Below, piece by piece: positions 1 to 64,000 of a stretch of DNA of 64,000 bases. The notes under the pieces are model-generated. The model had not been told where the DNA came from, made no database searches, and saw only the letters and a program-made list of their open reading frames with translations. Origin of the DNA: Armatimonadota bacterium (GTDB lineage: Bacteria; Sysuimicrobiota; Sysuimicrobiia; Sysuimicrobiales; Kaftiobacteriaceae). The number at the start of each line of letters is the position of its first letter. Positions within the stretch are counted from its first letter, which is position 1. The stretch is from NCBI GenBank assembly GCA_037440005.1, contig JBBIUY010000004.1:23673-87672 (forward strand). Reading direction: 5' to 3'. The translations under genes and the position numbers were made by a program.

Positions 1-201
1 GACGATGTGGCCGTGTGCGTCCCGCCCGGCGATCACCTGGGCGCAGGGGCGGCCGAGGACCTCCGGGGCGGCGTAGCCCAGCAGGTCCTCGGCCGCGCGA
101 TTCCAGGCCACGATCACGTGGCCGGCGTCCACCGCGAAGGCCGGATCCCCGGTGCCGTCGACCAGTTCGGCGACATCGGTCACGATCACCGGGCGGGCCA
201 T
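1..201 (-). CDS. PAS-domain sensor protein, N-terminal part (gene runs off window start)
   Basis: Reverse-complement translation from ATG at 201..199 gives MARPVIVTDVAELVDGTGDPAFAVDAGHVIVAWNRAAEDLLGYAAPEVLGRPCAQVI..., a typical PAS core. The start lies 4 nt after the stop of the upstream cytochrome c gene. No stop codon occurs before the window edge. Confidence 0.5.
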   Translation of the reverse strand, partial: MARPVIVTDVAELVDGTGDPAFAVDAGHVIVAWNRAAEDLLGYAAPEVLGRPCAQVIAGRDAHGHIV

Positions 202-205
202 GGCG

Positions 206-547
206 TCACCGGGCCGGCTTGGAGGTCGGATCGCCCGGCAGGGTGCCGGCCCGGATCTCCGCGATGTTGGTGAAGCCGTCTTTGTCGGAGTCGAGTTTCT
301 CGATGGCCCGGAACGCCGCCTCCGCCCGGGTCGTCCCCTGCCGGGCCAGGTCGGCCCCGTAGGGGTTGACCTGTTTGGTGGGCGGCGTGGTGGTGTGGCA
401 GATCAGGCATCCGGCCTTGCCCAGGGCCGTGTCCTCCCGGGGCGAGTACAGGTTCCGGAAGGTGGTCAGGTCCGACGGCAGGGCCGCGGCCGTCGCGGTC
501 AGCAGGAGAAGTCCCGCTGCGACCGCCAGCGCGCTCGTGAGCCTCAT
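206..547 (-). CDS. Mono-heme c-type cytochrome (secreted)
   Basis: 113 aa. Signal peptide MRLTSALAVAAGLLLLTATAAA and a single CLICH (CXXCH) heme-binding motif. ATGA start/stop overlap with the upstream gene links it to the ccm operon. Confidence 0.8.
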   Translation of the reverse strand: MRLTSALAVAAGLLLLTATAAALPSDLTTFRNLYSPREDTALGKAGCLICHTTTPPTKQVNPYGADLARQGTTRAEAAFRAIEKLDSDKDGFTNIAEIRAGTLPGDPTSKPAR

Positions 548-1725
548 GGCGTCTCCTCCTCTCGGTGTGGTGTCCGGGGGTCCGCGACCGGCGCCGCCCC
601 GCCCCGGCGGGTCAGCTCCTCCACCAGCAGGGCGCGCCGGCGGCGGTAGTCCTCCGGCGGCACCTCTCCGGCCTCGTAGCGGTCGTCCAGGTCCGCCACC
701 AGCAGGATGAGGTCGTCTCGGGTCAGGAGGGGCTCCCGCCCGCCGGTGGGGAGGGCGGAGGAGCGGCGCCGCAGGAACGGGTAGACCAGGGCGCCGACCA
801 GGATGCCGACAAAGGCCGCCAGGACCAACCGGTGAGGAGCGCCGGCGGAGACGGGCAGGCCGGTCGCCGCGATGGCCACCTGCGCGCCCGGCTTCATCCC
901 CTCGCCCGAGAAGCGCAGGTACGCTCCCTCGTCGGTCTGCACCGGCGGCTGGGCGGCCAGGGGCGTGACCTCGAAGCGGGCCGCCGCGTGGCCAAAGACC
1001 TCGACCCGGTCGGTGGGCAGGTCCAGCGTCCGCAGGATCCGGGCGCTGCGACCCGAGGCCGGGACCAGGTAGCTGTAGCCGATCTGCCGCATCCCGGGCT
1101 TGACGTCCATGGTGTCCACCAGGACGCCGCCGGCCACCGAGGCGCAGCACTCCATCAGGCCCTCCAGGAACTGGACCCGGGTGGCTCCGGGCGGCAGGGT
1201 CAACCGCAGAGTCTCCCTCCTGCCGTCGGGACGCGGGGTGGTCCCGACGAACGTGCGGTCGGTGGTGTTGGTGACGACGAGCAGTTCCGCCACCTGCACG
1301 CCCCCGGCGGCGGGCTCGACGATGATGTGATGGACGTCCACCCGCAGCACCGCCGGGTCGGTGGTGGGCTCGTAGACCCGCAGGGTCACCTGTTTGCGGG
1401 TTTCGCCGGCGCGGAAGGCGAGGGGTTCGCTGTCGTAGTCCCCGCCCCGGTACTTGACGTTGACCACGTAGGTCCGGTCGGCCGCGGCGGGAACCGTGAA
1501 GGAGAACAGGCCGGCGGCGTCGGTGGTGGTCTGGAGGCCGTCCACCTGGGCGGTGCCGGCATAGGCGGTCAGCGTCACCGGCTGGCCGGCCACAGGCCGG
1601 CGACCGCCCGTGAGGTTGACCACGGTGCCGGTGATGGTTCCCACCGCCGGAGCCTGTTCGGCGGCCGCGGCGGCCGGCCAGGCTGCCCCGATCACCAAAA
1701 CGGCGACGATCGCCCAGATCCTCAC
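544..1725 (-). CDS. Secreted membrane-anchored protein with CarboxypepD_reg-like beta-sandwich domain (unknown function, in ccm operon)
   Basis: 393 aa. Signal peptide MRIWAIVAVLVIGAAWPAAAAA; motif TITGTVVNLTGG...TDAAGLFSF typical of the carboxypeptidase-regulatory fold. C-terminal TM helix LVLAAFVGILVGALVYPFL followed by a charged cytoplasmic tail. 4-nt overlaps with both neighbouring genes. Confidence 0.55.
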   Translation of the reverse strand: MRIWAIVAVLVIGAAWPAAAAAEQAPAVGTITGTVVNLTGGRRPVAGQPVTLTAYAGTAQVDGLQTTTDAAGLFSFTVPAAADRTYVVNVKYRGGDYDSEPLAFRAGETRKQVTLRVYEPTTDPAVLRVDVHHIIVEPAAGGVQVAELLVVTNTTDRTFVGTTPRPDGRRETLRLTLPPGATRVQFLEGLMECCASVAGGVLVDTMDVKPGMRQIGYSYLVPASGRSARILRTLDLPTDRVEVFGHAAARFEVTPLAAQPPVQTDEGAYLRFSGEGMKPGAQVAIAATGLPVSAGAPHRLVLAAFVGILVGALVYPFLRRRSSALPTGGREPLLTRDDLILLVADLDDRYEAGEVPPEDYRRRRALLVEELTRRGGAAPVADPRTPHREEETP

Positions 1726-2132
1726 GGCGCGCCTTCCTCCATCGCCGGACGGCCGCAGGACGGGCAGAACCGGGCTCCCGGCGGACGCCGCTGGCCGCAG
1801 GCCGGGCAGCGCCGCCTGGCCCTCGCCGCGCGGATTTCCTGCTCGAGGGCGGTCTCCGCCTCCGGCGCGGGGCGGGACCGCGGGTGCAGGGCTTCCACCG
1901 CCCGGGCCTCATAGCGGGCCCGCAGCCGCGCGTAGTCGTCCGGGGAGAGCTTGCCCGTGGCGAAGTCGAACTCCAGTTCGCGCAGGGCGCTGAAGGCGGC
2001 CGCCTTGGCCCGCGCCGCCTCCTGCGCGGGATCCGCGCGCTCGCGGGCCGCCGGGGCCGGGGGCCGCAGCAGCGGCCACAGGATCAGCCCGGCCACGGCG
2101 GCGACCAGCGCCAGCTCGGCCAGCAGGATCAT
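1722..2132 (-). CDS. Small membrane protein with C-terminal zinc-ribbon (unknown function, in ccm operon)
   Basis: 136 aa. N-terminal TM MILLAELALVAAVAGLILWPLL, a coiled-coil-like middle and a CPACG...CPSCG double CxxC motif. Start lies 4 nt after the ccmH stop and the gene overlaps the downstream gene by 4 nt. Confidence 0.5.
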   Translation of the reverse strand: MILLAELALVAAVAGLILWPLLRPPAPAARERADPAQEAARAKAAAFSALRELEFDFATGKLSPDDYARLRARYEARAVEALHPRSRPAPEAETALEQEIRAARARRRCPACGQRRPPGARFCPSCGRPAMEEGAP

Positions 2133-2136
2133 GCCC

Positions 2137-2582
2137 TCAGTCCTCCCACTGCTCCAGTTCGCGCTCCAGCCACGCCCGTTGCCCGGGCGTCAGGGCGGGC
2201 GGGAGATCGGCGGAGGGCCGCTCGGACCGCCGCGACCACAGCGCGGCCAGGGCCGTCACCGCCGCGGCGCCGGCGACCAGGGCTGCGTAGGGCCCCCACC
2301 AGGCCACCAGGTTGAACCCCCGGCGCGGGGGAGCGGACAGCACCGCCTCCCCGTACGCGTCCACCAGGGCCGCCCGGATCTCGGCGTCGGTCCGGCCCTC
2401 GTTTTGCAGGCGGCCGATGGCGGCCAGCATCCGGTCCCGCGGTCCGCAGACGGGGTGGGTGCAGGTGGCCAGGGTGAGCCCGCACCCGCACTGACAGATG
2501 AACTGGTCGGCCAGGCCGCCGCCCGCGCGGGCGCCCGCGGGCAGCACCAGAAGCCCCAGCAGTGCCGCCAGCACCGCCGCCC

Positions 2583-2586
<4 letters not shown>
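2137..2586 (-). CDS. ccmH: Cytochrome c-type biogenesis protein CcmH/CycL-like
   Basis: 149 aa. Signal peptide, Cys cluster FICQCGCGLTLATCTHPVCG in the periplasmic domain, C-terminal TM segment. ATGA overlap with ccmF. Position immediately after ccmF is typical for ccmH. Confidence 0.6.
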
Positions 2587-4556
<1,970 letters not shown>

Positions 4557-4567
4557 GGGGATCCTCC

Positions 4568-4966
4568 TCAGCCTCCCGGCGCGGCCGCTTCAAACTTGGA
4601 CGGGCACTTGGCGAACAGCCGCTCGGCCACAAAGCGGGCGCCGTCGAAGCGACCCTCCACCACCACCTCCGCGCCGGGCTTGAAGGTGTCGGGCACCACC
4701 CCGCGGTAGGCGACCGCCACCTGCCGGGCGCCGTCGGTGACCCGGAACTCCAGCCGGCCGGCCGCCGGGTCCCAGGTCACGCTGCCCGGGGCCACGGTGC
4801 CGCCCAGGCGGATGGCGGCGCCGCCGATGGTCCCGGCGCGGTCCAGCAGCTCGCCCACGGTCATGTAGTAGGCCATGCTGCTGCGGGCTCCGGTGAAGGC
4901 GAGGTAGCCCCCCGCCGCCACGAAGACCGCCACAGCCAGCACAAACCTGCGGGTGGCGCGCCTCAT
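4568..4966 (-). CDS. ccmE: Heme chaperone CcmE, variant with Cys in place of the heme-binding His
   Basis: 132 aa. N-terminal TM anchor and OB-fold region (TVAPGSVTWDPAAGRLEFRVTDG...VVVEGRF). C-terminal motif LFAKCPSKFE aligns to canonical LAKHDENY. Start chosen at MRRATRRF (ATG 4966..4964), an ATGA overlap with ccmD. Confidence 0.8.
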   Translation of the reverse strand: MRRATRRFVLAVAVFVAAGGYLAFTGARSSMAYYMTVGELLDRAGTIGGAAIRLGGTVAPGSVTWDPAAGRLEFRVTDGARQVAVAYRGVVPDTFKPGAEVVVEGRFDGARFVAERLFAKCPSKFEAAAPGG

Positions 4967-5094
4967 CGCCGGTCCTCCTCTCCCGGCAGCCGCGCCTGCA
5001 GCGCCCGGCCCAGCCGGTGCAGGTACAGCACGTAGGCGAACAGACCACCCCACACGATGGCGTATCCCGCAAACATCGCCTCCAGGGGCGTCAT
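4963..5094 (-). CDS. ccmD: Heme exporter protein CcmD (small membrane protein)
   Basis: 43 aa, MTPLEAMFAGYAIVWGGLFAYVLYLHRLGRALQ..., a single TM helix. ATGA overlaps with both ccmC upstream and ccmE downstream. Confidence 0.55.
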   Translation of the reverse strand: MTPLEAMFAGYAIVWGGLFAYVLYLHRLGRALQARLPGEEDRR

Positions 5095-5840
5095 CCTGCC
5101 ACCTCCCCGGCTCCGGCGCGCACCCCCGACCGGCCCGCCCGCGCGGTCAGCCGGTCGGCCACCACCATCTGCTCCCGGCGCAGGCTGACCAGGATCACGT
5201 AGAGGATCGTGAAGGCGACCACGTTCACCACCAGGGCGTGGAGCATAGCCGGGTGCAGTCCCGATCCTACGCCCTCCGCCCCCACCACCACCGGCAGCGG
5301 GTGCAGCGACCGCCACCACAGCACCGAGAGGTAGATGAGGGGGATGTCCAGGAAGCCCACAATGCCCAGGACGGCGGCGAAGCGGGACGGCTGGGTCCCC
5401 GTCCCCCCATAGGCCCGCACCATCAGCGACGCCACGTAGATGAACCACAGCAGGAAGGTGGTGGTCAGGCGCGGATCCCAGCTCCACCACGTCCCCCAGG
5501 CGTACCGGCCCCACACCGACCCGCTGGCGATGGCCAGGGTGGTGAACACCACGCCCACCTCGGTGCTGGCGTGGGCGGTCAGGTCCCAGGCGCGCCGGCG
5601 GGTCCCCAGGTAGCCCACGCTGGCCGCGCAGACGACGGCAAAGGCCAGAAAGCCCACCCACGCCGCGGGAACGTGCACGTAGAAGATCCGCTGGGCCGCC
5701 CCCATGGTGCGTTCCTCGGGAGCGTACAGCAGGGCCATGTACAGGCCCGCCAGGAGCAGCGCGCTTCCCGCGGCGATCGCCGCCGCGCGCCAGTCCGCCC
5801 GGGCGGGCCTGGCCAACTCTCGGTGGCTGTCCGGCGGCAT
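5091..5840 (-). CDS. ccmC: Heme exporter protein CcmC
   Basis: 249 aa with the Trp-rich WWD motif AWGTWWSWDPRLTTT and 6 TM helices. Confidence 0.9.
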   Translation of the reverse strand: MPPDSHRELARPARADWRAAAIAAGSALLLAGLYMALLYAPEERTMGAAQRIFYVHVPAAWVGFLAFAVVCAASVGYLGTRRRAWDLTAHASTEVGVVFTTLAIASGSVWGRYAWGTWWSWDPRLTTTFLLWFIYVASLMVRAYGGTGTQPSRFAAVLGIVGFLDIPLIYLSVLWWRSLHPLPVVVGAEGVGSGLHPAMLHALVVNVVAFTILYVILVSLRREQMVVADRLTARAGRSGVRAGAGEVAG

Positions 5841-5841
5841 C

Positions 5842-6519
5842 TCACTCCTCCAGCACGTATTCGAACACCACAGACCCCACGACGGCGATCACCACGTCGA
5901 AGGCCGCCAGGATGCGGAGTCCCGGCAGGATGGCCGCCAGCGGGCGTCCGGCCAGGAGTTGGGCGGTGGCGCCGGCGGCGCTGAGGAGCACCGGGGCCGC
6001 CACGGGCAGCAGCAGAACGGGCAGCAGCACTTCCCGCATGCGCGTGTGCACCGACATGGCCGAGAACAGCGTGCCGGATGCGACCAACCCCGCGCTGCCC
6101 AGGACCAGCACCACCGCCAGGGGCCCGGCGGCCCGCCCCGGGGACACGCCGCCCAAGACGGCCAGGGCCGGGACCACCAGCGCCTCCACCGCCAGCAGGA
6201 CCAGCAGGGTGCTGGCGGCCTTGGCCACGTAGATCAGGGCCGGGTCGAACGGGAACAGGCGCAGGGCCTCCAGGCACCGCTCCTCCCGTTCCAGCGCGAA
6301 GGTCCGGGACAGCCCCAGGAGGCTGGCGAAGATCAGGGTCACCCACAGCATCCCCGGCGCCACCGCGGCGGCCTGGCCGGGGGCGGGAGAAAAGGCGAAC
6401 GTGAAGACCACGGTGACCAGCAGCGCAAACACCCCCATCGCCGACAGCATCTCCCGGGTCCGCAGTTCCAGGACCAGGTCCTTGCCCACCAGCAGCCCCA
6501 CGGCCCGCAGGGCGCTCAT
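5842..6519 (-). CDS. ccmB: Heme exporter ABC permease CcmB
   Basis: 225 aa polytopic membrane protein. Start at MSALRAVG (ATG 6519..6517) overlaps the ccmA stop in an ATGA arrangement. Confidence 0.8.
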   Translation of the reverse strand: MSALRAVGLLVGKDLVLELRTREMLSAMGVFALLVTVVFTFAFSPAPGQAAAVAPGMLWVTLIFASLLGLSRTFALEREERCLEALRLFPFDPALIYVAKAASTLLVLLAVEALVVPALAVLGGVSPGRAAGPLAVVLVLGSAGLVASGTLFSAMSVHTRMREVLLPVLLLPVAAPVLLSAAGATAQLLAGRPLAAILPGLRILAAFDVVIAVVGSVVFEYVLEE

Positions 6520-7259
6520 CGGTGGGCCCCCACCAGATCGGCGTACAGCCGCTCGGCGGCGCCCGGGTCGGGGAACCCGTTGAGCCCCTGGTAGGCCACC
6601 GCGCCGTCCACCAGGATCACCACCCGGTCGGCCAGGGCCAGGCCCTGCTCGATGCTGTGGGTGGTCAGGACCAGCGTGCGGCTTCCCCGCATCCGTCCCA
6701 GCAGGGCGGTCAGCAAGGCGGCGGCCGAGCGGTCCAGGCCCACGAAGGGCTCGTCCAGCAGCAGCAGGGGCGGGTCGTGCACCAGCGCCCGGGCGATGCT
6801 CAGCCGCCTGACCATGCCGTGGCTGAAGGTGCGGACCAGATCGTGGCGGCGCTCCCACAACCCCACCGCCTCCAGCAGCACCTCGGCCCGCCTGTCCGGC
6901 GTGTCCACCCCAAAGCCGCGCGCGGCGAAGACCAGGTTTTCCATCGCCGTCAGCCCCGCGTACAGGTAGCTGTGGTGGGAGACGACGCCGAGGCGCCGGC
7001 GCAGGGACGGGTCCTGCCAGGGATCCCGGCCAAACAGGCGCACCCGGCCGGCGGTGGGGCGCATGAGGGCGGCCAGGATCTTCACCAGGGTGGTCTTGCC
7101 GGCGCCGTTGGGGCCGAAGATCACCACCGCCTCGCCGTCGGGGACGTCGACGGTCACCCCCCGCAGCGCCTGCACGGGGCCAAAGGCCTTGACGAGATCA
7201 CGGGTCTGGATGGCGTGCACGCGCGCCCGCCGCCGTACGTTTCCTCTGTGCGCTTCCAC
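6516..7259 (-). CDS. ccmA: Heme exporter ABC ATPase CcmA
   Basis: Walker A GPNGAGKTT, ABC signature FSHGMVRRLSIA and Walker B LLLLDEP. The start may instead be the internal GTG at 7211 (VHAIQTRDL). Confidence 0.85.
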   Translation of the reverse strand: MEAHRGNVRRRARVHAIQTRDLVKAFGPVQALRGVTVDVPDGEAVVIFGPNGAGKTTLVKILAALMRPTAGRVRLFGRDPWQDPSLRRRLGVVSHHSYLYAGLTAMENLVFAARGFGVDTPDRRAEVLLEAVGLWERRHDLVRTFSHGMVRRLSIARALVHDPPLLLLDEPFVGLDRSAAALLTALLGRMRGSRTLVLTTHSIEQGLALADRVVILVDGAVAYQGLNGFPDPGAAERLYADLVGAHR

Positions 7260-7377
7260 CGCCTACGGTAGGGATCGGCAGCGGGGCGGGGTATCCGGCA
7301 CCTGCCCGATTTCCCGTCGCGGCGGGAACCGACGCCCGTTCCCGACCCACGGCCCGGGCATCCATCGGCGGACCGAG

Positions 7378-7405
7378 CCGGAATCGGGCCCCAGACCGAT
7401 TCCGG
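7378..7405. promoter_or_regulatory. Perfect 10-bp inverted repeat (CCGGAATCGG-N8-CCGATTCCGG) in the divergent ccmA / MopB-remnant intergenic region
   Basis: Exact dyad symmetry read directly from the sequence. It sits between two divergently oriented loci, so it is a candidate operator or hairpin. Confidence 0.4.
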
Positions 7406-7450
7406 GCCTGCCCGTTCGGGCCATAGGGTAGGGGGCGAAATGACGACGCC

Positions 7451-9143
7451 GTGGACCGTGTTCGGGGTGTTCCCGTGCGCATCCGTCGGCGCACCTTCCT
7501 GACCCCCTCCGCGGCCGCGGCGGGCGCGGTGGCCGGCGCCCACCTGGTTCCGCGCCGGCTCACCGCCTTGCTGGCCCGGTCGTCCGGAGCGCCGGCGGGA
7601 CAACCGGCGGACGAGTGGGTTCCCACCACCTGCTGGATCGGCAAGCAGGACTGCGGGATCCTGGCCCGGCGGATCAACGGCCGCGTGGTCGAACTGGAGG
7701 GGCACCCCGGGAACCCGCTCAACCGCGGCACCCTCTGCCCCAAGGGCGTGGCCCAGATCATCGCGCTGTACGACCCTCACCGGGTGAAGGCGCCGCTGAT
7801 CCGGACCAACGAGAAAGGCGTGCCGGGGACATGGCGCCAGGCCTCCTGGGACGAGGCCCTGGACCTGGTGGCCCGGCGGATCCGGGAGGCGCGGGCGAAG
7901 GACCCCCGGCTGGTGGTCTGGCAGAAGGGCCGCAGCAAGGCCAAGGCCTTCTACGATGAGGCGTTCGTCAAGGCCTCGGGCGCCACGAAGCTGCACCACG
8001 GCGCGTTCTGCTCCGACGCCGGCTACCGTGCCAGCGAGTACACCGTGGGGATCTCCTGCGTTCTGCACCCCGACTTCCGCCACACCCGCTACCTGCTGGC
8101 GTGGGGGTGGAACGGCACCAACGCGGGCGGGAACATGTTGTGCTGGATCACCTGGCCCCAGCAGATGGCCGCCGCCCGGGAGCGGGGCATGAAGATCGTG
8201 GTCATCGACCCGCGCCTGCGGGGGATGGGGCCGTTCGCCGACGAGTGGCTGCCCATCCGCCCCGGCACCGACCTGGCGCTGGCCCTCGCCCTGTCTCACG
8301 AACTCCTGCGCCAGGGCGCCGTGGACCGGGAGTACTTGGCCCGCCACACCAACGCCCCCTTTCTGGTGGGGCCCGACGGATTCTTCGTGCGCCTCGGCGG
8401 GCAGGAGCAGATCTGGGACCGCCGCAGCGGCCGGCCCCGCCCCGCCGACGCCCCCGACGCCGACCCGGCCCTGGAGGGCGAGTACATCGTCGGGGGGAGG
8501 TTCGGGCGCGGCCGGTGTTCGCGGTGTTCGCCGAGCACGTGGCCCGCTACAGCCCCGAGTGGGCTGCCGGGGTCTGCGGCGTCCCGGCGGAGGCCATCCG
8601 GCGGGTGGCCCGGGAGCTGGGAGAAGAGGCCCGCATCGGCAGCACCATCGTCCTGGACGGGGTGACCCTGCCGTACCGTCCCGTGGCCATCATGGCCTAC
8701 CACATGGCCCAGCAGGAGCTGGGGTTCCAGGCGGTGCGGGCCATGATCACCGTGATGATGCTGCTGGGAGCGGTCGGGGCCGTGGGCGGGCAGCGGTTCG
8801 ACGTGGGCGGGTGGACGATTCACGAGAACTTTCACCTGCTCCTGGCCTTTTACCTGTTGCTGCGCCAGTTCCTCGCCGGGCGCAGCCGCATCGCGGTGCC
8901 CGTGGCGGCCGGGGTCCTGGTGAACGTCGCCGCGGTGGGCAAACGCATCCTGATCGTGGTTCCCTCCCAGACCCACGGGGCGATGCTGCCCTATCCGCCC
9001 GGGTGTACGCCCCCACCTGGGTGGAGTACAGTAGCGTGGGAGGGCTGGTGGCTCTGGGCACGCTGCTGTACGTCCTGTTCGCCAAGGTGTTTCCCCTCAT
9101 CGACCTGCCGGAAGACGTGTCGGAGGGAGCTCGACGACGGTGA
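7451..9143 (+). pseudogene. Decayed molybdopterin-oxidoreductase-like (MopB/ActB1-like) gene fused by internal deletion to the 3' end of an NrfD/ActC-like gene, with homopolymer frameshifts
   Basis: Frame 2 (7451 to ~8505) carries TAT motif RRRTFLT and an N-terminal CWIGKQDCG...LCPKG domain. A -1 shift in a GGGGGG run (~8505) moves into frame 1 with MopB motifs YSPEWAAGVCGVPAEAIRRVARELGE and LLGAVGAVGG. That frame runs directly into NrfD-type C-terminal helices: IAVPVAAGVLVNVAAVGKRILIVVP matches the intact paralogue's ATAASVLVNVGAWWKRYVIIVP. A second shift in a CCCGGG run (~8990) moves into frame 0, where YAPTWVEYSS...LFAKVFPLIDLPE matches the intact gene's C-terminus YTPTWVEWSI...LFSKLFPIVSLWE. 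No intact ORF encodes either protein. Confidence 0.6.
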
Positions 9144-9376
9144 GGACGCTCATCACCCGGACGCTGGTGGTGGTGGGCCTGGCCACGGCCACGGTGAGTT
9201 TCGCCCTGGCCCTGCCGCTGCGTCTGCCGGGCGCGGCGGCGGGGATCCCGGCGGTGGCGCGCCCGATCCCGTACCTGCCGGCGGCGTTCATCGCGGGGCT
9301 CATGCTGGTGTTCCTGGCGGCGGTGGCCTACGAACTGCTAACCGACCGCGACACCACCGAGCCGTGGCGGCCGTAG
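9140..9376 (+). CDS. Small 2-TM membrane protein; truncated paralogue of the 173-aa subunit encoded at 28088..28609
   Basis: 78 aa with a GTG start in a GTGA overlap with the preceding remnant. Its signal-like N-terminus and C-terminal segment PIPYLPAAFIAGLMLVFLAAVAYELL resemble MRWPGSAALLAALALTASAA... and PYPVPPLALLGVLVGAIWATYGYIVFLL of the 28088 product. The periplasmic domain between them is missing. Confidence 0.4.
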   Translation: MRTLITRTLVVVGLATATVSFALALPLRLPGAAAGIPAVARPIPYLPAAFIAGLMLVFLAAVAYELLTDRDTTEPWRP

Positions 9377-9386
9377 GGAGGACCCC

Positions 9387-10024
9387 ATGGGCCTGCGGGG
9401 TGTGGCCTGCGCGCGGGCCGAGGCGTACCAGGCGCTGGCGCAGGTCCTCCACTACCCCGACGGCGGGCGTCTGACCACCTTCCCCCGCACGGCCGCGCGC
9501 CTGCGGCGGCGGATCGATGCCCTCGCGGGCCTGGCGCAGTTCGATCCCGCCCGGCGCCTGGTGAGCCTGCTGGAGGCTGTGGCCCGGCAGGACCCCCGGA
9601 CCGTCCAGGCGACGTACGTCCGGGTGTTCGGGGTGGACGGAGCGGGCGGACGGCCCCCTGCGAGTCGTACTACCGGTCGCGCTCTCCCGCCGACGTTCCC
9701 CTGTTGATGGCCGCCCTGGAGCGCGTCTACGCCGCCGCCGGGCTGGCGGTCGATGCCGCAGGGGGTCTGCCGCCGGACCACCTCGTCGTCCAGATGGAGT
9801 TCATGGCCGTGCTGTGCGCCCGGGAGGGGGCGGCGTGGCGATCACCCCGCGGGGCGGCGGACGAGCTCGTCGCAGAGCAGCGGTTTCTCCGCTCCCACTG
9901 GCTGTCTGGCTGCCGGCGCTGGGCTCGGACGTCGCCCGGTGGGACCCGGTGGGCGCGTATGCCGGGATCGTCGGGTGTGCGGCCGACCTGGTGCGGCACG
10001 ACCTGGCGTTCCTCGCCGCCCTGA
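9387..10024 (+). pseudogene. TorD/DmsD-family redox-enzyme maturation chaperone, frameshifted
   Basis: Frame 0 (9387 to ~9650) shifts at a CCCCC run (~9655) into frame 2, where PCESYY...PPDHLVVQMEFMAVL carries the TorD-family hallmark motifs. The C-terminal part (WLPALGSDVARWDPVGAYAGIVGCAADLVRHDLAFLAALMRAS) lies in yet another frame near 9900. No ORF longer than 107 aa covers the family. Confidence 0.5.
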
Positions 10025-10072
10025 TGCGCGCCAGCGGCGCCGGTGTGCCGGCGGGGGAGGCCCTCCGGCCAT

Positions 10073-10643
10073 GAGCGGGCCCGGCGCCGACCGTCCGGCC
10101 GTCGGGGTCTTTTTGTGCGAGCACCTGGAGGCTCGCTGGGGCCTGCCGGTCTCGCAGGTGCAGCGGTGGGCGGCCGGCACGCCGGCCCTCACCCTCCGCG
10201 TGGTCAGGGGGGTGTGTGAGTCGCCGCGGGCGCTGCAGGAGCCCCTGGCCCGGAGCGGTGTGTCCCGGGCGGTGCTGGGGCTGTGCCGCCGGCCCGCCTC
10301 CCGGGCGGACCTGCAGGCCGCGGTCCGCCGGGCCGGGCTAGATCCCGCCGGCGTGGAGGTGGTGGACCTGGGCACCTACGCCGCGCGGGCCCACCGTCCT
10401 CCCGACGCGGGCCGCAAGGCCGTCATCCTGCTGGCCGGCGCCGTCGCGCGGGCCCGGGCGTTCGTCGGCAGCCTCCCCCACCATCACGTGCCGGTCTTCC
10501 CCCGGACCGTCAGCCGGAGGTCTTTACTGACCCTGTCGGCGCTGGAATACCGGTCGGCTCTCCCCAAGATCGAGGTCCGCCGGACCGGCGCGGTCTCCGA
10601 CCGCCCCCCCGGCGGGGCCGGTGGTGGCCCGGGTGAGCGATGA
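10073..10643 (+). CDS. Hypothetical protein with a degenerate MvhD/FlpD-like domain in which most Cys ligands are lost
   Basis: 190 aa. Segments VGVFLCEH, TLRVVRGVCESP, GVSRAVLGLCRRPAS and GLDPAGVEVVDLG align with the MvhD motifs vaFcCnwC, vRiiRVmCsGRv, GADGVLVsGChpGDC and GIDPeRvrv. Only 3 Cys are retained. Confidence 0.35.
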
Positions 10644-10884
10644 CCGCTCGGAGGGAGCGTTCGCCCCCACCGACATCCCCACTCTGGCTGACCACCTGCT
10701 GGCATCCGTCCTCGGTCCCCCGGCACAGTCCGCCCCGTAGGCCTCCCGGCGGCCCCCGGGCGGGCGCGCCGACGGCGTTCACGGATTCTTCACGGGTGCT
10801 TCACGGCCGGTTCTCCGGGGAAGGCTAGCGTCGACGGTGAGGGCGGGAAGCCCGAATACCTCTGACGCAGGGAGGAGGATGACG

Positions 10885-11574
10885 ATGTCTGTGCGGCTCC
10901 TGTACGTGGCTGCCGGCGTGGTCGCGCTGGCGGCGGCAGTGGCCCTCCCGGCCTTCAGCCAGCCCCGGTTGGGCGGCTGGGGCGGGTGCGCGGGTTTCGG
11001 CCCCACGGCACCGGCCGCGGGGCCCCTGACCATCGACGCCGCAGCGGACCGCGCCCGGCAGGCGCTGGCGGCGTGGGGGAACCCCGATCTGGCGGTGAAA
11101 GAGGTCATGGAGTTCAGCAACCACTTCTACGTGCTGGTGGTCGAGCGCAGCACGGGCCGCGGGGCGATGGAGCTCATCGTGGAGCGCTCCGGTCTCGTGC
11201 GCCCCGAGCCCGGTCCCAACATGATGTGGAACCTCAAGTACGGCCACATGGGCGGGACGGGCTGGGGCATGATGGGCGGCCGGGGTATGATGGGACCCGG
11301 CTGGGGAGGCGGCCGCGCGCCCGGCGGGTGGGGGCCCCCGCAGGCCGGTGAGCCGCTGACGGCGGAGCGGGCGCGGGAGATCGCCGCCCAGTTCCGGAAG
11401 TCGGCGTTTCCCGGCGCCGAGCCGGACGAGCACGGGGTGGCTTTCTACGGATACGTCACCTTTGACGTGGAGCGCGCCGGGCGGCCGGTCGGCATGCTGA
11501 GCGTGAACGCCTCCACCGGCCAGGTCTGGTACCACGCCTGGCACGGGGCGTTCGTCCGGGAGAAGGAGTTCTGA
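10885..11574 (+). CDS. Secreted protein with two PepSY-like domains joined by a Met/Gly-rich linker (candidate Cu-binding)
   Basis: 229 aa. Signal peptide MSVRLLYVAAGVVALAAAVALPAFS; linker GHMGGTGWGMMGGRGMMGPGWGGG. A GGAGGAGG RBS lies 6 nt upstream of the second in-frame ATG. Confidence 0.55.
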   Translation: MSVRLLYVAAGVVALAAAVALPAFSQPRLGGWGGCAGFGPTAPAAGPLTIDAAADRARQALAAWGNPDLAVKEVMEFSNHFYVLVVERSTGRGAMELIVERSGLVRPEPGPNMMWNLKYGHMGGTGWGMMGGRGMMGPGWGGGRAPGGWGPPQAGEPLTAERAREIAAQFRKSAFPGAEPDEHGVAFYGYVTFDVERAGRPVGMLSVNASTGQVWYHAWHGAFVREKEF

Positions 11575-11588
11575 GGAGGGATCCGACG

Positions 11589-11909
11589 GTGAGCGGACGC
11601 GATCTGGCGGTGGTGCTGCTGGTGGTCCTGGGCGCCCTGATCCTGCTGCCCGCCCTGGGGATGGCGGTGGGGGGATGCGGCGGGTGGATGGGGCCGGGCA
11701 TGATGGGTCGCTGGGGCTGGGGCCCGTGGGGAGGAGGGTGGGGACTCGTGGCGATGCTGCTGGCGCTGGCGGGGATCGTGCTGGTGGTCCTGGCCCTGGG
11801 GCGCCGGGAGGCCAGGGGGGACGAGGCGCTACAGATCCTGCGGCGCCGCCTGGCCAGCGGGGAGATCACCCCGGAGCAGTTCGAGGAACTCCGCAAGACG
11901 CTGCAGTAG
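11589..11909 (+). CDS. SHOCT-domain membrane protein with Met/Gly/Trp-rich loop
   Basis: 106 aa. Two TM helices flank GGCGGWMGPGMMGRWGWGPWGGGWG. The C-terminal ILRRRLASGEITPEQFEELRKTL is a SHOCT motif. GTG start with a GAGGAGGGA RBS. Confidence 0.6.
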   Translation: MSGRDLAVVLLVVLGALILLPALGMAVGGCGGWMGPGMMGRWGWGPWGGGWGLVAMLLALAGIVLVVLALGRREARGDEALQILRRRLASGEITPEQFEELRKTLQ

Positions 11910-11967
11910 ATCCCGGCCTCCGGGAGACCGGCCGGTCTCCCGGAGGCCGATGCGGGTGTGACCCACC

Positions 11968-12708
11968 GTGGGCCGACGGGTGGTGCTGGTGGTGGAGGAC
12001 GAGCCGGAGATCGCCGACGCCCTGCGCCAGTACCTGGAAAAGGACGGGTACACGGTGGCGGTGGCCGGCGACGGGCAGCGGGCCCTGGCCGAGTTCGCCC
12101 GCCTGCGGCCCGACCTGGTCCTGCTGGACCTGATGCTGCCCGGCCTGGACGGATGGGAGGTGACCCGCCGCATCCGCCAACAGGGGGTCACGCCCATCAT
12201 CATGCTCACCGCCCGCAGCGCCGAGGTGGACAAGCTGGTGGGCCTGGAGCTGGGCGCCGACGACTACATCACCAAGCCCTTTTCGCCCCGGGAGGTGGTG
12301 GCCAGGGTCCGGGCGGTGCTGCGCCGCGCCCGGGGCGGCGAGCCGGCGGCGGAGGTCGTGCGGGTGCACGACCTGGAGATCGATCCGACCCGGATGGAGG
12401 TGCGCCGGGGCGGGGTCCCGGTGACCCTCACGCCCACCGAGTTCAAACTCCTCCACGTCCTGGCGCGCCATCCCGGGCGGGTGTTCACCCGCATGCAGCT
12501 CATCGACCAGGTGCAGGGGTACGCCTTCGAGGGCTACGAGCGCACCGTGGACGCCCACATCAAGAACCTGCGGCGCAAGCTGGAGCCCGACCCCCGCCGC
12601 CCCCGCTACGTCCTCACCGTGCGCGGCGTGGGCTACCGGTTCGCCGAGGAGACCCGGCCCGGCGAAGGCGCCCCCGACGCGCGCCGGGCGGAGGACTCCC
12701 ATGGGTAG
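11968..12708 (+). CDS. OmpR-family response regulator (CusR/CopR-like)
   Basis: Receiver domain with phospho-acceptor region VLLDLMLPGLDGWEV, and a winged-helix output domain (LTPTEFKLLHVLARHPGRVFTR...YRF). Confidence 0.9.
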   Translation: MGRRVVLVVEDEPEIADALRQYLEKDGYTVAVAGDGQRALAEFARLRPDLVLLDLMLPGLDGWEVTRRIRQQGVTPIIMLTARSAEVDKLVGLELGADDYITKPFSPREVVARVRAVLRRARGGEPAAEVVRVHDLEIDPTRMEVRRGGVPVTLTPTEFKLLHVLARHPGRVFTRMQLIDQVQGYAFEGYERTVDAHIKNLRRKLEPDPRRPRYVLTVRGVGYRFAEETRPGEGAPDARRAEDSHG

Positions 12709-13822
12709 CGTGCGCGGGCGGCTCATCGTGGTCCTGGTCCTGGTGGCCTGGCTGTCGGTGGCGGTGGTGGGCGCGGTGACGGCCCGGCTGACGGCCGAGC
12801 GGTTCACCCTGTACCTGCGCCACAGTCCGATGATGCGGTCCCTGCCCGGCATGGAGGCGATGATGCGGGCGATGATGGGCGCCCCCGAGCGCGAATTCCT
12901 CCGGGGGGTGCGCCGCGCCATCTGGACGGCCGCGGTGCTGGGGCTGGCGGTGGCGGTGGTCCTGGGCACCCTGACCGCGCGTCAGCTCACCCAGCCCCTC
13001 CGGCGCCTGGCCGAGGCGGCGCGCCGGGTGGGCCGGGGCGACCTGGCGATCCGGGTGCCGGTGGACTCCAACGACGAGGTCGGAGAGGTGGCCCGGACGT
13101 TCAACGCCATGGTGGCCGAGCTGCACCGCAGCGAGGAGGACCGCCGCCGCCTGCTCGCCGACATCGCCCACGAACTGGGGACTCCCCTGGCCGCGCTGCA
13201 GGCCAACGTGGAGGGCATGCTGGACCGGGTGGTGGAGCCCACCCCCGCCAAGCTGGCCGCCCTGCACACCCAGATCCGGCTGCTGGCCCGGCTGGTCAGG
13301 GACCTGCAGGACCTCTCCCTGGCGCAGCAGGGGCGGCTGCCCCTGGACCGGCGGCCGGTGGACCTGGCCGAGCTGGTGCGGCAGGTCGTGGAGGTGGCGC
13401 GCCCGGCGGCCGAGGACAAGGGCGTCGCCCTGACCGCCTCCGCCGACGGGGCGCTGACGGTGCTCGCGGACCGCGAGCGCATCTCCCAGGTGCTGCACAA
13501 CCTGCTGGCCAACGCCATCCGCTACACCGAGCCCGGAGGACGGATCACGGTGACGGCCCGCCGGGAGGGGGGCGAGGTGCGGGTGGAGGTGGCCGACACC
13601 GGCGTGGGAATCCCGGACTCGGACCTCCCGCACGTCTTCGACCGGTTCCACCGGGTGGACCGCTCGCGGTCCCGCAGCAGCGGCGGGGCCGGGCTGGGCC
13701 TGGCCATCGTCAAGCACCTGGTGGAAGCCCACGGCGGACGGGTGTGGGCCCGCAGCCAGGTGGGCAGGGGGAGCACCTTCGGTTTCGCGCTGCCGTCCGG
13801 CGAAGGCGGCGGCCAGACCTGA
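12701..13822 (+). CDS. Sensor histidine kinase with Met-rich sensing segment (candidate copper sensor)
   Basis: 373 aa. TM1, then extracytoplasmic MMRSLPGMEAMMRAMMG, TM2, HAMP, HisKA (ADIAHELGTPLAAL) and HATPase_c. 8-nt overlap with the response regulator. Confidence 0.85.
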   Translation: MGSVRGRLIVVLVLVAWLSVAVVGAVTARLTAERFTLYLRHSPMMRSLPGMEAMMRAMMGAPEREFLRGVRRAIWTAAVLGLAVAVVLGTLTARQLTQPLRRLAEAARRVGRGDLAIRVPVDSNDEVGEVARTFNAMVAELHRSEEDRRRLLADIAHELGTPLAALQANVEGMLDRVVEPTPAKLAALHTQIRLLARLVRDLQDLSLAQQGRLPLDRRPVDLAELVRQVVEVARPAAEDKGVALTASADGALTVLADRERISQVLHNLLANAIRYTEPGGRITVTARREGGEVRVEVADTGVGIPDSDLPHVFDRFHRVDRSRSRSSGGAGLGLAIVKHLVEAHGGRVWARSQVGRGSTFGFALPSGEGGGQT

Positions 13823-13863
13823 GCCCGGGAGTTCGCCGGGGTGGTGCGGGGAGGGGGAGACCG

Positions 13864-14337
13864 ATGAGGACGCTGGTGGTCACGGCGCTGGTGGCGGGCC
13901 TGGCGGCGGGGATGCCGACCCCCGGGGCCACCGCGCCGCCACCCGCGGACGTCCTCGTGGAGGGGCGGGTGAGCGAGGGACATACCCTGCGCGACGGGGG
14001 GCAGGGCGGGGTGTGGATCGAGGCGACTCACCTGAGCCCGCAGTCTGTCCCTTCCCGGGCCCGGTCCGTCCTGCAGCGATACCCCCTGGACCGCCACACG
14101 GTCTTCGTGATCGCCATGGACACCCACAGCGTGGACCTGAGTCGGTACGACATGGAGAGACTCTCCGAGCTGCGCGCGGGCGGGAGGGGCTACGCCCCGG
14201 TCCGGTGGGAGGCCATCGCCGAGAGCAGCCACCACCGGCTGGGCGCGCTGATCTTCCCCCGTGTGGACCTGCCGGCCGACCTGGTGATCGCGGGTGTCGC
14301 CGGGGTGCCGGCGCGCGTCTTCCGGTGGCTGCCGTGA
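13864..14337 (+). CDS. Secreted hypothetical protein
   Basis: 157 aa. Signal peptide MRTLVVTALVAGLAAGMPTPGATA. No recognisable domain. Confidence 0.45.
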   Translation: MRTLVVTALVAGLAAGMPTPGATAPPPADVLVEGRVSEGHTLRDGGQGGVWIEATHLSPQSVPSRARSVLQRYPLDRHTVFVIAMDTHSVDLSRYDMERLSELRAGGRGYAPVRWEAIAESSHHRLGALIFPRVDLPADLVIAGVAGVPARVFRWLP

Positions 14338-14798
14338 TGGCCCCGTTCCGGATCCCGGATGCGCGGCAGGTCCGCCGGCCGCTGCTGGCGGGGGTGCTGT
14401 CCGCCGCCGGGCTAGCCGCCGCCTACAGCCTCGTCATCGGGCTGGCATCGCGGTCCTGGCCGCACCTGGCGGAGCAGTGGCGGACCGACGGGGCGTTCGT
14501 GGCGCTGGTGGTCGCCGGCTTCGGCATCCAGGTGGGCCTGTACCAGCACGTCCGGCGGGTGGTGCGCGCCCCCGCCGCGGTGGCCGCCGGCGGCACGGCC
14601 ACCTCCACCGCGGCCATGGTGGCCTGCTGCCTGCACCACCTGTCGGACGTGGCCCCACTGATCGGGCTGGCGGGGGCGGCCGCGTTCCTGACCCGCTACA
14701 AGGTGCCGGTGATCCTGGTCAGCCTGGGGGCCAACGGGGTGGGGATCGCCTGGATGGTGCGCACGCTCCGCCGCGCGCGGACGGCGGCGTGCGGCTGA
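14337..14798 (+). CDS. Hypothetical 4-TM membrane protein with intramembrane CC-x-HH motif
   Basis: 153 aa. ATGA-type overlap with the preceding gene. Motif AMVACCLHHLSDVAPLIG lies in a predicted TM segment. Confidence 0.45.
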   Translation: MAPFRIPDARQVRRPLLAGVLSAAGLAAAYSLVIGLASRSWPHLAEQWRTDGAFVALVVAGFGIQVGLYQHVRRVVRAPAAVAAGGTATSTAAMVACCLHHLSDVAPLIGLAGAAAFLTRYKVPVILVSLGANGVGIAWMVRTLRRARTAACG

Positions 14799-14849
14799 CG
14801 GGACCTGGTGCCTCGGGTCGCGCCGGCGGCGCGGTCTCAGGGCTGGCGG

Positions 14850-15242
14850 TCAGGCCCTCTGCACCTGCAGGGTGCGCAGAGGGCAATAGGCGTCCCGCCA
14901 CATCTTCTGCTGCCGGGCCCACTGGGCCCACACGTCGTCGCCCAGCTCGGCCCGGCGGGCGGCGGAGAAGATGCGGATGTCCTCTCCGCGGCTTTCGGCG
15001 GCGAAGTGCACCAGCAGGATGCACGGGAACTCCGGGCACAGGCCGCAGTGCTCCACCCGGTGCTCCCGCGCGCAGGAGTAGATCGGGCAGATCTTCTCCA
15101 AGCGGACCTCGCCCTGGGTGGCGCAGGTGGCGGCCAGGGCCTCGTACCAGGCGCTGCCTTCCCAGTACAGGCCGCAGACGGCGGCAAAGTCCTCCGGCGC
15201 CTGTTTGGGGGACGCGCCGGTTGACCTCCCGGATACGGTCAT
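14850..15242 (-). CDS. Cys-rich protein, DUF3795-like (putative Fe-S/Zn binding)
   Basis: 130 aa; cysteine cluster CPIYSCAREHRVEHCGLCPEFPC. Confidence 0.45.
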   Translation of the reverse strand: MTVSGRSTGASPKQAPEDFAAVCGLYWEGSAWYEALAATCATQGEVRLEKICPIYSCAREHRVEHCGLCPEFPCILLVHFAAESRGEDIRIFSAARRAELGDDVWAQWARQQKMWRDAYCPLRTLQVQRA

Positions 15243-15353
15243 GGCGGTTCGCCTCCGGCGTCCAGCCTAGCCACACGGGACCGCAGAGGCCATCGGGCGG
15301 ACACTGTATACCCGGAGCTCGCGCCCCGACGGACAGGAGGGCCGGGGCGGGAC

Positions 15354-16235
15354 CTACCGGGACGTCTCCTGGCGGTAGCCGCTGAGAGCGGCGAGCTCCT
15401 GCAGGGACAGCACGCCTTCATAGCGGCGGCCGCCGATGTCCCACGTCGGGTAGGCGCGGACCCCGGCCGCCGCGCACACCTCGGGCTGTCCGATGGGGGA
15501 TCGGGGATCGCACTCGATGTACGGCAGCAGCGCCGCGGCGTCCCCGAACAGGGCCTTCTGGTCCGCGCAGTGGGGGCACCAGTATGCCCCGTAGAACTTC
15601 GCCCCGGTGGCGGACAGGTGGCGGGCCAGGCCGGCCGCAAACGACGCGTCCGGCGGGGTCGGCGCGGACAGCCGGTAGCCCGAGATCAGGAACACCACAG
15701 CCGCAGCGGCGGCGGCCGCCGTCCACCTCCAGGTTCCCGCCGCGGGCCGGCGGGGCCGTCGGACGATCAGGAGTCCCAGGAGGGCCACGGTCAGCAGCGC
15801 GGAGACGACGCACAAGCTGCAGGTGACCTGCAGGAGCACCCGCTGGACCACGGTGAAGACCGCCGAGGCGGCGACGCCGGCGCCGGCCACGGGCACCGCC
15901 ACCGCCCAGCGGCGGTCCTCCGGGGCCGGGCGCAACCCCAGGGCCAGCAGGCTCCCGTAGTACCCCAGGCCCAACAGGGCGACCGGGATCCCGAAGACCG
16001 CCGCATAGCGGCTGGACTGCACCACGTCGCACCCGCCCCCCGCCGGGCAGTACACCGGGACGTGGGCGGCGCGCGCGTACAGCAGGTAGGCGCTGAGGAC
16101 GACGCCGAGCCCGCTGAGGATCGCCAGCCGGAGATCCGGCGACCTCACTGCGGCGCGGCTGCGGCGGTCCGGTCGGCGGGGAGTCGGCCTTGTCATCCTC
16201 CGCCCATCATACCCCGCCGCCACCGCTCCGTCCAC
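15354..16235 (-). CDS. Vitamin K epoxide reductase (VKOR)-family protein fused to a thioredoxin-like domain (DsbB-analogue disulfide-bond formation)
   Basis: VKOR TM core with YCPAGGGCD and active-site TCSLCV. C-terminal Trx-like domain with YGAYWCPHCADQK. The start is uncertain: GTG at 16235 or the internal ATG (MTRPT). Confidence 0.8.
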   Translation of the reverse strand: MDGAVAAGYDGRRMTRPTPRRPDRRSRAAVRSPDLRLAILSGLGVVLSAYLLYARAAHVPVYCPAGGGCDVVQSSRYAAVFGIPVALLGLGYYGSLLALGLRPAPEDRRWAVAVPVAGAGVAASAVFTVVQRVLLQVTCSLCVVSALLTVALLGLLIVRRPRRPAAGTWRWTAAAAAAAVVFLISGYRLSAPTPPDASFAAGLARHLSATGAKFYGAYWCPHCADQKALFGDAAALLPYIECDPRSPIGQPEVCAAAGVRAYPTWDIGGRRYEGVLSLQELAALSGYRQETSR

Positions 16236-16262
16236 CGGACGGCCGCTGGATGGCCACCGGGA

Positions 16263-16841
16263 TCACCCCGCCGGCCCTGCGAACACTTTCCCCGGCCGCC
16301 AGGGCGTGCCCAGCAGGGGCAGCAGCCAGCGGTCCAGGCCGTAGTGGCCGGCGACCTTCCAGGCCAGGATCAGCAGGATGGCGGCGGTGAACAGCAGGGG
16401 GTTGGTGCTGGCGGTGCCCGCCATCATGAAGTTCCAGTTCATAAAGCCGGCGAAGAAGGCGGCGATCCCCACAAACGCCCCCAGGATCAGCGCCACGCCC
16501 ACCAGCAGCTCGCCGTAGGCCACCAGTTTGGCGAACCAGGTGTAGGCCTGGATGTCCAGCAGCCACTGGAGGAAGGCGCGGTACCAGGGGAACGCCACCG
16601 GGGGCCGGGCCGGGGGCGGGGGCACCTGGACGGCGCGCTCCCAGAACGCCTTCAGGGCGGTCCCGGTGCCGGTCCAGGCCTCCACGCCGATCTTGTGCCG
16701 GGCGGCGTCCACCCACTGCCAGCCCAGCCACACCCGGACCACCGCCCACAGCCAGGCATAGCGGGTGGTGTTGAACAGGATCTGGACCCACGGGGGGTCC
16801 CCGTAGATTTCGGCGGTCGCCCGCCCTTCCTGTTCGGTCAT
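16263..16841 (-). CDS. DoxX-family membrane protein
   Basis: 192 aa, 4 TM, with DoxX-like segments (LLVGVALILGAFVGIAAFFAGFMNW). Confidence 0.6.
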   Translation of the reverse strand: MTEQEGRATAEIYGDPPWVQILFNTTRYAWLWAVVRVWLGWQWVDAARHKIGVEAWTGTGTALKAFWERAVQVPPPPARPPVAFPWYRAFLQWLLDIQAYTWFAKLVAYGELLVGVALILGAFVGIAAFFAGFMNWNFMMAGTASTNPLLFTAAILLILAWKVAGHYGLDRWLLPLLGTPWRPGKVFAGPAG

Positions 16842-17028
16842 GCCGCCTCACCCCCCGACCGATCCTTTCCGACGACACTTCGATCGACCGGACCCTCCCG
16901 CCTGCCGGGGAGGGAGCCCGGGCCGACAGGGGATCCGGCTCGGGCGGGCGCCCGTTCCCATCGGTCCTCGGCCTGATGGCAAGGGTCGGAGCGCGCTCTT
17001 AGAGTGAAGATGGCGAACCCGGCGGGAG

Positions 17029-18765
17029 GTGGCCATGGGGCTGCGCAGCCGGATCATGCTCCTGGTGGCGATCGGCCTGGTCGCCGCCACGGCGCCCCTG
17101 GGGATCATGGGCCTGCTGATGGTGCAGGCGGCCACGGACCGGGTCCTGGAGGAACGGCTCGCCACGACCCGGACCGTGGCCGCCCACCTGAGCGAACGGC
17201 TGGCCCAGGGGTGGGCCCACCTGAAGTGGATCGCGTCCAGGGCTGCGTCCACCGGGGGCCGGGGGCTGGCCGACCTGGACGCCGGCCCCCCCGCGGGAGT
17301 TCTGACGGGGGGCATAGCGGTGGTGGATGGCCGCGGCCGCCCCCTCGCCGGCGTGCTCAGGTCGGGCGGCCTCCTGGAGGCCGGGGCATGGGTCGTCCGG
17401 GAGGCGCTCCGCACCGGGCACCCCCGGATCAGCCCCCTGGTGCGTGCCCGCGATGCGGCCGGCGTCCTCCTGGTCGTGCCGGTGACATCTCCCGGCGGGG
17501 CGGTGACGGGCGCCGTGGTGGGGGTCGTCGATCTGACCGGCCCGGTCCTGCGGAACTTCGTCGCCGGCCTGGCCCAGGGGGCGACCGGCCACGCCGTGGT
17601 GGTGGACCGGGACGGCACGGTCCTGGCCAGCACCCGGGACGAAGATCTGTTCACCCGCAGCGAGCACCCGGAGTTCTTCGCCCGGCTGATTTCCGGCGGA
17701 CGGCCCCTGGTGGCCCCGGCCGAGAAGGTCTCCACGTCCCGCGGGAGCAGGGAGACCCACGTGATGGCCTTTGCGCCGGTGGCGGGCGCTCCGTGGGGAG
17801 TCGGCGTCGGCCAGGACGACCGGGAGACCTTCGGCCCCCTACGCCGCCTGCGGGACCGCATCATCGTGTTCGAGGTCCTGGTCCTGGCGGTCGCCCTGGG
17901 GTTTGCCTGGCTGGACACCGGGGCCGTCAGCGCGCCCCTGCGGGCGCTGACCGTCGCCACCGAGCGTATCGCCGGCGGCGACCTCAGCCAGTCCATCGAC
18001 GTCCGCCGCACCGACGAGATCGGGGATCTGGGTCGCAGTTTCGAGGTCATGCGGCAGAGGCTGCTGCGCTCGCTGGACGAGAACGCCCGGCTGCAGGAGC
18101 GGCTGCTGTCGGTGGCCGTGCTGGAAGAGCGGGAGCGCATCGCCCGGGAGATGCACGACCACGTGGGACAGGTCCTGGGCTACGTGAACACCAAGGCGCA
18201 GGCGGTGCGGGCGCTGGTGGAGGCCGGGCGGCTGGAGGAGGCCCGCCGTCAGCTGTCCCAGCTGGAGGAGGCGGTGCGGGAGGTCTACGCCGACCTGCGG
18301 GAGGCGATCCTCAGCCTGCGGACGGCGCCCGCTCCCGGCCGACCGCTGGCCCAGGCGCTCCGGGAGTACGCCCTGCGGTTCAGCGAGATGAGCGGGATCC
18401 CCGTGGAGGTGGCCATCGAGGCCGACGGGGCCCTCAGCCGCCTGACGTCCACCGCGGAGCTGCACCTCATCCGTATCGTCCAGGAGGCCCTCACCAACGT
18501 CCGCAAACACGCCCGGGCCCGTCGGGCGTGGGTGCGGTGCGCGTGCCGGGGAGACGAGCTGGTGGTGAGCGTCGCCGACGACGGGGTGGGGTTTGACCCC
18601 GGCGGTCCCCACGGCGGGATCCGATTCGGGGTGTCGTCCATGCGCGAGCGCGCGGAGGCCGTGGGGGGCGCGCTGGCCATCCGGTCCGCCCCCGGAGCCG
18701 GGACCGAGGTGGAGGTCCGTCTGCGGATCGGGAGGGAGCCCGATGCGCGTGCTGCTGGCCGATGA
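17029..18765 (+). CDS. Sensor histidine kinase (NarX/HisKA_3-type) with periplasmic sensor domain and HAMP
   Basis: 578 aa. Two TM helices flank a ~250-aa extracytoplasmic domain. HAMP linker, then H-box EERERIAREMHDHVGQ (HisKA_3) and HATPase_c. Confidence 0.85.
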   Translation: MAMGLRSRIMLLVAIGLVAATAPLGIMGLLMVQAATDRVLEERLATTRTVAAHLSERLAQGWAHLKWIASRAASTGGRGLADLDAGPPAGVLTGGIAVVDGRGRPLAGVLRSGGLLEAGAWVVREALRTGHPRISPLVRARDAAGVLLVVPVTSPGGAVTGAVVGVVDLTGPVLRNFVAGLAQGATGHAVVVDRDGTVLASTRDEDLFTRSEHPEFFARLISGGRPLVAPAEKVSTSRGSRETHVMAFAPVAGAPWGVGVGQDDRETFGPLRRLRDRIIVFEVLVLAVALGFAWLDTGAVSAPLRALTVATERIAGGDLSQSIDVRRTDEIGDLGRSFEVMRQRLLRSLDENARLQERLLSVAVLEERERIAREMHDHVGQVLGYVNTKAQAVRALVEAGRLEEARRQLSQLEEAVREVYADLREAILSLRTAPAPGRPLAQALREYALRFSEMSGIPVEVAIEADGALSRLTSTAELHLIRIVQEALTNVRKHARARRAWVRCACRGDELVVSVADDGVGFDPGGPHGGIRFGVSSMRERAEAVGGALAIRSAPGAGTEVEVRLRIGREPDARAAGR

Positions 18766-19390
18766 CCACGCCCTGTTCCGGGACGGGATCCGCAGCCTGC
18801 TGGAAGCCCGGGGCGTGGAGGTGGTGGGGGAGGCCGGCGACGGGCAGGAGGCGGTGGAGGCCGCGCTCCGGCTGCGGCCGGACGTGATCCTGATGGACGT
18901 GACCATGCCGCGCATGGACGGACTGGACGCCACGCGGCACATCACGGCGCGCCTGCCGCAGGCGACGGTGGTGATGCTCACCGTCTCCGACGACGACCGC
19001 ACCCTGTTTGAGGCCCTCAAGAGCGGCGCCCGGGGCTATTTGCTCAAGAACCTGCGGGCCGAGGAGTTCTTTGAGCTGCTGGCCGGCATCGAGCGCGGCG
19101 AGCCCGCCCTCTCGCCCCGCCTGGCGGGCCGCATCCTGGAGGAGTTCCGCCGGAGCCGGAGGGCGCCCGACCGCCCGGACGCCGACGACCTGACCGAACG
19201 GGAGTTGGAGGTCCTGCGGCTGCTCAGCCAGGGCGCCAGCAACCGAGAGATCGCCGCGGCGTTGCACATCTCGGAGAACACCGTCAAGTTTCACATCAAG
19301 AACATCCTGGACAAGCTCCACCTGCGCAACCGGGCCGAGGTGGTGGCCTACGCCGCGCGCCGGGGGTGGTTGCCGCCCGGCCCGCCGTAG
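18743..19390 (+). CDS. NarL/LuxR-family response regulator
   Basis: Receiver domain MRVLLADDH...DVTMPRMDG plus a LuxR HTH (LTERELEVLRLLSQGASNREIAAALHISENTVKFH). Overlaps the kinase by 23 nt. Confidence 0.9.
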   Translation: MRVLLADDHALFRDGIRSLLEARGVEVVGEAGDGQEAVEAALRLRPDVILMDVTMPRMDGLDATRHITARLPQATVVMLTVSDDDRTLFEALKSGARGYLLKNLRAEEFFELLAGIERGEPALSPRLAGRILEEFRRSRRAPDRPDADDLTERELEVLRLLSQGASNREIAAALHISENTVKFHIKNILDKLHLRNRAEVVAYAARRGWLPPGPP

Positions 19391-19514
19391 GCCCAACTCG
19401 AGTTTTCCGATCGGCCGCCTCAACAACTGCAAATACAGTCTCCGCCCGATTGCTGCCGCCGCGGCCGTACCGGTAGCATCCGGTCAAAGGGATTTTTGTA
19501 ACCGTTGAAATGCC

Positions 19515-20207
19515 ATGACCTCGACGCGTCTTCCACGACCGCCCCGGCGGCGGGCGCCCGTCCTCCGGCCCCCGGACGCCCGGGAGGACATCCTCCGCCA
19601 CCTGCCGTCGTCGGGCGGCCGCACCGTCCGCGAGCTGGCGCGCCTGGTCCGCCTGTCCCCGTCGGCGCTGCGTCAGCACCTGGCGTCTCTGGAGCGGGAC
19701 GGCCTGGTGGACAGGGCGGCGATCCGCGGGAAGCCGGGGCGGCCGGCGTTCGCATACCGCCGCGCGGTCCCCCCGGCCGGTCCGGTGCCCGCGGACCCGT
19801 CCCGGGTCCTCAGCACCCTGCTGCGGGTGGTGGAGGCCCAGGATCCGCGGCGCGTCGCCGAGATCGTGGACGGCGTGGTGGCGGCGCTGGAGGACGAGTA
19901 CGGGGCCGTCCGACAGATTTCCGATCCCGGCGCCCGCGTCCGCGCCGCCGCCTCGGTCCTGTTCGACGCCGAGGGGCAGGCGCAGGTCCGCGCCGCCGCC
20001 GACGGCTACGAGGTGAGCCTGCGCCGCTGCCCCCTGCTCCCGGCGGCGCGGGAGTCCCCGGCGTGCTGCGAGATCGCCCGGCGCCTGCTGGGCAGGCTCT
20101 CCGGGGCCGAGGTGGAGCAGCGGGAGTCGCTGCTGCGAGGGGACCCGCGGTGCCTGTTCGTGCTGCGGGTGCCGCCGGCGTCCCGACATCTGGCGGAGGC
20201 GGGGTAA
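19515..20207 (+). CDS. Winged-helix (ArsR-like) transcriptional regulator with Cys-rich C-terminal domain
   Basis: 230 aa. HTH region VRELARLVRLSPSALRQHLASLERDGLV. C-terminal CPLLP...CCEIARRLL...RCLF cysteine cluster. Lies immediately upstream of the oxidase operon. Confidence 0.55.
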   Translation: MTSTRLPRPPRRRAPVLRPPDAREDILRHLPSSGGRTVRELARLVRLSPSALRQHLASLERDGLVDRAAIRGKPGRPAFAYRRAVPPAGPVPADPSRVLSTLLRVVEAQDPRRVAEIVDGVVAALEDEYGAVRQISDPGARVRAAASVLFDAEGQAQVRAAADGYEVSLRRCPLLPAARESPACCEIARRLLGRLSGAEVEQRESLLRGDPRCLFVLRVPPASRHLAEAG

Positions 20208-20213
20208 GGGCCG

Positions 20214-20939
20214 ATGACGCGGCACGCGGGATGGGTGGTCCTGCTGTGGGTGGTCCTGACCGCCCTGGGCCTGGTGGGGGCCGCGCGGGTGGACCTGCTG
20301 CCGGTGGCCGCCGCCCGGGAGGCCCGCATTATCGACGACGCCTTCCGGTTCCTGATGCTGCTGGCCGTGCCGGTGTTCACCTTCGTGCTGGCCGTCCTGC
20401 TGTACGCCGTCGCCGCCTTCCGCGCCCGCCGGGAACCTCCGGAGGACGGGCCCCCGCTGTGGGGGCGGTCGGCGGTGCCGTGGGTCTGGCTGGCGGTCAC
20501 CAGCGCCCTGGCCGTGTACGTGATCGTCAATCCGGGACTGCGGGGTCTGGCCGAGCTGCGGTCCGACCGACACGCGGACCTGGTGGTGCGGGTGGAGGGG
20601 TCCCGGTGGGTGTGGCGGTTCGTCTATCCCGAGTCGGGCGTCACCAGCCGCGAGCTGGTCCTGCCGGTGGGCCGGCGGGTGCGGTTCGACGTGACCGGGG
20701 TGGACGTGGTGCACTCCTTCTGGGTCCCGGCGTTCCGGGTGAAGGTGGACGCGGTGCCCGGAATGACGACCTCCGTGTACGTGACGCCCACCCGGACCGG
20801 AGATCAGGCCGGTGATGTGAATTTCCGGGTCCAGTGCGCCGAGCTGTGCGGCCTGGGCCACCACCTGATGGCCGCGCCGGTGCGGGTGGTGGATCCCGGG
20901 GCGTTCGAGGCGTGGGTGGCCGGGGGCCGGTCGCCCTAG
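20214..20939 (+). CDS. coxB: Cytochrome c oxidase subunit II (CuA, no cytochrome c domain)
   Basis: 241 aa with two TM helices. CuA ligands VHSFWVP ... QCAELCGLGHHLM (H...C-x-E-x-C-x3-H-x2-M). Confidence 0.9.
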   Translation: MTRHAGWVVLLWVVLTALGLVGAARVDLLPVAAAREARIIDDAFRFLMLLAVPVFTFVLAVLLYAVAAFRARREPPEDGPPLWGRSAVPWVWLAVTSALAVYVIVNPGLRGLAELRSDRHADLVVRVEGSRWVWRFVYPESGVTSRELVLPVGRRVRFDVTGVDVVHSFWVPAFRVKVDAVPGMTTSVYVTPTRTGDQAGDVNFRVQCAELCGLGHHLMAAPVRVVDPGAFEAWVAGGRSP

Positions 20940-20981
20940 CCGGAGGCGGCGCGGCCGGGGGGAGACGTTTGCCGATCCGGC

Positions 20982-22829
20982 GTGGCGAGAGGTGAGCGGT
21001 CCGTGCGAGCGATCGTGCGCGGGATAGGGTGGGGGGCGGCCGGCTTCGCGCTGGGCGCCCTGGCGGCGACGGCGGCCGGGTGGGCGGCGGGGCGTCCGCC
21101 GCGGGCCGAGGTCCTGGTGACCCTCGGGTACGTCGCCGGGCTGACCGGCTGGCTGCTGGGCGTCGGCCTGTGGGACGCCTGGGCCCGGGGGTGGTTCGGG
21201 CTCCCCGTCCGCCACGAGCCCGATCACACGTGGCGGCGCTACTTCCGGTTCACCACCGACCACAAGGTCATCGGCGTGCAGTACCTGGTGACCTTCGTGG
21301 TGCTGTTCGTTCTGGCCGGGGCGATGGCGCTGGTCATGCGGGTGGAGTTGGCGGCCCCGGGGCCGACGGTGATGAGCGCCGGCGCCTACACCCACCTGAT
21401 GAGCCTGCACGGCATCATCATGATCGCCGTGGCGGTGGCCACCATCCTGGGGGGGTTCGGCAACTACCTGGTGCCGCTCATGATCGGGGCCGAGGACATG
21501 GCCTTCCCGCGCCTGAACGCCCTCAGCTACTGGCTGGTGCCGCCGGTGGCCGTCCTGCTGGTGGCCACGCCGTTGGCCGGGGGGTTCGACACCGGGTGGA
21601 CCGCCTACCCGCCCCTCAGCGAGGTCAACGCCAGCGGCCAGGTCCTGTTCAACCTGGCGGTGATCACCTTCGGGCTGTCCTCCATCCTGGGCGGGATCAA
21701 CTTCCTGGCCACCATCGTGGGCCTGCGGGCGCCCGGGATGACCTGGCGGCGGCTGCCCATCTTCGTGTGGGCGGTGTTCGCGGCGTCGCTGATCAGCGTC
21801 ACCGCCACCCAGTACCTGGCGGCGGGGCTGCTGATGGTCCTGCTGGACCGGGAGGCGGGCATGGCGTTCTTCGCCGCGGCCCGGGGCGGCATGCCCCTGC
21901 TGTACCAGCACATCTTCTGGTTCTACTCGCACCCGGCGGTGTACATCATGATCCTGCCCGCCTTCGGGCTGGCCCTGGAGGTTCTGACCCACTTCTCCCG
22001 CAAACCCCTGTACGCCTACCCCTGGGTGGTGGGGGGATTTCTGGGGATCGTGGGGCTCAGCTTCGTGGTGTGGGCGCACCACCTGTACACCAGCGGCATG
22101 CGGGAGTCGCTGCTGGGGCCGTTCATGGCCACCACCGAGCTCATCTCCATCCCCACCGGGCTGGTGTTCCTGGCCGCCCTGGGGACGCTGTGGATGGGCC
22201 GGCTGTGGCTGCGGACGCCGATGCTGTTCGCCCTGGGGTTTCTGTTCAACTTCCTCATCGGGGGCGTGACCGGCATCTTCAACGCCGACGTGCCCACGGA
22301 CCTGCACCTGCAGGACACCTACTTCGTGGTCGGGCACTTCCACTACACCATCGTGGGCGGGATGATCTTCGCCCTGTTCGCCGGCCTGTACTACTGGTTC
22401 CCCAAGATCACCGGGCGGATGTACGACGAGCGGCTGGGCCGGGTGCACTTCTGGTGGATGTTCCTGGCCTACAACGCCACCTTCCTGCCCATGTTCTGGG
22501 CGGGGGTGCACGGGATGAACCGGCGCATCGCCGACTACCCGGCCCCCCTGGCCGGGGTGAACCTGTGGATCTCGGCGATGGCCGTCGTGCTGGGGGCCAG
22601 CGTCGTGGTGTTCCTGTGGAACGCGGTGGCCAGCTGGATCCGCGGGCCGCAGGCCGCGGCCAACCCCTGGGGCGCCCGCACCCTGGAGTGGCAGGTGCCC
22701 TCGCCCCCGCCCGAGGGCAACTTCCCCCACCCGCCCCGGGTGGTGGGCGACCCCTATGCCTACGGGGTGCCGGGAGCCGCGCACGCCGTGGTGGCCGCCG
22801 CCGGCGGGGCCGGGGAGGGAGGGGGGTAA
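20982..22829 (+). CDS. coxA: Cytochrome c oxidase subunit I (A-type heme-copper oxidase)
   Basis: 615 aa with GFGNYLVPLMIGAEDMAFPRLN and conserved His ligands. It has a ~70-aa N-terminal extension, so the start codon is uncertain (GTG 20982). Confidence 0.9.
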   Translation: MARGERSVRAIVRGIGWGAAGFALGALAATAAGWAAGRPPRAEVLVTLGYVAGLTGWLLGVGLWDAWARGWFGLPVRHEPDHTWRRYFRFTTDHKVIGVQYLVTFVVLFVLAGAMALVMRVELAAPGPTVMSAGAYTHLMSLHGIIMIAVAVATILGGFGNYLVPLMIGAEDMAFPRLNALSYWLVPPVAVLLVATPLAGGFDTGWTAYPPLSEVNASGQVLFNLAVITFGLSSILGGINFLATIVGLRAPGMTWRRLPIFVWAVFAASLISVTATQYLAAGLLMVLLDREAGMAFFAAARGGMPLLYQHIFWFYSHPAVYIMILPAFGLALEVLTHFSRKPLYAYPWVVGGFLGIVGLSFVVWAHHLYTSGMRESLLGPFMATTELISIPTGLVFLAALGTLWMGRLWLRTPMLFALGFLFNFLIGGVTGIFNADVPTDLHLQDTYFVVGHFHYTIVGGMIFALFAGLYYWFPKITGRMYDERLGRVHFWWMFLAYNATFLPMFWAGVHGMNRRIADYPAPLAGVNLWISAMAVVLGASVVVFLWNAVASWIRGPQAAANPWGARTLEWQVPSPPPEGNFPHPPRVVGDPYAYGVPGAAHAVVAAAGGAGEGGG

Positions 22830-22835
22830 TCGCTC

Positions 22836-23042
22836 ATGGGCCGGGCGGACATCGGGGCGCGGCTGCGGGTGGGCACGCGGGCGCTGGTCACCCTGCTAAT
22901 CCTGACCGCGGTGGAGGTGCCGGTGGCGTTCCGGGTGCCTCGCCCGCTGCCGTGGCTGATCCTGCTCAACCTGGCGGACGCGGCGCTGATCGTCTGGTAC
23001 TTCATGCACATCGCCGACCTGTGGCGTCCGGGGGAGGACTGA
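22836..23042 (+). CDS. Cytochrome c oxidase subunit IV (CtaF-like small subunit)
   Basis: 68 aa, two TM helices, sited between the subunit I and subunit III genes. Confidence 0.55.
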   Translation: MGRADIGARLRVGTRALVTLLILTAVEVPVAFRVPRPLPWLILLNLADAALIVWYFMHIADLWRPGED

Positions 23043-23044
23043 CG

Positions 23045-23611
23045 GTGGCCGCCCACGTTGCCGCACACCCCCGCTACCGCCGGCTGGACCTCCGCCGGCT
23101 GGGCCTGTGGCTGTTCCTGCTGTCGGAAGGGTTCCTGTTTTCCGCCCTGATCGCCGCCCGCTACTACCTGCTGGGCCTGCAGCGGCCCGAGGGGCTCAAC
23201 CAGCCTCTGGGGCTGGCCATCACCGTGGTGCTGCTGGCCAGCAGCCTCACCGCCTACCGCGCCGAGACCGCCATCGCCGGGGGGGACCGGCCGCTGTTCC
23301 TGCGCAACACCCTGGCCACGGTGGCCCTGGGCCTGCTGTTCCTGGCGGGGGTGGGGGTGGAGTGGGCGCAGGCGTTCGCCCACTTTCCCCCGACCCGGCC
23401 GGTGGGCACCGTCTTCTTCACCCTGACCGGCATGCACGCCCTGCACGTCCTCAGCGGCGTGGTCCTGCTGGCCGGCGTGTACCTGCACGGCCGCCGCGGA
23501 CGGTACGGCCCCGGGGCCTTCTGGCCGGTGGAGGGCGCGGTCAAGTACTGGCACTTCGTGGACGTGGTGTGGGTCTTCATCTACCCCACCCTGTACCTGG
23601 TCACCGCCTGA
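23045..23611 (+). CDS. coxC: Cytochrome c oxidase subunit III
   Basis: 189 aa with a GTG start 3 nt after the subunit IV stop. Conserved HFVDVVWVFIY C-terminal motif. Confidence 0.85.
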   Translation: MAAHVAAHPRYRRLDLRRLGLWLFLLSEGFLFSALIAARYYLLGLQRPEGLNQPLGLAITVVLLASSLTAYRAETAIAGGDRPLFLRNTLATVALGLLFLAGVGVEWAQAFAHFPPTRPVGTVFFTLTGMHALHVLSGVVLLAGVYLHGRRGRYGPGAFWPVEGAVKYWHFVDVVWVFIYPTLYLVTA

Positions 23612-23760
23612 CCGTCCCGCTCTGGCCCCCTCCAGGCCACGTCCCCTCCGCCGGGACTCCCTACCCGGCCGGGTAGGTGGCCGGACTACCCGCACGGGCG
23701 TTGTGCCCCGCCGTCTGCCCGGACTACCCTGGCGTCGGGCCGGTGGCCCGGAGGGGAGCC

Positions 23761-24216
23761 GTGGAGCGGCGCGCCGACGGAATCGTGTACTTCGCCCTGG
23801 CGGTGGCCGTGGTCGCCCTGGCGGTCAGCCTGCTGGCGTACGCCCGGCGGGCCCGGCCGGAGGCCGGCCCGCCGCCGCGGGCCGCCGCCACCCTCACCCT
23901 CTCCATGGTGGTGGCGACCTTCACGGGTCCGGGCATGGCCGCCCACCGGTGGTACCCCACCATGCTGGTGGCGCGGGTGGGAGACACCATCGACCTGGCC
24001 GTGGCGAACCCCGACACCTTCGCCCACCAGCTGGAGGTCACCGGCTACAACCTGCGAACCCGCCGGCTGGCTCCCGGCGCCAGCGACGACCTGCGCTTTG
24101 TGGCCGACCGGCCCGGCGTGTTCGTGTACCGGTGCGTCCTCCCCCACAACCCGGCGGCCGGGGAGTGCACTCCGGACCACGAGCAGATGCGTGGGTACCT
24201 CATCGTAACCGAGTGA
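23761..24216 (+). CDS. Membrane-anchored cupredoxin A (CuA-like ligand pattern)
   Basis: N-terminal TM IVYFALAVAVVALAV. Upstream His (FAHQLEV) and loop YRCVLPHNPAAGECTPDHEQMRGYLIV, i.e. C...C-x3-H-x2-M. GTG 23761 preferred over GTG 23677 because a GGAGGGGAG RBS precedes it. Confidence 0.55.
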   Translation: MERRADGIVYFALAVAVVALAVSLLAYARRARPEAGPPPRAAATLTLSMVVATFTGPGMAAHRWYPTMLVARVGDTIDLAVANPDTFAHQLEVTGYNLRTRRLAPGASDDLRFVADRPGVFVYRCVLPHNPAAGECTPDHEQMRGYLIVTE

Positions 24217-24677
24217 TGGGTATGGACGGCGTCCGGTCGGCGGTGGCGGGGCTCACCGTGGGGGTCTCGCTGGTCGCCCTGGGGATCGGCGGGCTGGCCC
24301 TGCTGGCCTCCGCCCCGGCGGCACCGCCGCCAGAGCGCGTGGACCTGGAGCTGCTCATCACCGGCCGGGGCGCCATCGGGGGGCCGGCCGAGAGCCACCT
24401 GTTCGACCCCCAGATGCTGGTGGTGCGCCGGGGGGACACCGTGCGGCTGCGGGTGATCAACCTGTCCCACTTCCGTCACGGCCTGGAGTTCGCCGGCCTG
24501 GGCGTGCGCACCGCCGCGCTGCCCGGCGGGGCGGCGGACGTGGTGGAGTTTGTGGCGGCACGGCCGGGGATTTTCGAGTACCGGTGCTATTTGCCCCACG
24601 ATCCGGCCACGGGCACCTGCGCCCCCGACCACGACCGGATGGTGGGGCACCTGGTGGTGGTGGAGGGACGGCGGTGA
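24216..24677 (+). CDS. Membrane-anchored cupredoxin B (paralogue of A)
   Basis: TGATG overlap with cupredoxin A. TM GLTVGVSLVALGIGGLALL. FRHGLEF ... YRCYLPHDPATGTCAPDHDRMVGHLVV. Confidence 0.55.
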   Translation: MGMDGVRSAVAGLTVGVSLVALGIGGLALLASAPAAPPPERVDLELLITGRGAIGGPAESHLFDPQMLVVRRGDTVRLRVINLSHFRHGLEFAGLGVRTAALPGGAADVVEFVAARPGIFEYRCYLPHDPATGTCAPDHDRMVGHLVVVEGRR

Positions 24678-24720
24678 GAGGACGCGGGAGATTTACGAGC
24701 CCCTCGGGGAGGTGAGGAGG

Positions 24721-25185
24721 ATGCGGGGACGGACGGCGCTGGTTGTGGGCGTGGTGGCGGTCCTGCTGGCCGTCGGGCCGGCGGCGGGCGCGCCCAAGGC
24801 CCAGAAGGTCACGGTGGTGCTCAACGAGATGAGCTTCACGCCCGCCCGGGTGACGGTGACGGCCGGCACGCCGGTGCAGCTGACCCTGGTCAACCGGGGC
24901 AAGCAAAAGCACGAGTTCATGGTCTACACGCCGCCCCGGACGGCGCTGGCCGGAGACGAGCTCGAAGAGTGGGCCAAGGAGAACTCGTACTTCAAGGGCC
25001 TCGAGGTAACCGTGGAGACCGCCGGCGTGGAGATCGGGGCGGAGGCCCTGATGGAGGTCGAGGTGGGGCCGGGCCGGTCCGCCGAACTGACGTTCACGCC
25101 GCGGCGGACGGGGACGTTCGAGATGGGCTGCCACCTGGAAGGCCATTACGAGGCGGGGATGAAGGGGACGTTTGTGGTCCGTTGA
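24721..25185 (+). CDS. Secreted azurin/auracyanin-type blue copper protein (cupredoxin C)
   Basis: Signal peptide MRGRTALVVGVVAVLLAVGPAAGA. Ligand set KHEFMV (His) ... GCHLEGHYEAGMKGTFVV (C-x4-H-x4-M), with the same ligand spacing as azurin. Confidence 0.7.
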   Translation: MRGRTALVVGVVAVLLAVGPAAGAPKAQKVTVVLNEMSFTPARVTVTAGTPVQLTLVNRGKQKHEFMVYTPPRTALAGDELEEWAKENSYFKGLEVTVETAGVEIGAEALMEVEVGPGRSAELTFTPRRTGTFEMGCHLEGHYEAGMKGTFVVR

Positions 25186-25201
25186 CGCCGGGAGGACACC
25201 C

Positions 25202-25645
25202 ATGAACGGTCGCGGGGCGCTGCTGTTCGCCGGGAGCTTTGCGGTGGTGCTCACCGCCCTGGCCGGGTACGTGGTGGTGCGGTCCTACGCGCCTCCCGCC
25301 TCGGCGGCGCCTCCCGTCGTGCCCGAGGTCCGGCAGTTCGACCTGTGGCTGCACGTCCTGGAGGCCGCCGACGCCTCGGTGCGCCACTGGGTCCCGCCCG
25401 TGCTGGTGGTGAACGCGGGCGACACCGTCATCCTGCGGGTGCACAACGGCGACCCGGACACCGCCCACGGCTTTGCCCTGGGCGCTTTCAACCTGACGGT
25501 CCCCACCATCCCGCCCGGGCAGACGGCGACGGTGCGCTTTGTGGCGCGGCGGCCCGGGATCTACCACTACGGGTGCGCCGCCGCCGGGTGCGCGCCGGAC
25601 CACGCCGGGCAGACCGGCCAGCTGGTGGTGCTGGGAGGGCGGTAG
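25202..25645 (+). CDS. Membrane-anchored cupredoxin D (paralogue of A/B, Gln in axial position)
   Basis: TM LLFAGSFAVVLTALAGYVVV. AHGFALGAF ... YHYGCAAAGCAPDHAGQTGQLVV (C-x4-C-x3-H-x2-Q). GGGAGGA RBS. Confidence 0.55.
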   Translation: MNGRGALLFAGSFAVVLTALAGYVVVRSYAPPASAAPPVVPEVRQFDLWLHVLEAADASVRHWVPPVLVVNAGDTVILRVHNGDPDTAHGFALGAFNLTVPTIPPGQTATVRFVARRPGIYHYGCAAAGCAPDHAGQTGQLVVLGGR

Positions 25646-26548
25646 GTGGCCCTCACGCGGCGGTCGTTCCTCAAGGCGCTGGCCGCGGGAGCGGCGGCGC
25701 TGACGGCGGGCCCCCTGACCCGGTGGCGGCGCGGCCGGCCGGTGCCGGCCCTGGTGGCCCGGCCGGGAGGCGGACACGCCCTGGCGCGGCTGGAGGCCGT
25801 GCCGTCGGGCGGGGGCGTGGCCCTGGCCTACGCCGCGGAACCGCCGGCGCCGGAGCCGGGCGGTGCGCCGGGACGGCGGTGGGTGATGGTCATCGACCTG
25901 GCCCGCTGCGACGGCTGCCGCGAGTGCACCCGGGCCTGCCAGGCGATGCACGTCGTCCCCGCCGGCCAGGAGTGGATCCGGGTGTACGAGCTGCAGGACC
26001 ACGAGGCCGGCGCCCCCTACTGGTTTCCCCGGCCGTGCATGCAGTGCGACAACCCGCCCTGCGTGAAGGTCTGCCCGGTGTCGGCCACCTGGAAGCGGGA
26101 GGACGGCATCGTGATGCAGGACACCTCCCGCTGCATCGGGTGCCGGTTCTGCATGGCGGCCTGTCCCTACCAGGCCCGCAGCTTCAACTGGGTGGACCCC
26201 GACGTGCCCGGCATGCCCGACGAGCCGTACTCCATGGAGTGGAACCGGGTGCACCGGCGGGGTACCACCGAGAAGTGCATCTTCTGCCCCGCGCTGGTGG
26301 CCGAAGGCCGGCTGCCCGCCTGCGCGGCCGCGTGCCCCATGGGGGCCATCTACTTCGGCGACCAGCAGGAGGACGCCGTGACCAACTCCCAGGGGGAGAC
26401 GGTGAGGTTCTCCGAGCTGGTCCAGGGCCAGGGGGGGTACCGCTTCCTGGAGGAGCTGGGCACCGAGCCCCGGGTCTACTACCTGCCCCCGCGGCGGCGC
26501 CTGTACCCGGCGCCCGTCCCCGCGGCGGCGGCGGAGGACCAGCGGTGA
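25646..26548 (+). CDS. TAT-exported 4x[4Fe-4S] ferredoxin-type subunit (NrfC/PsrB/ActB2-like)
   Basis: GTG start directly after the cupredoxin D stop. Twin-arginine signal RRSFLKALAAGAAA. Four Cys clusters: CDGCRECTRAC, CMQCDNPPCVKVCP, CIGCRFCMAACP, CIFCP...CAAACP. Confidence 0.85.
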   Translation: MALTRRSFLKALAAGAAALTAGPLTRWRRGRPVPALVARPGGGHALARLEAVPSGGGVALAYAAEPPAPEPGGAPGRRWVMVIDLARCDGCRECTRACQAMHVVPAGQEWIRVYELQDHEAGAPYWFPRPCMQCDNPPCVKVCPVSATWKREDGIVMQDTSRCIGCRFCMAACPYQARSFNWVDPDVPGMPDEPYSMEWNRVHRRGTTEKCIFCPALVAEGRLPACAAACPMGAIYFGDQQEDAVTNSQGETVRFSELVQGQGGYRFLEELGTEPRVYYLPPRRRLYPAPVPAAAAEDQR

Positions 26549-28104
26549 GGGCCCGGGACGACCTGCTTGCGGACCGGGAGCGGCGGCTGCTGCGCTCGCT
26601 CCACGCCGGAGGACCCGGCTACTACGCGCTGCTGGGCGTGCTGGGGGCCCTGGTGGCGTGGGGGGTGATCGGCTACGGCGTCCAGCTCCGCTACGGCCTG
26701 GGCGTGACCGGGCTGCGGGACAACGTCATGTGGGGCGTGTACATCACCAACTTCATCTTCTTCATCGGGGTCAGCCACGTGGGGGCGCTGATGTCGGCCA
26801 TCCTGCGCATCACCGGGGCCGAGTGGCGCCGGCCGATCACCCGCATGGCGGAAGCGATCACCTTCGCCTCGCTGCTCATGGGGGCGTTGATGCCCCTGGT
26901 GGACATGGGCCGGCCGGACCGGCTTCTCAACCTGGTGGCGCACGGCCGACTGCAGTCCCCGATCCTGTGGGACATCCTGTCCATCACCACCTACCTGACC
27001 GGCAGCACCCTGTTCCTGTACGTGCCCATGATCCCCGACATCGCCCTGCTGCGGGACCGGTTCGCCGCTGGGCCGCCCTGGCGCCGGCGGCTGTACACGG
27101 TGCTGGCCCTGGGGTGGCGGGGGACGGAGGTGCAGCGCCGACACCTGGAGGCGGTCATGGGGATCCTGGCCATCCTGATCATCCCCATCGCCGTCTCCGT
27201 GCACACGGTGGTGTCCTGGATCCTGGCCATGACCTTGCGGGCGGGCTGGAACAGCACCATCTTCGGCCCCTACTTCGTCTCCGGCGCGCTGTTTTCCGGC
27301 GCGGCGGCGGTGGTCACCGCCATGGCGGCCTTCCGGTGGGCCTACCACCTGGAGGACTACATCACCGAGGCGCACTTCCGGCGGATGGGCTACCTGGTCA
27401 TCGCCCTGGGGCTGATCTACGGCTACTTCACCTTCAACGAGTACTGGGTGCCGGCGTTCAAGATGGCGGCCCACGAGCGCGGGTACCTGACGGCGGTGTT
27501 CAGCGGGCGGTTTGCCCCCCTGTTCTGGTTCACCCAGGTGGGCGGACTGCTGTTGCCCGTGGCGCTGCTCACCGTCCCCCGGCTGGCCCTGGTGGAGCGC
27601 CTGGGCCGCGTGCCCCTGCTGCGGCCCGCGCCCGCCCTGGCGGCCACCGCCGCCGCGGTGGGGCTGGTGGTGGTCGCCGCCCCGGGCTCGCCGGTGGCCG
27701 CCCTGCCCGACGTCGGCGCCCTGCGCCCGCTGATCCCCTGGCTTCTCGGGACGGCGGGGAGCTGGCTGTTCCTGGCCCTGCTGCCGGTCTGCCGTGCCCG
27801 GCCCATCGCCACGGCCACGGCGGCCTCCGTCCTGGTGAACGTGGGAGCGTGGTGGAAGCGGTACGTCATCATCGTCCCCACCCTGCAGCACCCGTTCCTG
27901 CCCATCCAGCGCGCGCCGGCGGGGTGGGCCACCTACACGCCCACGTGGGTGGAGTGGTCCATCACGTCGGCGGCCCTGGCGGGTTTCGTGCTGATCTACC
28001 TCCTGTTCAGCAAGCTGTTCCCCATCGTGTCCCTGTGGGAGACCCGGGAGGCTCCGCCGGAGGCCTCAGGAGGCGGGGAGGTGGCCCATGCGCTGGCCCG
28101 GTAG
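26545..28104 (+). CDS. NrfD/PsrC/ActC-like polytopic membrane (quinol-interacting) subunit
   Basis: 519 aa with about 10 TM helices. GTGA overlap with the ferredoxin gene. NrfD-family features run throughout. Confidence 0.85.
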   Translation: MRARDDLLADRERRLLRSLHAGGPGYYALLGVLGALVAWGVIGYGVQLRYGLGVTGLRDNVMWGVYITNFIFFIGVSHVGALMSAILRITGAEWRRPITRMAEAITFASLLMGALMPLVDMGRPDRLLNLVAHGRLQSPILWDILSITTYLTGSTLFLYVPMIPDIALLRDRFAAGPPWRRRLYTVLALGWRGTEVQRRHLEAVMGILAILIIPIAVSVHTVVSWILAMTLRAGWNSTIFGPYFVSGALFSGAAAVVTAMAAFRWAYHLEDYITEAHFRRMGYLVIALGLIYGYFTFNEYWVPAFKMAAHERGYLTAVFSGRFAPLFWFTQVGGLLLPVALLTVPRLALVERLGRVPLLRPAPALAATAAAVGLVVVAAPGSPVAALPDVGALRPLIPWLLGTAGSWLFLALLPVCRARPIATATAASVLVNVGAWWKRYVIIVPTLQHPFLPIQRAPAGWATYTPTWVEWSITSAALAGFVLIYLLFSKLFPIVSLWETREAPPEASGGGEVAHALAR

Positions 28105-28609
28105 CGCCGCGCTGCTGGCGGCGCTGGCGCTCACCGCCTCCGCCGCTTCCGCCGCCGCGCGCCTCCACCTGGTCCTCGCGCCCGAGGAGGGGGGAGGACT
28201 GCAGGTGGTGGCCGTGGTGACGGACGCCCCGGGGAGCCCCCGGGAGGGAATCCCGGTGACCTTCCGCGCCCGCACCGCCTTCGGCTGGCTTCCCCTGGGG
28301 GAGGGGGTCACCGACGCCTCCGGGCGCGCGGTCCTGCCGCTGCCCGCGGGCGCGCCGTACCCGGAGATCGAGGCACAGACCGCCGACGACCCGCCGGCCC
28401 GGGCCGTGCTGGCGCTGGACCGCCGCGCGGCCGCACAGCCCGCCGTCCGCCCCGGCCGGCGGACCCTGCACGCCCTCAGCCCGCAGCCGGGCCTGATCAG
28501 CCCGTACCCCGTGCCCCCGCTGGCGCTGTTGGGGGTCCTGGTGGGCGCCATTTGGGCCACCTACGGGTACATCGTGTTCCTGCTCACCCGCATCGCCGCC
28601 GGACGCTGA
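28088..28609 (+). CDS. Small secreted, C-terminally anchored subunit with Ig-like/CarboxypepD_reg-like domain (candidate third subunit of the NrfCD-like module)
   Basis: 173 aa, overlapping the NrfD-like gene by 17 nt. Signal peptide, a GIPVTFRARTA...TDASGRAVLPL beta-rich domain and a C-terminal TM. A truncated paralogue lies at 9140..9376. Confidence 0.5.
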   Translation: MRWPGSAALLAALALTASAASAAARLHLVLAPEEGGGLQVVAVVTDAPGSPREGIPVTFRARTAFGWLPLGEGVTDASGRAVLPLPAGAPYPEIEAQTADDPPARAVLALDRRAAAQPAVRPGRRTLHALSPQPGLISPYPVPPLALLGVLVGAIWATYGYIVFLLTRIAAGR

Positions 28610-28657
28610 CCCCTCCACCTCCGAGCCGGCTGGGGACCCGCGCGATCCGGGGCCGGG

Positions 28658-29308
28658 TCAGGGCTCGATGAGGCCTTTGCGGATGGCGTAGCGGACCAGT
28701 TCGGTGCGGTCGTGCAGCCCCAGCTTCTCCAGGATGTGGGCCCGGTGGGTCTGCACGGTCTTGATGCTGATGAACAGGCGCTCGGCGATCTGCTGGTTGG
28801 ACAGGCCCTGGGCGATGAGGGTGAGGATCTCCTTCTCCCGCTCGGTCAGGCCGTCGTAGCGGTCCCGCTCCTCCCCCGCTTCCACCCTCTTGAGGTAGTC
28901 CTCCACCACCTTGCGGGCCACCGACGGGTACAGGAAGGCCTCCCCCCGGGCCGCGGCGCGCACCGCCTGCACCAGGTCGGAGGCGGCGGCCCGCTTGAGG
29001 ACGTAGCCCGACGCGCCCGCCCGCAGCAGCTGGAAGACGTAGGACTCGTCCTCGTGCATGGTCAGGGCGAGCACCGCCACGGCGGGGTGGCGCTCCTTCA
29101 GCCGGTGGGTGGCCTCGATGCCGCCCATGCCCGGCATGCTGATGTCCATGATCACCACGTCGGGCCGCAGGCGCTCCACCAGCTCCAGGGCCTGCCGGCC
29201 GTCTCCCGCCTCCCCCACCACCTCGATGTCCTTCTCCCGGGCCAGGATCATGCGCACGCCCTCGCGGACGATGGCGTGGTCGTCGGCGATGAGGACTCTA
29301 ATTGCCAT
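28658..29308 (-). CDS. NarL/LuxR-family response regulator
   Basis: Receiver domain (RVLIADDHAIVREG...DISMPGMGG) plus a LuxR HTH. Confidence 0.9.
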   Translation of the reverse strand: MAIRVLIADDHAIVREGVRMILAREKDIEVVGEAGDGRQALELVERLRPDVVIMDISMPGMGGIEATHRLKERHPAVAVLALTMHEDESYVFQLLRAGASGYVLKRAAASDLVQAVRAAARGEAFLYPSVARKVVEDYLKRVEAGEERDRYDGLTEREKEILTLIAQGLSNQQIAERLFISIKTVQTHRAHILEKLGLHDRTELVRYAIRKGLIEP

Positions 29309-31031
29309 CGGGCCCGACCTCCACCGGGATGACGGCCTCGATGCGGGTCCCCGCCTGGGGCCGGGAGGTGATCTTCCACGTCCCCCCCAGCAGTTCCGTC
29401 CGCTCCTGCATGCCCATCAGCCCCAGCCCCCGGCCGTCTCCCGCCCGGGGCACGGCCTGGGGGTCGAAGCCGCGGCCGTCGTCGGCCACCGACAGGCGCA
29501 CCTGCCCGTCGGACAGGGTGACGGCCACCCAGGCCCGGCGGGCGTCGGCGTGCTTGAGGATGTTGGTCAGGGCTTCCTGGACGATGCGGAAGACCGCTGT
29601 CTCGATGTGGTGGGGCATGCGCTCGTCCAGGCCCGTCAGGGCCAGATCCACCTGCAGGCCCTGGGGCTCCACGTGCTCCTTCACGTACCAGCGGATGGCC
29701 GCCGCCAGCCCCAGGTCGTCCAGGATGGTGGGGCGCAGGTCGTAGATCATCTTCCGCAGCTCCCGCAGGGTGTCCTCGGCGATGGCCCGCAGGCGGCTCA
29801 GGCGCTGCTGCTCCGGCGGCGCGGCCGAGCGCTCGGCCACCTCCAGGTTGAGGATGAGGGCGGTGAGGGCCTGACCCGCCTCGTCGTGGAGCTCCCGGGC
29901 GATGCGGCGGCGCTCGTCCTCGTGGGCGGTGATGAGCTTCTGCAGCAGTTCGCCCCGCATCACCTCCTTGGCCCGCACCTCCTCGTACAGCCGGGCGCGC
30001 TCGGCCGCCAGCCCGATCTGGTCGCCGATGGCGGACAGGGTGGCCAGCTCCCGGCTGGTGAGGGTGCGCCGCCGGGGCAGGACCAGGTTCATCACACCGA
30101 TGACGCCGCCGGCGGTGCGCAGGGGCACCGTCACGTGGCGGGGAACCTCCCACCCCGCCTGTTCCAGCCGCTCGCAGTGGATGACGTTCACGGCCGCCTC
30201 CAGCTGGCCGCCGCGCAGCATCTGCAGGCAGCGGCAGTCTCCCCCCATGGCGGCCATACCGGAGGCGGCCAGCTCCAGGGGGAGGTTCTTGGTGGCGGCC
30301 ACGGTGAAGTCGCCGTCCCGCCGCAGGTACACCCAGCCGCTGGTCAGGCGCATCAGGTCCACCAGCAGGTCCAGCGCCCGGCTCACCGCGCTGTGGACGT
30401 CCAGAGAGCGGTTGAGGGACTCGGCGATGGCGCTCATGGTGACCAGGTCCCGGGTGCGCTGCAGCGCCAGCAGGACGATGCCGATGCTGAACAGCAGGGT
30501 GAACATGCCCGAAAACGCCGCCCCCACCCCCGCCAGGGCCGGGTGAGGCCGCAGCAGGGGGTAGGCCAGCGCCAGCAGCCCGGTCAGCAGCAGCCCCCAG
30601 AACAGCAGCCGGGCGCTGGTGGTCTGCAGGCCCCGTTCCTGGCCGTACAGCAGCCCGGCGCTGCCGGCAAACGCCGCTCCGCCCAGCAGCGAGGCCACCA
30701 CCGCGGCCGCGGTCCAGGACGTGCCGGCCAGGACGGCGGAGGCCACGACCCCCGCCCCCGCCAGGACCGTGGCCCGTCGGTCGGGCCGGAAACTCTGGAC
30801 CATGGCCCACGCCGAGGCCAAAAACAGCCCGTGCCGCACCGAGACCAGGATGCTGGAGGGGGCGAGGGTGAGCAGGGTCTCAGCCACCACGTGGGCGGCG
30901 AAGAGGGCGTAGGCGACGGCCCACCACCCGATCTGCCGCTCGCGCCCTTCCAGGTACCGCAGCAGTAAAAACAGGGTCAGGGCCAGGTGGATGCCAACGC
31001 CGACCGCCAGGGCCCCCGTCAGAACCGTCAC
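29298..31031 (-). CDS. Sensor histidine kinase with ~6-TM N-terminal sensor, GAF domain, HisKA_3 and HATPase_c
   Basis: 577 aa. H-box DERRRIARELHDEAGQ. GAF region with CRCLQML. Overlaps the response regulator by 11 nt. Confidence 0.85.
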   Translation of the reverse strand: MTVLTGALAVGVGIHLALTLFLLLRYLEGRERQIGWWAVAYALFAAHVVAETLLTLAPSSILVSVRHGLFLASAWAMVQSFRPDRRATVLAGAGVVASAVLAGTSWTAAAVVASLLGGAAFAGSAGLLYGQERGLQTTSARLLFWGLLLTGLLALAYPLLRPHPALAGVGAAFSGMFTLLFSIGIVLLALQRTRDLVTMSAIAESLNRSLDVHSAVSRALDLLVDLMRLTSGWVYLRRDGDFTVAATKNLPLELAASGMAAMGGDCRCLQMLRGGQLEAAVNVIHCERLEQAGWEVPRHVTVPLRTAGGVIGVMNLVLPRRRTLTSRELATLSAIGDQIGLAAERARLYEEVRAKEVMRGELLQKLITAHEDERRRIARELHDEAGQALTALILNLEVAERSAAPPEQQRLSRLRAIAEDTLRELRKMIYDLRPTILDDLGLAAAIRWYVKEHVEPQGLQVDLALTGLDERMPHHIETAVFRIVQEALTNILKHADARRAWVAVTLSDGQVRLSVADDGRGFDPQAVPRAGDGRGLGLMGMQERTELLGGTWKITSRPQAGTRIEAVIPVEVGPDGN

Positions 31032-31136
31032 ACCCTCTATCGTACACAGTCCGCCCGGGGGTTGTCTTCCGGCTGGTGGACCGCCGCCGGGGGCCTGGGG
31101 ATCGGCCCGGCATGCGGGGAGGGGACCGCCCGGTCC

Positions 31137-31349
31137 TCAGCCCGCCCGCCGCAGCGGACGCGCCGGGTCGGGGACGGTCGGCGTCGGGGGAAGGGTCCGG
31201 CGGTCCAGGACGGCGATGAGGGGGTACCCGCACCGGGGGCAGGCGCCGCCCGGCGTGGGGACGAAGACGGCCCCGCAGTGGGGACAGATGGCCAGATCGC
31301 CGGGGCGGGGGCGCCGCGGCCGGTCCGCCGGCAGTGCCATGCGCGCCAC
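31137..31349 (-). CDS. Possible small zinc-ribbon protein
   Basis: 70 aa with CPHCG...CPRCG. No clear RBS was checked; called with low confidence. Confidence 0.3.
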   Translation of the reverse strand: MARMALPADRPRRPRPGDLAICPHCGAVFVPTPGGACPRCGYPLIAVLDRRTLPPTPTVPDPARPLRRAG

Positions 31350-31547
31350 CTCCGTTCCCGCTCCTCTTCCAGTGTACTCCGGCCGTTCCGGCCCGGCCCA
31401 TCGGGCCTCCGCCCGAGGGTCCCCTCATCCGCCGACGCCCTAATCCGGCTCCCGCCCGATGGCCCCGCGGGGACGGGCGGCCGTATGCTGCTGGTACGGA
31501 TGCGGAGCGCACCCAGCGCGCAGGCGCCGGACCGGCGGGGTGAGGAG

Positions 31548-32222
31548 ATGAGCAGGGCGACGCAGGCCGTGTCCCCCATCCGGATCCTGATCGCCGACGA
31601 CCACGCCGTCGTCCGCGAGGGGATCCGCATGATCCTGGAGTCCGAGCCGGATTTCGAAGTGGTCGGGGAAGCCACCACCGGCCGGGAGGCGGTGGACCTG
31701 GTGCGGCGGGTGCGCCCGCACGTGGTGGTCATGGACATCAGCATGCCACAGATGAACGGCGTGGAGGCCACCCGAGAGATCCGCCGGATCAGCCCCGAGA
31801 CCCACGTGCTCATCCTGACCATGCACGAGGACGAGTCCTACGTCTTCCAGCTGCTGCAGCTGGGGGCGGCGGGCTACGTGCTCAAGCGGGCCGCCGCCTC
31901 GGACCTGGTGGAGGCGGTGCGGGCGGCGGCGCGGGGCGAGGCGTTCCTGTACCCCTCGGTGGCCCGGAGCGTAGTGCAGGACTACCTGGAGCGGCTGCGC
32001 GCGGGCGAAGGGCGGGACCGGTACGACGGCCTGACCGAGCGGGAACGGGAGATCCTGGTCCTGCTGGCCGAGGGCCTGACCAACGCCCAGATCGCCGAGC
32101 GGTTGTTCATCAGCGTCAAGACGGTGCAGACCCACCGGGCCCACATCATGGAGAAGCTGGACCTCCACGACCGGGCCCTGCTGGTCCGCTACGCCATCCG
32201 CAAGGGGCTGATCCAGGCCTGA
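31548..32222 (+). CDS. NarL/LuxR-family response regulator, close paralogue (~75% identical) of the 28658..29308 product
   Basis: IRILIADDHAVVREGIRMIL...DISMPQMNG and the same LuxR HTH C-terminus. It is divergent from the GAF kinase operon. Confidence 0.9.
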   Translation: MSRATQAVSPIRILIADDHAVVREGIRMILESEPDFEVVGEATTGREAVDLVRRVRPHVVVMDISMPQMNGVEATREIRRISPETHVLILTMHEDESYVFQLLQLGAAGYVLKRAAASDLVEAVRAAARGEAFLYPSVARSVVQDYLERLRAGEGRDRYDGLTEREREILVLLAEGLTNAQIAERLFISVKTVQTHRAHIMEKLDLHDRALLVRYAIRKGLIQA

Positions 32223-32312
32223 GGAAAGGGAAGAGGGAAGAAGGAAGAGGGAAGAGGGGACCGCTGTGTTCCCTCCATGCCTTTTCCTTCTTCCCTCTTC
32301 CCTCTTCCCTTC
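32221..32312 (+). repeat. (GGGAAGA)n heptamer purine repeat followed by a complementary (TCTTCCC)n block; G-tract element copy 1
   Basis: GGAAAGGGAAGAGGGAAGAAGGAAGAGGGAAGAGGGG, a ~20-nt spacer, then CCTTTTCCTTCTTCCCTCTTCCCTCTTCCC. Markedly low GC for this genome. It can fold as a long imperfect hairpin and contains a G3N4G3...G3N4G4 quadruplex motif. Confidence 0.7.
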
Positions 32313-32330
32313 ATGTAAGATGATTACGCC

Positions 32331-33302
32331 ATGCCGCGGGTGGGCGTGTTGACCAGCGGAGGGGACGCGCCCGGAATGAACGCCGCCATCCGGGCGGTGG
32401 TGCGGACGGCGCTGGCCGCCGGGTGGGAGGTGGTGGGCATCCGCCACGGCTACGCCGGCCTCATCGCCGGCGAGGTGACGCCCCTGACCGCCCGGGACGT
32501 GGGCGGGATCATCCAGCTGGGCGGCACCATCCTGCACTCGGCGCGCTGCCCGGACTTCTACGCCCCCGAGGGTCGCCGCCGCGCCCTCCAGACCCTGGAG
32601 GAGCACCGGATCGACGCCCTGGTGGTCATCGGCGGCAGCGGCTCCCAGTGCGGCGCCTACGAACTGTCCCGGGCCGGGGTCCGGGTGGTGGGGGTGGCGT
32701 CCACCATCGACAACGACATCTACGGCGCCGACATCTCCATCGGGGTGGACACCGCGCTCAACATCGCCCTGGAGGCGGTCGACCGGCTGAAGACCACGGC
32801 GTCCGCTCTCCAGCGGGCGTTCCTGGTGGAGGTGATGGGGCGCCAGTGCGGGTACCTGGCCCTGATGACCGCCCTGGCCGGCGGCGCCGAGGCGGTGGTG
32901 ATTCCCGAGGTCGAGGTCCACCCCGAGCAGATCGTGGAGGACCTGCGCCTGGCGGCCCGGCGGGGCAAGGCCCACGCCCTGGTGGTGGTGGCCGAGGGAG
33001 CGGCGTACAACGCCGAGCGCCTGGTCCGTTACTTCCAGGAGCACCGGGAGCGGCTGGGCTACGAGCTGCGGGCCACCATCCTGGGCCACGTGCAGCGCGG
33101 CGGGGCGCCCACCGCCTTCGACCGCCTGCTGGCCACCCGGGCTGGGGCGGCCGCCGTGGACCTGCTCACCGAGGGGACCCACGGGGTCATGGTGGGCCTG
33201 CGCCGGGGGGAGATCGGGACCACGCCCCTGGCGGAGGTGGCGGCCAACAGGAAGACGCTGGACCTGCGGCTGCTGGACCTGGTCCGCAGGCTGGCCACCT
33301 AG
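32331..33302 (+). CDS. pfkA: ATP-dependent 6-phosphofructokinase
   Basis: GGDAPGMNAAIR, MGRQCGYLALM and the overall PfkA layout; 323 aa. Confidence 0.9.
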   Translation: MPRVGVLTSGGDAPGMNAAIRAVVRTALAAGWEVVGIRHGYAGLIAGEVTPLTARDVGGIIQLGGTILHSARCPDFYAPEGRRRALQTLEEHRIDALVVIGGSGSQCGAYELSRAGVRVVGVASTIDNDIYGADISIGVDTALNIALEAVDRLKTTASALQRAFLVEVMGRQCGYLALMTALAGGAEAVVIPEVEVHPEQIVEDLRLAARRGKAHALVVVAEGAAYNAERLVRYFQEHRERLGYELRATILGHVQRGGAPTAFDRLLATRAGAAAVDLLTEGTHGVMVGLRRGEIGTTPLAEVAANRKTLDLRLLDLVRRLAT

Positions 33303-33311
33303 GAGGGATCC

Positions 33312-34316
33312 GTGGAGCCGTTGACCGTCGGCAAGGTGCGCGGCCTGCAGCAGATCTCCGACCCCGGCGGGATTTTCGCCATCTGCGCCATGGACCATCG
33401 GGGGTCCCTGCAGCGCCTGCTGGACCCGCAGGCTCCCGCGCGGGTGGACGCCCGGGCGCTGGTGGAGGTGAAGCTGGACCTGGCCGACGCCCTGGCGCCG
33501 GTGTCCACCGCGGTCCTGCTGGACCCGCTGTACGGCGCCGCCCAGGCGGTGGCCGCCGGCGTCCTGCCGGGCCGGACGGGACTGCTGGTGAGCCTGGAGG
33601 AGACCGGCTACGACGACCACCCCCAGGGACGGGTCACCCGGCTGCTGGAGGGCTGGAGCGTGGAGAAGACCCGCCGGATGGGGGCGTCGGGCGTGAAGGT
33701 CCTGCTGTACTACCGCCCGGACCTCTCCGACACCGCCGCCCGGCAGCAGGACCTGGTCCGCCAGGTGGCCGAGGACTGCCGGCGGTGGGACCTGCCGTTC
33801 GTCCTGGAGCCCATCGTCTACCCCGCCCCCGGTGAGGATGCGGAGACGTTCGGCGCGCGTCGGGCGGACCTGGTGGTGCGCACCGCCCGGGACCTGGCCG
33901 GATTGGGCGTGGACGTGCTCAAGGCCCAGTTCCCGGCCGACCTGCGTCGCGAGCGGGACCCGGGGGTGCTGCTGGAGGCCTGCCGCCGGCTGGACGCCGC
34001 CTCGCCGGTGCCGTGGGTCCTGCTCAGCGGCGGGGTCGGGTATGACGAGTTTGTTACCCAGGTGGAGATCGCCTGCCGCGCGGGGGCGTCGGGCTTTCTG
34101 GCGGGGCGGGCGGTGTGGGAAGACGCCCTGCGGATTCCCGACCGCGCCGATCGCCGCCGCTGGCTCCAGACGGTCGGGGCCGACCGGATGCGACGGCTGC
34201 ACCAGATCGCCGGCGAGCACGGCCAGCCCTGGTGGCGCAAGCGGCGTCTGGCCCGGGACGCCCTGGCGCCGGTGTCCGACTCGTGGTACCGGGAGTACGG
34301 CGGAGGGCTGTCATGA
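33312..34316 (+). CDS. Class I aldolase, LacD/DeoC-family (tagatose/fructose-bisphosphate aldolase-like)
   Basis: 334 aa with IFAICAMDHRGSL... in a TIM-barrel class I aldolase pattern. Lies 10 nt downstream of pfkA. GTG start. Confidence 0.6.
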   Translation: MEPLTVGKVRGLQQISDPGGIFAICAMDHRGSLQRLLDPQAPARVDARALVEVKLDLADALAPVSTAVLLDPLYGAAQAVAAGVLPGRTGLLVSLEETGYDDHPQGRVTRLLEGWSVEKTRRMGASGVKVLLYYRPDLSDTAARQQDLVRQVAEDCRRWDLPFVLEPIVYPAPGEDAETFGARRADLVVRTARDLAGLGVDVLKAQFPADLRRERDPGVLLEACRRLDAASPVPWVLLSGGVGYDEFVTQVEIACRAGASGFLAGRAVWEDALRIPDRADRRRWLQTVGADRMRRLHQIAGEHGQPWWRKRRLARDALAPVSDSWYREYGGGLS

Positions 34317-34456
34317 TGCGGATGGTGCGGTATGCGGTGGCGGTGGTGCTGGCGGTGGCGGGGACCGCGGTGATCGCCCTGGCGGCGTACGTCGCCTACC
34401 TGGTCGGGTTGTGGTCCCGGTCCGCCCGCCGCGAGCACGCGCCGTCGGCGCGCTAG
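34313..34456 (+). CDS. Possible small membrane protein
   Basis: 47 aa, MMRMVRYAVAVVLAVAGTAVIALAAYVAYLVGLW. ATGA overlap with the aldolase gene, with a GGAGGG RBS 6 nt upstream. Confidence 0.35.
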   Translation: MMRMVRYAVAVVLAVAGTAVIALAAYVAYLVGLWSRSARREHAPSAR

Positions 34457-34526
34457 CCCGGGCGCCGACGGCAGAGGGGACAGGTCGTCGGGAGCCCCGC
34501 GCTCCCGAACGCGGAGGGGGGAGAGC

Positions 34527-35690
34527 GTGGCGACGGCAGACGTGGTGGTCGTGGGCGGGGGCGTGACCGGGACCAGCGCGGCGTTCCAGCTGGCCCGCCG
34601 GGGACGGCGGGTCCTCCTTCTGGAACGGAGCACGGTGGGCGCCGGCCCCACCGGCAGGACCGTCGGCATCATCCGCCTGCACTACTCTTACGAGCCGCTG
34701 ATCCAGCTGGCCGCCCGCAGCCGGGAGACCTTCGCCCGCTTCGAGGAGGTCACGGGAGCGACCTGCGACTTCACCCGGTGCGGGTTCCTGCTGCTGGCCC
34801 CCGAGCGGGAGATGGACGGCCTGCGGGAGATCGTGGCCATGCAGCGCCGCCTGGGGATCGAGGCCGAGGTGCTCTCCCCGGACGAGGTGGCGCGGAGGTT
34901 CCCGCAGCTGGCCACCCAGGACGTGGCCGGAGGGGCGTGGGAGCCCGGCTCCGGGTATGCCGACGGGTACGCCACGGCCGCCGGGTTCGCGGCGGCGGCG
35001 CGGCGGCTGGGGGCGGAGATCTGGGAGGGGACGGTCGCCCGGGCGCTGGTGGTCGAGGGCGGGCGGGTGCGGGGGGTGCAGACGTCCCGGGAGGCGGTGG
35101 ACGCCGGCGCGGTCCTGGTGGCCGCCGGGCCGTGGACGCCGGGCCTGCTGCACCCCCTGGGCGTGGACATCCCCATCCGGTCCTCCCGCCAGCAGGTGGT
35201 CCACCTGGCGCCCCCGGCGGGGTGGCGGCTGCCGGCGGTGGTGGAGGACATGGTCCTGGGCCTGTACGCCCGCCCGGAAGCCGGGGACACGGTGCTGGCG
35301 GGGGTGCTGGAGGAAGAGGCCGAGCAGATCGTGCAGCCCGACAGCTACAGCCCGGGGGTGGACTTCGACTTCGTCGAGCGGATCGGGACGCTGTGGGCCC
35401 GCCGGTTCCCCGCCGCCCGCGTGGCTCAGGTGCGGGGCGGATACGCCAGCCTGTACGACATCACCCCCGACTGGCAGCCGGTGCTGGGGACCGTGCCGGA
35501 GGTGGGCGGATTGTTCGTGGCGGCCGGGTTCTCGGGCCACGGGTTCAAGCTCAGCCCGGCCGTGGGCGAGGTCCTCGCGGCGCTGATCACCGGCGACACG
35601 CCGCCGGTGGACGTGTCCATGTTCCGGCTGAGCCGGTTCGCCGAGGGCCGGCTGATCCGCGGCCGTCACGCGCAGGGGATACTGGGGTAG
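34527..35690 (+). CDS. FAD-dependent oxidoreductase (DAO family; sarcosine/glycine oxidase-like)
   Basis: N-terminal dinucleotide fold VVVVGGGVTGTSAA...LLLER; 387 aa. Confidence 0.8.
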   Translation: MATADVVVVGGGVTGTSAAFQLARRGRRVLLLERSTVGAGPTGRTVGIIRLHYSYEPLIQLAARSRETFARFEEVTGATCDFTRCGFLLLAPEREMDGLREIVAMQRRLGIEAEVLSPDEVARRFPQLATQDVAGGAWEPGSGYADGYATAAGFAAAARRLGAEIWEGTVARALVVEGGRVRGVQTSREAVDAGAVLVAAGPWTPGLLHPLGVDIPIRSSRQQVVHLAPPAGWRLPAVVEDMVLGLYARPEAGDTVLAGVLEEEAEQIVQPDSYSPGVDFDFVERIGTLWARRFPAARVAQVRGGYASLYDITPDWQPVLGTVPEVGGLFVAAGFSGHGFKLSPAVGEVLAALITGDTPPVDVSMFRLSRFAEGRLIRGRHAQGILG

Positions 35691-35750
35691 GGAGAAGGGA
35701 AGAGGGAAGAAGGAAGAAGGAAGAGGGAAGAGGGGGACAAGAGGCAGGAG
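35691..35750 (+). repeat. (GGGAAGA)n heptamer purine repeat; G-tract element copy 2
   Basis: GGAGAAGGGAAGAGGGAAGAAGGAAGAAGGAAGAGGGAAGAGGGGG immediately after the stop codon at 35690. Confidence 0.7.
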
Positions 35751-35783
35751 CCGCGGCGGCGGGGTGGGTATCTAATATCCTGA

Positions 35784-36865
35784 TGCTGTTCACCTTCGTG
35801 GGCGACCGCGGCGATCCGGCGCTGGCGCGGGTGGCGGAGGGCGTGCGCGCCGCCTTCGAGCGCCGGGGGCATGTCTACACCGACGACCCCGAAGCGCCCG
35901 ACCTGCGGCTGGTCTTCAACTTCATCGACGTGGACCGGCCGCGGCCCTACCGGCGGCGGGCCAAGGCCATCTTCGTGGTGTCGGTGGCCGTCACCGACCA
36001 GCGGCCCGACAACGTCCTGCGCCAGGCCTACCCGCTGCTGGTGCGGTCTCTGGCCAACCTGTGCATCTACCTGGTCCGGGACCCGGAGACGGTGCACACC
36101 TACTTCGTCACCCTGGAGCAGGGCTACTACCCCATCCCCGACCTGGCCGGGGACGACTACTTCGACTACCTCTACGAGCGCCTGCATCCGCTGGCCTCGT
36201 CCCAGCTGGTGATCGACAACGAGTTCCACCCCGACCTGGAGCCTGAGCTGTGGGAAGGCGACGACCTGACCCGCCAGCTGAGCGAGGCCGGGCGGCGACT
36301 GGACGCCCTGAACCTGCTGCCGGCGCCCTTTCCCATCCACGAGCTGCTGGACGAGCGCGACCTGCGCCACATCGAGCGCCTGTACGGCATCGGCGGGCTG
36401 TCCTACGGGAACCTGAGCGTCCGCAAGGACGCCCGGCGCTTCTGGATGAGCGCCAGCGGGGTCGACAAGGCCAACATGAAGGTCATCGGCCGGGACATGC
36501 TGCTGGTCAAGGGGTATGACCCGCAGCGGCACGTGATGCTGCTCAGCGTACCTCCCCACGTCAAGCCCCGCCGGGTGTCGGTGGACGCCATCGAGCACTG
36601 GATGATCTACACCGAGCACCCCTCGGTGGGCGCCATCGTCCACGTGCACGCCTGGATGGAGAACATCACCTCCACCTCCATCAACTACCCCTGCGGGACG
36701 ATCCAGCTGGCCCGGGCGGTGGCGGAGGTGGTGCGGCAGGCGCCGGACCCCGCCCGCGCGGTGGTGGGCCTGAAGAACCACGGCCTGACCATCACCGGCC
36801 CCACCCTGGACGACATCTTCACCCGCCTGGAGCGCGGCTTCATCCGCCAGGTGCCCATGTCGTAG
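35784..36865 (+). CDS. Class II aldolase/adducin-domain protein
   Basis: 360 aa. C-terminal half contains HVHAWMENITSTSINYPCGTIQLA...NHGLTITGPTLDD, typical of the AraD-like class II aldolase fold. Confidence 0.6.
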
Positions 36866-36927
36866 ATGCGCCGCCACGGCCTCCGCCCCGCCGGAGGCGT
36901 TCCGCTCCGTGCGCCGCGCGCCGTCTG

Positions 36928-38148
36928 ATGCGCGCCCTGGTCTTCCACCCCACCATTCCCCGGTTTGTCGTCACCCGGGCCCTGGGCCGTCTCAGCCGGC
37001 AGGCGGCGTGGGGGCCGTGGGCCCCCCTGCGGTACCGGGACGTGCCCGAGCCTCCGCTGCCGGGGGAGGAGTGGGTGCGGGTGCAGGTCCGCCTGGGCGG
37101 GATCTGCGGCAGCGACCTGCACACCATCCAGCTGGACAGCAGCCCGGCCCTGTCGGCGCTCACGTCGTTTCCCTTCGTCATGGGACACGAGAACGTGGGC
37201 ACGGTGGTGGAGGTGGGCCGCCGGGCCCACGGGCTCGCGGTGGGCCAGCGGGTGACCGTGGAGCCGGCGTTGCCGTGCGCGGCCCGGGACCTGCCCCCCT
37301 GCCCGTACTGCGCGGCCGGCCGGTACAACCTGTGCGTGCGGGTGGCCGACGGCCACCTCAGCCCGGGGCTGATGATCGGCGCCTGCCGGGACACCGGCGG
37401 CAGCTGGAGCGGCGGCTTCGTCGCCCACCGCTCCCAGGTCTTCCCGGTGCCCGACGGCGTATCCGACGAGGAGGCGCTGATGGCCGAGCCGGCGGCGTGC
37501 GCGGTGCACCCGCTGCTGTCGTCGCCCCCGCGGGATCAGGATACGGTCCTGGTGATCGGCGGGGGGGTCATCGGCCAGTGCGCCATCGCCGCCCTCCGCG
37601 CCCTGGGCAGCGCGGCCCGGATCGTCGCCCTGGTCAAACACCCCCATCAGGGCGAGGCCGCCCGCCAGCTGGGCGCCGACGCGGTGGTGCGGCTGGGTCC
37701 GGGCGACGCCCACTACCCGGAGGTGGCCGACCGGGTGGGCGGGGTGCTGCGGCGGCCCATGCTGGGCAAGCGGGTGCTGCTGGGGGGCGCCGACCTGACC
37801 GTGGAGTGCGTGGGCAGCGCCCGCAGCCTCGACGACGCCCTGCGGCTCACCCGGCCCGGGGGGACGGTGATCGTGCTGGGGCTGGCGGCGATTCCGGCGG
37901 GGGTGGACTGGACCCCCGTGTGGTGGAAAGAACTCCGGGTCACCGGCAGCTACATCTACGGGGTGGAGACCTGGCAGGGGCGGCGCGTGCGCACCATCCC
38001 CCTGGTGCTGGAGTGGATGGCCGCGGGACGGATGCGGCTGGGTCACCTGGTGACCCACCGCTATGCCCTGGACGACTACCGGGAGGCGCTGAGGGTCGCG
38101 ACCGGCAAGGCCGCCTCCGCCGCGTTCAAGGTCGCCTTCGCCCCCTGA
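36928..38148 (+). CDS. Zn-dependent alcohol dehydrogenase (MDR family)
   Basis: GGICGSDLH catalytic Zn motif, GHENVGTVVEVG and the Rossmann fold VIGGGVIGQ. Confidence 0.85.
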   Translation: MRALVFHPTIPRFVVTRALGRLSRQAAWGPWAPLRYRDVPEPPLPGEEWVRVQVRLGGICGSDLHTIQLDSSPALSALTSFPFVMGHENVGTVVEVGRRAHGLAVGQRVTVEPALPCAARDLPPCPYCAAGRYNLCVRVADGHLSPGLMIGACRDTGGSWSGGFVAHRSQVFPVPDGVSDEEALMAEPAACAVHPLLSSPPRDQDTVLVIGGGVIGQCAIAALRALGSAARIVALVKHPHQGEAARQLGADAVVRLGPGDAHYPEVADRVGGVLRRPMLGKRVLLGGADLTVECVGSARSLDDALRLTRPGGTVIVLGLAAIPAGVDWTPVWWKELRVTGSYIYGVETWQGRRVRTIPLVLEWMAAGRMRLGHLVTHRYALDDYREALRVATGKAASAAFKVAFAP

Positions 38149-38211
38149 CCCCGGCCGGGCGGGTCGCCGGGACCGCGGTCCGGTCCCCCCGGACGCGGCG
38201 GGCGGGGTGGA

Positions 38212-39495
38212 TCAGGGGTAAATGCCGCGGGCCAGCAGGGCGTCGGCCACCCGGCCGATGGCGTAGATGAGGGCGGCGGTCCGCAGATCCACCTCCCGCT
38301 CGCGGGCCAGCAGGGCGACTCCGTGGAACGCTTCGACCATGACCTGCTCCAGCCGCCGGTTGACTTCTTCCTCGCTCCAGAAGAACGCCTGGAGGTCCTG
38401 CACCCACTCGAAGTAGGAGACGATCACCCCGCCGGCGTTGGCCAGGATGTCGGGGACGACCAGCACGCCCCGGTCGGCCAGGATCTGGTCGGCGTCGGGC
38501 GTGGTGGGCCCGTTGGCGGCCTCCACCACCAGCCGGGCCTGCACCCGGGCGGCGTTGCGGGCGGTGATCTGACCCTCCACGGCGGCCGGCACCAGGATGT
38601 CGCAGGGCAGTTCCAGCAGCTGCTGGTTGGTGACCGGTTCGCCGCGGGGGAAACCCTGCACCCCGCCGGCGCGGCGCGCGTGGTCCAGGACCGCCCGCGG
38701 GTCCAGGCCGCCCGGATTGTAGACGCCGCCGCCGACGTCGCTGACGGCCACCACCCGGCAGCCCAGGTCGTGCAGCAGGCAGGCGGCCACCGAGCCCACG
38801 TTGCCGAACCCCTGCACCACCACCCGGCTGCCGGCCAGGGGGAAGCCCGCCAGGGCGGCCGCCTCCCGGGTGACGATGGCCACACCGCGTCCGGTGGCCT
38901 CCACCCGGCCGTGGGAGCCCCCGATGCTCAGCGGCTTGCCGGTCACCACCGACGGCGTCGAGTACCCCCGGTGCATGCTGTAGGTGTCCATGATCCACGC
39001 CATCACCCGGGGGGTGGTCCCCACGTCGGGAGCGGGGATGTCCGAGTCGGGCCCCACTAGCACGCTGATCTCGGTGGCATAGCGCCGGGTGAGCCGCTCC
39101 AGCTCGGCCGGCGACAGGGTGGAGGGGTCGCAGGCCACGCCGCCCTTGGCGCCCCCGTAGGGCAGGTGCATCAGGGCGCACTTCCAGGTCATGAGCATGG
39201 CCAGCGCCCGCACCTCGGCCAGGTCCACCTGCGGGCTGTAGCGGATGCCGCCCTTGCTGGGGCCCAGAACCGTGCTGTGGTGCACCCGGTAGCCGGTGAA
39301 CACCCGCACCGACCCGTCGTCCATCCGCACCGGGAAGGCGACGGCCAGCTCGCGGGCGGGAGTGGCCAGGAACTCCCGGATGCCCCGGGGCAGGGTCAGG
39401 TGGTCGGCGGCGCGGTGGAACTGGCGGAGGGCCGCGTCCCAGGGGTCGTCGGTCCGCACGGCCGGCGGGGCGGAGGAGGAGAGGTCGGACCGCAC
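38212..39495 (-). CDS. gdhA: Glutamate dehydrogenase (Glu/Leu/Phe/Val dehydrogenase family)
   Basis: LPYGGAKGG catalytic Lys motif and the GFGNVG NAD(P)-binding motif. GTG start with a GGGAGGA RBS. Confidence 0.9.
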   Translation of the reverse strand: MRSDLSSSAPPAVRTDDPWDAALRQFHRAADHLTLPRGIREFLATPARELAVAFPVRMDDGSVRVFTGYRVHHSTVLGPSKGGIRYSPQVDLAEVRALAMLMTWKCALMHLPYGGAKGGVACDPSTLSPAELERLTRRYATEISVLVGPDSDIPAPDVGTTPRVMAWIMDTYSMHRGYSTPSVVTGKPLSIGGSHGRVEATGRGVAIVTREAAALAGFPLAGSRVVVQGFGNVGSVAACLLHDLGCRVVAVSDVGGGVYNPGGLDPRAVLDHARRAGGVQGFPRGEPVTNQQLLELPCDILVPAAVEGQITARNAARVQARLVVEAANGPTTPDADQILADRGVLVVPDILANAGGVIVSYFEWVQDLQAFFWSEEEVNRRLEQVMVEAFHGVALLAREREVDLRTAALIYAIGRVADALLARGIYP

Positions 39496-39497
39496 GG

Positions 39498-40457
39498 TCA
39501 GTCCTCCCGGCGTTCGAAGGTGATCCACGCCGGCTGGCGCACGAAGCCCAGCGCGGTGTTGATGCGCAGCATGGGGGCGTTCAGGGAGTCGTTCCAGGTG
39601 CGGATCTCCCGGTACCCCTGCCGCCGGGCGTACTCGATCACCCGCAGCTTCAGCGCCAGCGCGATCCCCTTCCCCCGGTACTCCCGCCGGACGGCGGTCA
39701 GCCCCTGGTACAGCACGTCGGGCAGCCGCTGGCTGCGGAGGACGAAACTTTCCCCCACGCACCGGTCTCCGTCCACCGCCAGGACGTGGCCGTCGGGCAG
39801 GTAGTTGGGGTTGTCCAGCAGGCGCTGGCGGTATTCGTCCAGCGTCGGCGGAGTATAGGGCTCGGGCTGGGGGATGTCGGCCGCGGCCGTGGTGTGCAGG
39901 TCGTACAGGGCGGCCAGCCAGTGCGGGTGGCGCTCCCGCAGCTCGGCCGCGGTGACGACCTGCACCTGCCGCACCGCCTGCGCCGCTTTGGCCGCGAAGG
40001 GCCGGGGGTCGAACGACGCCACCGCCAGCCGCGACTCCCAGGCCCGGCGGACCTCGCGGAACCCCCGGTCCTGCACGAACCGCACGCTGCGGGGGAAGGT
40101 CTCCCGCACCCCGGTCCACAGCACGGTCGGGCGCAGGGGGCGCATGGCCTCGGTCAGCTCCCGGTACAGGCGCGTGCCGATGCCCTGTCCCTGGCGGTCG
40201 GGGCGGACCACGACATCCACCCACAGTTTCTGCGGGTGGTACATGGTGGCCACGTGGTGGTACTCGGCCATCCCCACCAGATCCCCGGCCTCCTCCGCCA
40301 CCAGGCGGCCCAGGTGCAGCCGGTCCCCGTCGTAGCGGGCGTCCTCGTGCCGCCACTCCTCCTCCGACCAGGGGTAGTCGGTGTAGACGGCGGAGGCGAG
40401 AGCGACAGCCGCCGGGTAGTCCCTGTCCTCAAAGGGTCGGATCGCGACAGCGGTCAC
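39498..40457 (-). CDS. Tandem-GNAT N-acetyltransferase
   Basis: Two GNAT-like halves (RQGQGIGTRLY... and REYRGKGIALALK...); 319 aa. Confidence 0.75.
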   Translation of the reverse strand: MTAVAIRPFEDRDYPAAVALASAVYTDYPWSEEEWRHEDARYDGDRLHLGRLVAEEAGDLVGMAEYHHVATMYHPQKLWVDVVVRPDRQGQGIGTRLYRELTEAMRPLRPTVLWTGVRETFPRSVRFVQDRGFREVRRAWESRLAVASFDPRPFAAKAAQAVRQVQVVTAAELRERHPHWLAALYDLHTTAAADIPQPEPYTPPTLDEYRQRLLDNPNYLPDGHVLAVDGDRCVGESFVLRSQRLPDVLYQGLTAVRREYRGKGIALALKLRVIEYARRQGYREIRTWNDSLNAPMLRINTALGFVRQPAWITFERRED

Positions 40458-40524
40458 GCAGGATACCTTCTCACACCCGGCGGGGCGGGCGCAAGTCCCC
40501 GGGGGGCGGCGCCGGTGACGCTGC

Positions 40525-40554
40525 TTGTTGGGGGCGGAGGCTGCGCCGTATAAT
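40525..40554 (+). promoter_or_regulatory. Sigma-70-like promoter for the tRNA-Tyr/tRNA-Gly locus
   Basis: TTGTTG (-35), an 18-nt spacer, then a perfect TATAAT (-10) 11 nt upstream of the tRNA-Tyr 5' end. It is conspicuous in a 72%-GC background. Confidence 0.5.
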
Positions 40555-40565
40555 GCTAGTCGGTC

Positions 40566-40652
40566 GGGCGGGTACCGAAGCGGCCAAACGGGGCTGACTG
40601 TAGATCAGCTGGCGGAATGCCTTCGGAGGTTCGAATCCTTCCCCGCCCACCA
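40566..40652 (+). tRNA. tRNA-Tyr (anticodon GTA), CCA encoded
   Basis: The 7-bp acceptor stem GGGCGGG/CCCGCCC pairs. Anticodon loop CTGTAGA, a long variable arm, T-loop TTCGAATCC and a 3' ACCA. Confidence 0.85.
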
Positions 40653-40658
40653 CGCACT

Positions 40659-40742
40659 AGGGAAGAGGGAAAAGATCGCGTCCAACGTTTCAACGTTCCA
40701 ACGCGCTAAAGGGAAAAGGGAAGAGGGAAGAGGGAAAGGACT
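40659..40742 (+). repeat. (GGGAAGA)n / GGGAAAA G-tract repeat pair flanking an AT-rich CCAACGTT palindromic spacer; G-tract element copy 3
   Basis: GGGAAGAGGGAAAAG, then GCGTCCAACGTTTCAACGTTCCAACGCGC, then AAAGGGAAAAGGGAAGAGGGAAGAGGGAAAGG, which contains four G3 tracts with 4-nt loops. Confidence 0.7.
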
Positions 40743-40773
40743 GGGGTTTCCGCCGATTCTGCTTCCTGCGGGT

Positions 40774-40847
40774 GCGGGGATAGCTCAATGGTAGAGCTCC
40801 GGCCTTCCAAGCCGGTGATGCGGGTTCGATTCCCGTTCCCCGCTCCA
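40774..40847 (+). tRNA. tRNA-Gly (anticodon TCC), CCA encoded
   Basis: The acceptor stem GCGGGGA/TCCCCGC pairs. Anticodon loop CTTCCAA, T-loop TTCGATT and a 3' TCCA. Confidence 0.85.
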
Positions 40848-40921
40848 GACTCTGCCAGCCGCCGGGGGCCGTTCACAGGTCCGTGACGCGGCCGGGGTAT
40901 CGTTCCAGGTGGGGTTCGTCC

Positions 40922-41476
40922 ATGGGGCGGCCGACGCTCGCGCTGGCGGTGGTCGCGACGTTCCTGGTCGGGGGTCCGGCCGCAGCCACCCAGCCGGTGG
41001 TGGTGGCGGTGACGGAGTTCGCCGACGACAGCGTCGACGGGTTCCGCATCGACGCCGCCCGCATGCACGTCGAGTTCGCCTCGCTGCTGGCCTCGGCCGG
41101 AGCCGGGCGGCTGGTGGTGGTGCCCGTGGCGCAGGTGGAGTCTGCGCTGCGGGTTTCGGGGCTGCGGTCCGAGGACCTCTCCCGCCCGTTCGCGGGATCC
41201 GCGGTGGCTGCGGCGGTCGGGGCCCGGTGGCTGGTGAGGGGGCGGTGGACGGTGCTGGAAGTGGACCGGCCCGAGCCGCCGCTTCTCCCCGACGACCTCA
41301 TCCGGCCGGTGCTGGTCCACGCGGCGCTGGAGGTGCAGGTCCTGGACGCCGTCCAGCGGCGCCTGGTGCTGCGGGAGCTGTTCTCCACCACCACCGTGGC
41401 CACGGGGACCCACAGCCTCCGGGACGCCGCGCGCTCCGTCCTCCGCCGCGCCGCCGACCGCGTCGCCCGCCTGTAG
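40922..41476 (+). CDS. Secreted hypothetical protein
   Basis: 184 aa. Signal peptide MGRPTLALAVVATFLVGGPAAA. No recognisable domain. Confidence 0.4.
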   Translation: MGRPTLALAVVATFLVGGPAAATQPVVVAVTEFADDSVDGFRIDAARMHVEFASLLASAGAGRLVVVPVAQVESALRVSGLRSEDLSRPFAGSAVAAAVGARWLVRGRWTVLEVDRPEPPLLPDDLIRPVLVHAALEVQVLDAVQRRLVLRELFSTTTVATGTHSLRDAARSVLRRAADRVARL

Positions 41477-41514
41477 ACCCGCCGCGGCGCGGATACAGGA
41501 GTCCGGCGGCCGGG

Positions 41515-42399
41515 GTGAGAAGCCTCCTTCCCGTGGCGGCGGCAATTCTCGACGGCAAAGCCCTGGCCGCGCAGATCGAAGCCGAGGTGGCCGCGCAGGC
41601 GCAGGCCCTGGTCGCCCGCTACGGGGTGGCGCCGGCCCTGGCGGCCATTCTGGTGGGCGACGATCCGGCCTCGCACCTGTACGTGCGCCGCAAGGCGGAT
41701 GCCTGCGCCCGCGCGGGGATGCGGTCGGAGACCTTTCACCTGCCCGCCGACGCCTCCCAGGACGAGGTGCTGGCGCTCATCGACCAGCTCAACGCCCGGG
41801 CGGACATCCACGGCATCCTCCCCCAGCAGCCCATGCCCGCCCACATCGACCCCCGGGCGGTGTTCGAGCGGATCGACCCGGCCAAGGACGTGGACGGCCT
41901 GGGACCCGCCAACATGGCCGCGCTGCTGGTGGGCCGTCCCCATCTGGTCCCCTGCACCCCCGCCGGCGTGATGCGGCTGCTGGCCCACGCGGGGATCGAC
42001 CCGGCCGGCCGGGAGGCGGTGGTGGTGGGCCGCAGCATCATCGTGGGGCGGCCCATGGCCCTGCTGCTCCTGAATGCCCACGCCACCGTCACCTGGTGTC
42101 ACACCCGGACCCCGGACCTGGCCGCCCACACCCGGCGGGCCGACATCCTGGTGGTGGCGGCCGGACGTCCGGGGCTGGTGACCGGGGCCATGGTCAAGCC
42201 GGGGGCGGCGGTGATCGACGTCGGCATCACCCGCAAGGACGGAAAACTGGTGGGCGACGTGGAGTTCGCGTCGGCGGCCGCGGTGGCCGGGTGGATCACC
42301 CCCGTGCCCGGCGGCGTCGGCCCCATGACCATTGCCATGCTGCTGTCCAACACCGTGCAGGCGGCGCAGCGCCAGCTCCGCGCCGGCCGCGTGACCTGA
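41515..42399 (+). CDS. folD: Bifunctional methylenetetrahydrofolate dehydrogenase/cyclohydrolase FolD
   Basis: ILDGKALA...YVRRK...GRSIIVGRPMALLLL...PVPGGVGPMT are classic FolD motifs. The start is GTG 41515 or GTG 41533. Confidence 0.85.
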   Translation: MRSLLPVAAAILDGKALAAQIEAEVAAQAQALVARYGVAPALAAILVGDDPASHLYVRRKADACARAGMRSETFHLPADASQDEVLALIDQLNARADIHGILPQQPMPAHIDPRAVFERIDPAKDVDGLGPANMAALLVGRPHLVPCTPAGVMRLLAHAGIDPAGREAVVVGRSIIVGRPMALLLLNAHATVTWCHTRTPDLAAHTRRADILVVAAGRPGLVTGAMVKPGAAVIDVGITRKDGKLVGDVEFASAAAVAGWITPVPGGVGPMTIAMLLSNTVQAAQRQLRAGRVT

Positions 42400-42531
42400 C
42401 CGCCGGAGGACGCGCGAGATCGCGCCGCGCGGAATCGGCCGTCTCCGCCGCCGGTGCACGGGGTGTCGTGCGGGCGAGGGTGCCCGACGGAGGCACATCG
42501 CGGGGGCGCGGGGAGTCAGACCCGGGCGCCA

Positions 42532-42590
42532 CGACAATTGGGGTCAGAACCCCACTGTCGTCGAAACCCGACAATTGGGGTCAGACCCCA
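42532..42590 (+). repeat. Tandem direct repeat of a small hairpin unit CGACAATTGGGGTCAGA(A)CCCCA in the folD-folC intergenic region
   Basis: Two copies, 42532-42554 and 42569-42590. Each contains TGGGG-N6-CCCCA. A degenerate third copy (GGGAGTCAGACCCG) lies upstream. Confidence 0.6.
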
Positions 42591-42641
42591 AGTGTTGTGA
42601 TCCTCGCCCGGGGCTGCAGCCGGGCCGCAGGGGAGCATGAC

Positions 42642-43985
42642 GTGACGTACGGCGAGGCGATGGCGTACATCGAGGGGCTGCTGGGCCGACCGCGTCCTGC
42701 GGGAGGCCCGGAGACGGCCAAGATTCTCCGCACGGCGGAGATGCTGCGCCGGCTGGGCGACCCCCACTGCGGCATCCCGACGGTGCTGGTCGCCGGCACC
42801 AAGGGCAAGGGGTCCACCGCCGCCATGCTGGCCGCCATCATGGGCGCGTCGGGATCGCGGGTGGGGCTGTACACCAAGCCCCACCTGGCGGACTACCGGG
42901 AGCGGATCCAGGTGGACGGCGACATGATCGCGCCCGACGCCCTGGCGTCCCTGGTGGAGCGGATCCGGCCCCACGTGGAGGCCATGGCGTCCCACCCGCT
43001 GGGCCTGCCCACCTACTTCGAGGTCTCGGTGGCGCTGGCGTTCCAGCACTTCGCCGATGCCCGGGTGAACCTGGCGGTGGTGGAGGTGGGGCTGGGGGGC
43101 CGCCTGGACGCCACCAACGTGGCCGACCCCGTCCTGGCGGTCCTCACGCCGGTCAGCTACGACCACATGGAGGTGCTGGGCAGCACGCTGGACGCCATCG
43201 CCCGGGAGAAGGCGGGCATCGTCCGCCGCAACGGACGCGTGGTGAGCGCCCCCCAGGCCCCCGAGCCCCTGGCTGCCATCATCGACGTATGCACCCGCCA
43301 CCGCGCCCGGCTCCGGCTGGTGGCTGAGGAGATGCGCTGGCAGGTGAGGGACTGCACCCCCTACCGGCAGACCGTCACCCTGGCCGGCCCCTCGAGCGAC
43401 TACGGGACGCTCGATCTCCCCCTGGTGGGAGCCCACCAGGCCGCCAACGCCGCCACCGCCGTGGCGTCCGCCGAGGTCCTCGCGCAGCGGGGCTTTCCCT
43501 TCGCAGGGAAGGCGGTGGGACCGGCCCTGGCGGGCCTGCGCTGGCCGGGACGCATCGAGGTGGTGGCCGAGCGCCCCTACGTGGTGGTGGACGTGGCCCA
43601 CAACCCGGCGTCCCTGGCGGCCCTGCGGCAGACCCTGGAGACGGTCTTCCCCGGCCGCCGCGTGGTCCTGGTCTACGGGATGGTGGCCACCCACGACCAC
43701 CGGATGTGCACCGGCCTGATCGCCCCCCTGGCGGCGGCGGTGGTGGTGACCACGCCCCGGCACGTCCGGCCTCTGCCCGCTCCGGTCCTGGCCGAGGAGG
43801 TGTCCCGGTATGTCTCCCCGGTGGAGGTGGTCCCCGACCCCCGCCAGGCCGTCCGCCGCGCCCTGGAGCTGGCCGGTCCGGAGGATGTGGTGGTGGTCAC
43901 CGGGTCGTTCTTTCTGGCGGGGGAGGTGCGCGCGGACCTGTACAGGAAGGTGTCCTCTCCGGCACGAACTCCCGTGCAGCCCTGA
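42642..43985 (+). CDS. folC: Folylpolyglutamate synthase/dihydrofolate synthase FolC
   Basis: P-loop VAGTKGKGST and the Mur-ligase-family layout; 447 aa; GTG start. Confidence 0.8.
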   Translation: MTYGEAMAYIEGLLGRPRPAGGPETAKILRTAEMLRRLGDPHCGIPTVLVAGTKGKGSTAAMLAAIMGASGSRVGLYTKPHLADYRERIQVDGDMIAPDALASLVERIRPHVEAMASHPLGLPTYFEVSVALAFQHFADARVNLAVVEVGLGGRLDATNVADPVLAVLTPVSYDHMEVLGSTLDAIAREKAGIVRRNGRVVSAPQAPEPLAAIIDVCTRHRARLRLVAEEMRWQVRDCTPYRQTVTLAGPSSDYGTLDLPLVGAHQAANAATAVASAEVLAQRGFPFAGKAVGPALAGLRWPGRIEVVAERPYVVVDVAHNPASLAALRQTLETVFPGRRVVLVYGMVATHDHRMCTGLIAPLAAAVVVTTPRHVRPLPAPVLAEEVSRYVSPVEVVPDPRQAVRRALELAGPEDVVVVTGSFFLAGEVRADLYRKVSSPARTPVQP

Positions 43986-44039
43986 CGGCGCGGCCTCACG
44001 CGGCCGCCCGCGAGACGCGGAGGAGGACGGGATCCGTCC

Positions 44040-45695
44040 GTGTGGGTGGACGCCATCGTCGACGACATCCTGCGCACCCGACCGCAGGAGGCCTACGTGG
44101 TCAACGATGCCAAGAGCCCGTCGGGCCCCATCCACGTGGGGTCGCTGCGGGGCGTGATCCTGCACGACTGCATCGCCCGCGGGCTGCGGGACCGGGGGCG
44201 CGCCGTCCGCTTCCTGTACGGGTTCGACGACTACGATCCCCTGGACGCGGTCCCCGCCGGCGCGCCGGCGGAGTTCGCCCGGTACCTGGGCCGGCCCCTG
44301 GCCGACGTCCCGTCCCCGGCCGGAGACGGCCAGAGCTTCGCCCGTCACTTCGGCCGGGCGTTTGCGGACGTGTTCACCCGCCTGGGGGCGCGGCCGGAGG
44401 TGTACTGGACCAGCGACTGGTACCGGGCCGGCACCTTCAACGACGCCATCCGCATCGCCCTGGACCGGGCCGACGAGGTCATTCAGATCGACCGGGAGAT
44501 CAGCGGGAGCACCCGGGCCGAACGCCACCCGGTGCAGGTCCTGTGCGAGCGCTGCGGCCGCATCGGCACCACCGTGGTGACCGGGTGGGACGGGCGGGAG
44601 GTGTCCTACGAGTGCCGGCCCGACAAGGTGGCCTGGGCCCAGGGGTGCGGCCACCGGGGACGGCGCTCGCCCTTCGACGGGGGCAGCAAGCTGCAGTACA
44701 AGGTGGAGTGGGCCGCCAAGTGGTGGATCCTGCAGGTGTCGGTGGAGGGGGCGGGCAAAGACCACATGACCCGCGGAGGCAGCCACGATGTGGCCAGCGC
44801 GCTGTGCGCGCGCGTCTTCGGCTGCCGGCCGCCGTACCCCATCCCCTACGAGTGGTTCCTGGCCGGGGGCCGCAAGATGAGCACCAGCAAGGGGGTGGGG
44901 ATGCCCGCCCAGGAGCTGGCGCAGATCCTGCGCCCGGAACTGGCGCGCTTTTTGATGGTGCGGCCCCACTACCGCCAGCAGATCAACTTCGACCCCGGAG
45001 GTGAGACGATCCCTCACCTCTACGACGAGTACGACCGGGCGGCGGCCGCCTACTACCGGGAGGTGACGCCCCGCACCCCGGCGGAGGCGGACCTGCTGCG
45101 CGACCACGCCCGGACCTACTATTACGCCCAGCCGGACGCCCCGCCGCCGCCGTGCTTCCGGATGCGCTTTGCCAAGATCGCGTACCTGATGCAGATGCCC
45201 ACCGTGGACCTGCGGGCCGCCGCCGGGGCCGACAAGGGCGCGCCGCTGACCGACGCCGACCGGGAGGAGCTGCAGAGGCGGGTGGAGGACGCGCGGCGGT
45301 GGCTGCAGACCTACGCCCCCGACCACTACCGTTTCCAGGTCCAGCCCGTCCTGCCGGCTGTGGACCTGGACGTGTCCCAGCGGGAGTTTCTGGGCCGTCT
45401 GGCGGAGGTGGTCGCGGGGCGGCCGGCGTGGTCGGGCGACGACCTCCACGCCCGCATCCACGCCCTCAAGCAGGAGCTGGGCCTGCCGGCCCCGCGGGCG
45501 TTTTCCGCCATCTACCTGGCATTCCTGGGCAAACCCTCCGGCCCCCAGGCCGGGTGGTTCCTGGCGTCCCTGGACCGGGAGTTCGTCCTGCGCAGGCTCC
45601 GGGAGGCGGCCGAACGTCCTTCCGGGAAGACCGAAGCGCCGGCGGCCGACCCCCCGCCCGGGCGCGCCGGAGGCTCGCCCGCTCCACCGTCATGA
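44040..45695 (+). CDS. lysK: Class I lysyl-tRNA synthetase (LysK-type)
   Basis: HIGH-region PSGPIHVGSLRG and KMSKS-region KMSTSKG, plus a zinc-knuckle CERCG; 551 aa; GTG start. Confidence 0.8.
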   Translation: MWVDAIVDDILRTRPQEAYVVNDAKSPSGPIHVGSLRGVILHDCIARGLRDRGRAVRFLYGFDDYDPLDAVPAGAPAEFARYLGRPLADVPSPAGDGQSFARHFGRAFADVFTRLGARPEVYWTSDWYRAGTFNDAIRIALDRADEVIQIDREISGSTRAERHPVQVLCERCGRIGTTVVTGWDGREVSYECRPDKVAWAQGCGHRGRRSPFDGGSKLQYKVEWAAKWWILQVSVEGAGKDHMTRGGSHDVASALCARVFGCRPPYPIPYEWFLAGGRKMSTSKGVGMPAQELAQILRPELARFLMVRPHYRQQINFDPGGETIPHLYDEYDRAAAAYYREVTPRTPAEADLLRDHARTYYYAQPDAPPPPCFRMRFAKIAYLMQMPTVDLRAAAGADKGAPLTDADREELQRRVEDARRWLQTYAPDHYRFQVQPVLPAVDLDVSQREFLGRLAEVVAGRPAWSGDDLHARIHALKQELGLPAPRAFSAIYLAFLGKPSGPQAGWFLASLDREFVLRRLREAAERPSGKTEAPAADPPPGRAGGSPAPPS

Positions 45696-46648
45696 CCGAC
45701 CGGCCCGTTCACGTGCTCGTCTTCGCGCGCCTGGAGCCGCACCACCTGGCCCAGGTCCGCGCCGTCGACCCGCGGGTGCAGGTCTTCTCCGTCACCGACC
45801 GCAGCCAGGGGGTGGAGCTGGCGTCCGCCGCGGACGTGATGGTGGGGTGGGACATTCCGCGGGAGGTGGTGCAGAGGGCGGGGAGGCTGCGGTGGATTCA
45901 CTCCACCGCCGCGGGGGTGGACCAGCTGCTGCACCCGGAGGTGTACGAGCGGGACATCGTGGTCACCTCCAGCAGCGGGATCCACCAGCCGCTGGTGGAG
46001 CACGTGTTCGCCTTCCTCCTGGCCCTGCACCGCCGGCTGCACGTGGCGGTCCGGCTGCAGCTGCAGAGGCGCTGGGACCGCCGGCGCATCGTGGGCGACG
46101 AGGTGGCGGGCAAGACGCTGGGCATCCTGGGGCTGGGCACCATCGGCCGCGACATCGCATCCCGGGCGGGGGCCTTCGGGATGCGGGTGGTGGGGACCAA
46201 GCGCACGCCGGCGCCGGTCCCCGGGGTGGAACGGGTCCTGCCCCCCGAGGGCCTGCCGGAGGTCCTCCGGGAGTCGGACGCGGTGGTGGTCACCCTGCCC
46301 CTCACCCCGCAGACCCGGGGGCTGCTGGGCGAGGCGGAGTTCCGGATGATGAAGCCGTCGGCGATCTTCATCAACGTGGGCCGCGGCCCCATCGTGCAGG
46401 AGGCGGCCCTGGTGCGCGCCCTGCGGGAGGGGTGGATCGCCGCGGCGGCGCTGGACGTCTTCGAGCACGAGCCCCTGCCGGCCGACAGCCCCCTGTACGA
46501 CCTGGAGAACGTCATCCTCACCCCCCACGTGTCGGGGACGTCCCCCCGGTACCTGGACAGGGCGGTGCCCCTGTTCTGCGAGAACCTCCGCCGCTTTCTG
46601 GCGGGACAGCCGCTGCTGAACCTGGTAGATAAGGAGCGGGGCTACTGA
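45692..46648 (+). CDS. D-isomer-specific 2-hydroxyacid dehydrogenase (glycerate/phosphoglycerate dehydrogenase-like)
   Basis: GILGLGTIGRDIA NAD-binding motif and the catalytic RG...E...H triad region. ATGA overlap with lysK. Confidence 0.85.
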   Translation: MTDRPVHVLVFARLEPHHLAQVRAVDPRVQVFSVTDRSQGVELASAADVMVGWDIPREVVQRAGRLRWIHSTAAGVDQLLHPEVYERDIVVTSSSGIHQPLVEHVFAFLLALHRRLHVAVRLQLQRRWDRRRIVGDEVAGKTLGILGLGTIGRDIASRAGAFGMRVVGTKRTPAPVPGVERVLPPEGLPEVLRESDAVVVTLPLTPQTRGLLGEAEFRMMKPSAIFINVGRGPIVQEAALVRALREGWIAAAALDVFEHEPLPADSPLYDLENVILTPHVSGTSPRYLDRAVPLFCENLRRFLAGQPLLNLVDKERGY

Positions 46649-46747
46649 AGGGCGAATGATCCTCCGGGGGTACCCCGGCGTCCGGGTCCGCGCGGTCCCG
46701 ACGGACCGGAGAGGGGCGCCCGCAGGGATGGCGAGGAGGGGTGGCGC

Positions 46748-48832
46748 GTGAAGCCGTATCCGCCGGACCGCATCCGCAACGTGGCCGTGGTCGGCCACGG
46801 GGGCACCGGCAAGACGTCGCTGGTGGAGGCCATGCTGTACGTGGCCCGGGCCATTGACCGGCTGGGCCGGGTGGACGACGGCACCGCCACCACCGACTTC
46901 GATCCCGACGAGCAGCGCCGTCGTCACACCATCAGCGCGGCCCTGGCTCCCCTGGAGTGGCAGCAGTGCAAGGTCAACCTCATCGACGCCCCCGGGTACC
47001 CGGACTTCGTGGGCGAGGTGGTGGCGTCGCTGCGGGTGGCCGACGGCGCCCTGGTGGTGGTGGACGCGGTGGCCGGCGTGCAGGTCCAGACCGAGGTGGC
47101 CTGGCTGCACGCCGACCGCGCCGGCGTCAGCCGGCTGGTGGTGGTCAACCGGCTGGACCGGGAAAACGCCAGCTTCGACCGGACCCTGGAGTCCCTGCGC
47201 CGGCGCTTCGGGTCCCGGGTGGCGCCGGTGCAGATCCCCATCGGCGTCGAGAGCGCTCTGTCCGGCGTGGTGGACCTGGTGGAGATGAAAGCCTACACCT
47301 TTGCCAACGGGTCCGTGACCGCCGGGGAGGTCCCCGCCGAGCTGGCCGACGCCGCCCGGGCGGCCCGGGAGACGCTGATGGAGGCCGCCGCCGACGCCGA
47401 CGACACCCTGATGGAACGCTACCTGGAGGCCGGCGAGCTGACCCAGGCCGAGCTAGTGCGGGGCCTGCACGCGGGCGTCCGGGCCGGGCGGATCATCCCG
47501 GTCCTGTGCGCGGCCGGGACGAAACTGGTGGGCGTGCAGACGCTGCTGGACGCGGTGGTGTCGCTGCTGCCGGCCCCCACCGAGCGGGAGGTGGTCGCCA
47601 CCGACCCGCGGACCCAGCAGCCGGTGCGCCTGGCCGTCGCCGCCGACGCCCCGCTGGCGGCCCTGGTCTTCAAGACGGTGGCGGACCCCTACGTGGGCCG
47701 GCTCTCCTACTTCCGGGTGTACGCGGGGGTGCTGCGGTCCGACTCCCAGGTCTACAACGCCACCCGCGGCAGACCCGAGCGGGTGGGCCAGGTGTACTTT
47801 TTGCGGGGCAAGCAGCAGGAGTCCGCTGGCGAGGTGGGGCCGGGCGACCTGGGGGCGGTGGCCAAGCTGGCCGAGACGGCCACCGGCGACACCCTGTGCG
47901 GGCGCGACCACCCGGTGCTGCTGCCGCCCATCGAGTTCCCCGAGCCGGCCATCGCCATGGCGGTGGAACCCAAGAGCAAGGGCGACGAGGACAAGCTGGG
48001 CACCGCGCTGCAGCGGCTGGCCGAGGAGGACCCCACGGTGCGGGTGCACCGGGACAGCGAGATGAAGCAGACGCTGCTCTCGGGCATGGGCGAGTCGCAC
48101 CTGGAGATCCTCGCCGACCGCCTGCGCCGCAAGTTCGGGGTGGACGTGACCCTGCGACTGCCCCGGGTGCCCTACCGGGAGACGATCCGCGGCCGCGGCC
48201 GGGCCCAGGGGCGGTACGTGAAGCAGACCGGAGGCCGGGGCCAGTACGGGGTGTGCTTCGTGGAGATCGAGCCGCTGCCCCGCGGGAGCGGGTTTGAGTT
48301 CGTGGACAAGATCTTCGGCGGCGCCATCCCCAACCAGTTCATCCCTTCGGTGGAGAAGGGCGTGCGCAAGGCCCTGGAGGAAGGCGTCCTGGCCGGCTAT
48401 CCCGTGGTGGACGTGCGGGTGACCCTGGTGGACGGCAAGTACCACGAAGTGGACAGTTCCGACATCGCCTTCCAGATTGCCGGATCGCTGGCGGTCAAAG
48501 ACGCCGCCACCCAGGCGGGCCTGGTCCTGCTGGAGCCCATCGTGACCCTGGAGGTGCGGGTGCCCGAAGAGCAGATGGGGGACGTGATCGGCGACCTCAA
48601 CGCCAAGCGGGGGCGCATTCTGGGCATGGAGCCCCAGGGCGACGGCACCACCGTGGTGCGGGCCCAGGTGCCCCAGGCCGAAGTCCTGCGCTACGCCTCG
48701 GACCTGCGCTCCATGACCGGCGGGCGCGGGACGTTCACCATGACCTTCTCCCACTACGAGGAGGTGCCGCCGCAGGTGGCCGAGCGGGTGATCGCCGAGG
48801 CCAGACAGCAGCGGGCGGAGACGGCGCGCTAG
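46748..48832 (+). CDS. Elongation factor G paralogue (EF-G2-like translational GTPase)
   Basis: G1 VGHGGTGKTS, G3 DAPGYPDF and G4 NRLD motifs, then EF-G domains II-V; 694 aa; GTG start. Confidence 0.9.
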   Translation: MKPYPPDRIRNVAVVGHGGTGKTSLVEAMLYVARAIDRLGRVDDGTATTDFDPDEQRRRHTISAALAPLEWQQCKVNLIDAPGYPDFVGEVVASLRVADGALVVVDAVAGVQVQTEVAWLHADRAGVSRLVVVNRLDRENASFDRTLESLRRRFGSRVAPVQIPIGVESALSGVVDLVEMKAYTFANGSVTAGEVPAELADAARAARETLMEAAADADDTLMERYLEAGELTQAELVRGLHAGVRAGRIIPVLCAAGTKLVGVQTLLDAVVSLLPAPTEREVVATDPRTQQPVRLAVAADAPLAALVFKTVADPYVGRLSYFRVYAGVLRSDSQVYNATRGRPERVGQVYFLRGKQQESAGEVGPGDLGAVAKLAETATGDTLCGRDHPVLLPPIEFPEPAIAMAVEPKSKGDEDKLGTALQRLAEEDPTVRVHRDSEMKQTLLSGMGESHLEILADRLRRKFGVDVTLRLPRVPYRETIRGRGRAQGRYVKQTGGRGQYGVCFVEIEPLPRGSGFEFVDKIFGGAIPNQFIPSVEKGVRKALEEGVLAGYPVVDVRVTLVDGKYHEVDSSDIAFQIAGSLAVKDAATQAGLVLLEPIVTLEVRVPEEQMGDVIGDLNAKRGRILGMEPQGDGTTVVRAQVPQAEVLRYASDLRSMTGGRGTFTMTFSHYEEVPPQVAERVIAEARQQRAETAR

Positions 48833-48967
48833 ACGACGGGGGCGGGCGGACCGCCGGGGCGGTGTCCGTCACCGATGCCCGGCGGGAACGGGTCAGGACG
48901 CGCCGACGTTCGGCAGGAAGGGGCCCAGGCGGCGCGGAATCGTCTGCACAGGCGTGCACCGGGTGGA

Positions 48968-49007
48968 GGGCCTTGTCTCCTCTGAGAGAGGCCCTTTTGC
49001 ATTGTTG
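48968..49007 (+). terminator. Terminator-like GC hairpin followed by a T-rich stretch, 18 nt upstream of dnaG
   Basis: GGGCCTTGTCTCCTCTGAGAGAGGCCC followed by TTTTGCATTGTTG. The stem is imperfect. Confidence 0.4.
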
Positions 49008-49024
49008 CGCCGGTGCGGGGGCTC

Positions 49025-50830
49025 ATGCGAGGATTCCTGTCTGCCGATATACGGGACGAGATCCGCCGGCGGGTGGACCTGGTGGAACTGGCCAGCGCCC
49101 ACGTGGCGTTGAAGAAGGCGGGGCGCCACTACAAGGGGCTGTGTCCGTTTCACCAGGAGAAGACCCCGTCCTTCCACGTGGACCGGGAGCGGGGCCTATG
49201 GCACTGCTTCGGGTGCTCCCGGGGAGGAGATGTCTTCGACTTCGTGATGGAGATCGGCCACCTCTCGTTCGCCGAGGCGGTGGACACCCTGGCCCGCCGC
49301 GCCGGGATCCGCCTGGAGCGCACGCCCGAGGAGCGCCGCCAGGCCACCGAGCGCGACCGGCTGTTCCGGGCCCTGGAGGCGGCCGCGGCGTTTTTCACCG
49401 AGCAGCTGCGCCATCCGGTGCGCGGCCGGGCGGCCCGGGAGTACCTGGGGCGCCGGGGGGTGGACGACGCCACCGCCGACCGGTTCCGGCTGGGCTACGC
49501 GCCGCCCGAGTGGGACGGGCTGCTGCGGGCGTTGGGCGGCCGCGGCTTCGACGCGGCCCTGCTGGCCGCGGGCGGCCTGGTGGTGCCCCGGGAGCGGGGA
49601 GAGGGCTACTTCGACATGTTCCGCCACCGGCTCATCTTCCCGATCCTGGACCTGCAGGACCGGCCGGTGGCCTTCGGGGGGAGGGCGCTGGACGACGCCC
49701 AGCCCAAGTACCTGAACTCCCGGGAGACCGCCGTGTTCAGCAAGGGGCGGACGCTGTACGCGCTGAACTGGGCGCGGGAGGAGATCCGCCGCCGGGACGA
49801 GGTTCTGGTGGTGGAGGGCAACATGGACGCCCTGACCTGCCACCAGTTCGGCTTCCGGCACACCGTGGCCACCCTGGGCACGGCCCTCACCGCCGACCAG
49901 GTGGCGCTGATCCGCCGCTTCGCCGCCCGCGCGGTGCTGGTCTACGACGCCGACGCGGCCGGCCAGGCGGCCATGGAGCGCGCCCACAGCCTGTGTGAGG
50001 AGGCCGACCTGCCGGTGCGGGTGGTGGTCCTGCCGTCCGGCGATCCCGACGAGTTCCTGCGCACGGCCGGACCGGAGAAGTTCGCCGCCCTGCTGGAGCA
50101 GGCGGTGCCCCTGTTCGACTACCAGGTGGCGCAGGCGGCGTCCCGCCACGACCCGCGGACCGTCGAGGGGCGGGTGCGGCTGGTGGACGACCTGCTGCCC
50201 TCCCTGGCCGCCGTGACCAACCCGGTCCGCCAGGCGGAGTACATCCGCAGCCTGGCCCAGCGGTTCGAGCTGGCCGAGGACGCCATCCGCCAGCGGCTGC
50301 GGGCCCGCCGCCGGAGCGCGGCGCCGGCGGAGGTCCTGGAAGGACCTCCGCCCGAGCGGGCGCGCTTCCAGGCCGAACGGCTGCTGGTGCACCTGATGGT
50401 GCACGACCCGCAGGTGCGGGAGCAGGTGGCCGCCGCGCTGGGACCCGCCGACTTCCAGGACCCCCGCCACCGGGCCCTGGCGGCGGTCCTACTGGCCGCC
50501 GGCGAGGCCGCTCCCGAGGCGCTGGTGGACCGGGTGGACGAGGGGGACGCCCAGCGGCTGCTGGTGCAGCTGGTGTTCGAGCACCCGCCGGTGGTGGAGC
50601 GGGAGGCTCCCCGGGTGGTCCGGGACGCCATCGACTACATCGTCCGCCGGGAGCCGGCCGCCCGGGCGCGCCAGGAACTGGCCCGCAGGATCCAGCAGGC
50701 CCAGGCCGCCGGCGACGTGGAGCAGGTCAGGCGACTGCAGCTGGAGTATGTTAAACTAGTTAGTCCGTCTCCGGCCGGTCCTCCCGCCGGGGACGAGACG
50801 GCGGGGAGGCCTCTCCCGGAAAGGGGGTGA
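49025..50830 (+). CDS. dnaG: DNA primase
   Basis: Zinc-finger [11 protein letters not shown]...CFGC and a TOPRIM domain ([10 protein letters not shown]...VYDADAAG); 601 aa. Confidence 0.9.
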
Positions 50831-50835
50831 GGGAC

Positions 50836-53304
<2,469 letters not shown>

Positions 53305-53319
53305 GGCCTTCTGCCTCTC

Positions 53320-53700
53320 TGGCCATTTGAGGGCAGTGTCCTGCACCAGATCGGACAGGCGCATCCGGGAAAAGCGAGGACACTTCCCCCTCGCCGCGGA
53401 GGAAGAGGGCTGAGGGTGGTCATCTTCCCCCGCAGAGAAGGGGCCGCCGGTCTTCATCGTCCCGCTCTCGGAGAGGGGAGGGCGAGGAGGGGTCAGCCTT
53501 GCCGCTCGAGGGGAGAGGGCGAAGAGGGTCGTCTTCCCCCGCCTGAGGTGAGGGTGGAAGGTCGTCGTCTTCTCCCTCCTGGAGACAGGACTGGGCATAA
53601 TGACCTTCCCTCTCCCCCCGTGTGGGGAGAGGGTGCGGGTGAGGGGGTGCAGGTCAGCCCAGCCGGGTCAGTGCCGCATGCGCGCGGCGGTGCTACCGTC
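53320..53700 (+). repeat. G-tract/C-tract-rich repetitive intergenic region with a perfect 10-bp hairpin
   Basis: Repeated units GAGGG(T)GGTC(G)TCTTCCCCCGC. G-quadruplex-type runs GGAGAGGGGAGGGCGAGGAGGGG and GGGGAGAGGGTGCGGGTGAGGGGG. Perfect hairpin CCCTCTCCCC-CCGTGT-GGGGAGAGGG at 53608-53633. Confidence 0.6.
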
Positions 53701-53705
53701 GGGCC

Positions 53706-54413
53706 GTGGTCCTGCTCCGCGGCCTGCTGGACCTCCTGTTCCCGCCGGCGTGCGCCGTGTGCCGGGAGGCGGGCCACTACCCTCTGTGCCCCCGCTGTCG
53801 TAGTGCGTTCCGGCTGATCCGCCCGCCCGTTTGCCAGCGCTGCGGCCGCCCCCTGCGGGGGCCGCCCGACCTGATCTTCACGTGCGTCCCCTGCCGCCGC
53901 CGGCGGACGTCCTTCGTCTGTGCCCGGGCGGCGGGGATCTACGACGGCGCCCTGCGGGAGGCGGTCCACGCCCTGAAATTCGGGGGCTGCCGGGCGATGG
54001 CGCGTCCGCTGGGGGAGATGGTGGCGGAGGTGGTGGCCTCCGACGCGCGGATGCGGGCCGACGTGGTAGTCCCCGTGCCCCTGCACCGCCGGCGCCTGCG
54101 GGAGAGAGGGTTCAACCAGGCGGAGCTGCTGGCCGACGAGGTCGCGCGCCGGCTGGGCCTTCCCAGCCGGCCGGGGGCATTGGAGCGCGTCCGCGAGACC
54201 CCCGCCCAGGTGGGCCTGGGCAAAGAGGACCGGCGGGTGAACGTGCGGGGGGCGTTCGTCGCCCGTGACGGGGTGGCGGGTGCCCGGGTCCTGCTGGTGG
54301 ACGACGTGCTGTCCACGGGGTCCACTGCGGTGGAGTGCGCGCGGGCCCTGCGGACGGCCGGAGCGGCGGCCGTCACGGTCGCCGCGGTGGCGATGGCGGT
54401 GCTGGATTTCTGA
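53706..54413 (+). CDS. comFC: ComF-family phosphoribosyltransferase (ComFC-like)
   Basis: N-terminal zinc-finger CAVC...CPRC...CQRC...CVPC and a C-terminal PRTase motif VLLVDDVLSTGST; GTG start. Confidence 0.8.
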   Translation: MVLLRGLLDLLFPPACAVCREAGHYPLCPRCRSAFRLIRPPVCQRCGRPLRGPPDLIFTCVPCRRRRTSFVCARAAGIYDGALREAVHALKFGGCRAMARPLGEMVAEVVASDARMRADVVVPVPLHRRRLRERGFNQAELLADEVARRLGLPSRPGALERVRETPAQVGLGKEDRRVNVRGAFVARDGVAGARVLLVDDVLSTGSTAVECARALRTAGAAAVTVAAVAMAVLDF

Positions 54414-54615
54414 CGCCGGTCTTAGAGTCTGTTCGGTCGCCCGTTCGTGCGACTGGCAGGCCGGGAGCCGGTGCGGTGGAATCCGTGACGGACCGCCCCC
54501 GTGCGCGCGGTGCGTACCAGCGGTGCCAGGCACCAGGGGAGAGGGCCTGGGTCGGCGTGTCCTGCGGCGGGGCCGGCTGATTTCTCAACCGGCCCCGCCG
54601 CGAAGTCGGCGCTGA

Positions 54616-56436
54616 TCAGCGCAGGGTGAACCCGGCTCCGTAGATGTTCTGGTTCAGGCCTCCGGCGTTGGGACAGGTGTCGGGTCCCCAGGTGCCGTCG
54701 GGCCGCTGCTGGCGGCACTGCCGGACGTCGAAGCCGTCCTGCAGGCTCTCCCGCGGGTCGTCGCCGGGGACCACGTCGCGGTTGTCCGTCCACACGCCGA
54801 AGACCACCCCGCCCGAAGCGTCCACCCACAGGTAGTCGCCGTGGAAGGGCACGTCACGGTTCCCGAACATCTCGTACTCGGGCTGGTGGCCCACAGAACT
54901 CACCTTGCGGACCGTCCAGCTCAGGCCGGCCGTAAAAGGCGGTGAGGTCGCCAGGAAGGTGTTGAGGACGTTGCAGCGGCTCGGCGCCGGGACGCCGCAC
55001 GTGCTGGTCCCGTCATCCCTGTTGCCCGGAGGCCGCGTGGGGTCGTAGAAAGCATCGTCCCGCGAGTCGTAGTAGATCAGCGCCAGGGTGTCGGTGCTCC
55101 TGTCATAGGCTAGGTTCGGCCACCACTGGTGGCCGGAGGGCTGGGGGTCCGCGGGGCCCAGGACGGTCCAGGACTGTCCGCCGTTGGCGGACACAGCCAG
55201 AACCACCTGGCTCTGGCCGTCGGGCCGGTAGGTGTCGGAGTCCACGTCCTCGCTCGCCACCTGCTCCCAGGTGACGTAGACGGTCCCGTGCCTGTCCACG
55301 ACCGCCTGGGGCAGCGCCGCCGCCCGGTGGAACACGAAGTTCGACCGACAGTGGAACGGGCCGTCCCCGCAGTCCCGGGCGAAGCTGCCGTCGTCGTAGG
55401 CGTCCCGGCGGTCATAGGGCACGGGCACCACCGCCACCACGGCGGGGTCAGTGAACGTCTGGCCGCCGTCGGTGGACTTGACGAACATGATGGCGTCCAC
55501 CACGCCCGGCTTGAGGAACGAGAACTGCCGCCACACCACGTACACCGTCCCGTCGGGGGCCACGGCGATGTCGCTGCCCTGGGCGTTGGCGATGTCCTTG
55601 GAGATCTTGATGGGTTTGCTGAAGGTGGCCCCGTGGTCGGTGGAACGGGAGAACAGGATCTGGTCCTGGCCGGCGCCCGGGAACAGGGTCCAGGCCACGT
55701 ACACGTTGCCGCGGAACGGGCTTCCCTCCCAGGTGTCGACCTTCAGGGACGGCTTGTCGTTGAACCGGCCGAAGAAGAAGGCGCTGGGCGTGCCGACCCC
55801 CACGATGACCGTGCGCAGGTAGTCCAGTCCCAGCGGAGACCGCGGGTCGTGCCGCCAGGTGGAGACGATCACGTGGCCGTTGGTGGGGGTGATGAACCCG
55901 CTCTCGTTGGGGCTGGTGCGGTTGAAGGCGATGCCTCCGTAGAACAGGTGGCCCTCGGTGTCCCAGTCCATGATGGGGTCGCCGGCGGCGAAGTCCTCCC
56001 CGAAGATCGGCGAGGCGCGTCCTTCGGCGCTGGTGTCCGCGGGGTAGCCCGGATTGAGGGAGTTGACCCACGTCTTGCCCCCGTCCTGGGAGATGTACAG
56101 GCCCATCCAGGCGTCGCCCCAGGTGGCCACGCCGCAGTAGTCGTTGGCCCCGGCGGCGATCACCTTCGGATTGAGCGGGTTGATGGCCACCGCGGGCTCG
56201 TTCTGCTGCCGGTTGCCCCCGCCGGTGGGGGAGCGGTCGTCGCTGCAGCGGCGGATGCCCTCATCGCTGCCGCCGTCGTGGCGGACGTACGGCCGGTCGG
56301 AGACTTTGACGTCTCCAGCCCGCTGGGCGAATCCGGGTGGCGGCGACAGCGCAGCCGCGAGGCCGACGATGATGGCCGCCGCGGCTGCCGGCCTGATGGC
56401 CCGACAGATCCTGCGTACCTGCCGTATAGGGTCCAC
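54616..56436 (-). CDS. Secreted BNR/Asp-box repeat protein (sialidase-like beta-propeller)
   Basis: Asp-box repeats SQDGGKTW, SRSTDHGATF, KSTDGGQTF and VSANGGQSW. The start is assigned to GTG 56436 (MDPIRQVRRICRAIRPAAAAAIIVGLAAALS signal peptide), which has a GGGAGGTG RBS. The ORF stays open upstream of it. Confidence 0.7.
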   Translation of the reverse strand: MDPIRQVRRICRAIRPAAAAAIIVGLAAALSPPPGFAQRAGDVKVSDRPYVRHDGGSDEGIRRCSDDRSPTGGGNRQQNEPAVAINPLNPKVIAAGANDYCGVATWGDAWMGLYISQDGGKTWVNSLNPGYPADTSAEGRASPIFGEDFAAGDPIMDWDTEGHLFYGGIAFNRTSPNESGFITPTNGHVIVSTWRHDPRSPLGLDYLRTVIVGVGTPSAFFFGRFNDKPSLKVDTWEGSPFRGNVYVAWTLFPGAGQDQILFSRSTDHGATFSKPIKISKDIANAQGSDIAVAPDGTVYVVWRQFSFLKPGVVDAIMFVKSTDGGQTFTDPAVVAVVPVPYDRRDAYDDGSFARDCGDGPFHCRSNFVFHRAAALPQAVVDRHGTVYVTWEQVASEDVDSDTYRPDGQSQVVLAVSANGGQSWTVLGPADPQPSGHQWWPNLAYDRSTDTLALIYYDSRDDAFYDPTRPPGNRDDGTSTCGVPAPSRCNVLNTFLATSPPFTAGLSWTVRKVSSVGHQPEYEMFGNRDVPFHGDYLWVDASGGVVFGVWTDNRDVVPGDDPRESLQDGFDVRQCRQQRPDGTWGPDTCPNAGGLNQNIYGAGFTLR

Positions 56437-56637
56437 AATATCACCTCCCTGCGGACGTGGGTGCGGCGGGTGGGAAGACGAAAGGGCGAAATTGCGCGAC
56501 GGAAACCTTTCGAGGACACATTCTGCCAGGGGTACCTGCTTCCTCCTGGGGGTAGTCGGGGACGGCACGGCTGGTCCCCGGTCTTCGTCCCGGAGGAGCG
56601 AGTCGCCGGCTGCGGACCCATACCTGCGCATAAGTGA

Positions 56638-56663
56638 GGAGGCCCCGGCACGCCGGGGCCTCC
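56638..56663 (-). terminator. Perfect GC hairpin 23 nt downstream of the S8 peptidase stop (minus strand)
   Basis: GGAGGCCCCGG-CACG-CCGGGGCCTCC, an 11-bp stem. The following U-tract is weak. Confidence 0.45.
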
Positions 56664-56686
56664 GGGAGCGAACAGAGACTGACCGT

Positions 56687-59011
56687 CTACGGACCGCGGT
56701 CCACGCTCACCCACCACGGGATGCGCATCGTGGCCCCCGAGCCCGTCTCGGTGACGACGATGTCGCCAAAGCGCGTGAACGAAGGGACGGACTGAGCGAC
56801 CGAAAGGGAGACGGTGAAGGTCTGTGTCCCGCCAGGCCCGACCGTTACAGGTGTCGGGGAGACCGTGACCGATACACCCGCTGGCAACGGCGTGGCGAAT
56901 ACCACCGCCAGGGAGTAGGTCCGCGCCGAGGTGGTGCTGGAGTTCATGATCGTCACCGTGCGCGAGGCCGAGATAGGCCGCCGGCCCTGCCACAGGCCGA
57001 AGCTGACCGACGCCGGGCTGAAGAAGGCCCTGGCGTTCATCGCCGCCAACAGGTCCACGCGACCACCGCCCCGGTCCATGGGGTTGACCAGGGCGGCGCC
57101 CGTGGCGTGGTGGCGGACAGGCCGCTTGGCGGTGTTAACGATCGCCGACTTGACGATGTCCGGGTACGGCAGCGGTGGGCTGGTTCCGTACAGCGGCCTG
57201 AACAGCTGCAGCAGCACGGCGGCCGACCCGGCCAGGTGGGGCGTGGCCATGCTGGTGCCCTGGAAGAAGGCGAACTTCCGCTCAAAGACCGAGGAGGCCA
57301 CGTTTACCCCCGGCGCGGTGGCGTCGGGCTTGATCAGGTAGGTGAACGGCGTGGGGCCGCGGCTGCTGAAGCCGGCGATGATGTCGGCGTTAGACGTGAC
57401 AAACTCCCGGGGCGCGGTGCCGTCCACAGTGGCCGTCCTGTGCGCGGCCCCGGCGGTCCTGAGCGCGGCGCGGTCGGCCACGCCCACCATGGCCGCGGGG
57501 ATGGTCGGCTTGGGCTCGGTGCCGTCGTGGACCATGGCGATGGGGTCGCCGGCCACGTTGTTCACCACGAGGACACCCACAGCTCCCGCGGCCTCCGCGT
57601 TGCGGACCTTCGTGGTGAAGGTACACACGCCGCGGTCGATGATGACGATTTGCCCGAGGTGGGGCGTTCCCGACAGGGCGGTGCAGGCCTGCGTGGAAGC
57701 GCCAGCTGGCGCATCGGCTGCGGTGTTGTTCCAGTTGGCCAGCGGCGCAGTGACGGGCGGCTTAAACGTGCCGAACTCCCCCAGGGCGGCCGGGATCTCC
57801 GTCGTGTCGAAGGTTACCGGGATGCCCACGAAGTGAGGGTTGGTGCTGGCTCCGGCCGTCAGGGCCTTCTCCGCACTGCCCGGGGACTCGACCGTGAGCG
57901 GTCCCGGTCCCGAGTTGCCGGCGGCCACCGCGGCCACGACGCCGGCGTCCGCCACGGCGTTGGTGGCTTCGGCCAGGAAGTCGTGCGGCCCCTGCACGCC
58001 GCCGCCCAGGCTCATGTTCACCACGTCCATCCCGTCTTCCACGGCCGCCTCCAGGGCCGCGGCGATGTCGTGGCTGAACGCCGACCCGCCAAACGCCACA
58101 AAGCCGGCGCCGAAGCCCGGAAAAACGTTGTAGTCGCCCAGCAGCGCCCGGGGGGCGATGCCGCTGAGCCCGGTCAGGGTCACCGCCGTCCCGGCGACCT
58201 GGCCGCTGGTGCCGAAGTTGCCCGCCACGGTCCCCGCCACGTGGGTGCCGTGGTCGAAGACTACCAGGTCGGTAGGCCTCACGTGGGCCCCAGGCGCCAC
58301 GCCGGAGAAGAACACCCGACAGATGATCACCTTATTGTTGGTGTTGGCTCCGCCCGGCTTTCTCAGATTCACCTGAGGCAGCGCGTTCGCGCAGGCGTCG
58401 GTCTGGGGGGCCGGTGGGTATCCGGCATCGCTCAAGAACGGGTTGGTGATGTCAATGCCGGTGTCGATGATCCCGACCTTGATGCCCTCGCCGGCAGAGC
58501 CCGGGCCGCCCAGGGCGCTCCACAACGCCGGAGCGCTGATCAGGTCGGGGCTGATGTTCATCGCCGGCCGCACCAGGAAACTCGGGACCACGGCCCGGAC
58601 CCCTGGACCCTGGGCCAGCCTCTCGCGGGCCTCGCCGTTGAGCTTGACGGCGACCCCGTTAAAGACGACCGAATACTCCCGTACCACCTGCGCCCGGGGG
58701 GCGTTGCTCCGCAGCCAGCTTCTGAAGTTCGCCCTCCTGTCGCCCAGGTAGCGGCCGTAGGCTCGGGCTGCGGGGGCGTTGAGGTTGAGCTTGCGTCCAG
58801 GCAGGGGCTTGGTGCGCGCGTAGCCGGGGATCCCGCCCTCATACGACGCGACGGGAGGGTCGGCCAGCTTCACGATGACGTAATCGGACTCGACCTGCGC
58901 CGCGGGCGGGGCGTCGGTGGCCCGGCCGCCGGCGCCGGCCGGGAGGATCGAGGCCGCCAGGAAGACGGCCGCAGCCAGCAGGACCGCAATCCTCCGGAGA
59001 CTGCCGTTCAC
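56687..59011 (-). CDS. Secreted subtilisin-like serine peptidase (S8) with I9 propeptide and PA domain
   Basis: Catalytic Asp VGIIDTGID, His HGTHVAGT and Ser GTSMATPHLAG. 774 aa, signal peptide. GTG start with a GAGGAGGTG RBS. Confidence 0.85.
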   Translation of the reverse strand: MNGSLRRIAVLLAAAVFLAASILPAGAGGRATDAPPAAQVESDYVIVKLADPPVASYEGGIPGYARTKPLPGRKLNLNAPAARAYGRYLGDRRANFRSWLRSNAPRAQVVREYSVVFNGVAVKLNGEARERLAQGPGVRAVVPSFLVRPAMNISPDLISAPALWSALGGPGSAGEGIKVGIIDTGIDITNPFLSDAGYPPAPQTDACANALPQVNLRKPGGANTNNKVIICRVFFSGVAPGAHVRPTDLVVFDHGTHVAGTVAGNFGTSGQVAGTAVTLTGLSGIAPRALLGDYNVFPGFGAGFVAFGGSAFSHDIAAALEAAVEDGMDVVNMSLGGGVQGPHDFLAEATNAVADAGVVAAVAAGNSGPGPLTVESPGSAEKALTAGASTNPHFVGIPVTFDTTEIPAALGEFGTFKPPVTAPLANWNNTAADAPAGASTQACTALSGTPHLGQIVIIDRGVCTFTTKVRNAEAAGAVGVLVVNNVAGDPIAMVHDGTEPKPTIPAAMVGVADRAALRTAGAAHRTATVDGTAPREFVTSNADIIAGFSSRGPTPFTYLIKPDATAPGVNVASSVFERKFAFFQGTSMATPHLAGSAAVLLQLFRPLYGTSPPLPYPDIVKSAIVNTAKRPVRHHATGAALVNPMDRGGGRVDLLAAMNARAFFSPASVSFGLWQGRRPISASRTVTIMNSSTTSARTYSLAVVFATPLPAGVSVTVSPTPVTVGPGGTQTFTVSLSVAQSVPSFTRFGDIVVTETGSGATMRIPWWVSVDRGP

Positions 59012-59204
59012 GTCTTCACCTCCTCACCACCCCGGGTCCGACGGGAAAGGCGCGTCCGATGACACGACGACGGGAGTGCAGGGATCGCCCAGGGATCACT
59101 GGGACGGATTCGCCCCGCCCCGACCGCATCCTGCACGAGGCAGGTCAGGTCCCGCGCGCGTCAGGCGGGCTGTGGGGAGAATTGCGATGGAAGTTTTCGG
59201 GAAG

Positions 59205-60170
59205 TTACCGCCGCAGGGGCGCCGGAGGGATCTGGGTGGGGACCAGCAACCCGGGCGGGGCGCTGAGCACCCGCGGAATGGCGGAGACCACCAGCGCGCA
59301 GGTGGCCGCGTCGCCGTGCAGCCCTCCGGGGATCTCCACGGCGACGGACGGGTCGCCGTCGATGCGCACCGAGTCCCGGGGCCTGACCGCACCCCGGGCC
59401 ATCAGCAGGTCCAGCACCACCGCGTCCCGGCCGGAGCGCACGCCGCGCAGGACCTGGTGGATGCCTCGCACGACGCCCCCGGCGTCCGCGACGGGCTCGA
59501 CCGACTCCTCCACGCCGTCCAGGGTCCAGCCCAGGGCGTGGGCGACAATCGCCGCCGACTCGGCCAGCCCCACGTGGCCCAACCGGCCGTCGGCCACCCC
59601 CCGGCGGAACTCCTCGACGGTCAGTCCCACCCCTGCCTTGCGCCGCAGGGACTCGCGCCGGACGTCCAGGTCCACCACCCGCTCCACGGTGACCGCGCGC
59701 ACCTCCCGGCAGGGCAGGGCCAGCACGACGGGGAGGACGTCCATGACGAACCCGGGGTTGACGCCCAGGCCGACGACCACCGCTCCCCGGCTGCGCGCCA
59801 GCGCGTCCAGGTCGGCCGCCTCCCGCGGGTACCGGAGCCAGGGGAACGCCAGCTCCTCGCAGGTGGAGATGACCGACATCCCCGCGTCGACCACAGGCGT
59901 GATCTGGGGCAGGACGTCGGACAGCCGCGAGCGGGTGGAGTGCAGGACCACATCGGCGCCGGCGGACAGCAGTCCGCCGGGGTCGGCAAAGATCCGGACG
60001 TCTTCCGGGGCACCGGGCACCAGGTCCGAGGCGGGCCGGCCGGTCTTGCGGGGGTCGGAGTCCACGGCCCCGACCAGGACGTGACCCCGGGCGATGGCCA
60101 GTTCCGCGATGCCTGCGCCGATGGAGCCCAGGCCGTACTGGATAAAGCGCACAGACCGCACGGGCCCCAT
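59205..60170 (-). CDS. DapB-like NAD(P)-dependent dehydrogenase (dihydrodipicolinate reductase / amine dehydrogenase family)
   Basis: N-terminal Rossmann motif VRFIQYGLGSIGAGIA; 321 aa. Confidence 0.55.
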   Translation of the reverse strand: MGPVRSVRFIQYGLGSIGAGIAELAIARGHVLVGAVDSDPRKTGRPASDLVPGAPEDVRIFADPGGLLSAGADVVLHSTRSRLSDVLPQITPVVDAGMSVISTCEELAFPWLRYPREAADLDALARSRGAVVVGLGVNPGFVMDVLPVVLALPCREVRAVTVERVVDLDVRRESLRRKAGVGLTVEEFRRGVADGRLGHVGLAESAAIVAHALGWTLDGVEESVEPVADAGGVVRGIHQVLRGVRSGRDAVVLDLLMARGAVRPRDSVRIDGDPSVAVEIPGGLHGDAATCALVVSAIPRVLSAPPGLLVPTQIPPAPLRR

Positions 60171-60301
60171 TGTAGCAGGGCCGGTCGCTGGCGTCCTGAA
60201 GCGGGCGCACCTGCCCGGGAGGGGGGAGGGGAGGCCGGATCAGCCTCCCCTCCGCCGCTGCGGGCCGAATCGCCTTCGCCCGCCGCGCGTGGACGTGGCC
60301 G

Positions 60302-61702
60302 TTACTTTCCGGTCACCGCGCGGTAGGCGTTGATCCGGCCGAAGCCGTACCACATGTCCTTGCCGGGCTTGCCCAGGTCGTCGGCGGACCGCTTGAGGAT
60401 GGCCACGATCTGGTCTCCGGTCAGCTCTCCTCCGTACACCGAGTCTACCAGGGCCGCCGCACCGCTCACGTGGGCCGCGGCCATGCTGGTGCCCAGCATG
60501 AACAGCCCCGCCTGTCCGCTGCCGCAGCCAGGCCGGCTGAACCGCGCGCAGGCGGAGATGATGGCATCGGTCATTACCTTGGGGTTGAAGCTCCCGCCGG
60601 GGGCGGCGAAGGTGAGGATGGACATCCCGTGGTCGGAGTAGACGACGATGCTGCCGTCCGGAAGCTGGGCGCGTGCCATGCTGTCCACACCCGCTCCAAA
60701 CCACGGCCCTGTCGCCGACACGGCGGCCACGTGGGGCAGCTCGGCCGGGATCTTCATCATATTGCCCATGCGGTCCCAGTTGACGCCGTTGTTGCCCGCG
60801 GACGCCACAAGAAGCGCTCCACGGGCGTGGGCGTAGTTGACGGCCCGGTTGAGGGCGGCCAGCAGCTGGGCGTCGTCACGGCCCTGCTTGACCAGGGTGT
60901 CGCCAAAGCTCATGTTGATGACGTCCGCGCCCACGTCGGCGGCGTACTTGATGGCCGCGATGATGTCGCCGTACTCGGCAAAGCCGGTCCTCCCGGACAC
61001 CTTGAGGGCGATGAGGGTCACCCCGGGAGCCACCCCCGCCACGTTGTATCCCCGGGCGGCGATGATCCCGGCCACATGAGTCCCGTGGCCGTGCACGTCC
61101 AGGTACGGCAGAGAGCCCGGCGGCAGCGGCTCCGTCCAGTACGACCTGCTGAGGACCGGGTCCACCTTGCCGACCAGGTCCTGGTGCCCGTAGTCGATCC
61201 CCGAGTCGATGACCGCCACCTTCACGCGGCGGTCGCCCACCACCCCCGCGGCCCACACCCGGTCGGCGCCGATCGCCCGCATGTTCCACTGGGCCCCGAA
61301 GAACCGCGCCGACGCGGGGTTCACCCCCTCCGCCGCCAGCGCCTCAGGTGCGGGGCTTCCGTCGGCGCCTTCCAGGACGACGGGCTCCTGGTCGGGCAGC
61401 CCCACCCCCACCAGCCGGTCCTCGCTCACCCCCTGCACGCCGGCGACGCCGATGGCGGCGTCGGCGAACGCCGGGTCGTCGGACTCCACGACCGCCACGC
61501 CGATCTCGTCCATCCGGTGGACGATCCGGCCTCCCACCGACGCCATCAGGCCCTCAAACTCCGGCGGCAGGGTCTGACCCGACCACACCACCACGTAGCG
61601 GCGGCCGCCCGCAGACGCGGCGGTCTGCGGCGGCTGCGCCGCCAGGGCCGCCAGCGCCACGATGACCACCAGCACGCCTGCAACCCGCACAAGACCTCGC
61701 AT
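60302..61702 (-). CDS. Secreted subtilisin-like serine peptidase (S8)
   Basis: Catalytic Asp VAVIDSGID, His HGHGTHVAG and Ser GTSMAAAHVSG. Signal peptide; 466 aa. Confidence 0.85.
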   Translation of the reverse strand: MRGLVRVAGVLVVIVALAALAAQPPQTAASAGGRRYVVVWSGQTLPPEFEGLMASVGGRIVHRMDEIGVAVVESDDPAFADAAIGVAGVQGVSEDRLVGVGLPDQEPVVLEGADGSPAPEALAAEGVNPASARFFGAQWNMRAIGADRVWAAGVVGDRRVKVAVIDSGIDYGHQDLVGKVDPVLSRSYWTEPLPPGSLPYLDVHGHGTHVAGIIAARGYNVAGVAPGVTLIALKVSGRTGFAEYGDIIAAIKYAADVGADVINMSFGDTLVKQGRDDAQLLAALNRAVNYAHARGALLVASAGNNGVNWDRMGNMMKIPAELPHVAAVSATGPWFGAGVDSMARAQLPDGSIVVYSDHGMSILTFAAPGGSFNPKVMTDAIISACARFSRPGCGSGQAGLFMLGTSMAAAHVSGAAALVDSVYGGELTGDQIVAILKRSADDLGKPGKDMWYGFGRINAYRAVTGK

Positions 61703-61998
61703 CAGTGCGTCTCCCTCAGGAAAGTGCTGGAGGGCCTGCCGGCCTCCAGCCGTGCCGATTACGTGGAACTTCCGGAGAACTCCAAATCCGAGAAGATGGA
61801 TCGGGCCCGCCCGCGCCGCCCCTGCCGCGCGGGCCGGATGCCCGTCCCCGCCCGTCGTGCGCTTCCGACGACCCTCCCCCGAAGAGCCTCCCCCGGCTGT
61901 TTACTTCCCCACCGGAGCAAGAGCCGTGCCCGGAGGGCAGGGAGGCGCCCGCCGGACCGGCGAACACATATCCGGGTCGCGGTCCAAAGGAGCCCCCA

Positions 61999-62940
61999 GT
62001 GCCCGTTGCGGTCGTCGCCATCGGCGGCAACTCCCTGATCACCGACGAAGCCCGCCCCACCGTGGCCGGCGAGATCGCCGCCCTGGAGGGGACGAGCGTC
62101 CACATCGCCGAGATGCTGGCGCGGGGGTGGGACGTGGTCCTCACCCACGGCAACGGCCCCCAGGTGGGGTTTGGCCTCCTGCGCAGCGAGCTGGCCGCCG
62201 GGGTGGTCCCGCCGCTGCCCCTGGACGTGCTGGGGGCGCAGACCCAGGGCAGCATCGGGTACCTGATCCAGCAGGTCCTGGGCAACGCGCTGCGCCGGCG
62301 GGGGATCCGCAAGCCCATCGCCACCGTGGTCACCCAGGCGGTGGTGGACCCGCAGGATCCCGCGTTCTCCCATCCCACCAAACCTATCGGCCGGTTTTAC
62401 TCCAAACTTGAGGCCGAGCGGCTGGCGGCCGAGCGGGGCTGGCAGGTGGTGGAGGACGCGGGGAGGGGGTGGCGGCGGGTGGTCCCGTCCCCGCGGCCGG
62501 TGGAGATCGTGGAGTGGCCGGTGATCAAGGACCTGGCCGGGGCGGGGGTGGTGGTGGTGGCCTGCGGCGGGGGAGGGATCCCGGTGGTCCGGGAGCCCGA
62601 CGGGCGGCTGCGGGGGGTGGAGGCGGTGATCGACAAGGACCTGGCCAGCGCCCTGCTGGCGGCGTTGCTGGGGGTGGACCTGCTGCTGATCTCGACGGCG
62701 GTGGACCGGGCGTACCTGGACTACGGGAGGCCGGGCCAGCGGCCGGTGGCGGTCCTGACGGTGGAGGAGGCCCGCCGCTACCTGGCCGCGGGCCAGTTCC
62801 CGCCGGGCAGCATGGGCCCCAAGATCGAAGCGGCGGTGCAGTTCCTGCAGGGGGGCGGGCGGGAGGTGATCATCACCTCTCCCCCGCAGATCCCCCGGGC
62901 GCTGGCCGGGGAGGCCGGCACCCGCATCGTGGCCGGGTGA
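61999..62940 (+). CDS. arcC: Carbamate kinase
   Basis: VVAIGGNSL...THGNGPQVG and the amino-acid-kinase fold. 313 aa. GTG start with an AAGGAG RBS. Confidence 0.85.
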   Translation: MPVAVVAIGGNSLITDEARPTVAGEIAALEGTSVHIAEMLARGWDVVLTHGNGPQVGFGLLRSELAAGVVPPLPLDVLGAQTQGSIGYLIQQVLGNALRRRGIRKPIATVVTQAVVDPQDPAFSHPTKPIGRFYSKLEAERLAAERGWQVVEDAGRGWRRVVPSPRPVEIVEWPVIKDLAGAGVVVVACGGGGIPVVREPDGRLRGVEAVIDKDLASALLAALLGVDLLLISTAVDRAYLDYGRPGQRPVAVLTVEEARRYLAAGQFPPGSMGPKIEAAVQFLQGGGREVIITSPPQIPRALAGEAGTRIVAG

Positions 62941-63024
62941 GAGGGTGTGGACGGTTGATGACGGGGGGCCGCCGGTGACAGACTGAGGGCGGAGAGCAAC
63001 CGCGGGACGGAAGGGGGGAGGGCC

Positions 63025-64000
63025 GTGGACGAGCTGCCGCTGGCGTCGCGGATGCGGGGGCTGGGCACGGAAACGGCGTTCGAGGTCCTGGCCCGGGCGC
63101 GGGACCTGGAACGGCAGGGGCGGTCCATCATCCACCTGGAGATCGGGGAGCCCGACTTCGACACCCCCGAGCACATCAAGGAGGCAGCCATCAAAGCCCT
63201 GCGGGACGGCTACACCCACTACACGCCGTCGGCGGGTCTGTACGAGGCCCGGGAGGCCGTCGCCCAGCACGTGGAGGCCACCCGCAAGATTCCGGTCCAC
63301 CCGGACGAGGTGGTCATCACCCCGGGCAGCAAGCCGGTGATGTTCTTCGCCATCCTGGCCCTGGTGGAGCCCGGTGACGAGGTGATTTACCCGGACCCCG
63401 GCTATCCCATCTACGAGTCGGTGGCCCGCTTCGCGGGGGGCGTCCCCCGGCCGCTGGTCCTGCGGGAGGCCCGCGGCTTCCGCGTCGACCCCGACGAGCT
63501 GCGGGAGCTGATCACCCCCAGGACCAAGCTGGTGATCCTCAACTCGCCGCACAACCCCTGCGGCTCGGTCCTGACCCGCGAGGACGTGGTGGCGATCGCC
63601 GAGATCGTGCAGCGGTCGCGGGCGTTTGTGCTGTCGGACGAAATCTACTGGCAGATCCTGTACGAGGGCGCCCACTACAGCATCGCCAGCGTGCCGGGGA
63701 TGAAAGAGCGCACCATCCTGCTGGACGGCTTTTCCAAGGCCTACGCCATGACCGGGTGGCGGCTGGGCTTTGGGGTCATGCGCCGGGACCTGGCCGCCCG
63801 GATGACCCAGCTGATGGTCAACTCCAACTCCTGCGCGGCGGCGTTCACCCAGATCGCCGGCATCGCGGCCCTGCGGGGCCCCCGGGAGCCGGTGGAGCGC
63901 ATGGTGGCCGAGTTCCACCGCCGGCGGGACGTGATCGTCTCAGGGCTGCGGGCCCTGGACGGGGTGACGTGCGCCATGCCCGCCGGGGCGTTCTACGCCT
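63025..64000 (+). CDS. Pyridoxal-phosphate-dependent aminotransferase (class I/II, aspartate aminotransferase-like), 3'-truncated by the window edge
   Basis: PLP-Lys motif LDGFSKAYAMTGWRLG and the ILNSPHNPCG motif. GTG start. The ORF stays open to position 64000. Confidence 0.85.
   Translation, partial: MDELPLASRMRGLGTETAFEVLARARDLERQGRSIIHLEIGEPDFDTPEHIKEAAIKALRDGYTHYTPSAGLYEAREAVAQHVEATRKIPVHPDEVVITPGSKPVMFFAILALVEPGDEVIYPDPGYPIYESVARFAGGVPRPLVLREARGFRVDPDELRELITPRTKLVILNSPHNPCGSVLTREDVVAIAEIVQRSRAFVLSDEIYWQILYEGAHYSIASVPGMKERTILLDGFSKAYAMTGWRLGFGVMRRDLAARMTQLMVNSNSCAAAFTQIAGIAALRGPREPVERMVAEFHRRRDVIVSGLRALDGVTCAMPAGAFYA

Follow-up and report, generated by a model that had tools for sequence, protein, structure and literature searches.

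A Cys-type CcmE heme chaperone with phenylalanine in place of the CxxxY tyrosine in a ten-gene ccm operon

Introduction

[quoted passage not shown] Canonical CcmE carries an HxxxY motif (PMC9084895), and in E. coli holo-CcmE the tyrosine of this motif ligates the heme iron. The question is raised by a gene in a 64-kb window (the whole stretch of DNA that was analysed) for whose product a first-pass annotation had proposed this double replacement. The window has a G+C content of 72.7% and encodes, besides the ccm genes, cupredoxins, two-component regulators and the housekeeping proteins EF-G, DnaG and RpoD; because of these housekeeping genes it is regarded as chromosomal DNA.

CcmE proteins that bind heme via Cys define System I* (Allen 2006; Goddard 2010), as described by Stevens et al. 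in 2011 (PMC3601427). Among 36 bacterial genomes with the variant CcmE, the motif was CPSKY in 25 and the Tyr was replaced by Phe in four; the carriers named there include chloroflexi, firmicutes and delta-proteobacteria. The four Phe-containing proteins resemble the one described here in being CxxxF-type and in coming from bacteria outside the delta-proteobacteria. They were reported as counts, with no analysis of CcmH motifs or neighbouring genes, at a time when the phylum Sysuimicrobiota (CSP1-3) was unknown. [quoted passage not shown] The replacement of Tyr by Phe, which the first-pass annotation had pointed out, was thus already in print. The same is true of a CcmH beside a Cys-type CcmE: its presence was read correctly, and only the surprise at it falls away. 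Both the Cys/Phe variant and its co-occurrence with CcmH are therefore largely known, and the finding is to that extent an ordinary one.

Several Cys-type proteins have been studied experimentally. According to the account of Goddard (2010) given in PMC3601427, the CcmE of Desulfovibrio desulfuricans forms a covalent bond with heme, and E. coli that carries its operon produces holocytochrome c. Gupta et al. showed in 2022 (PMC9084895) that both the heme staining of Methanosarcina acetivorans CcmE and the production of cytochrome c depend on its residue C120. It is also reported there that the H130C variant of E. coli CcmE binds heme and cannot pass it on; a Cys-type CcmE would accordingly depend on co-adapted partners. 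In vitro, D. vulgaris CcmE was found to bind ferric heme through C127 in a non-covalent manner (Aramini 2012, as cited in PMC3884852). Our literature search found no paper with an experimental test of a CxxxF-type CcmE, and a search on CcmE together with the phylum names gave nothing relevant.

The CcmE gene and its product

The ccmE open reading frame occupies positions 4568-4966 of the minus strand, from an ATG at 4966 to the stop codon at 4568, and encodes a predicted heme chaperone of 132 residues. It lies between ccmD and ccmF, its ATG overlapping the ccmD stop codon by 4 nt (ATGA) and the ccmF start following 12 nt downstream. The ATG at 4966 is preferred over a longer GTG-initiated reading because homologues are 130-137 residues long.

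The product matches the Pfam CcmE domain (PF03100) with 97.6 bits against a cut-off of 24.6, over profile positions 1-98 of 99. An AF2 model built with 70 homologues as input has a mean pLDDT of 92.8 and predicts three parts: residues 3-29 form a membrane-anchor helix, residues 33-119 an OB-fold β-barrel and residues 120-132 a flexible tail (pLDDT about 70). The five top Foldseek matches of this model in the PDB are all CcmE structures (8ce8_E, 1lm0, 1sr3, 1j6q and 2kct). With the NCBIfam equivalog models for canonical CcmE, eight in all, the protein falls short of every cut-off (best score 93.5 against 126), in keeping with a divergent CcmE subtype. When E. coli CcmE was compared with all six frames of the whole window, only 4568-4966 was matched, and no second CcmE-like reading frame, including a His-type one, was found there. 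Comparison of the gene with its orthologues gave dN/dS values of 0.27-0.51, and an identical CcmE (P0001) is present in public data.

The Cys121/Phe125 motif

The C-terminus of CcmE reads ...ERLFAKCPSKFEAAAPGG, and the end of the protein, ...VAERLFAKCPSKFEAAAPGG, matches the earlier reading exactly. The residues Cys121-Pro-Ser-Lys-Phe125 are encoded at 4592-4606 (minus strand), with the Cys121 codon TGC at 4604-4606 and the Phe125 codon TTT at 4592-4594. In phmmer comparisons with PDB chains, FAKCP of the query (AKCP being residues 119-122) was aligned to LAKHD of E. coli (AKHD being 128-131, chain 8ce8_E), and KCP of the query was paired with KCP of D. vulgaris CcmE (2kct). These two alignments place Cys121 opposite His130 of E. 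coli CcmE, and Phe125, four residues further along (+4), opposite Tyr134 of HxxxY. This bears out the claim of the first-pass annotation that Cys and Phe replace the heme-binding His and Tyr. The annotation had also left room for a Cys out of register with His130, or for a canonical His a few residues away; Cys121 pairs with His130 and there is no His nearby.

A canonical His or Tyr displaced by a few positions from the motif was ruled out, since the full 132 residues contain no His at all and no Tyr after residue 97. The protein thus has neither the His at the His130 site and Tyr at +4 of His-type CcmE nor the +4 Tyr of CxxxY proteins of System I*, which mostly have CPSKY; it has CPSKF instead. 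In an alignment of 70 sequences, Cys121 is invariant, and Pro122, Ser123 and Lys124 are each at least 90% conserved. By alignment, by conservation and by a survey of the +4 residue (below) the protein groups with the Cys-type CcmEs of System I*. The product of 4568-4966 is confirmed as a Cys-type CcmE, the kind that characterises System I*, in which Phe stands in place of the CxxxY tyrosine.

The protein shares with E. coli CcmE (8ce8_E, 1sr3) a membrane-anchored OB-fold, a flexible C-terminal heme-binding tail and the position of its gene between ccmD and ccmF, but the two are only about 34% identical and differ at both motif residues. It is closer to the CPSKY proteins of D. desulfuricans and D. 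vulgaris, in which Cys likewise takes the place of His and the K-C-P-S-K core is identical; with D. vulgaris CcmE (2kct) it shares the OB-fold and 44% identity over 77 aligned columns, and ccmD, ccmC and ccmF are kept in both systems. Unlike in Desulfovibrio, the +4 residue is Phe rather than Tyr, and a CcmH-family gene and two further genes, X and Y, accompany ccmF. The archaeal CcmE of M. acetivorans (CxxxY) also has a Cys-type heme-binding residue, which is required in vivo (PMC9084895), but Tyr is reported to be universal in archaeal CcmE, and archaeal systems lack CcmD, CcmH and CcmI whereas ccmD and a CcmH-like gene are present here.

Distribution of Phe at the +4 position

The motif was tabulated in the 120 closest database homologues, where CPSKF occurs 93 times, CPTKY 21 times, CPSKY twice, and CPTRY and CPSRY once each. 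Because CPSKF is found in 93 of these 120 sequences, Phe125 is neither a one-off substitution nor a sequencing error. One homologue that is 61% identical to the query (P0088) has CPSKY.

A broader sample was obtained by an exhaustive HMMER search of representatives of 50%-identity clusters, from which the best 150 matches, nearly all Cys-type, were taken and 149 were aligned. The +4 residue is Tyr in 123 of the aligned representatives, Phe in 21 (22 with the query) and Met in three. The resulting Phe share of about 15% is probably an overestimate, because the matches were ordered by their similarity to a query that itself has Phe. Phe-containing sequences form several separate groups on a rough neighbour-joining tree, and at least 13 state changes are required at the +4 column, although the tree is weakly resolved (136 columns) and the count includes gap and odd states. 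In these samples CPSKF is lineage-wide, and Phe is a recurrent minority state among Cys-type CcmEs. In the three representatives with Met (CPSKM; P0254, P0230 and P0180), Met could be an alternative iron ligand. Almost none of the CxxxF and CxxxM cluster members carries a taxon name, the single one being Chloroflexota.

The ccm operon

The ccmE gene is the fifth of ten in a minus-strand operon (206-7259) with the order ccmA-B-C-D-E-F, a CcmH-like gene, X, Y and a small cytochrome c gene. Most of the joins are 4-nt start/stop overlaps. The first gene, ccmA (6516-7259), encodes an ABC ATPase (PF00005) that scores 122 bits with TIGR01189, just below the cut-off of 131.6. The start of ccmB (5842-6519; PF03379, 107.9 bits) overlaps the ccmA stop by 4 nt. 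The ccmC gene (5091-5840; PF01578) encodes a protein that, aligned to E. coli CcmC (7f02_C), keeps the WWD motif, WGTWWSWDPRL, and the flanking His residues (YVHVPAA and WWRSLH). The 43-residue product of ccmD (4963-5094) belongs to the alternative CcmD family (TIGR04391, 31.3 bits against a cut-off of 24). The ccmF gene (2583-4556) encodes a heme lyase subunit of 657 residues (PF01578 and PF16327) that matches Thermus thermophilus CcmF (6zmq) with 389 bits and has an identical WGGYWAWDPVEN motif. Both CcmC and CcmF therefore carry the WWD motifs and flanking His ligands that belong to System I*.

The last gene (206-547) encodes a small secreted c-type cytochrome of 113 residues with a single CLICH motif, and orthologues occupy the matching position in five Sysuimicrobiota loci (L002, L004, L005, L006 and L012). 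This cytochrome is likely a substrate of the Ccm system. Its mature part contains no further His and no Met as a potential sixth ligand. The protein has no Pfam match and includes a calcium-loop-like DSDKDGFTN motif.

The ccm operon contains no thioredoxin-like gene, and no CcmG/TlpA-like reductant gene was seen in the 64-kb window. The sole credible WCxxC thioredoxin-like match in the window is at 15357-16262 (minus strand), three others lying in short reading frames that are not gene-like. This gene encodes a VKOR-family protein with a C-terminal thioredoxin-like WCPHC, that is, a VKOR-thioredoxin fusion, and is likely part of a disulfide-forming system.

A CcmH-like protein that lacks CxxC, and the genes X and Y

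The CcmH-like gene (2137-2586, minus strand) encodes 149 residues with a signal peptide, a Cys-rich motif and a C-terminal membrane helix, and its product matches PF03918 with 48.7 bits against a cut-off of 25. The original 2006 description of System I* has CcmH absent, whereas this PF03918 protein is present here. A single-sequence phmmer search with the protein gave no match in the PDB; a profile of 13 homologues matched the CcmH structures 2kw0 and 2hl7 from E. coli and Pseudomonas (E = 4e-11 and 6e-11, respectively). In place of the canonical LRCxxC the protein has FICQCGC (sequence FICQCGCGLTLATCTHPVCG). The cysteines C31-Q-C33-G-C35, C42 and C47 are encoded at 2446-2496. The first Cys aligns to the first Cys of canonical CcmH, and the column of the second Cys is occupied by Gly with a Cys on both sides. 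The first-pass annotation had rightly recorded a CcmH-like gene and a heme-copper oxidase nearby, both of which are present in the window, but the missing CxxC in the CcmH-like product had escaped notice.

The loss of CxxC is shared by the relatives of this protein. Among the 120 nearest homologues, 71 have CxCxC, 48 have SP[YF]CPGxTLHDC, in which the first Cys is lost, and none has CxxC. A homologue from Ktedonobacterales has no Cys in the motif region. Every CxxC-less CcmH that could be placed in a locus adjoins a Cys-type CcmE.

Gene X (1722-2132, minus strand) encodes a small protein that combines one membrane helix and a conserved GKLSxxDY motif with a zinc ribbon (PF13240) at its C-terminus. 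It has weak similarity to the model of the CcmI N-terminal domain (TIGR03142), scoring 24.2 bits, below the cut-off of 29.3. Gene Y (544-1725, minus strand) encodes 393 residues, for which the model and the domains of homologues predict a signal peptide, CarboxypepD_reg-like β-sandwich domains, a membrane helix and a SHOCT-like cytoplasmic tail. In the model (pLDDT 86) the β-sandwich region spans residues 28-288 and the membrane helix residues 299-318, followed by cytoplasmic helices. Homologues of Y contain CarboxypepD_reg; one has SHOCT, one is fused to a zinc ribbon, and distant ones of 520-630 residues carry fused cytochrome c domains. When the Y model was used in a fold search, it matched only a generic arrangement of two β-sandwiches plus helix (OST subunit Ost1/ribophorin I, TM-score about 0.3), which gave no functional assignment. 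Our literature search found no paper linking ccmF or ccmH with carboxypeptidase-regulatory, zinc-ribbon or SHOCT domains. The SHOCT domain family of the Y tail recurs in the window at the C-terminus of a Gly/Trp-rich small membrane protein (11589-11909, plus strand) whose gene adjoins an OmpR-type two-component system.

Comparison of ccm loci

A scan of one genome per species gave 80 loci; its seeds were peptide patterns of the query, and the sample is therefore biased. The counts cover loci in which 3 kb or more of sequence follows ccmF. In the 24 CxxxF loci, which are mostly from MAGs labelled Sysuimicrobiota/'Armatimonadota', Actinomycetota and Ktedonobacterales, X and Y are always present, with Y directly after X in 24 of 24, and 15 have the CcmH-like gene. 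Among the 38 CxxxY loci, X, Y and the CcmH-like gene were each counted in two, and the other 36, which are of Desulfovibrionales type, have none of them next to ccmF. The two exceptions are from Gemmatimonadaceae (L014) and Bryobacteraceae (L069). A stricter re-run did not recover Y in L014, so that this locus has the CcmH-like gene and X and, less securely, Y; all three are present in L069, in L082 (also labelled Bryobacteraceae) and in L086 (same type). Counterparts of X lie at 10465-10863 in L082, 10462-10857 in L084 and 4882-5319 in L086. Since these CxxxY loci carry the module as well, Phe at +4 was rejected as a causal predictor of CcmH, X and Y. In all suitable loci sampled outside Desulfovibrio, which come from several phyla, the X-Y pair comes after ccmF or ccmH, and the comparison indicates that the CcmH-X-Y module goes with the non-Desulfovibrio Cys-type systems and not with Phe as such.

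The gene order differs between the groups. It is ccmABCDEFH-X-Y-cytochrome c in Sysuimicrobiota, ccmE-F-H-X-Y-A-B-C in loci of Ktedonobacterales, Actinomycetota and Bryobacteraceae type, ccmE-A-B-C-F-X-Y in other Actinomycetes and ccmE-F-A-B-C in Desulfovibrionaceae. The closest named genome is that of Candidatus Calidihabitans tengchongensis (Candidatus Sysuimicrobiota, formerly CSP1-3), which has the same operon, with 70% identity. One MAG (SMAG_U194) has two ccm loci, both with a CPSKF CcmE (L006, DATDEG010000175, and L008, DATDEG010000244) and only one with a CcmH-like gene; either a duplication of the system or a mixed bin could account for this.

The first-pass annotation had also held a Cys-type CcmE to be unexpected in an aerobe-like genome, which these loci do not support. 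Cys-type CcmE was found in MAGs labelled Actinomycetota, Chloroflexota, Acidobacteriota (Bryobacteraceae), Gemmatimonadaceae and Sysuimicrobiota. In addition, the ccm cluster of a JGI metagenome contig (L084) adjoins a caa3-type oxidase operon, and a Cys-type CcmE in aerobes is therefore not odd. The Sysuimicrobiota (CSP1-3) have been described as facultatively anaerobic with an ancestral coxABC (PMC11604079). The oxidase in the window is encoded at 20208-22829 (plus strand; subunits II and I), and subunit II carries the CuA motif CAELCGLGHHLM and is not fused to a cytochrome c domain.

Proposed function and alternative explanations

The explanation that we consider probable is that the gene encodes a functional Cys-type System I* CcmE in which Cys121 most likely forms a thioether to a heme vinyl and Phe125 is a near-neutral, lineage-wide replacement. 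The identity and fold of the protein, the equivalence of its motif residues, the integrity of the operon, the conservation and the earlier description of the variant are established; covalent attachment at Cys121 and the neutrality of Phe are here inferred from homologues. CcmABCD would present heme and load it onto CcmE, and the thiol of Cys121 in the flexible tail, in the place of His130, would add to a heme vinyl group and form a covalent thioether-type bond. Holo-CcmE would then dock on CcmF, together with the CcmH-like protein, and the heme would pass to apocytochromes with a CXXCH motif, among them the small cytochrome c of the operon, ultimately serving the CuA-type oxidase. Because Phe125 cannot ligate iron, the heme on CcmE would have no tyrosinate ligand and would be either five-coordinate or ligated by a partner protein.

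In favor of a functional CcmE, its partners are intact, the WWD motifs and flanking His residues are kept in the ccmC and ccmF products, and the operon is translationally coupled. The dN/dS values and the predominance of CPSKF in the nearest homologues point to selection. The alternation of Tyr, Phe and Met at +4 within the Cys-type family, together with the CPSKY of P0088, suggests that Phe may be neutral, and by analogy the D. desulfuricans and M. acetivorans experiments argue for Cys-type function. The non-covalent binding of heme by D. vulgaris CcmE in vitro, the inability of E. coli H130C CcmE to pass heme on and the NCBIfam scores below the cut-offs stand against this explanation, and a second maturation system may lie outside the 64 kb analysed. 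The first of these points underlies its main rival, in which Cys121 would be a non-covalent axial thiolate ligand, the Phe at +4 would leave the iron with no second protein ligand, and CcmE would act as a transient heme shuttle. That thioether bonds are hard to reverse (PMC3601427) also speaks for such a shuttle. However, the D. vulgaris experiment, as cited in PMC3884852, was done without CcmABCD, and Cys-dependent, SDS-stable heme staining has been reported in vivo for D. desulfuricans (as cited in PMC3601427) and for M. acetivorans (PMC9084895); we regard the non-covalent shuttle as unlikely.

It could also be that the change from Tyr to Phe is not neutral and is compensated by, or co-adapted with, the CxxC-less CcmH, X and Y, which would make this a mechanistically distinct System I subtype. 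The frequencies of X, Y and the CcmH-like gene in CxxxF and CxxxY loci would agree with such a dependence, as would the placement of X-Y, which comes immediately after ccmF or ccmH in each of three operon layouts. The association tracks phylogeny, however, the sampled CxxxY loci being nearly all Desulfovibrionaceae, and the loci were recruited with query-derived peptide patterns; moreover, the four CxxxY loci that carry the module (with Y weaker in L014) do so with a Tyr at +4. Compensation of this kind thus appears quite unlikely. An operon that is a decaying or non-functional remnant, with cytochromes c matured by another system elsewhere in the genome, is highly improbable. The view is limited to 64 kb of the genome, and a molybdoenzyme locus next to the operon (about 7.4-10.1 kb) appears to be truncated or to contain frameshifts, but all ten genes of the operon are intact and translationally coupled, their catalytic motifs are conserved, dN/dS is below 1, the same operon is conserved across the phylum, and the CuA-type oxidase in the window needs a cytochrome c donor.

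This CcmE adds a further uncultured phylum to the range of a known natural variant with Cys in place of His and Phe in place of Tyr. As a functional chaperone it would also confirm, in line with mutagenesis in E. coli, that nature can dispense with the tyrosine as iron ligand. More novel than ccmE itself are its neighbours, the CxxC-less CcmH and the X-Y pair that is conserved in the ccm operons of several phyla. We tentatively raise the possibility, which we hold to be doubtful, of an undescribed System I subtype that combines a Cys-type CcmE (CxxxF or CxxxY), a CxxC-less CcmH (CxCxC...C or SxxC...C) and the dedicated membrane proteins X and Y. As delimited here it would span MAGs labelled Sysuimicrobiota, Actinomycetota, Chloroflexota (Ktedonobacterales), Acidobacteriota (Bryobacteraceae) and Gemmatimonadaceae. 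If such a subtype exists, X and Y would take over the apocytochrome handling or thiol-redox roles of CcmI, CcmG and the CxxC of CcmH. The CxxC-less CcmH and X/Y are testable candidates for a part in the release of heme from a thioether-linked chaperone and for clarifying the true role of CcmH.

Other features of the window

Subunit I of the oxidase has an N-terminal extension of about 110 residues, and two cupredoxin-domain proteins and a 4Fe-4S protein are encoded downstream of the oxidase (24457-25645, plus strand). In the molybdoenzyme locus (7451-10024, plus strand) the molybdopterin oxidoreductase gene (7451-8665) covers the first half of the Pfam Molybdopterin domain only, with the reading continuing in other frames, and a NarJ/TorD-like chaperone appears to be split (9387-9707 and 9704-10024); these features point to frameshifts, to decay of the locus or to errors in the assembly. 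The lysyl-tRNA synthetase (43986-45695, plus strand) is a class I enzyme (PF01921), the less common type in bacteria.

Follow-up and report, generated by a model that had tools for sequence, protein, structure and literature searches.

Positions 7451 to 10740 (plus strand) of the window, the whole 64,000-nucleotide stretch of DNA analysed here, very probably carry what is left of a Psr/Phs/Sre-like respiratory molybdoenzyme operon that was inactivated recently and no longer functions, as judged from comparisons of sequence with an intact relative. A complete syntenic orthologue of this locus is present in a sister bacterium from hot springs, Ca. Calidihabitans tengchongensis (locus L002), where the gene set from MopB to MoeA-MobB lies between the same flanking genes and blastn reveals synteny on both sides. 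Relative to this intact copy, the window has undergone two deletions (2,966 bp and 3,295 bp) and five frameshifts (near positions 8491, 9001, 9657, 9898 and 10606). The locus is an example of ordinary operon decay, with nothing unusual about it. As is typical of bacterial pseudogenes, its reading frames are disrupted, its deletions are flanked by microhomology and an intact orthologue persists in a sister lineage. Its lesions, likewise, all fall within a single functional unit, as in bacterial operon decay driven by deletion bias and homopolymer slippage.

Comparison with the intact operon

The L002 cluster comprises ten genes, which encode in order a cytochrome b, a multihaem cytochrome c, MopB (864 aa), an FeS subunit (250 aa), NrfD (435 aa), a 77-aa protein, TorD (229 aa), a polyferredoxin (529 aa), MobA and MoeA-MobB. 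The ORFs for MopB, the 4Fe-4S subunit, NrfD, TorD, polyferredoxin, MobA and MoeA+MobB were named by using Pfam and NCBIfam. Blastn aligns window 795-7221 with L002 1-6418, window 7334-8841 with L002 9885-11386 (86%), window 8839-10554 with L002 14353-16079 (79%), and window 10550-12185 with L002 19375-21039, and it finds no counterpart in the window for L002 11387-14352 and 16080-19374. The resulting feature assignments are collected in Table 1. In L002, the cytochrome b and multihaem cytochrome c pair stands 5′ of MopB; this pair may have been either lost in the window lineage or gained in that of L002, which is the only locus to share the flanks.

Table 1. Remnant genes and lesions of the window locus, with identities and residue numbers relative to the L002 orthologues.
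Feature	Position in window	Strand	Basis or detail
MopB remnant, residues 1 to ~343	7451-8493	+	81% identity to L002 MopB; Pfam
Frameshift 1	8491-8497	+	+2 at G6 run relative to intact orthologue (pairwise alignment)
MopB remnant, residues 344-456, second frame	8494-8832	+	tblastn, 90% identity to L002 MopB
Deletion junction 1	8833-8845	+	blastn synteny and junction alignment
NrfD membrane-anchor remnant, residues ~333-435	8842-9143	+	tblastn, 86% and 63% to L002 NrfD
Frameshift 2	near 9001, CCC-GGG	+	-1; NrfD tail read from 9003
78-aa small hydrophobic ORF, intact	9140-9376	+	74% identity to L002 77-aa ORF (14661-14894)
TorD/NarJ-family chaperone, three frames	9387-10074	+	tblastn pieces, Pfam, indel alignments
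TorD residues 1-90	9387-9656		
TorD residues 92-176	9659-9904		
TorD residues 175-229	9907-10074		
Frameshift 3	near 9657, C5 run 9654-9658	+	-1 in TorD
Frameshift 4	near 9898	+	-1 in TorD
Polyferredoxin N-terminal 163 of 529 residues, HdrA-N-terminal/MvhD-like domain	10063-10553	+	77% to L002 residues 2-163
Deletion junction 2	10550-10556	+	blastn synteny and junction alignment
MobB C-terminal remnant, last ~63 codons of MoeA-MobB	10554-10740	+	alignments, translation
Frameshift 5	near 10606, C7 run	+	-2 in MobB remnant

The first portion of the MopB remnant matches Pfam Molybdop_Fe4S4 (E=1e-7) and Molybdopterin (E=3.5e-18), and it carries a twin-arginine leader (RIRRRTFL), an FS0 Fe-S motif (CWIGKQDC...LCPKG) and, within GAFCSDAG, a cysteine at the presumed molybdenum-ligand position. 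Of the domains found in L002 MopB (PF04879, PF00384 and PF01568), the window retains only PF04879 and a portion of PF00384. Beyond 8493 the ORF is read in the wrong frame until it stops at 8665, and the annotated product is a 396-aa protein starting from 7475. A preliminary description of this DNA had proposed that a MopB N-terminus with a TAT leader loses frame at a run of six G nucleotides, resumes in another frame, runs straight into the C-terminus of NrfD and shifts once more at a CCCGGG run. Each of these features was recovered, with the G6 run at 8492-8497 and the junction near 8840, close to the earlier estimate of ~8800.

Deletion 1 corresponds to L002 11387-14352 and removes MopB residues 460-864 along with the complete FeS subunit and NrfD residues 1-332. 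It fuses MopB residue ~459 to NrfD residue ~333 at a joint that shows 3-4 bp of microhomology, and leaves ~100 residues of NrfD in the window and no FeS subunit.

Homologues of the 78-aa ORF lie 3′ of NrfD in 18 fetched loci, L002 among them. The ORF is native and full length for its family, and its product is probably membrane-spanning. It had previously been taken for a shortened copy of the 173-aa subunit encoded at 28088, an assignment that we discard because blastp gives E=3.1 for that pair and the ORF instead matches its 77-aa orthologue. The adjacent TorD gene, whose middle piece matches Pfam Nitrate_red_del, is indeed split at a C5 run as had been described; however, it occupies three frames owing to the second -1 shift, which had been overlooked.

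The fragment downstream of TorD is not the ‘degenerate MvhD’ of the preliminary description. Rather, it is an intact-looking, HdrA-N-like N-terminus of the polyferredoxin that has been truncated by the second deletion. The fragment keeps its three conserved cysteines, and a profile of 34 orthologous N-terminal domains matches the HdrA N-terminal domain (5odc_A residues 4-132, E=5e-16). Neither the window fragment nor any of these 34 domains matches Pfam PF02662 (MvhD/FlpD) at E<=1. In the Hdr-Mvh structure, the HdrA N-terminal domain is itself reported to be MvhD-like.

Deletion 2 corresponds to L002 16080-19374 and removes polyferredoxin residues 164-529, MobA, MoeA and most of MobB, such that polyferredoxin residue ~163 is fused to the last ~63 codons of MobB. 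The joint again carries 3-4 bp of microhomology, the original MoeA-MobB stop codon is kept at 10738-10740, and both MobA and MoeA are lost from the operon at this locus, although further mobA or moeA genes, or another intact copy of the operon, might lie elsewhere in the genome. This second deletion, the fifth frameshift and the loss of the cofactor-finishing genes had been missed, whereas the lesions that had been claimed, namely those of a genuine pseudogene with a large internal MopB-NrfD deletion and homopolymer frameshifts, are supported by the L002 alignment. A comparison with the orthologous locus of a relative had also been suggested as a check; relative to the intact operon of L002, the reading frames of this locus are broken and essential parts are missing.

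Authenticity, timing and consequences of the lesions

Pairwise alignments with L002 located each of the five frameshifting indels at single-base level. Three of the five reside in G/C homopolymers, and the source is a MAG, as would be expected if the operon were intact in the organism and had been corrupted by homopolymer errors or mis-joins in the assembly. This explanation is nevertheless very improbable. Frameshifts affect 3 of the 20 runs of at least five G or C nucleotides in the locus versus 0 of 112 such runs in 23 kb of long ORFs (Fisher p=0.003), and there are no frameshifting indels within the coding sequence of 7.7 kb of aligned flanks. Furthermore, GCA_964489355.1 and a Logan contig of run SRR11582147 are base-identical to the window over the whole locus, including all lesions, and the three assemblies come from different pipelines, although they may share reads. 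Both deletion joints are located in unique sequence with short microhomology, and not in repeats that could be collapsed during assembly. The lesions are best interpreted as real mutations that would have been fixed under relaxed selection once the enzyme was dispensable. Programmed frameshifting was ruled out, given five shifts of differing sign across four genes, two deletions close to these shifts, and orthologues that read straight through.

Rates of substitution were used to place the loss in time. In comparisons with L002, the MopB remnant gives a dN/dS of 0.21-0.24, the NrfD tail one of 0.16 and the remaining pieces values of 0.37-0.50, versus 0.09-0.33 for the flanking genes. None of the 129 MopB columns conserved at >=95% is changed in the window remnant, and relative-rate tests are not significant. 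Because the MopB and NrfD remnants keep this signature of purifying selection (0.16-0.24), with all conserved columns unchanged and no significant difference in rate, we infer that the loss of the operon is recent when measured against the divergence from Ca. Calidihabitans tengchongensis. By a rough estimate, zero changes at conserved MopB positions is slightly below expectation for a locus with five small indels.

Some function might be retained by the MopB fragment (396-404 aa), the 78-aa ORF or a 190-aa HdrA-N-like fusion ORF, as each of these has an unbroken reading frame and appears as a gene in a public annotation. The unchanged conserved positions of MopB could be viewed in the same way, but recent inactivation explains them equally well. 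Moreover, the MopB fragment is devoid of domains III and IV and of the dinucleotide-binding domain (Pfam Molydop_binding, 733-835 in L002), its FeS and NrfD partners are gone, its TorD chaperone is disrupted, and deletion has removed MobA and MoeA from the operon. Residual activity is therefore highly unlikely, and it seems that no product encoded at the window locus would still work as a respiratory complex.

The preliminary description had read the locus as a decayed duplicate of the FeS-NrfD-173aa module at 25646-28609, recording descent of that module from a Psr/ActB-type (ActB1B2C) ancestor. Both loci do fall within the NrfC/NrfD superfamily, the FeS subunits share 40% identity, and the resemblance reported between the NrfD tail and the intact NrfD at 26545-28104 is genuine (47% over 47 aa, E=4e-8), although the L002 orthologue is far closer (84%, E=7e-31 by blastp). 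Duplication is scarcely credible given an intact positional orthologue in a sister species to which the remnants are 74-90% identical, compared with only 31-47% protein identity to the module (31% for NrfD), nucleotide similarity that is confined to two short FeS-motif stretches, and unrelated small proteins. The NrfD519 protein of the module is also closer (49-51%) to the NrfD proteins of two clusters from unrelated phyla (L001 and L060) than to the decayed lineage. The decayed operon is thus uninformative on the ancestry of the module.

The parent enzyme and the proposed course of its loss

In the intact operon, L002 12601-13353 encodes a Fer4_11 protein that is ArrB/DsrO-like, and L002 13357-14664 matches Pfam NrfD. 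The order MopB-FeS-(NrfD)-TorD-polyferredoxin recurs, as far as contigs reach, in the 80 loci that were fetched, which span many phyla of bacteria and archaea; ~17 of these loci give no NrfD match to the L002 query. Because this gene order recurs across the 80 loci, the long form of the operon is ancestral. MopB proteins from loci in Chloroflexota, Methylomirabilota, Actinomycetota, Nitrospinota, Acidobacteriota and several archaeal lineages are 56-77% identical to that of L002, and Lucifugimonas marina JH545 (L081) is a carrier of the intact enzyme in culture. The FS0 motif of this enzyme is invariably CxxGxxxC...C (CWIGKQDC), with only three cysteines, and the presumed molybdenum ligand is cysteine in 75 of 75 orthologues. 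Selenocysteine at this position was considered for homologues of 193-213 aa and was rejected, as these are contig-end fragments and every one of the 75 orthologues carries cysteine.

Among the named equivalogs of NCBIfam (PhsA, ArrA, TtrA and others), none scores above its cut-off with the parent MopB, the best being PhsA at 241 bits versus 694. The Sysuimicrobiota paper does not mention the enzyme, and searches of the literature by motif or keyword returned nothing useful. The nearest solved structure is PsrA of Thermus thermophilus PsrABC (PDB 2vpw, E=7e-40). Like members of the Psr/Phs group, for which PhsA is the best model despite falling far under the family cut-off, the parent operon specifies a TAT-exported MopB with a presumed molybdenum-ligand cysteine, a four-cluster FeS subunit and an NrfD-type anchor. 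It differs from them by adding the 77-aa protein, the HdrA-N-like polyferredoxin, MobA and MoeA-MobB, and by having only three cysteines in FS0.

Among the Sre proteins of Acidianus ambivalens, SreD is reportedly polyferredoxin-like and SreE is said to be a NarJ/TorD-like chaperone. The parent operon can be likened to this system by architecture alone, in that both begin with molybdenum, FeS and anchor subunits and perhaps share a polyferredoxin and TorD; however, TorD precedes the polyferredoxin in the parent operon. The sulfur reductase genes sreABCDE encode a molybdenum subunit, an FeS subunit, a membrane anchor and the accessory proteins SreD and SreE (PMC8551704). MopB-like, FeS and NrfD blocks are also common to the parent operon, ActB1B2C and Qrc, and the QrcB, QrcC and QrcD models match weakly. 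ActB and QrcB are not known to carry a molybdenum cofactor, and alternative complex III contains ActB as a fusion of MopB-like and FeS parts together with the haem subunits ActA/ActE and with ActF. No ActA/ActE-type haem subunits or other Act-type partners are found within the conserved core of the fetched loci. Because MopB and the FeS subunit are encoded separately, the presumed molybdenum-ligand cysteine is invariant, and MobA, MoeA and MobB are present in the operon, the parent enzyme is not ActB-like, contrary to the ancestry that had been proposed.

Ca. Geohabitans (L013), a second lineage of the same phylum, carries independent lesions in the same operon. Since MopB is widespread, the three-cysteine FS0 motif is invariant and the HdrA-N-like polyferredoxin is dedicated to the operon, we tentatively entertain the possibility that the parent operon specifies a respiratory molybdoenzyme whose substrate is still unknown, and that its independent decay marks a recent, niche-specific loss of an electron acceptor or donor. 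The two lineages in which decay is observed, that of the window and Ca. Geohabitans, are both hot-spring Sysuimicrobiota.

In the course of decay that we propose, the intact ancestor would have produced a bis-MGD catalytic subunit exported by the TAT pathway, an FeS subunit with four clusters and an NrfD anchor that interacts with quinone, along with the 77-aa hydrophobic protein, the TorD chaperone, the polyferredoxin and the cofactor-finishing proteins MobA and MoeA-MobB. Once the enzyme became dispensable, selection on the operon would have relaxed. Two microhomology-mediated deletions of ~3 kb each would then have taken out the FeS subunit, one half of the catalytic subunit and most of the anchor, as well as most of the polyferredoxin and MobA/MoeA, and the small indels would have broken the reading frames that were left.

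The main value of these findings lies in a corrected annotation and interpretation of the locus. The ORFs at 7475-8665, 9140-9376, 9387-9707, 9835-10074 and 10071-10643 should be regarded as fragments of one dead operon rather than as part of the respiratory capacity of this Sysuimicrobiota genome. Even if the parent enzyme does act on a substrate that is still unknown, the copy in the window is only a pseudogene. The locus offers a clean, datable operon loss, in which genes for an enzyme, its chaperone and its cofactor-finishing proteins were erased together and for which an intact sister copy serves as a reference. Characterisation of the intact family, which is widespread and apparently unnamed, could be worthwhile.

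An interrupted molybdoenzyme operon and its intact counterpart

Three-frame translation of the decayed locus, which lies in a window of ~73% G+C, reveals a coding signal that shifts between frames. The ORF from 7451 on the plus strand begins with a twin-arginine leader (RIRRRTFL), and Pfam matches identify it as MopB, with an Fe4S4 and a molybdopterin domain. After the first frame change, sequence typical of the middle of MopB (YSPEWAAGVCGVPAEAIRRVARELGE...LLGAVGAVGG) leads directly, without a stop, into hydrophobic NrfD-type sequence. Frame-by-frame translation and Pfam matches therefore find the features listed in the preliminary description where it had placed them.

A scan with the MopB N-terminus as query, covering a single genome for each species, gave 80 loci. 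The best of these, L002 (86% protein identity), belongs to Ca. Calidihabitans tengchongensis, phylum Sysuimicrobiota, and is collinear with the window on either side of the decayed locus. Its operon encodes MopB (864 aa), a 4Fe-4S subunit (250 aa), NrfD (435 aa), TorD (229 aa), a polyferredoxin (529 aa), MobA (222 aa) and a MoeA-MobB fusion (580 aa), all identified with Pfam and NCBIfam, as well as a small protein of 77 aa; every gene is uninterrupted.

Features of the decayed operon, its alignment with L002 and its surroundings (window coordinates unless L002 is named)
Feature	Location	Strand	Details
ccm cluster	544-7259	-	CcmA, B, C, E, F, H
Frame A	up to ~8493	+	MopB
Frame B	after ~8493	+	mid-MopB, then NrfD-type
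Frame C	from ~9003	+	VYAPTWVEYSS...LFAKVFPLIDLPE
78-aa ORF	9140-9376	+	
TorD/NarJ-like chaperone	9387-10074	+	three frames; middle piece matches Pfam Nitrate_red_del
190-aa ORF	10071-10643	+	
Frameshift	~8491		+2, G6 run
Frameshift	~9001		-1, CCC-GGG
Frameshift	~9657		-1, C5 run
Frameshift	~9898		-1
Frameshift	~10606		-2, C7 run
Deletion 1	L002 11387-14352		2,966 bp: MopB residues 460-864, whole FeS, NrfD residues 1-332
Deletion 2	L002 16080-19374		3,295 bp: polyferredoxin residues 164-529, MobA, MoeA, most of MobB
Aligned block	795-7221 / L002 1-6418		79% identity, ccm genes
Aligned block	7334-8841 / L002 9885-11386		86% identity
Aligned block	8839-10554 / L002 14353-16079		79% identity
Aligned block	10550-12185 / L002 19375-21039		80% identity
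245-aa and 106-aa ORFs	10837-11909		Gly/Met/Trp-rich repeats GWGMMGGRGMMGPGWGG in the first, similar Gly/Trp-rich stretch in the second; both conserved in L002
Cytochrome oxidase subunits II, I, III	20214-23611		
Four cupredoxin-like ORFs	23677-25645		
FeS-NrfD-173 aa module	25646-28609		
Two tRNA genes	40566-40649, 40774-40844	+	sole Rfam gathering-level matches in the window

Alignment of the window with L002 locates two deletions and, at base level, five frameshifting indels; all other indels within the remnants are multiples of three. Both deletion joints lie in unique sequence, with microhomology of just 3-4 bp. Because of deletion 2, the 190-aa ORF ends in MobB sequence (ALPKIEVRR...), and the remaining MobB tail can be translated through to its original stop at 10738-10740. 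The preliminary description was thus essentially right in its observation, and right to call a pseudogene marked by a deletion fusion and by frameshifts in homopolymers, but it understated the extent of decay.

Within the limits of each contig, the fetched loci repeat the core order MopB-FeS-(NrfD)-(small)-TorD-polyferredoxin. These loci represent many bacterial and archaeal phyla, their MopB proteins are 56-77% identical to that of L002, and in ~17 of them the L002 query finds no NrfD. Such wide recurrence of the core order argues that the long form of the operon is ancestral and the window form derived.

In L002, cytochrome b (411 aa) and multihaem cytochrome c (~422 aa) genes occupy 6419-9884, between ccmA and MopB, where the window has just 112 bp (7222-7333). 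Either a third deletion in the window or an insertion in L002 may account for this, L002 being the only locus with the same flanks. The System I cytochrome c maturation cluster immediately upstream of the dead operon looks complete and is intact; its gene names follow the annotation of an identical public contig (L082). Downstream, the C-terminus of the 106-aa ORF is SHOCT-like by eye alone.

Authenticity and age of the lesions

Frameshifts interrupt 3 of 20 G/C runs of at least five nucleotides in the decayed locus, a pattern that might be attributed to a generic assembler or homopolymer artefact. Such an artefact is unlikely: 13 long ORFs (23 kb total) have 112 such runs and no frameshift (Fisher p=0.003). 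Within 7.7 kb of aligned flanks, indels not divisible by three are all intergenic or at gene ends. Furthermore, every lesion recurs in two public assemblies that may share reads with that of the window: GCA_964489355.1, in which a 35-kb contig is 100% identical over window 1-11301, and a Logan contig of run SRR11582147, 100% identical over 7633-11231.

Against L002, from which the window is separated by a dS of ~0.3-0.5, dN/dS is 0.21-0.24 for the MopB remnants, 0.16 for the NrfD tail and 0.37 for the polyferredoxin domain (flanking genes, 0.09-0.33). Across 73 other orthologues, 129 MopB columns are conserved at 95% or more, and the window differs at none of them; relative-rate tests with six outgroups give no significant result. 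Together, these results indicate that the MopB and NrfD pieces were under constraint for almost the whole time since the split, and that inactivation is recent. For TorD (0.49) and the small ORF (0.50), the higher ratios may stem from relaxed constraint or from constraint that is weak by nature.

This operon also seems to have decayed, independently, in Ca. Geohabitans tengchongensis, of another Sysuimicrobiota genus (L013 10010-13458). There, MopB changes frame at ~residue 387, NrfD residue 65 is joined to FeS residue 61, and beyond NrfD residue ~151 the contig ends in IS3-like transposase sequence. In an Anaerolineae MAG (L054 8828-9876), NrfD is recovered by tblastn as two overlapping pieces (residues 6-160 and 160-355), which suggests another frameshift.

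Relation to the module at 25646-28609

The decayed operon had been described as a paralogue of this respiratory module, with a truncated small subunit. The module comprises an FeS protein with a TAT leader (300 aa; best NCBIfam model DsrO, 188 bits against a cut-off of 200), a 519-aa NrfD, for which DsrP is the best model, and a protein of 173 aa that gives a weak Ig-like match. It is of NrfC/NrfD type, without MopB or a haem subunit, and adjoins an oxidase.

Identity between the module and the decayed operon's lineage is only 31% for NrfD and 40% for FeS, and DNA similarity is confined to two short FeS-motif stretches. The pseudo-NrfD tail is 47% identical over 47 aa to the module's NrfD, versus 84% to L002. 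The 519-aa NrfD is closer (49-51%) to those of a MopB-plus-cytochrome c cluster (L001) and an FeS-NrfD pair (L060). Likewise, the 78-aa ORF shows no significant similarity to the 173-aa protein (E=3.1); its L002 orthologue is 77 aa long, and homologues follow NrfD in 18 fetched loci, including L002, so it is not a truncated subunit. By these comparisons the two loci are old, superfamily-level paralogues, and the pseudogene is not a degraded duplicate of the module. It says nothing about the ancestry of the module, which the preliminary description had sought to deduce from it.

The parent enzyme and its family

The "degenerate MvhD" reported earlier is related to the domain that begins HdrA, which has been described as MvhD-like. 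Neither this fragment nor 33 orthologous N-terminal domains match any Pfam model, but a profile built from these domains matches 5odc_A residues 4-132 in HdrA (E=5e-16). This domain opens the operon's 529-aa polyferredoxin (L002 15590-17179 and orthologues). Its three nearly invariant Cys are all kept in the window fragment; the domain is cut off from its protein, not degenerate.

The parent MopB reaches none of the NCBIfam equivalog cut-offs (best PhsA, 241 bits versus 694); among solved structures, Thermus PsrA comes closest (2vpw, E=7e-40). The Cys in GAF/YCSDAG, taken to be the Mo ligand, is kept in 75/75 aligned orthologues. The FS0 motif CWIGKQDC...LCPKG is invariant in 75/75 sequences (window 7620-7650; L002 MopB, 10010-12604; others), with an unusual Gly at the second-Cys position of the usual CxxCxxxC that is a family hallmark, not decay.

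The subunit list of the parent operon resembles that of the Acidianus sreABCDE sulfur reductase cluster in architecture only (PMC8551704). The parent enzyme is unlike ActB: its MopB and FeS subunits have a gene each, and in L002 and a second fetched locus (L004) the operon includes Moco-finishing genes.

The locus is a recent case of operon decay of the ordinary sort, in a Sysuimicrobiota genome assembled from a metagenome. Its value is modest: it offers a clean example of decay and draws attention to a molybdoenzyme family that is widespread but unnamed.

Follow-up and report, generated by a model that had tools for sequence, protein, structure and literature searches.

The locus lies in a 64-kb window (the whole stretch of DNA that was analyzed) and forms a single cluster on the + strand, in which a predicted operator is followed by G1, G2, a hairpin, G3, G4, G5, and G6 (Table 1). 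A previous, sequence-only reading had described a methionine-rich four-gene module at 10885-13822; all four open reading frames were found there on the + strand, each of the three Met-rich peptides that it cited was recovered verbatim, and the SHOCT, OmpR-type regulator, and kinase identities agree with Pfam (SHOCT; Response_reg and Trans_reg_C; HAMP, HisKA, and HATPase_c). The module genes have GC3 values of 0.91-0.96, and the open reading frames are therefore real coding frames. The unit exceeds these four genes, extending upstream to the operator and downstream to G5 and G6 (13864-14798), which are co-transcribed with the module, the start of G6 overlapping the stop of G5 (TGATG). The module had also been placed between two operons. 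The upstream decayed operon is present as a truncated molybdopterin oxidoreductase and a NarJ-like fragment, but the cupredoxin/cox operon is not directly adjacent, since it begins at 20214, ∼6 kb downstream of the module; the nearby copper demand is a circumstantial argument for a role in copper handling.

Table 1. Features of the locus, with positions in the window and, where available, the supporting match or calculation
Feature	Position	Strand	Match or basis
Predicted response-regulator operator, four direct repeats with 11-bp spacing	10778-10815	+	Read from sequence
-10-like hexamer TAGCGT, PhoB-box-like geometry	10826-10831	+	10 nt downstream of last repeat
G1, secreted tandem PepSY-like protein (modeled fold)	10885-11574	+	
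G2, two-TM membrane protein, external GWMGPGMMGRWGWG loop, cytoplasmic C-terminal SHOCT domain	11589-11909	+	PF09851, 3e-8
Perfect 16-bp GC-rich hairpin between G2 and G3, no U-tract	11914-11949	+	Centroid -42.9 kcal/mol, z = -3.4
G3, OmpR/PhoB-family response regulator	11968-12708	+	Response_reg (PF00072), 3e-33; Trans_reg_C (PF00486), 6e-30
G4, histidine kinase: TM1, ∼45-residue external loop (LRHSPMMRSLPGMEAMMRAMMGAPE), TM2, HAMP, HisKA, HATPase_c	12701-13822	+	
G5, secreted Ig-like β-sandwich protein, DTHSVDL and SxHHR invariant	13864-14337	+	
G6, four-TM membrane protein, intramembrane ACCLHH motif	14337-14798	+	
G7, DUF3795 Cys-rich protein, conserved neighbor	14850-15242	-	PF12675
G8, VKOR-family disulfide oxidoreductase, neighbor conserved in closest relatives	15354-16235	-	PF07884, 3e-20

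G1 begins with an N-terminal signal/anchor helix, which is followed by the motif PGPNMMWNxKYGHM, a Gly/Met/Trp linker that is disordered, and, toward the C terminus, the motif WYHxWHG. The mature protein would span residues ∼27-229, with Met113, Met114, His121, and Met122 in the first motif and His217 and His220 in the second. Both motifs are described as invariant in the family; among its representatives, MMW is kept in 128 of 150 and HxWHG in 142 of 150, and the linker has at least three Met residues in 81 of 124. In the structural model, an α-helix lies on a curved antiparallel β-sheet, in tandem, an arrangement that resembles solved PepSY proteins and indicates that G1 folds as a tandem PepSY-like protein. 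The earlier label of PepSY protein holds at the level of fold only: G1 has no match to the PepSY model (PF03413) at E ≤ 0.01 or at E ≤ 10, Pfam and NCBIfam searches with G1, G5, and G6 gave no match even at E ≤ 10, no precomputed Pfam domain is present among the best 120 of 1,580 G1 homologs, and a profile of the G1 alignment found no meaningful match among PDB sequences. The linker is variable in length and has pLDDT values below 50 in the model, so that no geometry of a G1 site is obtainable. G1 founds a family of its own, with about 1,100-1,500 clusters at 50% identity and members in at least 586 GTDB species-representative genomes, both bacterial and archaeal; the closest relative of the window protein is from Candidatus Calidihabitans (phylum Sysuimicrobiota/CSP1-3).

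The SHOCT domain of G2 spans residues 79-105 and scores 33.6 bits against a cutoff of 27 (PF09851), and the GMMGPGMMG loop is kept in every SHOCT partner that adjoins G1, including the archaeal ones. The hairpin that follows G2 is a candidate intra-operon attenuator or mRNA-stability element; the closest relative (locus L009) keeps its stem but has another loop, and the hairpin is missing where G2 and G3 overlap.

G3 has the receiver domain and winged-helix Trans_reg_C domain of the OmpR/PhoB family and is 46-64% identical to regulators adjoining G1 in Chloroflexota and 58% identical to one on a Rubrobacter plasmid. It scores below the cutoff of every NCBIfam equivalog, the best being MtrA (250; cutoff 300), and reaches 190.4 with the copR subfamily (CusR/CopR, TIGR01387), for which the cutoff is 279.2. 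The suggested comparison of the kinase with CusS/CopS did not reveal a relative: G4 scores 227.6 with the CusS/CopS/SilS model TIGR01386 (cutoff 292.55) and 154 with the Cu/Ag sensor model PRK09835 (cutoff 423), and ∼45 residues separate its hydrophobic helices, as against the folded periplasmic sensor of ∼150 residues of the CusS type. Membership of G3 and G4 in the CusRS group was rejected on these sub-cutoff heavy-metal subfamily scores and the lack of a folded periplasmic domain. When the neighboring open reading frames of G1 homolog loci were compared, a Met-rich sensor was found to be shared by kinases adjoining G1, including those of Chloroflexota, and by that of cultured Rubrobacter, although some such kinases (L012, L019, L031, and L045) contain few Met residues. 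A homolog search with the N-terminal 150 residues of G4 gave nothing at E ≤ 1e-3.

From the signal peptide of G1 and the predicted topology of the transmembrane proteins, the Met-rich tracts would be extracytoplasmic. The Met content of the 37 other genes of the window is 1.57%, against which Met accounts for 7 of 17 residues in the kinase loop (P = 4e-9), 7 of 32 in the G1 motif and linker together (P = 6e-7), and 3 of 19 in the SHOCT loop (P = 3e-3); G1, the SHOCT protein, and the kinase rank first, second, and third among 40 window genes in Met per any 20-residue window. The tracts are kept in G1 homologs, SHOCT partners, and cognate kinases across phyla, as the sequence-only reading had required of orthologs. 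Together, the enrichment statistics and this conservation rule out the tracts as a chance outcome of the 73% GC composition.

The operator repeats are TTCAC (10778), TTCAC (10789), TTCAC (10800), and TTCTC (10811), and this is the sole site in the 64-kb window with a score of at least 17 of 20. The pattern TTCACN6TTCAC, with up to one mismatch, has four matches in the window compared with 0.93 expected, three of them being overlapping registers of the operator. An array of the form (TTCAY-N6)x4 is present 5′ of G1 in 35 of the 86 loci that were compared, of which 31 are bacterial and furnished the operator consensus; some operator-bearing loci have no adjacent two-component system, and the Meiothermus and Rhodococcus loci have no TTCAC box. 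The sequence TAnnnT is kept at the same distance in the 31 bacterial loci, and TAGCGT may be the -10 element of an activator-dependent promoter. No canonical σ70 match is expected for a promoter of this type, and σ70 and terminator consensus scans of 10500-15300 found nothing. Because TTCAC-type repeats with an 11-bp period are generic for OmpR/PhoB regulators, the regulator bound at the operator is inferred.

Downstream of the kinase, the invariant motifs of G5 probably form a metal site. G6 is present in 14 of the 86 loci, and its homologs are fused to a YHS domain in L012, L019, and L026 and to HMA-HMA-CopA in L029. It should be noted that the operator and the G5/G6 pair, which holds the best copper links, were absent from the sequence-only reading. 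G7 is found in eight loci, immediately 5′ of G1 in L001 and L027, and the position of G8 is unchanged in L004, L007, L009, L011, and L018.

The Met-rich four-gene sensor module is conserved from hot-spring bacteria to archaea. The order G1-SHOCT-RR-HK(-G5-G6) recurs in CSP1-3/“Armatimonadota” metagenome-assembled genomes, and the Chloroflexota have G1-RR-HK or RR-HK-G1. Overall, a co-directional regulator gene is adjacent to G1 in 31 of the 86 loci, a kinase gene in 27, and a SHOCT gene in 21, so that an exported PepSY-fold protein encoded beside a regulator and a kinase, as in DbfQRS, is a recurrent arrangement; in 16 archaeal loci the neighbors are ArsR-type metalloregulators in place of a two-component system. 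Homologous pairs are plasmid-borne in cultured members of Meiothermus, Streptomyces, Rhodococcus, and Rubrobacter. The cultured carriers include Meiothermus taiwanensis WR-220 (plasmid pMtWR-220; SHOCT protein WP_013156689 and G1 WP_013156688), Streptomyces sp. F12 (pFRL6), and Rubrobacter tropicus. No earlier account emerged from literature searches on SHOCT with copper, on PepSY with methionine-rich, or on the motif GPGMMG.

The link to copper is one of association, suggested by gene neighborhoods and fusions in other genomes. P-type ATPases of the CPx (copper) type lie within 8 kb of G1 in 13 of the 86 loci, and all 10 of the neighboring ATPases tested passed the copper-translocating model TIGR01511. 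YHS proteins occur in 15 loci and cupredoxins in 13, HMA genes are also recurrent near G1 homologs, and any copper marker is present in 32 loci; the other 54 have none within the fetched flanks. In cultured Meiothermus and Streptomyces, islands annotated for copper resistance contain SHOCT-G1 pairs. The plasmid island of Meiothermus taiwanensis encodes a regulator, a kinase, DUF411, a four-helix copper-binding protein, a multicopper oxidase, and DUF302, and then SHOCT, G1, CopA, DUF305, HMA, and CsoR-like proteins; the order in Streptomyces pFRL6 is SHOCT, G1, DUF305, DUF3105, and CopC. Some G1 loci have neighbors that suggest other roles (Zip; FTR1, rhodanese, and DsrE), and CopA, YHS, and HMA were not found in the 64-kb window. 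Thus, the proposal of a copper-sensing system has strong associative support but kinship of the kinase with CusS/CopS was not borne out, and the window has no copper transporter.

The reading favored here, at a probability of about 0.55, is that the operon mediates autoregulated sensing and buffering of Cu(I), and probably also Ag(I), in the cell envelope; the module is probably a previously undescribed form of copper sensing outside the cytoplasm. Exported G1 would offer, in its Met-Met-Trp...His-Met motif, a CusF-type set of Cu(I) ligands (two Met, His, and a capping Trp), and its flexible GMMG linker, the external GMMGPGMMG loop of G2, and the His/Met loop of G4 could bind Cu(I) likewise. 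Metal-bound G1 would contact the minimal sensor of the kinase and shift its kinase/phosphatase balance, as in other PepSY-plus-two-component modules, and the phosphorylated regulator would bind the four TTCAY repeats, which lie 10 bp upstream of the -10 in place of a -35 element, and activate the operon. Activation would raise the Met-rich binders G1 and G2, read-through of a leaky hairpin would raise the regulators and the G5/G6 pair, and the latter may handle copper at the membrane. The system would either answer copper excess or serve the supply of copper to neighboring respiratory enzymes. A bolder version, which is unlikely but merits mention, takes G1 as the founder of a new family of co-sensors that bind Cu(I) outside the cytoplasm, in which Cu(I) bridges GMMGPGMMG-type motifs on G1, the SHOCT protein, and the kinase, and occupancy is read through the assembly of a ternary complex as opposed to a dedicated pocket; if so, a function would be assigned to the SHOCT domain for the first time, that of the cytoplasmic end of a membrane adaptor responsive to metal.

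An alternative is that this is a generic envelope-stress module similar to DbfQRS, in which the Gly/Met/Trp tracts, instead of binding metal, serve as flexible, hydrophobic tethers or as surfaces for protein contact and the copper islands reflect co-selection of envelope functions on mobile islands. PepSY proteins are more than 60-fold enriched beside two-component systems and, in Vibrio, respond when the membrane is perturbed (PMC12714742); the G1 linker lacks order and differs in length among homologs, the pattern MxxMMxxMM in the kinase loop would put Met on one face of a helix, as in peptide-binding Met surfaces, and 54 of the 86 loci have no nearby copper gene. This explanation nevertheless appears improbable, given the presence of a Cu-ATPase in 13 of 86 loci compared with a rough estimate of ∼1% per random 16-kb stretch, the fusions to CopA and YHS, the replacement of the two-component system by ArsR-type neighbors in archaea, and the CusF-like character of the invariant His/Met/Trp set.

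It is also improbable that the system senses or buffers a soft or transition metal other than copper (Zn, Fe(II), Hg, or Cd) or a reduced sulfur species, although a Zip permease adjoins G1 in L001, L002 and other Chloroflexota have FTR1/FtrD-like, rhodanese, TusA, and DsrE genes close to G1, the Rubrobacter island has a CDF transporter and a sulfurtransferase, and BqsS, the kinase of a PepSY-plus-two-component module, senses Fe(II). PepSY relatives, furthermore, bind Fe or U (UipA; PMC8963506). Against this, the neighboring P-type ATPases tested (10 of 10) match the copper subtype with scores far exceeding those for the Cd/Zn models, and the contexts with multicopper oxidase, CopC, DUF411, and CsoR-like proteins are copper-specific. 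Moreover, thioether-rich Met motifs coordinate Cu(I)/Ag(I) in preference to Zn or Fe.

A methionine-redox sensor, in which reactive chlorine or oxygen species oxidize the exposed Met residues and the kinase responds to the Met-sulfoxide state of itself or of G1, has a precedent in E. coli HprS/YedV, whose activity needs Met residues of the periplasmic loop and for which a Met redox switch was proposed (bioRxiv 10.1101/2021.09.09.459708), and is in keeping with conserved redox neighbors (VKOR here, DsbD/CcdA-like genes in nine loci) and the appearance of HprR, far under cutoff, among the NCBIfam matches of G3. It is unlikely, however, because signatures of MsrA (GCFWG) and MsrB (RYCxN/GHVF) are absent from all open reading frames of the 86 loci, on which ground an HprSR-like msr regulon was rejected, no msrPQ-like output adjoins the module, and the invariant His and Trp of the G1 motifs and the G6 fusions to YHS and CopA are left unexplained. 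The redox and copper readings are not fully exclusive, since E. coli shows a link between copper stress and the oxidation of Met (PMC9302797).

The reading of the operon as an envelope copper system has several implications. A large family of “hypothetical proteins” gains a sharply conserved Met/His/Trp motif that can be assayed cheaply for binding, the entire sensor of a kinase would be a Met/His loop of ∼45 residues, and the widespread, unexplained SHOCT membrane proteins would acquire a first functional context. A defined operator would permit regulon prediction in hundreds of uncultured genomes, and the plasmid-borne pairs in cultured Meiothermus, Streptomyces, Rhodococcus, and Rubrobacter make the hypothesis directly testable. 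To our knowledge, extracytoplasmic copper sensing is well understood only for proteobacterial kinases of the CusRS/CopRS type, and we know of little on such sensing in Terrabacteria, Chloroflexota, candidate phyla, and archaea.

The proposed logic is shared with CusRS/CopRS/PcoRS/SilRS and the associated CusF/PcoE/SilE, in which the kinase senses periplasmic Cu(I)/Ag(I) and controls Met-rich binders, but G3 and G4 are below the TIGR01387/TIGR01386 cutoffs and G4 has no CusS-type periplasmic domain. The CusR box is palindromic, whereas the operator here is a direct repeat, and no RND efflux pump is present. The Cu(I) site of CusF consists of His36, Met47, and Met49, with Trp44 capping (PMC9302797), and this ligand set (Met, Met, His, Trp) matches that of G1. 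In E. coli HprSR (YedVW/HypVW), Met residues in the external loop of the kinase are functional sensor residues, a likeness to the Met loop of G4, but that system responds to the oxidation of Met by HOCl and has msrPQ as its output, whereas MsrA/MsrB signatures are absent near the present module.

Among PepSY-plus-two-component modules, those compared were Vibrio cholerae DbfQRS, Pseudomonas aeruginosa PA2658/PA2659-BqsRS, and Microbacterium UipRS-UipA. The PepSY protein DbfQ binds the sensor DbfS (PMC12714742). The present module differs from the DbfQRS type in that G1 escapes the Pfam PepSY model and combines invariant Met/His/Trp motifs of its own with a linker rich in Met and Gly, G4 has only the short loop and no folded sensor domain on which a PepSY protein could dock, a SHOCT membrane protein is a third partner, and the G1 family reaches archaea that have no two-component system. 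CopRS of Corynebacterium glutamicum resembles the module in its described architecture and operator: CopS, like G4, has two TM helices, a short His/Met external loop (31 residues there and ∼45 here), and HAMP-HisKA-HATPase_c, and CopR binds direct repeats with a period of 11 bp and the core TCTTCA (PMC3140484), as predicted for G3, the core (reverse complement AAATCTTCA) resembling TCTTCAC here. Each system has a single operator and is autoregulated, which is a prediction in the present case. CopRS controls an adjacent multicopper oxidase and ATPase, whereas the window has no copper effector, and CopRS is not reported to have a PepSY-like or SHOCT partner (PMC3140484). The closest analogues of the module are the PepSY-plus-two-component modules (DbfQRS) and Corynebacterium CopRS.

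Four plus-strand open reading frames lie exactly where a Met-rich four-gene module had been proposed (10885-13822), and three of the four have Pfam matches; their GC content at the third codon position (0.91-0.96) is like that of genuine genes of the same genome, in a window of 73% GC. They encode a secreted PepSY-like protein (G1), a SHOCT membrane protein (G2), an OmpR/PhoB-family regulator (G3), and a histidine kinase (G4). The four-gene extent was too narrow, however, as the predicted operator upstream of G1 and two genes 3' of the kinase, for a secreted Ig-like beta-sandwich protein (G5) and a four-TM membrane protein (G6), also belong to the unit. The hairpin between G2 and G3 retains its stem in the closest relative (L009), with a different loop, and is missing where these genes overlap; a possible role is to set the ratio of binder to regulator expression.

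Features of the module and of its surroundings (window coordinates)
Feature	Position	Strand	Remarks
Cytochrome c maturation operon	544-7259	-	CcmA/B/C/E/F/H-like; upstream of module
Truncated molybdopterin oxidoreductase	7451-8665		
NarJ-like fragment	9704-10024		
Predicted operator	10778-10815		upstream of G1; TTCACggattc TTCACgggtgc TTCACggccgg TTCTC; exact 11-bp period
-10-like element TAGCGT			upstream of G1; ten nt past last repeat
G1	10885-11574	+	229 aa; upstream ribosome-binding site GGAGGAGG
G2	11589-11909	+	106 aa; Pfam SHOCT, 33.6 bits (cutoff 27)
Hairpin	11914-11949		between G2 and G3; perfect 16-bp GC stem, no U-tract; ~-43 kcal/mol, z = -3.4
G3	11968-12708	+	246 aa; Pfam Response_reg, Trans_reg_C
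G4	12701-13822	+	373 aa; Pfam HAMP, HisKA, HATPase_c
G5	13864-14337	+	start 41 nt past kinase stop
G6	14337-14798	+	TGATG overlap, start on final base of G5 stop codon
DUF3795 gene	14850-15242	-	Cys-rich
Second two-component system	17029-20207 (region)		kinase (dCache/HAMP/HisKA_3) at 17029-18765
ORF overlapping dCache kinase	18593-19390		read as NarL/LuxR-type regulator from N-terminal sequence only
ArsR-type regulator	19515-20207		immediately ahead of cox operon
cox operon			COX2 at 20214, COX1 at 20982

The neighbors of the module in the window are the cytochrome c maturation genes, VKOR and, at a distance of 6 kb, the cox operon, which includes additional cupredoxins. Genes that look decayed fill about 3.3 kb (region 7451-10643) between the cytochrome c maturation operon and G1; in the relative L004 this operon directly abuts G1.

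The operator array is the sole such site within the 64-kb window. The arrangement (TTCAY-N6)x4, followed after 10-11 nt by TAnnnT, precedes G1 by 60-150 bp in 35 of the 86 non-redundant G1 loci compared (31 bacterial), which span several phyla and include loci with no adjacent two-component system. Beyond these, about a dozen sites are found on both strands of the 1.1 Mb of fetched sequence, several preceding an operon that contains G1. Because the final repeat ends ~10 bp 5' of the -10 element, the array stands in for a -35 element; this is the pho-box geometry of PhoB, which implies activation. Repeats of the TTCAC type with 11-bp spacing are shared among OmpR/PhoB regulators, so that we only infer which regulator is bound; most simply, G3 would regulate its own operon, with G1 as its main conserved target. 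One TTCAC-repeat site in L001 (12540, minus strand; score 17/20) is flanked by a PhoU/Trans_reg_C gene and pstB, and this class of box therefore overlaps PHO-box-like sites. Four loci from Bathyarchaeia (L036, L051, L065, L086) have another repeat of 11-bp period, GTTTCA[A/C]AACT, in 3-5 copies ~60-115 bp upstream of G1 and 5' of an AT-rich TATA-like box, often with an ArsR-type regulator nearby; it may be an archaeal operator for G1.

Since neither Pfam nor NCBIfam matches G1, even at a threshold of E <= 10, the label "PepSY protein" in the sequence-only reading is not derivable from sequence models. The fold call stands, the AlphaFold model consisting of an N-terminal helix and two alpha+beta domains joined by a disordered linker (pLDDT 75 overall, 85-96 in the domains, <50 in the linker), but the family is distinct. 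A word-indexed search gave >1,580 homologs, of which the best 120 have no Pfam domains and for the majority no source name, those named being almost all "hypothetical protein." When 1.84 billion representatives were searched exhaustively with a profile, 1,488 clusters scored E <= 1e-3 and 1,103 reached E <= 1e-10. At least 586 carriers turned up when one genome for each GTDB species was scanned; they include CSP1-3/Sysuimicrobiota (NCBI label Armatimonadota), Chloroflexota, Bipolaricaulota, Fraserbacteria, Spirochaetota, Actinomycetota, and Bathyarchaeia. The aligned sequences have two invariant blocks, EPGPNMMWNxKYGHM and GMLSVNxxTGQVWYHxWHGxF, joined by a Gly/Met/Trp linker that varies in length. 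Of the 150 best representatives, 128 have MMW and 142 have HxWHG, and 81 of 124 linkers contain at least three Met. In an extreme homolog (P0155) the linker is (GMMGP/S)n, with 24 Met in 72 residues. G1 thus represents a distinct, large, and unannotated PepSY-like family.

Adjacent to G1 among the 86 loci are an orthologous regulator in 31, a kinase in 27, and a SHOCT gene in 21, the regulators being 46-64% identical across phyla. The closest relatives repeat the full order G1-SHOCT-regulator-kinase(-G5-G6), DUF3795 and VKOR being encoded on the other strand. We put the probability that this is a conserved autoregulated module at about 0.85. In Bathyarchaeia, G1 occurs without the two-component system and ArsR/SmtB-type regulators are alongside in 16 loci. 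DUF3795 is a recurrent neighbor (8 loci), located on the same strand directly 5' of G1 in L001 (7283-7669) and L027.

The three Met-rich peptides quoted in the sequence-only reading are all present. Against a Met background of 1.57%, binomial tail probabilities are 4e-9 for the kinase loop (7/17 Met), 6e-7 for the G1 motif and linker (7/32), and 3e-3 for the SHOCT loop (3/19); by Met density per 20-residue window, the kinase, G1, and the SHOCT protein rank 1-3 among 40 window genes. An external GMMGPGMMG loop is present in every SHOCT partner, including the archaeal ones, and G1-adjoining kinases from unrelated lineages have Met-rich sensors: RHxxxMPGMxxMMRxMMGxPE in close relatives, PMGMMMPGMTGQPGGMMGPGMMSDMM and MMGPGMMGPDMGPGMMWNW in Anaerolineae, and GLGMMSGNGSSGAGMMSP in Chloroflexia. 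A few (L012, L019, L031, L045) have His-rich, Met-poor loops instead. On a plasmid of the cultured Rubrobacter tropicus (L092, 5071-7915), two Met-rich SHOCT membrane proteins in tandem are followed by a regulator 58% identical to G3 and by a kinase with the loop LGEMGRMMDEMMGPEA; this orthologous pair has no G1 gene alongside, and the island contains ArsR, CDF, DUF305, CcdA, redoxin, and glutaredoxin. Absence of the tracts from orthologs, which would have counted against the copper proposal, is therefore not what the loci show.

The window contains no copper transporter, YHS, or HMA gene, and the proposal that the module senses copper is considerably strengthened by other genomes. At 13 of the 86 loci, CPx P-type ATPases are encoded no more than 8 kb from G1 (by our own rough estimate, about 1% would be expected of random 16-kb stretches), and 10 of 10 tested pass the TIGR01511 copper-translocating cutoff, well above their Cd/Zn-model scores; YHS-domain, Cupredoxin_1, and HMA-motif proteins are near G1 in 15, 13, and 13 loci. 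A generic envelope-stress PepSY module, its Met tracts serving as low-complexity tethers, is a less likely alternative; 54 of the 86 loci have no copper gene in the fetched flanks. The ArsR/SmtB-type regulators beside archaeal G1 genes also form part of the comparative evidence for copper. G6, with an intramembrane ACC(L/A)HH motif, is fused to YHS in three loci and, in L029 (7810-10905), a continuous 1,031-residue ORF between G1 and G5-regulator-kinase joins a G6-type ACCLHH membrane domain to a pair of HMA domains resembling CopZ and to a CopA ATPase. The gene just past the L019 kinase (10931-11587), preceded by a box-like site at 10868, encodes a protein that has a SHOCT motif at its N terminus and, besides a TM segment and a stretch rich in Met (GGMGMPGWMAPMMPGMGGMPHM), contains a cupredoxin domain whose site is of the form C...H...M. 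Canonical copper islands of cultured, annotated bacteria also hold the SHOCT-G1 pair: Meiothermus taiwanensis pMtWR-220 (regulator, kinase, DUF411, four-helix copper-binding protein, multicopper oxidase, DUF302, SHOCT, G1, copper P-type ATPase, DUF305, HMA protein, metal-sensitive repressor) and Streptomyces sp. F12 pFRL6 (SHOCT, G1, DUF305, DUF3105, CopC). The Cu(I)/Ag(I) site of CusF (His36, Met47, and Met49, capped by Trp44; PMC9302797) is a ligand set matched by the invariant Met-Met-Trp...His-Met of G1, and silver induces a SHOCT membrane protein in Haloferax (PMC10694973).

Zip, FTR1, CDF, and rhodanese neighbors hint at other metals or sulfur species as the signal, but the ATPase subtype and the multicopper oxidase, CopC, and CsoR contexts favor copper. 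Sensing of Met redox state (HOCl), as by HprS, is plausible on chemical grounds, but the 86 loci show no Msr linkage by MsrA and MsrB signatures, and the fusions are left unexplained. The copper interpretation is plausible on this associative support, and we lean slightly toward copper or silver as the signal. The module may react to surplus copper or may help to provision the cell with it.

Modules of a PepSY protein with a two-component system are a recognized kind. In one of them the kinase/phosphatase balance of DbfS is set by DbfQ, which binds its sensor, and such neighborhoods are >60-fold enriched (PMC12714742); UipRS is encoded 5' of UipA, a protein that binds metal (PMC8963506). The kinase was compared with CusS/CopS, and membership of the CusRS/CopRS heavy-metal subfamilies was ruled out, as the system falls below curated cutoffs and differs in sensor architecture. 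CopS of C. glutamicum, with a 31-residue loop containing His and Met and then HAMP-HisKA-HATPase, has the same architecture as G4, and the CopR target, TGAAGATTTnnTGAAGATTT, is a repeat of 11-bp period (PMC3140484); on the opposite strand it reads AAATCTTCA, similar to the (a)nTCTTCAC repeats of the module, a likeness that is a lead only. We found no paper tying SHOCT, the G1 motif, or the G1 family to copper sensing. The system is a new combination of two known kinds, PepSY-plus-two-component modules and short-loop copper kinases.

Follow-up and report, generated by a model that had tools for sequence, protein, structure and literature searches.

A candidate haem-free, molybdenum-free FeS/ActC-type quinol dehydrogenase encoded with four copper proteins beside an aa3 oxidase operon

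Oxidase gene clusters that carry their own quinol-oxidising module are found in the Sulfolobus SoxM supercomplex (SoxEFGHIM) and in haloarchaeal halocyanin-ba3 chains. In these systems a cupredoxin (sulfocyanin or halocyanin) links to the CuA subunit and no cytochrome c is involved. NapGH and NosGH are haem-free quinol dehydrogenases that supply periplasmic redox enzymes, including the CuA-containing NosZ. Alternative complex III (ACIII, ActABCDEF; PDB 6BTM, 6F0K, 6LOD, 8K9E) is itself often encoded beside, or complexed with, an aa3 or caa3 oxidase, and accepts the cupredoxin auracyanin as electron acceptor. NrfCD, DsrOP(J), PsrBC, QrcCD and MccCD are two-protein NrfD-family quinone modules (PMC8076601). 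Such modules exchange electrons with c-type haems or with a Mo/W site, and none has been described with copper partners. Here we describe a haem-free, Mo-free FeS/ActC-type module with four copper proteins beside an aa3 operon. It is apparently undescribed: as the first-pass annotation of this DNA had supposed, no published account of such a copper-partnered module was found in the searchable literature.

The host is an uncultured hot-spring bacterium. The stretch of DNA analysed, referred to below as the window, is 64 kb long and has a GC content of 73%. Gene boundaries were taken from GC3 frame analysis and every gene assignment was backed by Pfam and NCBIfam (Table 1). On the plus strand the order is arsR, coxB, coxA, subunit IV, coxC, cupA to cupD, the FeS protein gene, the NrfD-like gene and the gene for a 173-aa anchored Ig-like protein. 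The first-pass annotation listed twelve genes on one strand; strand and order stand, and the count is 12 only if arsR is included, since coxB through the 173-aa gene makes 11. Its description of overlaps or gaps of 0-45 nt suits most of these junctions (-17 to +43 nt) but not the one between coxC and cupA, which measures 149 nt.

Table 1. Features of the window, with the evidence for each assignment.
Feature	Position	Strand	Evidence or remark
Small CxxCH protein	206-547	-	
System I cytochrome c maturation (ccm) genes	2583-7262	-	
psrA/phsA-like molybdopterin gene, frameshifted, TAT signal	7451 to about 9474	+	
Sensor histidine kinase (dCache_1, HAMP, HisKA_3, HATPase_c)	17029-18765	+	Pfam
LuxR/NarL-family response regulator	18743-19390	+	Pfam Response_reg 98 bits, GerE 78 bits
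arsR, ArsR/HTH_5-type regulator, Cys-rich C-terminal domain	19515-20207	+	Pfam HTH_5 E 1.6e-8
coxB, oxidase subunit II	20214-20939	+	TIGR02866 151.9 bits (cutoff 147.7), Pfam COX2
coxA, haem-copper oxidase subunit I (A-type)	20982-22829	+	Pfam COX1 468.6 bits
Subunit IV, small oxidase subunit, 2 TM	22836-23042	+	Pfam COX4_pro 28.1 bits (cutoff 28.9)
coxC, oxidase subunit III, short form	23045-23611	+	Pfam COX3 79 bits
Perfect 7-2-7 inverted repeat CTACCCG-GC-CGGGTAG	23661-23676		NarL-type, operator-like
GGACTACCC...GCGTTGTGCC motif after palindrome	23682-23712		
Second GGACTACCC copy	23720-23728		
cupA, cupredoxin, N-terminal anchor	23761-24216	+	Pfam Cupredoxin_1 (weak), NCBIfam NosZ CuA-domain region
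cupB, anchored cupredoxin, cupA paralog, same two-Cys motif	24216-24677	+	Pfam, NCBIfam
cupC, secreted classical type-1 copper protein	24721-25185	+	Pfam Cupredoxin_1 55 bits, Copper-bind 28.9 bits (cutoff 21.2)
cupD, anchored cupredoxin	25202-25645	+	NCBIfam NosZ/CoxB regions
Four-cluster FeS protein, TAT-exported, PsrB/NrfC/DsrO type	25646-26548	+	Pfam Fer4_11 72 bits, TAT_signal
ActC-type NrfD-family quinone-site subunit, 519 aa, about 12 TM	26545-28104	+	Pfam NrfD 90 bits
Third subunit, 173 aa: signal peptide, Ig-like (Big_1-like) domain, C-terminal TM anchor	28088-28609	+	Pfam Big_1 E 1.3e-4 (weak), hydropathy
Convergent LuxR-type response regulator	28658-29308	-	Pfam
GAF-HisKA_3 histidine kinase	29298-31031	-	Pfam

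The palindrome in this gap is the one perfect match in the window, where one further site has two mismatches. The same palindrome lies 100-160 nt 5' of the first cluster cupredoxin gene in four related loci (L001, L008, L087 and L088), all of which lack the cox genes. In L087 it sits in a divergent intergenic region, and in L086 it carries one mismatch. Because it precedes the same cluster in cox-less relatives, the cox genes and the cupredoxin-FeS-NrfD genes are probably two adjacent units, and the proposal that the oxidase operon continues into the cupredoxin genes is not supported. The cluster would most likely form its own transcription unit, directly downstream of an arsR-coxBA-IV-C operon. 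An orthologous histidine kinase/response regulator pair is present 5' of the cluster in L001, L002, L086, L087 and L088. The response regulator of the dCache pair is a candidate binder of the palindrome, and we infer that this flanking pair may control the cluster through the 7-2-7 operator. The convergent LuxR/GAF-HisKA_3 pair, which L086 and L088 likewise have 3' of the cluster, may regulate it as well.

The arsR gene ends 6 nt upstream of coxB, and L086 carries its ortholog (77% identity) at the equivalent place. The CuA motif of coxB is complete (H...CAELCGLGHHLM) and the protein has no cytochrome c domain, so that an external one-electron donor is needed. CoxA scored 627 bits against TIGR02891, slightly under the cutoff of 670.75, and subunit IV has two hydrophobic segments. 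Among the related loci compared, cox genes adjoin the cluster only in the window and in L086, where the architecture is identical.

CupA, CupB and CupD have two-Cys, CuA-like ligand sets. A type-1 (blue) set is found only in CupC, so the earlier label of four blue-copper proteins applies to one of the four. The motif of CupA, H...C-x10-C-x3-H-x2-M, is kept in five orthologs; its gene starts with GTG, with the Shine-Dalgarno sequence GGAGG 7 nt ahead, and its stop is overlapped by the cupB start. CupC has a signal peptide, the motif H...C-x4-H-x4-M and orthologs in eight loci. In CupD the motif is H...C-x4-C-x3-H-x2-Q; across 30 homologs H89 and C125 are invariant and C130, H134 and Q137 are at least 90% conserved. 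The top Foldseek matches of its AF2 model (pLDDT 91) are nitrosocyanin, the NosZ CuA domain, ba3 subunit II and CuA models. The cupD stop abuts the FeS start codon, indicating translational coupling. Each of the four proteins is orthologously conserved in relatives, and at least eight related loci retain cupredoxin genes as neighbours with coupled translation. Relatives in Terriglobia encode a 137-aa protein with a canonical CuA motif (C-x3-C-x3-H-x2-M) directly 5' of FeS-NrfD/Ig. By predicted ligand motif CupA, CupB and CupD are CuA-like; the paired cysteines could alternatively form a disulfide.

Four Cys4 groups, each complete, are present in the FeS protein and together with its TAT signal confirm the earlier description of an exported 4x[4Fe-4S] ferredoxin. 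Its third motif, CIGCRFCMAACP, is all-Cys ('CIGCRFC', compared with 'CIGTRYC' in ActB), no [3Fe-4S] signature was found in its motifs, and all four clusters are predicted to be [4Fe-4S]. The best PDB match is PsrB (2vpw_B, E 3.5e-29), the FeS domain of ActB matching at about 1e-24. The best curated matches of the FeS/NrfD pair are DsrO (187.8 bits, cutoff 200) and DsrP (101.8 bits), and all scores fall under the curated cutoffs. Judged from its matches and motifs, the FeS protein is PsrB/DsrO-like and not ActB2-like in cluster set.

The membrane subunit is clearly ActC-type. By phmmer it matched ACIII ActC with E values from 5.6e-59 (6btm_C) to 7.4e-58, and no PsrC match was found. Foldseek comparison of its AF2 model gave TM scores of 0.78-0.82 to four ActC structures and 0.50-0.66 to ActF, with PsrC at E 0.22. 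Thus, of the claim that the FeS/NrfD pair is the core of ACIII (ActB2/ActC) and of Psr/Nrf/Qrc modules, the homology and ActC parts stand and the likeness to ActB2 does not. Quinone-site and gate residues were judged against the R. marinus ActC listing in PMC8076601. Asp120, Ser138, Asp143 and Arg439 are invariant, Asp253 of the ActC quinol site is replaced by Ile, and QrcD, a quinone reductase, shares the Asp found here in TMH2. Two helices lie in an insertion of about 80 aa.

The FeS-ActC-Ig triad defines a broad Mo-free clade of bacteria and archaea. The third-subunit gene follows NrfD in 30 of 55 clade-II genes, and 44 of 55 Mo-free clade members have a gene for a small cytochrome c or copper protein alongside. 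The third subunit is fused to cytochrome c in three loci (L002, L011, L051), to a cupredoxin in two (L058, L062) and to NrfD in two (L014, P0036); P0089 has an NrfD-cytochrome c fusion. The cupredoxin and cytochrome c fusions of the third subunit argue for a periplasmic one-electron acceptor. The order cupC-cupD-FeS-NrfD-Ig is kept in L001, L008, L009, L010 and L086-L088. Most relatives have the cluster either by itself or in the vicinity of genes for NirK or multicopper oxidases.

Neither a CxxCH motif nor a molybdopterin gene was found in the cluster, which agrees with the earlier view that it has no molybdopterin subunit and no c-type cytochrome partner. The window does contain ccm genes and a CxxCH protein, and in L087, whose NrfD is 78% identical, genes for Rieske, cytochrome b and multihaem cytochrome proteins lie 7-10 kb from the cluster. 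The aa3 oxidase may therefore be fed conventionally, and the suggestion of an alternative to bc1/ACIII is weakened.

Our preferred reading, to which we give a probability of about 50%, is that the FeS/ActC-type module works as a menaquinol:cupredoxin oxidoreductase and supplies electrons to the aa3 oxidase next to it. In this view the product of the cupA-cupB-cupC-cupD-FeS-NrfD-Ig cluster would be a quinol dehydrogenase that faces the periplasm, contains neither haem nor molybdenum and donates to copper proteins. The ActC-like subunit would oxidise menaquinol at a P-side site (Asp120, Ser138, Asp143), and electrons would pass to the proximal [4Fe-4S] cluster and along the cluster wire of the exported protein. 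They would leave to membrane-anchored CupD, probably held by the Ig-like subunit, and reach the CuA centre of the oxidase through anchored, CuA-like CupA/CupB and soluble, type-1 CupC. With the gate residue Arg439 conserved, the subunit might also translocate protons, a function that has been proposed for ActC. The evidence observed for the cluster consists of homology, fold, ligand motifs, conserved synteny, domain fusions and a conserved operator; which way electrons flow, the copper content of the proteins and its nuclearity, which acceptor comes last, whether protons are pumped and which regulator pairs with the operator are what we infer. The Ile at the Asp253 position counts against this reading, as does the restriction of cox adjacency to the window and L086. 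So do the four predicted [4Fe-4S] clusters, usually of low potential, compared with the high-potential [3Fe-4S] cluster beside the ACIII quinol site. The departures of CupA, CupB and CupD from canonical CuA spacing and the possible conventional feeding of the oxidase weigh the same way, and the 149-nt gap with its palindrome tells against one shared oxidase operon.

It is possible, though we think it doubtful, that the same quinol-FeS-cupredoxin chemistry acts as a general distributor to NirK, multicopper oxidases or NosZ, the cox adjacency being incidental. In six relatives (L001, L008-L010, L087, L088) the core cluster comes with an HK/RR pair and an operator of its own and no cox genes, the L002 cluster has a bona fide NirK (325 bits, cutoff 296) at a distance of about 7 kb, and MCO-like two-domain genes occur near the clusters of L002 and L088. 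Four distinct conserved cupredoxin paralogs could serve separate sinks. The oxidase genes are nevertheless immediately 5' on the same strand in the window and L086, NirK and NosZ were not found in the window, and distribution and oxidase feeding are compatible. Unlikely is a reversed module, in which a donor of high potential, periplasmic or extracellular, would supply electrons to the cupredoxins. From there they would part, running downhill to aa3 and uphill to quinone by proton-motive force through the ActC-like subunit, by analogy with the Acidithiobacillus ferrooxidans rus operon and bc1. The rus operon combines an oxidase operon with a cupredoxin gene, a layout that the locus resembles. 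Arg439 and a putative proton path would permit coupling to the proton-motive force, the TMH2 Asp is shared with QrcD, and the L002 cluster includes a sulfocyanin-like (SoxE) protein. Against this, no outer-membrane or primary oxidising enzyme was found in the cluster or window, there is no sign of acidophily or iron oxidation, and the donors proposed for the phylum, H2 and sulfide, make an uphill route through copper carriers unneeded. For CSP1-3, nirK and nosZ genes are reported in enrichment MAGs, which fits distribution, and chemoautotrophy is proposed for members, which fits reversal (PMC11604079).

A role in copper homeostasis, as a quinol-linked cupric reductase, cuprous oxidase or copper-buffering periplasmic set, seems more improbable still. 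CupC partially matches CopI models (68.5 bits), but over the generic type-1 site region only and far under the cutoff of 280. In its favour are the ArsR-family regulator upstream and the copper-handling genes near related clusters: a copper P-type ATPase, HMA and YHS in L004, YHS and Zip in L087, and CueP in L001. Such trafficking genes would, however, be needed just as much to supply metal to many copper centres. Relatives exchange the copper partner for cytochrome c, fused forms included, which fits electron transfer rather than metal handling, and buffering has no need of ActC-type proton/quinone machinery. Least probable of all, and very much so, is that FeS/NrfD anchors a Psr/Phs-type molybdoenzyme encoded elsewhere, the cupredoxins being unrelated. 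PsrB is the best PDB match of the FeS protein, and the same strand carries, 17 kb ahead of the cluster, a psrA/phsA-like gene with a TAT signal (2vpw_A E 1.5e-32; match to positions 2-282 of the 759 in the PhsA model). However, the reading frame of that gene is broken by a frameshift and degenerates about 300 codons in, and two two-component systems and opposite-strand genes intervene. The membrane subunit is ActC-type, with PsrC similarity undetectable by sequence, and translation of cupD and the FeS gene is coupled. Across many phyla the whole Mo-free clade has retained FeS-NrfD-Ig in the absence of a Mo gene.

Compared with known systems, the module is closest in its membrane subunit to ACIII. 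It has a full-length ActC homolog (E about 1e-58, 27-29% identity, TM 0.78-0.82) with the equivalents of Ser164, Asp169 and Arg395 kept; its FeS partner is periplasmic, and the function proposed for it is that of a quinol:periplasmic-carrier oxidoreductase. Unlike ACIII it lacks the pentahaem ActA, the monohaem ActE, the second NrfD-like subunit ActF, the Mo-less molybdopterin-like ActB1 domain and the [3Fe-4S] signature in the third, all-Cys FeS motif. ActC His139 is Asp here and Asp253 is Ile, the two-helix insertion is extra, and an Ig-like anchored third subunit and copper proteins are encoded in the cluster. The two-protein NrfD-family modules share the TAT-exported four-[4Fe-4S] protein and a cofactor-less quinone-site subunit, and NrfCD, DsrJOP and MccCD likewise have no Mo subunit and pass electrons to a small periplasmic redox protein. 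Here the membrane subunit is of ActC type (10+2 TM) rather than the 8-TM NrfD/PsrC type, and the Ig-like subunit is additional.

The quinol module of the SoxM and halocyanin-ba3 chains is Rieske/cytochrome b, in contrast to FeS/NrfD here, and their copper carrier is a single type-1 protein. NapGH and NosGH have a TAT-exported periplasmic poly-ferredoxin, as here, whereas NapH and NosH come from an unrelated family whose FeS clusters are cytoplasmic, and the acceptors are cytochromes c. CupA, CupB and CupD share the cupredoxin fold of PmoD, nitrosocyanin and the CuA domains of COX subunit II and N2O reductase, with the CuA loop half C-x3-H-x2-M/Q, an upstream His and a second Cys. In contrast to known CuA domains they are free-standing, with a single TM anchor, outside any oxidase or reductase. 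The first Cys is spaced by x10 or x4, where canonical CuA has x3, and CupD has Gln in place of the CuA Met.

The membrane protein encoded at the end of the copper-protein cluster is, by sequence and by predicted structure, a homolog of ActC from alternative complex III (ACIII). It matches the Pfam NrfD family with 90 bits, and phmmer recovered four ActC chains of ACIII (E 5.6e-59 to 4.9e-53) and one weak ActF match. PsrC was not matched by phmmer at E<=1, and with Foldseek 2vpw_C reached only E 0.22. The AlphaFold model (pLDDT 76) gave Foldseek target-normalised TM scores of 0.78-0.82 against ActC and weak scores of 0.50-0.66, at 15% identity, against ActF. With 519 aa and about 12 helices, two of them contributed by an insertion of ~80 residues, the protein differs from the 8-TM NrfD/PsrC-type anchors. 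The NCBIfam DsrP model scores it at 101.8 bits, against a cutoff of 350.

Functional sites of Rhodothermus marinus ActC, as given in the review of the NrfD family (PMC8076601), were transferred through the phmmer alignment, and their conservation was scored in 16 family members with 53-100% identity to the query. Ser164, Asp169 and the gate residue Arg395 correspond to Ser138, Asp143 and Arg439, all of which are invariant. His139 corresponds to an invariant Asp120, and aspartate is the residue found at this position in QrcD, DsrP and Wolinella succinogenes PsrC (PMC8076601). Asp253 is not conserved; its equivalent, Ile226, is nearly invariant as isoleucine.

The iron-sulfur protein (300 aa) has a TAT motif, RRSFLK, and four complete Cys4 groups, predicting four [4Fe-4S] clusters. 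Its nearest structures are PsrB (2vpw_B, E 3.5e-29) and ArrB (3.8e-29). It scores 187.8 bits against NCBIfam DsrO, so that neither protein reaches the equivalog cutoffs of the DsrMKJOP complex (DsrO 200, DsrP 350); no DsrJ-, DsrM- or DsrK-like gene was found near the cluster. ActB is aligned over about residues 780-1020 only. The Mo-less molybdopterin-like domain that is fused to or paired with the iron-sulfur domain in ACIII ActB is absent from the cluster, and a Pfam search found no molybdopterin-family gene in 19515-28609. The third cysteine motif, CIGCRFCMAACP, contains an all-Cys CIGCRFC, whereas ActB of 6f0k, 8k9e and 6lod has CIGTRYC or CVGTKYC; the [3Fe-4S] signature that lies by the quinol site in ACIII (C-x2-T-x2-C-x3-CP) is missing. 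Because the membrane subunit is of the ActC type and its partner is Psr/Dsr-like without this signature, the pair is chimeric by family, joining a membrane subunit of ACIII type to a four-cluster wire of Psr/Dsr type. The first-pass annotation had likened the pair to the quinol modules of ACIII and Psr; this is borne out, and comparison with Act and Psr proteins places the membrane protein with ActC and the iron-sulfur protein nearest to PsrB/ArrB, with a match to DsrO.

ActA, ActB1, ActE and ActF are all missing from the cluster. The region contains a single NrfD-family ORF, leaving no second, ActF-like subunit, and none of the cluster's coding frames contains a CxxCH that could represent the c-type haem proteins ActA (pentahaem) or ActE (monohaem). 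Neither the cluster nor the syntenic loci of four other genomes (L001, L086-L088), covered with flanks of 10 kb on each side, encode a dedicated catalytic partner (Mo-bisPGD or NrfA/NrfB). The Pfam and CxxCH scans thus agree with the earlier description of a cluster lacking a molybdopterin catalytic subunit and a c-type cytochrome.

The features discussed here are collected in the table. Genes were called on third-position GC and not on ORF length since the window is 70-75% G+C. From the ArsR-type regulator to the 173-aa third subunit the spacings are, in order, 6, 42, 6, 2, 149, -1, 43, 16, 0, -4 and -17 nt. The gene order proposed before holds; twelve genes with gaps of 0-45 nt had been reported, and there are eleven from coxB onwards, with a wider gap between coxC and cupA. 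The remainder of the window is housekeeping (FolD, LysRS, EF-G, DnaG, RpoD). Two tandem 157-aa proteins are without a family match, the first having 43% identity to a 160-aa protein 3' of the cluster in L087. The VKOR and DUF3795 genes recur near the L088 cluster.

Coordinates of features in the window and in homologous loci of other genomes
Feature	Sequence	Coordinates	Strand
Small 113-aa CxxCH protein (CxxCH at about 409, the only one in the window)	window	206-547	-
454-aa Big_1-domain protein	window	544-1908	-
System I cytochrome c maturation (ccmA, ccmB, CcmC-like ccmC, ccmF)	window	2583-7262	-
psrA/phsA-like gene with TAT signal	window	7451-~10650	+
TorD-like chaperone fragment	window	9387-9707	
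Tandem 157-aa protein, first	window	13864-14337	+
Tandem 157-aa protein, second	window	14325-14798	+
DUF3795 protein	window	14850-15266	-
VKOR	window	15354-16262	-
dCache-HAMP-HisKA_3 histidine kinase	window	17029-18765	+
LuxR-type response regulator	window	18743-19390	+
AT-rich region	window	19390-19514	
ArsR/HTH_5 regulator	window	19515-20207	+
coxB	window	20214-20939	+
coxA	window	20982-22829	+
Oxidase subunit IV	window	22836-23042	+
coxC	window	23045-23611	+
Palindrome	window	23661-23676	
Motif following palindrome	window	23682-23729	
cupA	window	23761-24216	+
cupB	window	24216-24677	+
cupC	window	24721-25185	+
cupD	window	25202-25645	+
TAT-exported iron-sulfur protein	window	25646-26548	+
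NrfD-family membrane protein	window	26545-28104	+
173-aa protein (third subunit)	window	28088-28609	+
LuxR regulator and GAF-HisKA_3 kinase, downstream of the 173-aa gene	window		-
Region sharing conserved blocks with the AT-rich region	L086	2827-3018	
Palindrome	L001	8043-8056	
Palindrome	L008	7977-7990	
Palindrome	L087	6987-7000	
Palindrome	L088	6995-7008	
Rieske, cytochrome b, 431-aa multihaem cytochrome	L087	1-2719	
160-aa protein	L087	12501-12983	

The four cupredoxins had been described as blue-copper proteins, which is upheld for cupC alone. This secreted protein (HEF...C-x4-H-x4-M) is the only one with the type-1 ligand set of His, Cys, His and Met in a cupredoxin fold, scoring 28.9 bits for Copper-bind (cutoff 21.2) and 55 bits for Cupredoxin_1 in Pfam. 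Assignment of cupC to CopI was rejected (68.5 bits, cutoff 280). The other three carry two-Cys motifs, H...C-x10-C-x3-H-x2-M in cupA and cupB and H...C-x4-C-x3-H-x2-Q in cupD, and hydropathy indicates one N-terminal hydrophobic anchor in each. Their ligand-type residues are kept in all orthologs (five to eight loci), and those of cupD in 30 homologs. NCBIfam aligns all three to the CuA domains of NosZ and CoxB, and the JGI label for cupD homologs is oxidase subunit 2. The cupD model (pLDDT 91) is nearest in Foldseek to nitrosocyanin, the NosZ CuA domain, ba3 subunit II and engineered CuA proteins. Their spacing differs from that of canonical CuA, where the ligands His, Cys, Cys, His and Met lie in C-x3-C-x3-H-x2-M.

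The cupA family is small, only 302 relatives being recovered from 1.84 billion representatives in a full HMMER scan. Among the best 149 of these, C-x10-C-x3-H-x2-M occurs in 22, C-x4-C-x3-H-x2-Q/M in 9 and other two-Cys motifs in 21, the examples shown mostly ending in H-x2-Q. Canonical CuA spacing is found only in 10 of these 149 and in Terriglobia homologs. Six Terriglobia MAGs (L014, L031, L038, L049, L050, L063) encode secreted proteins of 137-160 aa with the exact C-x3-C-x3-H-x2-M and an upstream His. These are located directly upstream of an iron-sulfur gene and an NrfD-Ig fusion, and are candidate natural stand-alone CuA proteins.

Homologs of the NrfD-like protein number more than 6,500 at E<1e-20, and those nearest to it are in MAGs labelled Armatimonadota. 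The lineage can be assigned to CSP1-3/Sysuimicrobiota through one of these loci, L008, which belongs to 'Ca. Geohabitans tengchongensis' (PMC11604079). Neighbour joining of 90 NrfD-like ORFs taken from 85 loci puts the window in a 55-gene clade whose members have four-cluster iron-sulfur partners and lack a Mo subunit. They come from CSP1-3, Chloroflexota, Terriglobia, Bacteroidota, Planctomycetota, Actinomycetota, Thermoplasmatota, Bathyarchaeia and Nitrososphaeria. Next to 44 of the 55 there is a gene for a small cytochrome c (32), a copper protein (19) or both, and 30 have a recognisable Ig-like third subunit. The third subunit is fused to a cytochrome c domain in L002, L011 and L051, to a cupA-like cupredoxin in L058 (by Pfam) and L062 (by BLAST), and to the C-terminus of NrfD in L014 and homolog P0036; homolog P0089 is an NrfD-cytochrome c fusion. 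These fusions, together with the swapping of haem c and copper, give the best support for electron exchange between the module and a one-electron centre in the periplasm, either haem c or copper, held on the complex.

Archaeal members of the Mo-free clade with the FeS-NrfD-Ig arrangement include a Thaumarchaeota MAG (L022), a Nitrosopumilales MAG (L076), Thermoplasmatota (L028, L030, L032) and Bathyarchaeia (L053, L062), and in several archaeal members cupA-like cupredoxins are adjacent or fused. These may bear on the copper-based electron transport proposed for such archaea. A second, distinct clade combines Mo-like subunits with multihaem cytochromes. Its assignment to canonical ACIII was rejected, as most members have CIGC in place of the [3Fe-4S] signature, and the regular-expression count 'FeSx3' in this clade is not a count of [3Fe-4S] clusters. 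A related architecture, in Bacteroidota, Ignavibacteria, Rhodothermales and Rokubacteria, comprises a pentahaem protein, a Mo-like subunit encoded separately with a TAT signal (about 750-830 aa), an iron-sulfur protein of 228 aa, an NrfD protein of ~450 aa and a tetrahaem protein (L036, L037, L056, L060, L066, L068, L069, L071, L077, L080, L081, L084 and others). With an all-Cys third iron-sulfur motif, it too departs from canonical ACIII.

The oxidase upstream is of the A type, subunit I scoring 468.6 bits for Pfam COX1. The CuA motif of subunit II is complete, and the protein lacks a cytochrome c domain; it exceeds the cutoff of TIGR02866 and is classed as CoxB, the CyoA and QoxA scores being far below. 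It is therefore predicted to be of the CuA-bearing type that accepts electrons from cytochrome c or cupredoxin, and not a quinol oxidase. L086 (GCA_031459735.1, 83% identity) has exactly the architecture of the window, regulators and cox genes included. L001, L087 and L088 retain cupA-D, the iron-sulfur, NrfD and Ig genes and the dCache-kinase/LuxR pair, and lack cox genes. The association of the triad with cupredoxins is thus seen in relatives; its proposed place within an oxidase operon is not, in these three.

The gap between coxC and cupA holds the palindrome CTACCCG-GC-CGGGTAG, the sole perfect match to CTACCCG-NN-CGGGTAG in the window, followed by the motif GGACTACCC...GYGTTG, which across relatives reads (A)AGACTAC(C/T)C...GYGTTG. 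Both elements recur, 100-160 nt ahead of the cluster's first cupredoxin gene, in L001, L008, L087 (where the palindrome sits in a divergent intergenic region) and L088, and in L086 with one mismatch. A 7-2-7 layout is typical of NarL/LuxR-family operators, and a LuxR-type regulator is always adjacent to the palindrome-bearing cluster. The palindrome is likely to be the operator of this response regulator, and for these reasons we read cupA to the Ig gene as a regulated unit of its own behind arsR-coxBA-IV-C in this lineage, with read-through from cox possible. As the palindrome also heads the cluster in relatives lacking cox, the view that the oxidase operon runs on into the cupredoxin and iron-sulfur genes is not sustained. 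A scan of 19300-28900 gave no sigma-70 promoter or intrinsic terminator, which carries little weight at 73% GC. Just 5' of the ArsR-type regulator lies a stretch that is unusually AT-rich for the genome; it has the conserved blocks CTCAACAACTG.AAATACAG and CGTTGAAA in common with L086 and is the probable arsR-cox promoter/operator.

The organism makes c-type cytochromes, since the window encodes ccm genes and a CxxCH protein, the latter similar to 'GEGP-motif dihaem' proteins in their N-terminal part. The tblastn search with L087 proteins found no Rieske or cytochrome b gene in the 64-kb window. In L087 (GCA_900174565.1) Rieske, cytochrome b and multihaem cytochrome genes lie 7-10 kb upstream of the cluster, and therefore the lineage is not devoid of bc-type complexes. 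With these genes in L087 and ccm genes in the window, the proposal that the module replaces bc1 or ACIII is weakened. Downstream of its cluster L087 has a separate pair of Fer4_11 and a 1081-aa molybdopterin enzyme; the psrA/phsA-like gene of the window (7451) is no ortholog of this enzyme.

The most likely function, at a probability of about 0.5, is that of a menaquinol:cupredoxin oxidoreductase with a path through the cupredoxins to CuA in the neighbouring aa3 oxidase. Quinol would be oxidised at a P-side site of the ActC type, and electrons would pass along the four [4Fe-4S] clusters to cupD, whose gene is translationally coupled to the iron-sulfur gene, then to cupA/cupB and cupC and on to the oxidase. 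The same quinol-to-cupredoxin chemistry could end in NirK, MCO or NosZ; cox genes are absent from three related loci and present beside the cluster in the window and L086, and we consider such sinks unlikely. Reverse operation, in which pmf drives electrons into the quinone pool, seems distinctly improbable.

A copper homeostasis system would account for the copper proteins and would have no need of the ActC-type quinone machinery; we give it little credence. The least probable reading is an orphan Psr-type anchor. The iron-sulfur protein is PsrB-like, and a psrA-like gene lies 17 kb from the pair; it matches PsrA over its first ~300 residues only (2vpw_A, E 1.5e-32), after which the frame changes and the coding signal fades. 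This gene is probably a pseudogene, and its region resembles the remains of a polysulfide/thiosulfate reductase operon or may reflect errors in assembly. The membrane subunit is of the ActC type.

If a menaquinol:cupredoxin oxidoreductase is correct, it would be a third link from the quinone pool to a periplasmic one-electron carrier besides bc1/b6f and ACIII, assembled from an ACIII-type membrane subunit, a Psr-type iron-sulfur wire and copper substituting for haem. Widespread genes labelled only 'NrfD/PsrC family molybdoenzyme membrane anchor', with no molybdoenzyme encoded alongside, would gain a role, and natural CuA-like proteins that stand alone would join the electron carriers already known. 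Reconstruction of respiratory chains would change for MAGs of CSP1-3/Sysuimicrobiota, Chloroflexota, Terriglobia, Thermoplasmatota and Nitrososphaeria, where 'complex III absent' is a frequent call. Exchange of haem c and copper on one scaffold would offer a clean system for iron-versus-copper economy in respiration.

Tentatively, the module may be a copper-wired counterpart of ACIII: an ActC-type dehydrogenase in which free-standing, anchored CuA-type (binuclear) cupredoxins and one blue copper protein replace the haem wire, giving a haem-free route from quinol to the CuA of aa3. It would also be one member of a large unrecognised Mo-free FeS-ActC-Ig family of bacteria and archaea with interchangeable haem c or copper acceptor domains on the third subunit. 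Auracyanin is already an acceptor of ACIII. NrfCD, DsrJOP and MccCD are precedents for Mo-free FeS/NrfD modules serving small periplasmic redox proteins, and none of the thirteen complex types in the NrfD-family review has a copper partner (PMC8076601). Neither complex III nor copper carriers are treated in the CSP1-3 paper (PMC11604079), and the complex III loci discussed in the Thermoplasmata BCP paper are Rieske/cytochrome b only. Searches for NrfD with cupredoxin, ACIII-like, AOA with NrfD, and polysulfide reductase with blue copper and Thaumarchaeota found no description in the literature searched, which was that open without subscription, and within that scope the suggestion of an undescribed architecture stands. 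Because of the NrfCD, DsrJOP, MccCD and auracyanin precedents, we grade the module as a variant and not as wholly new. What appears unusual against known systems is an ActC-type subunit without the other parts of ACIII, copper replacing haem, an Ig-like adaptor subunit, CuA-like free-standing carriers, and the broad unannotated family behind the module.
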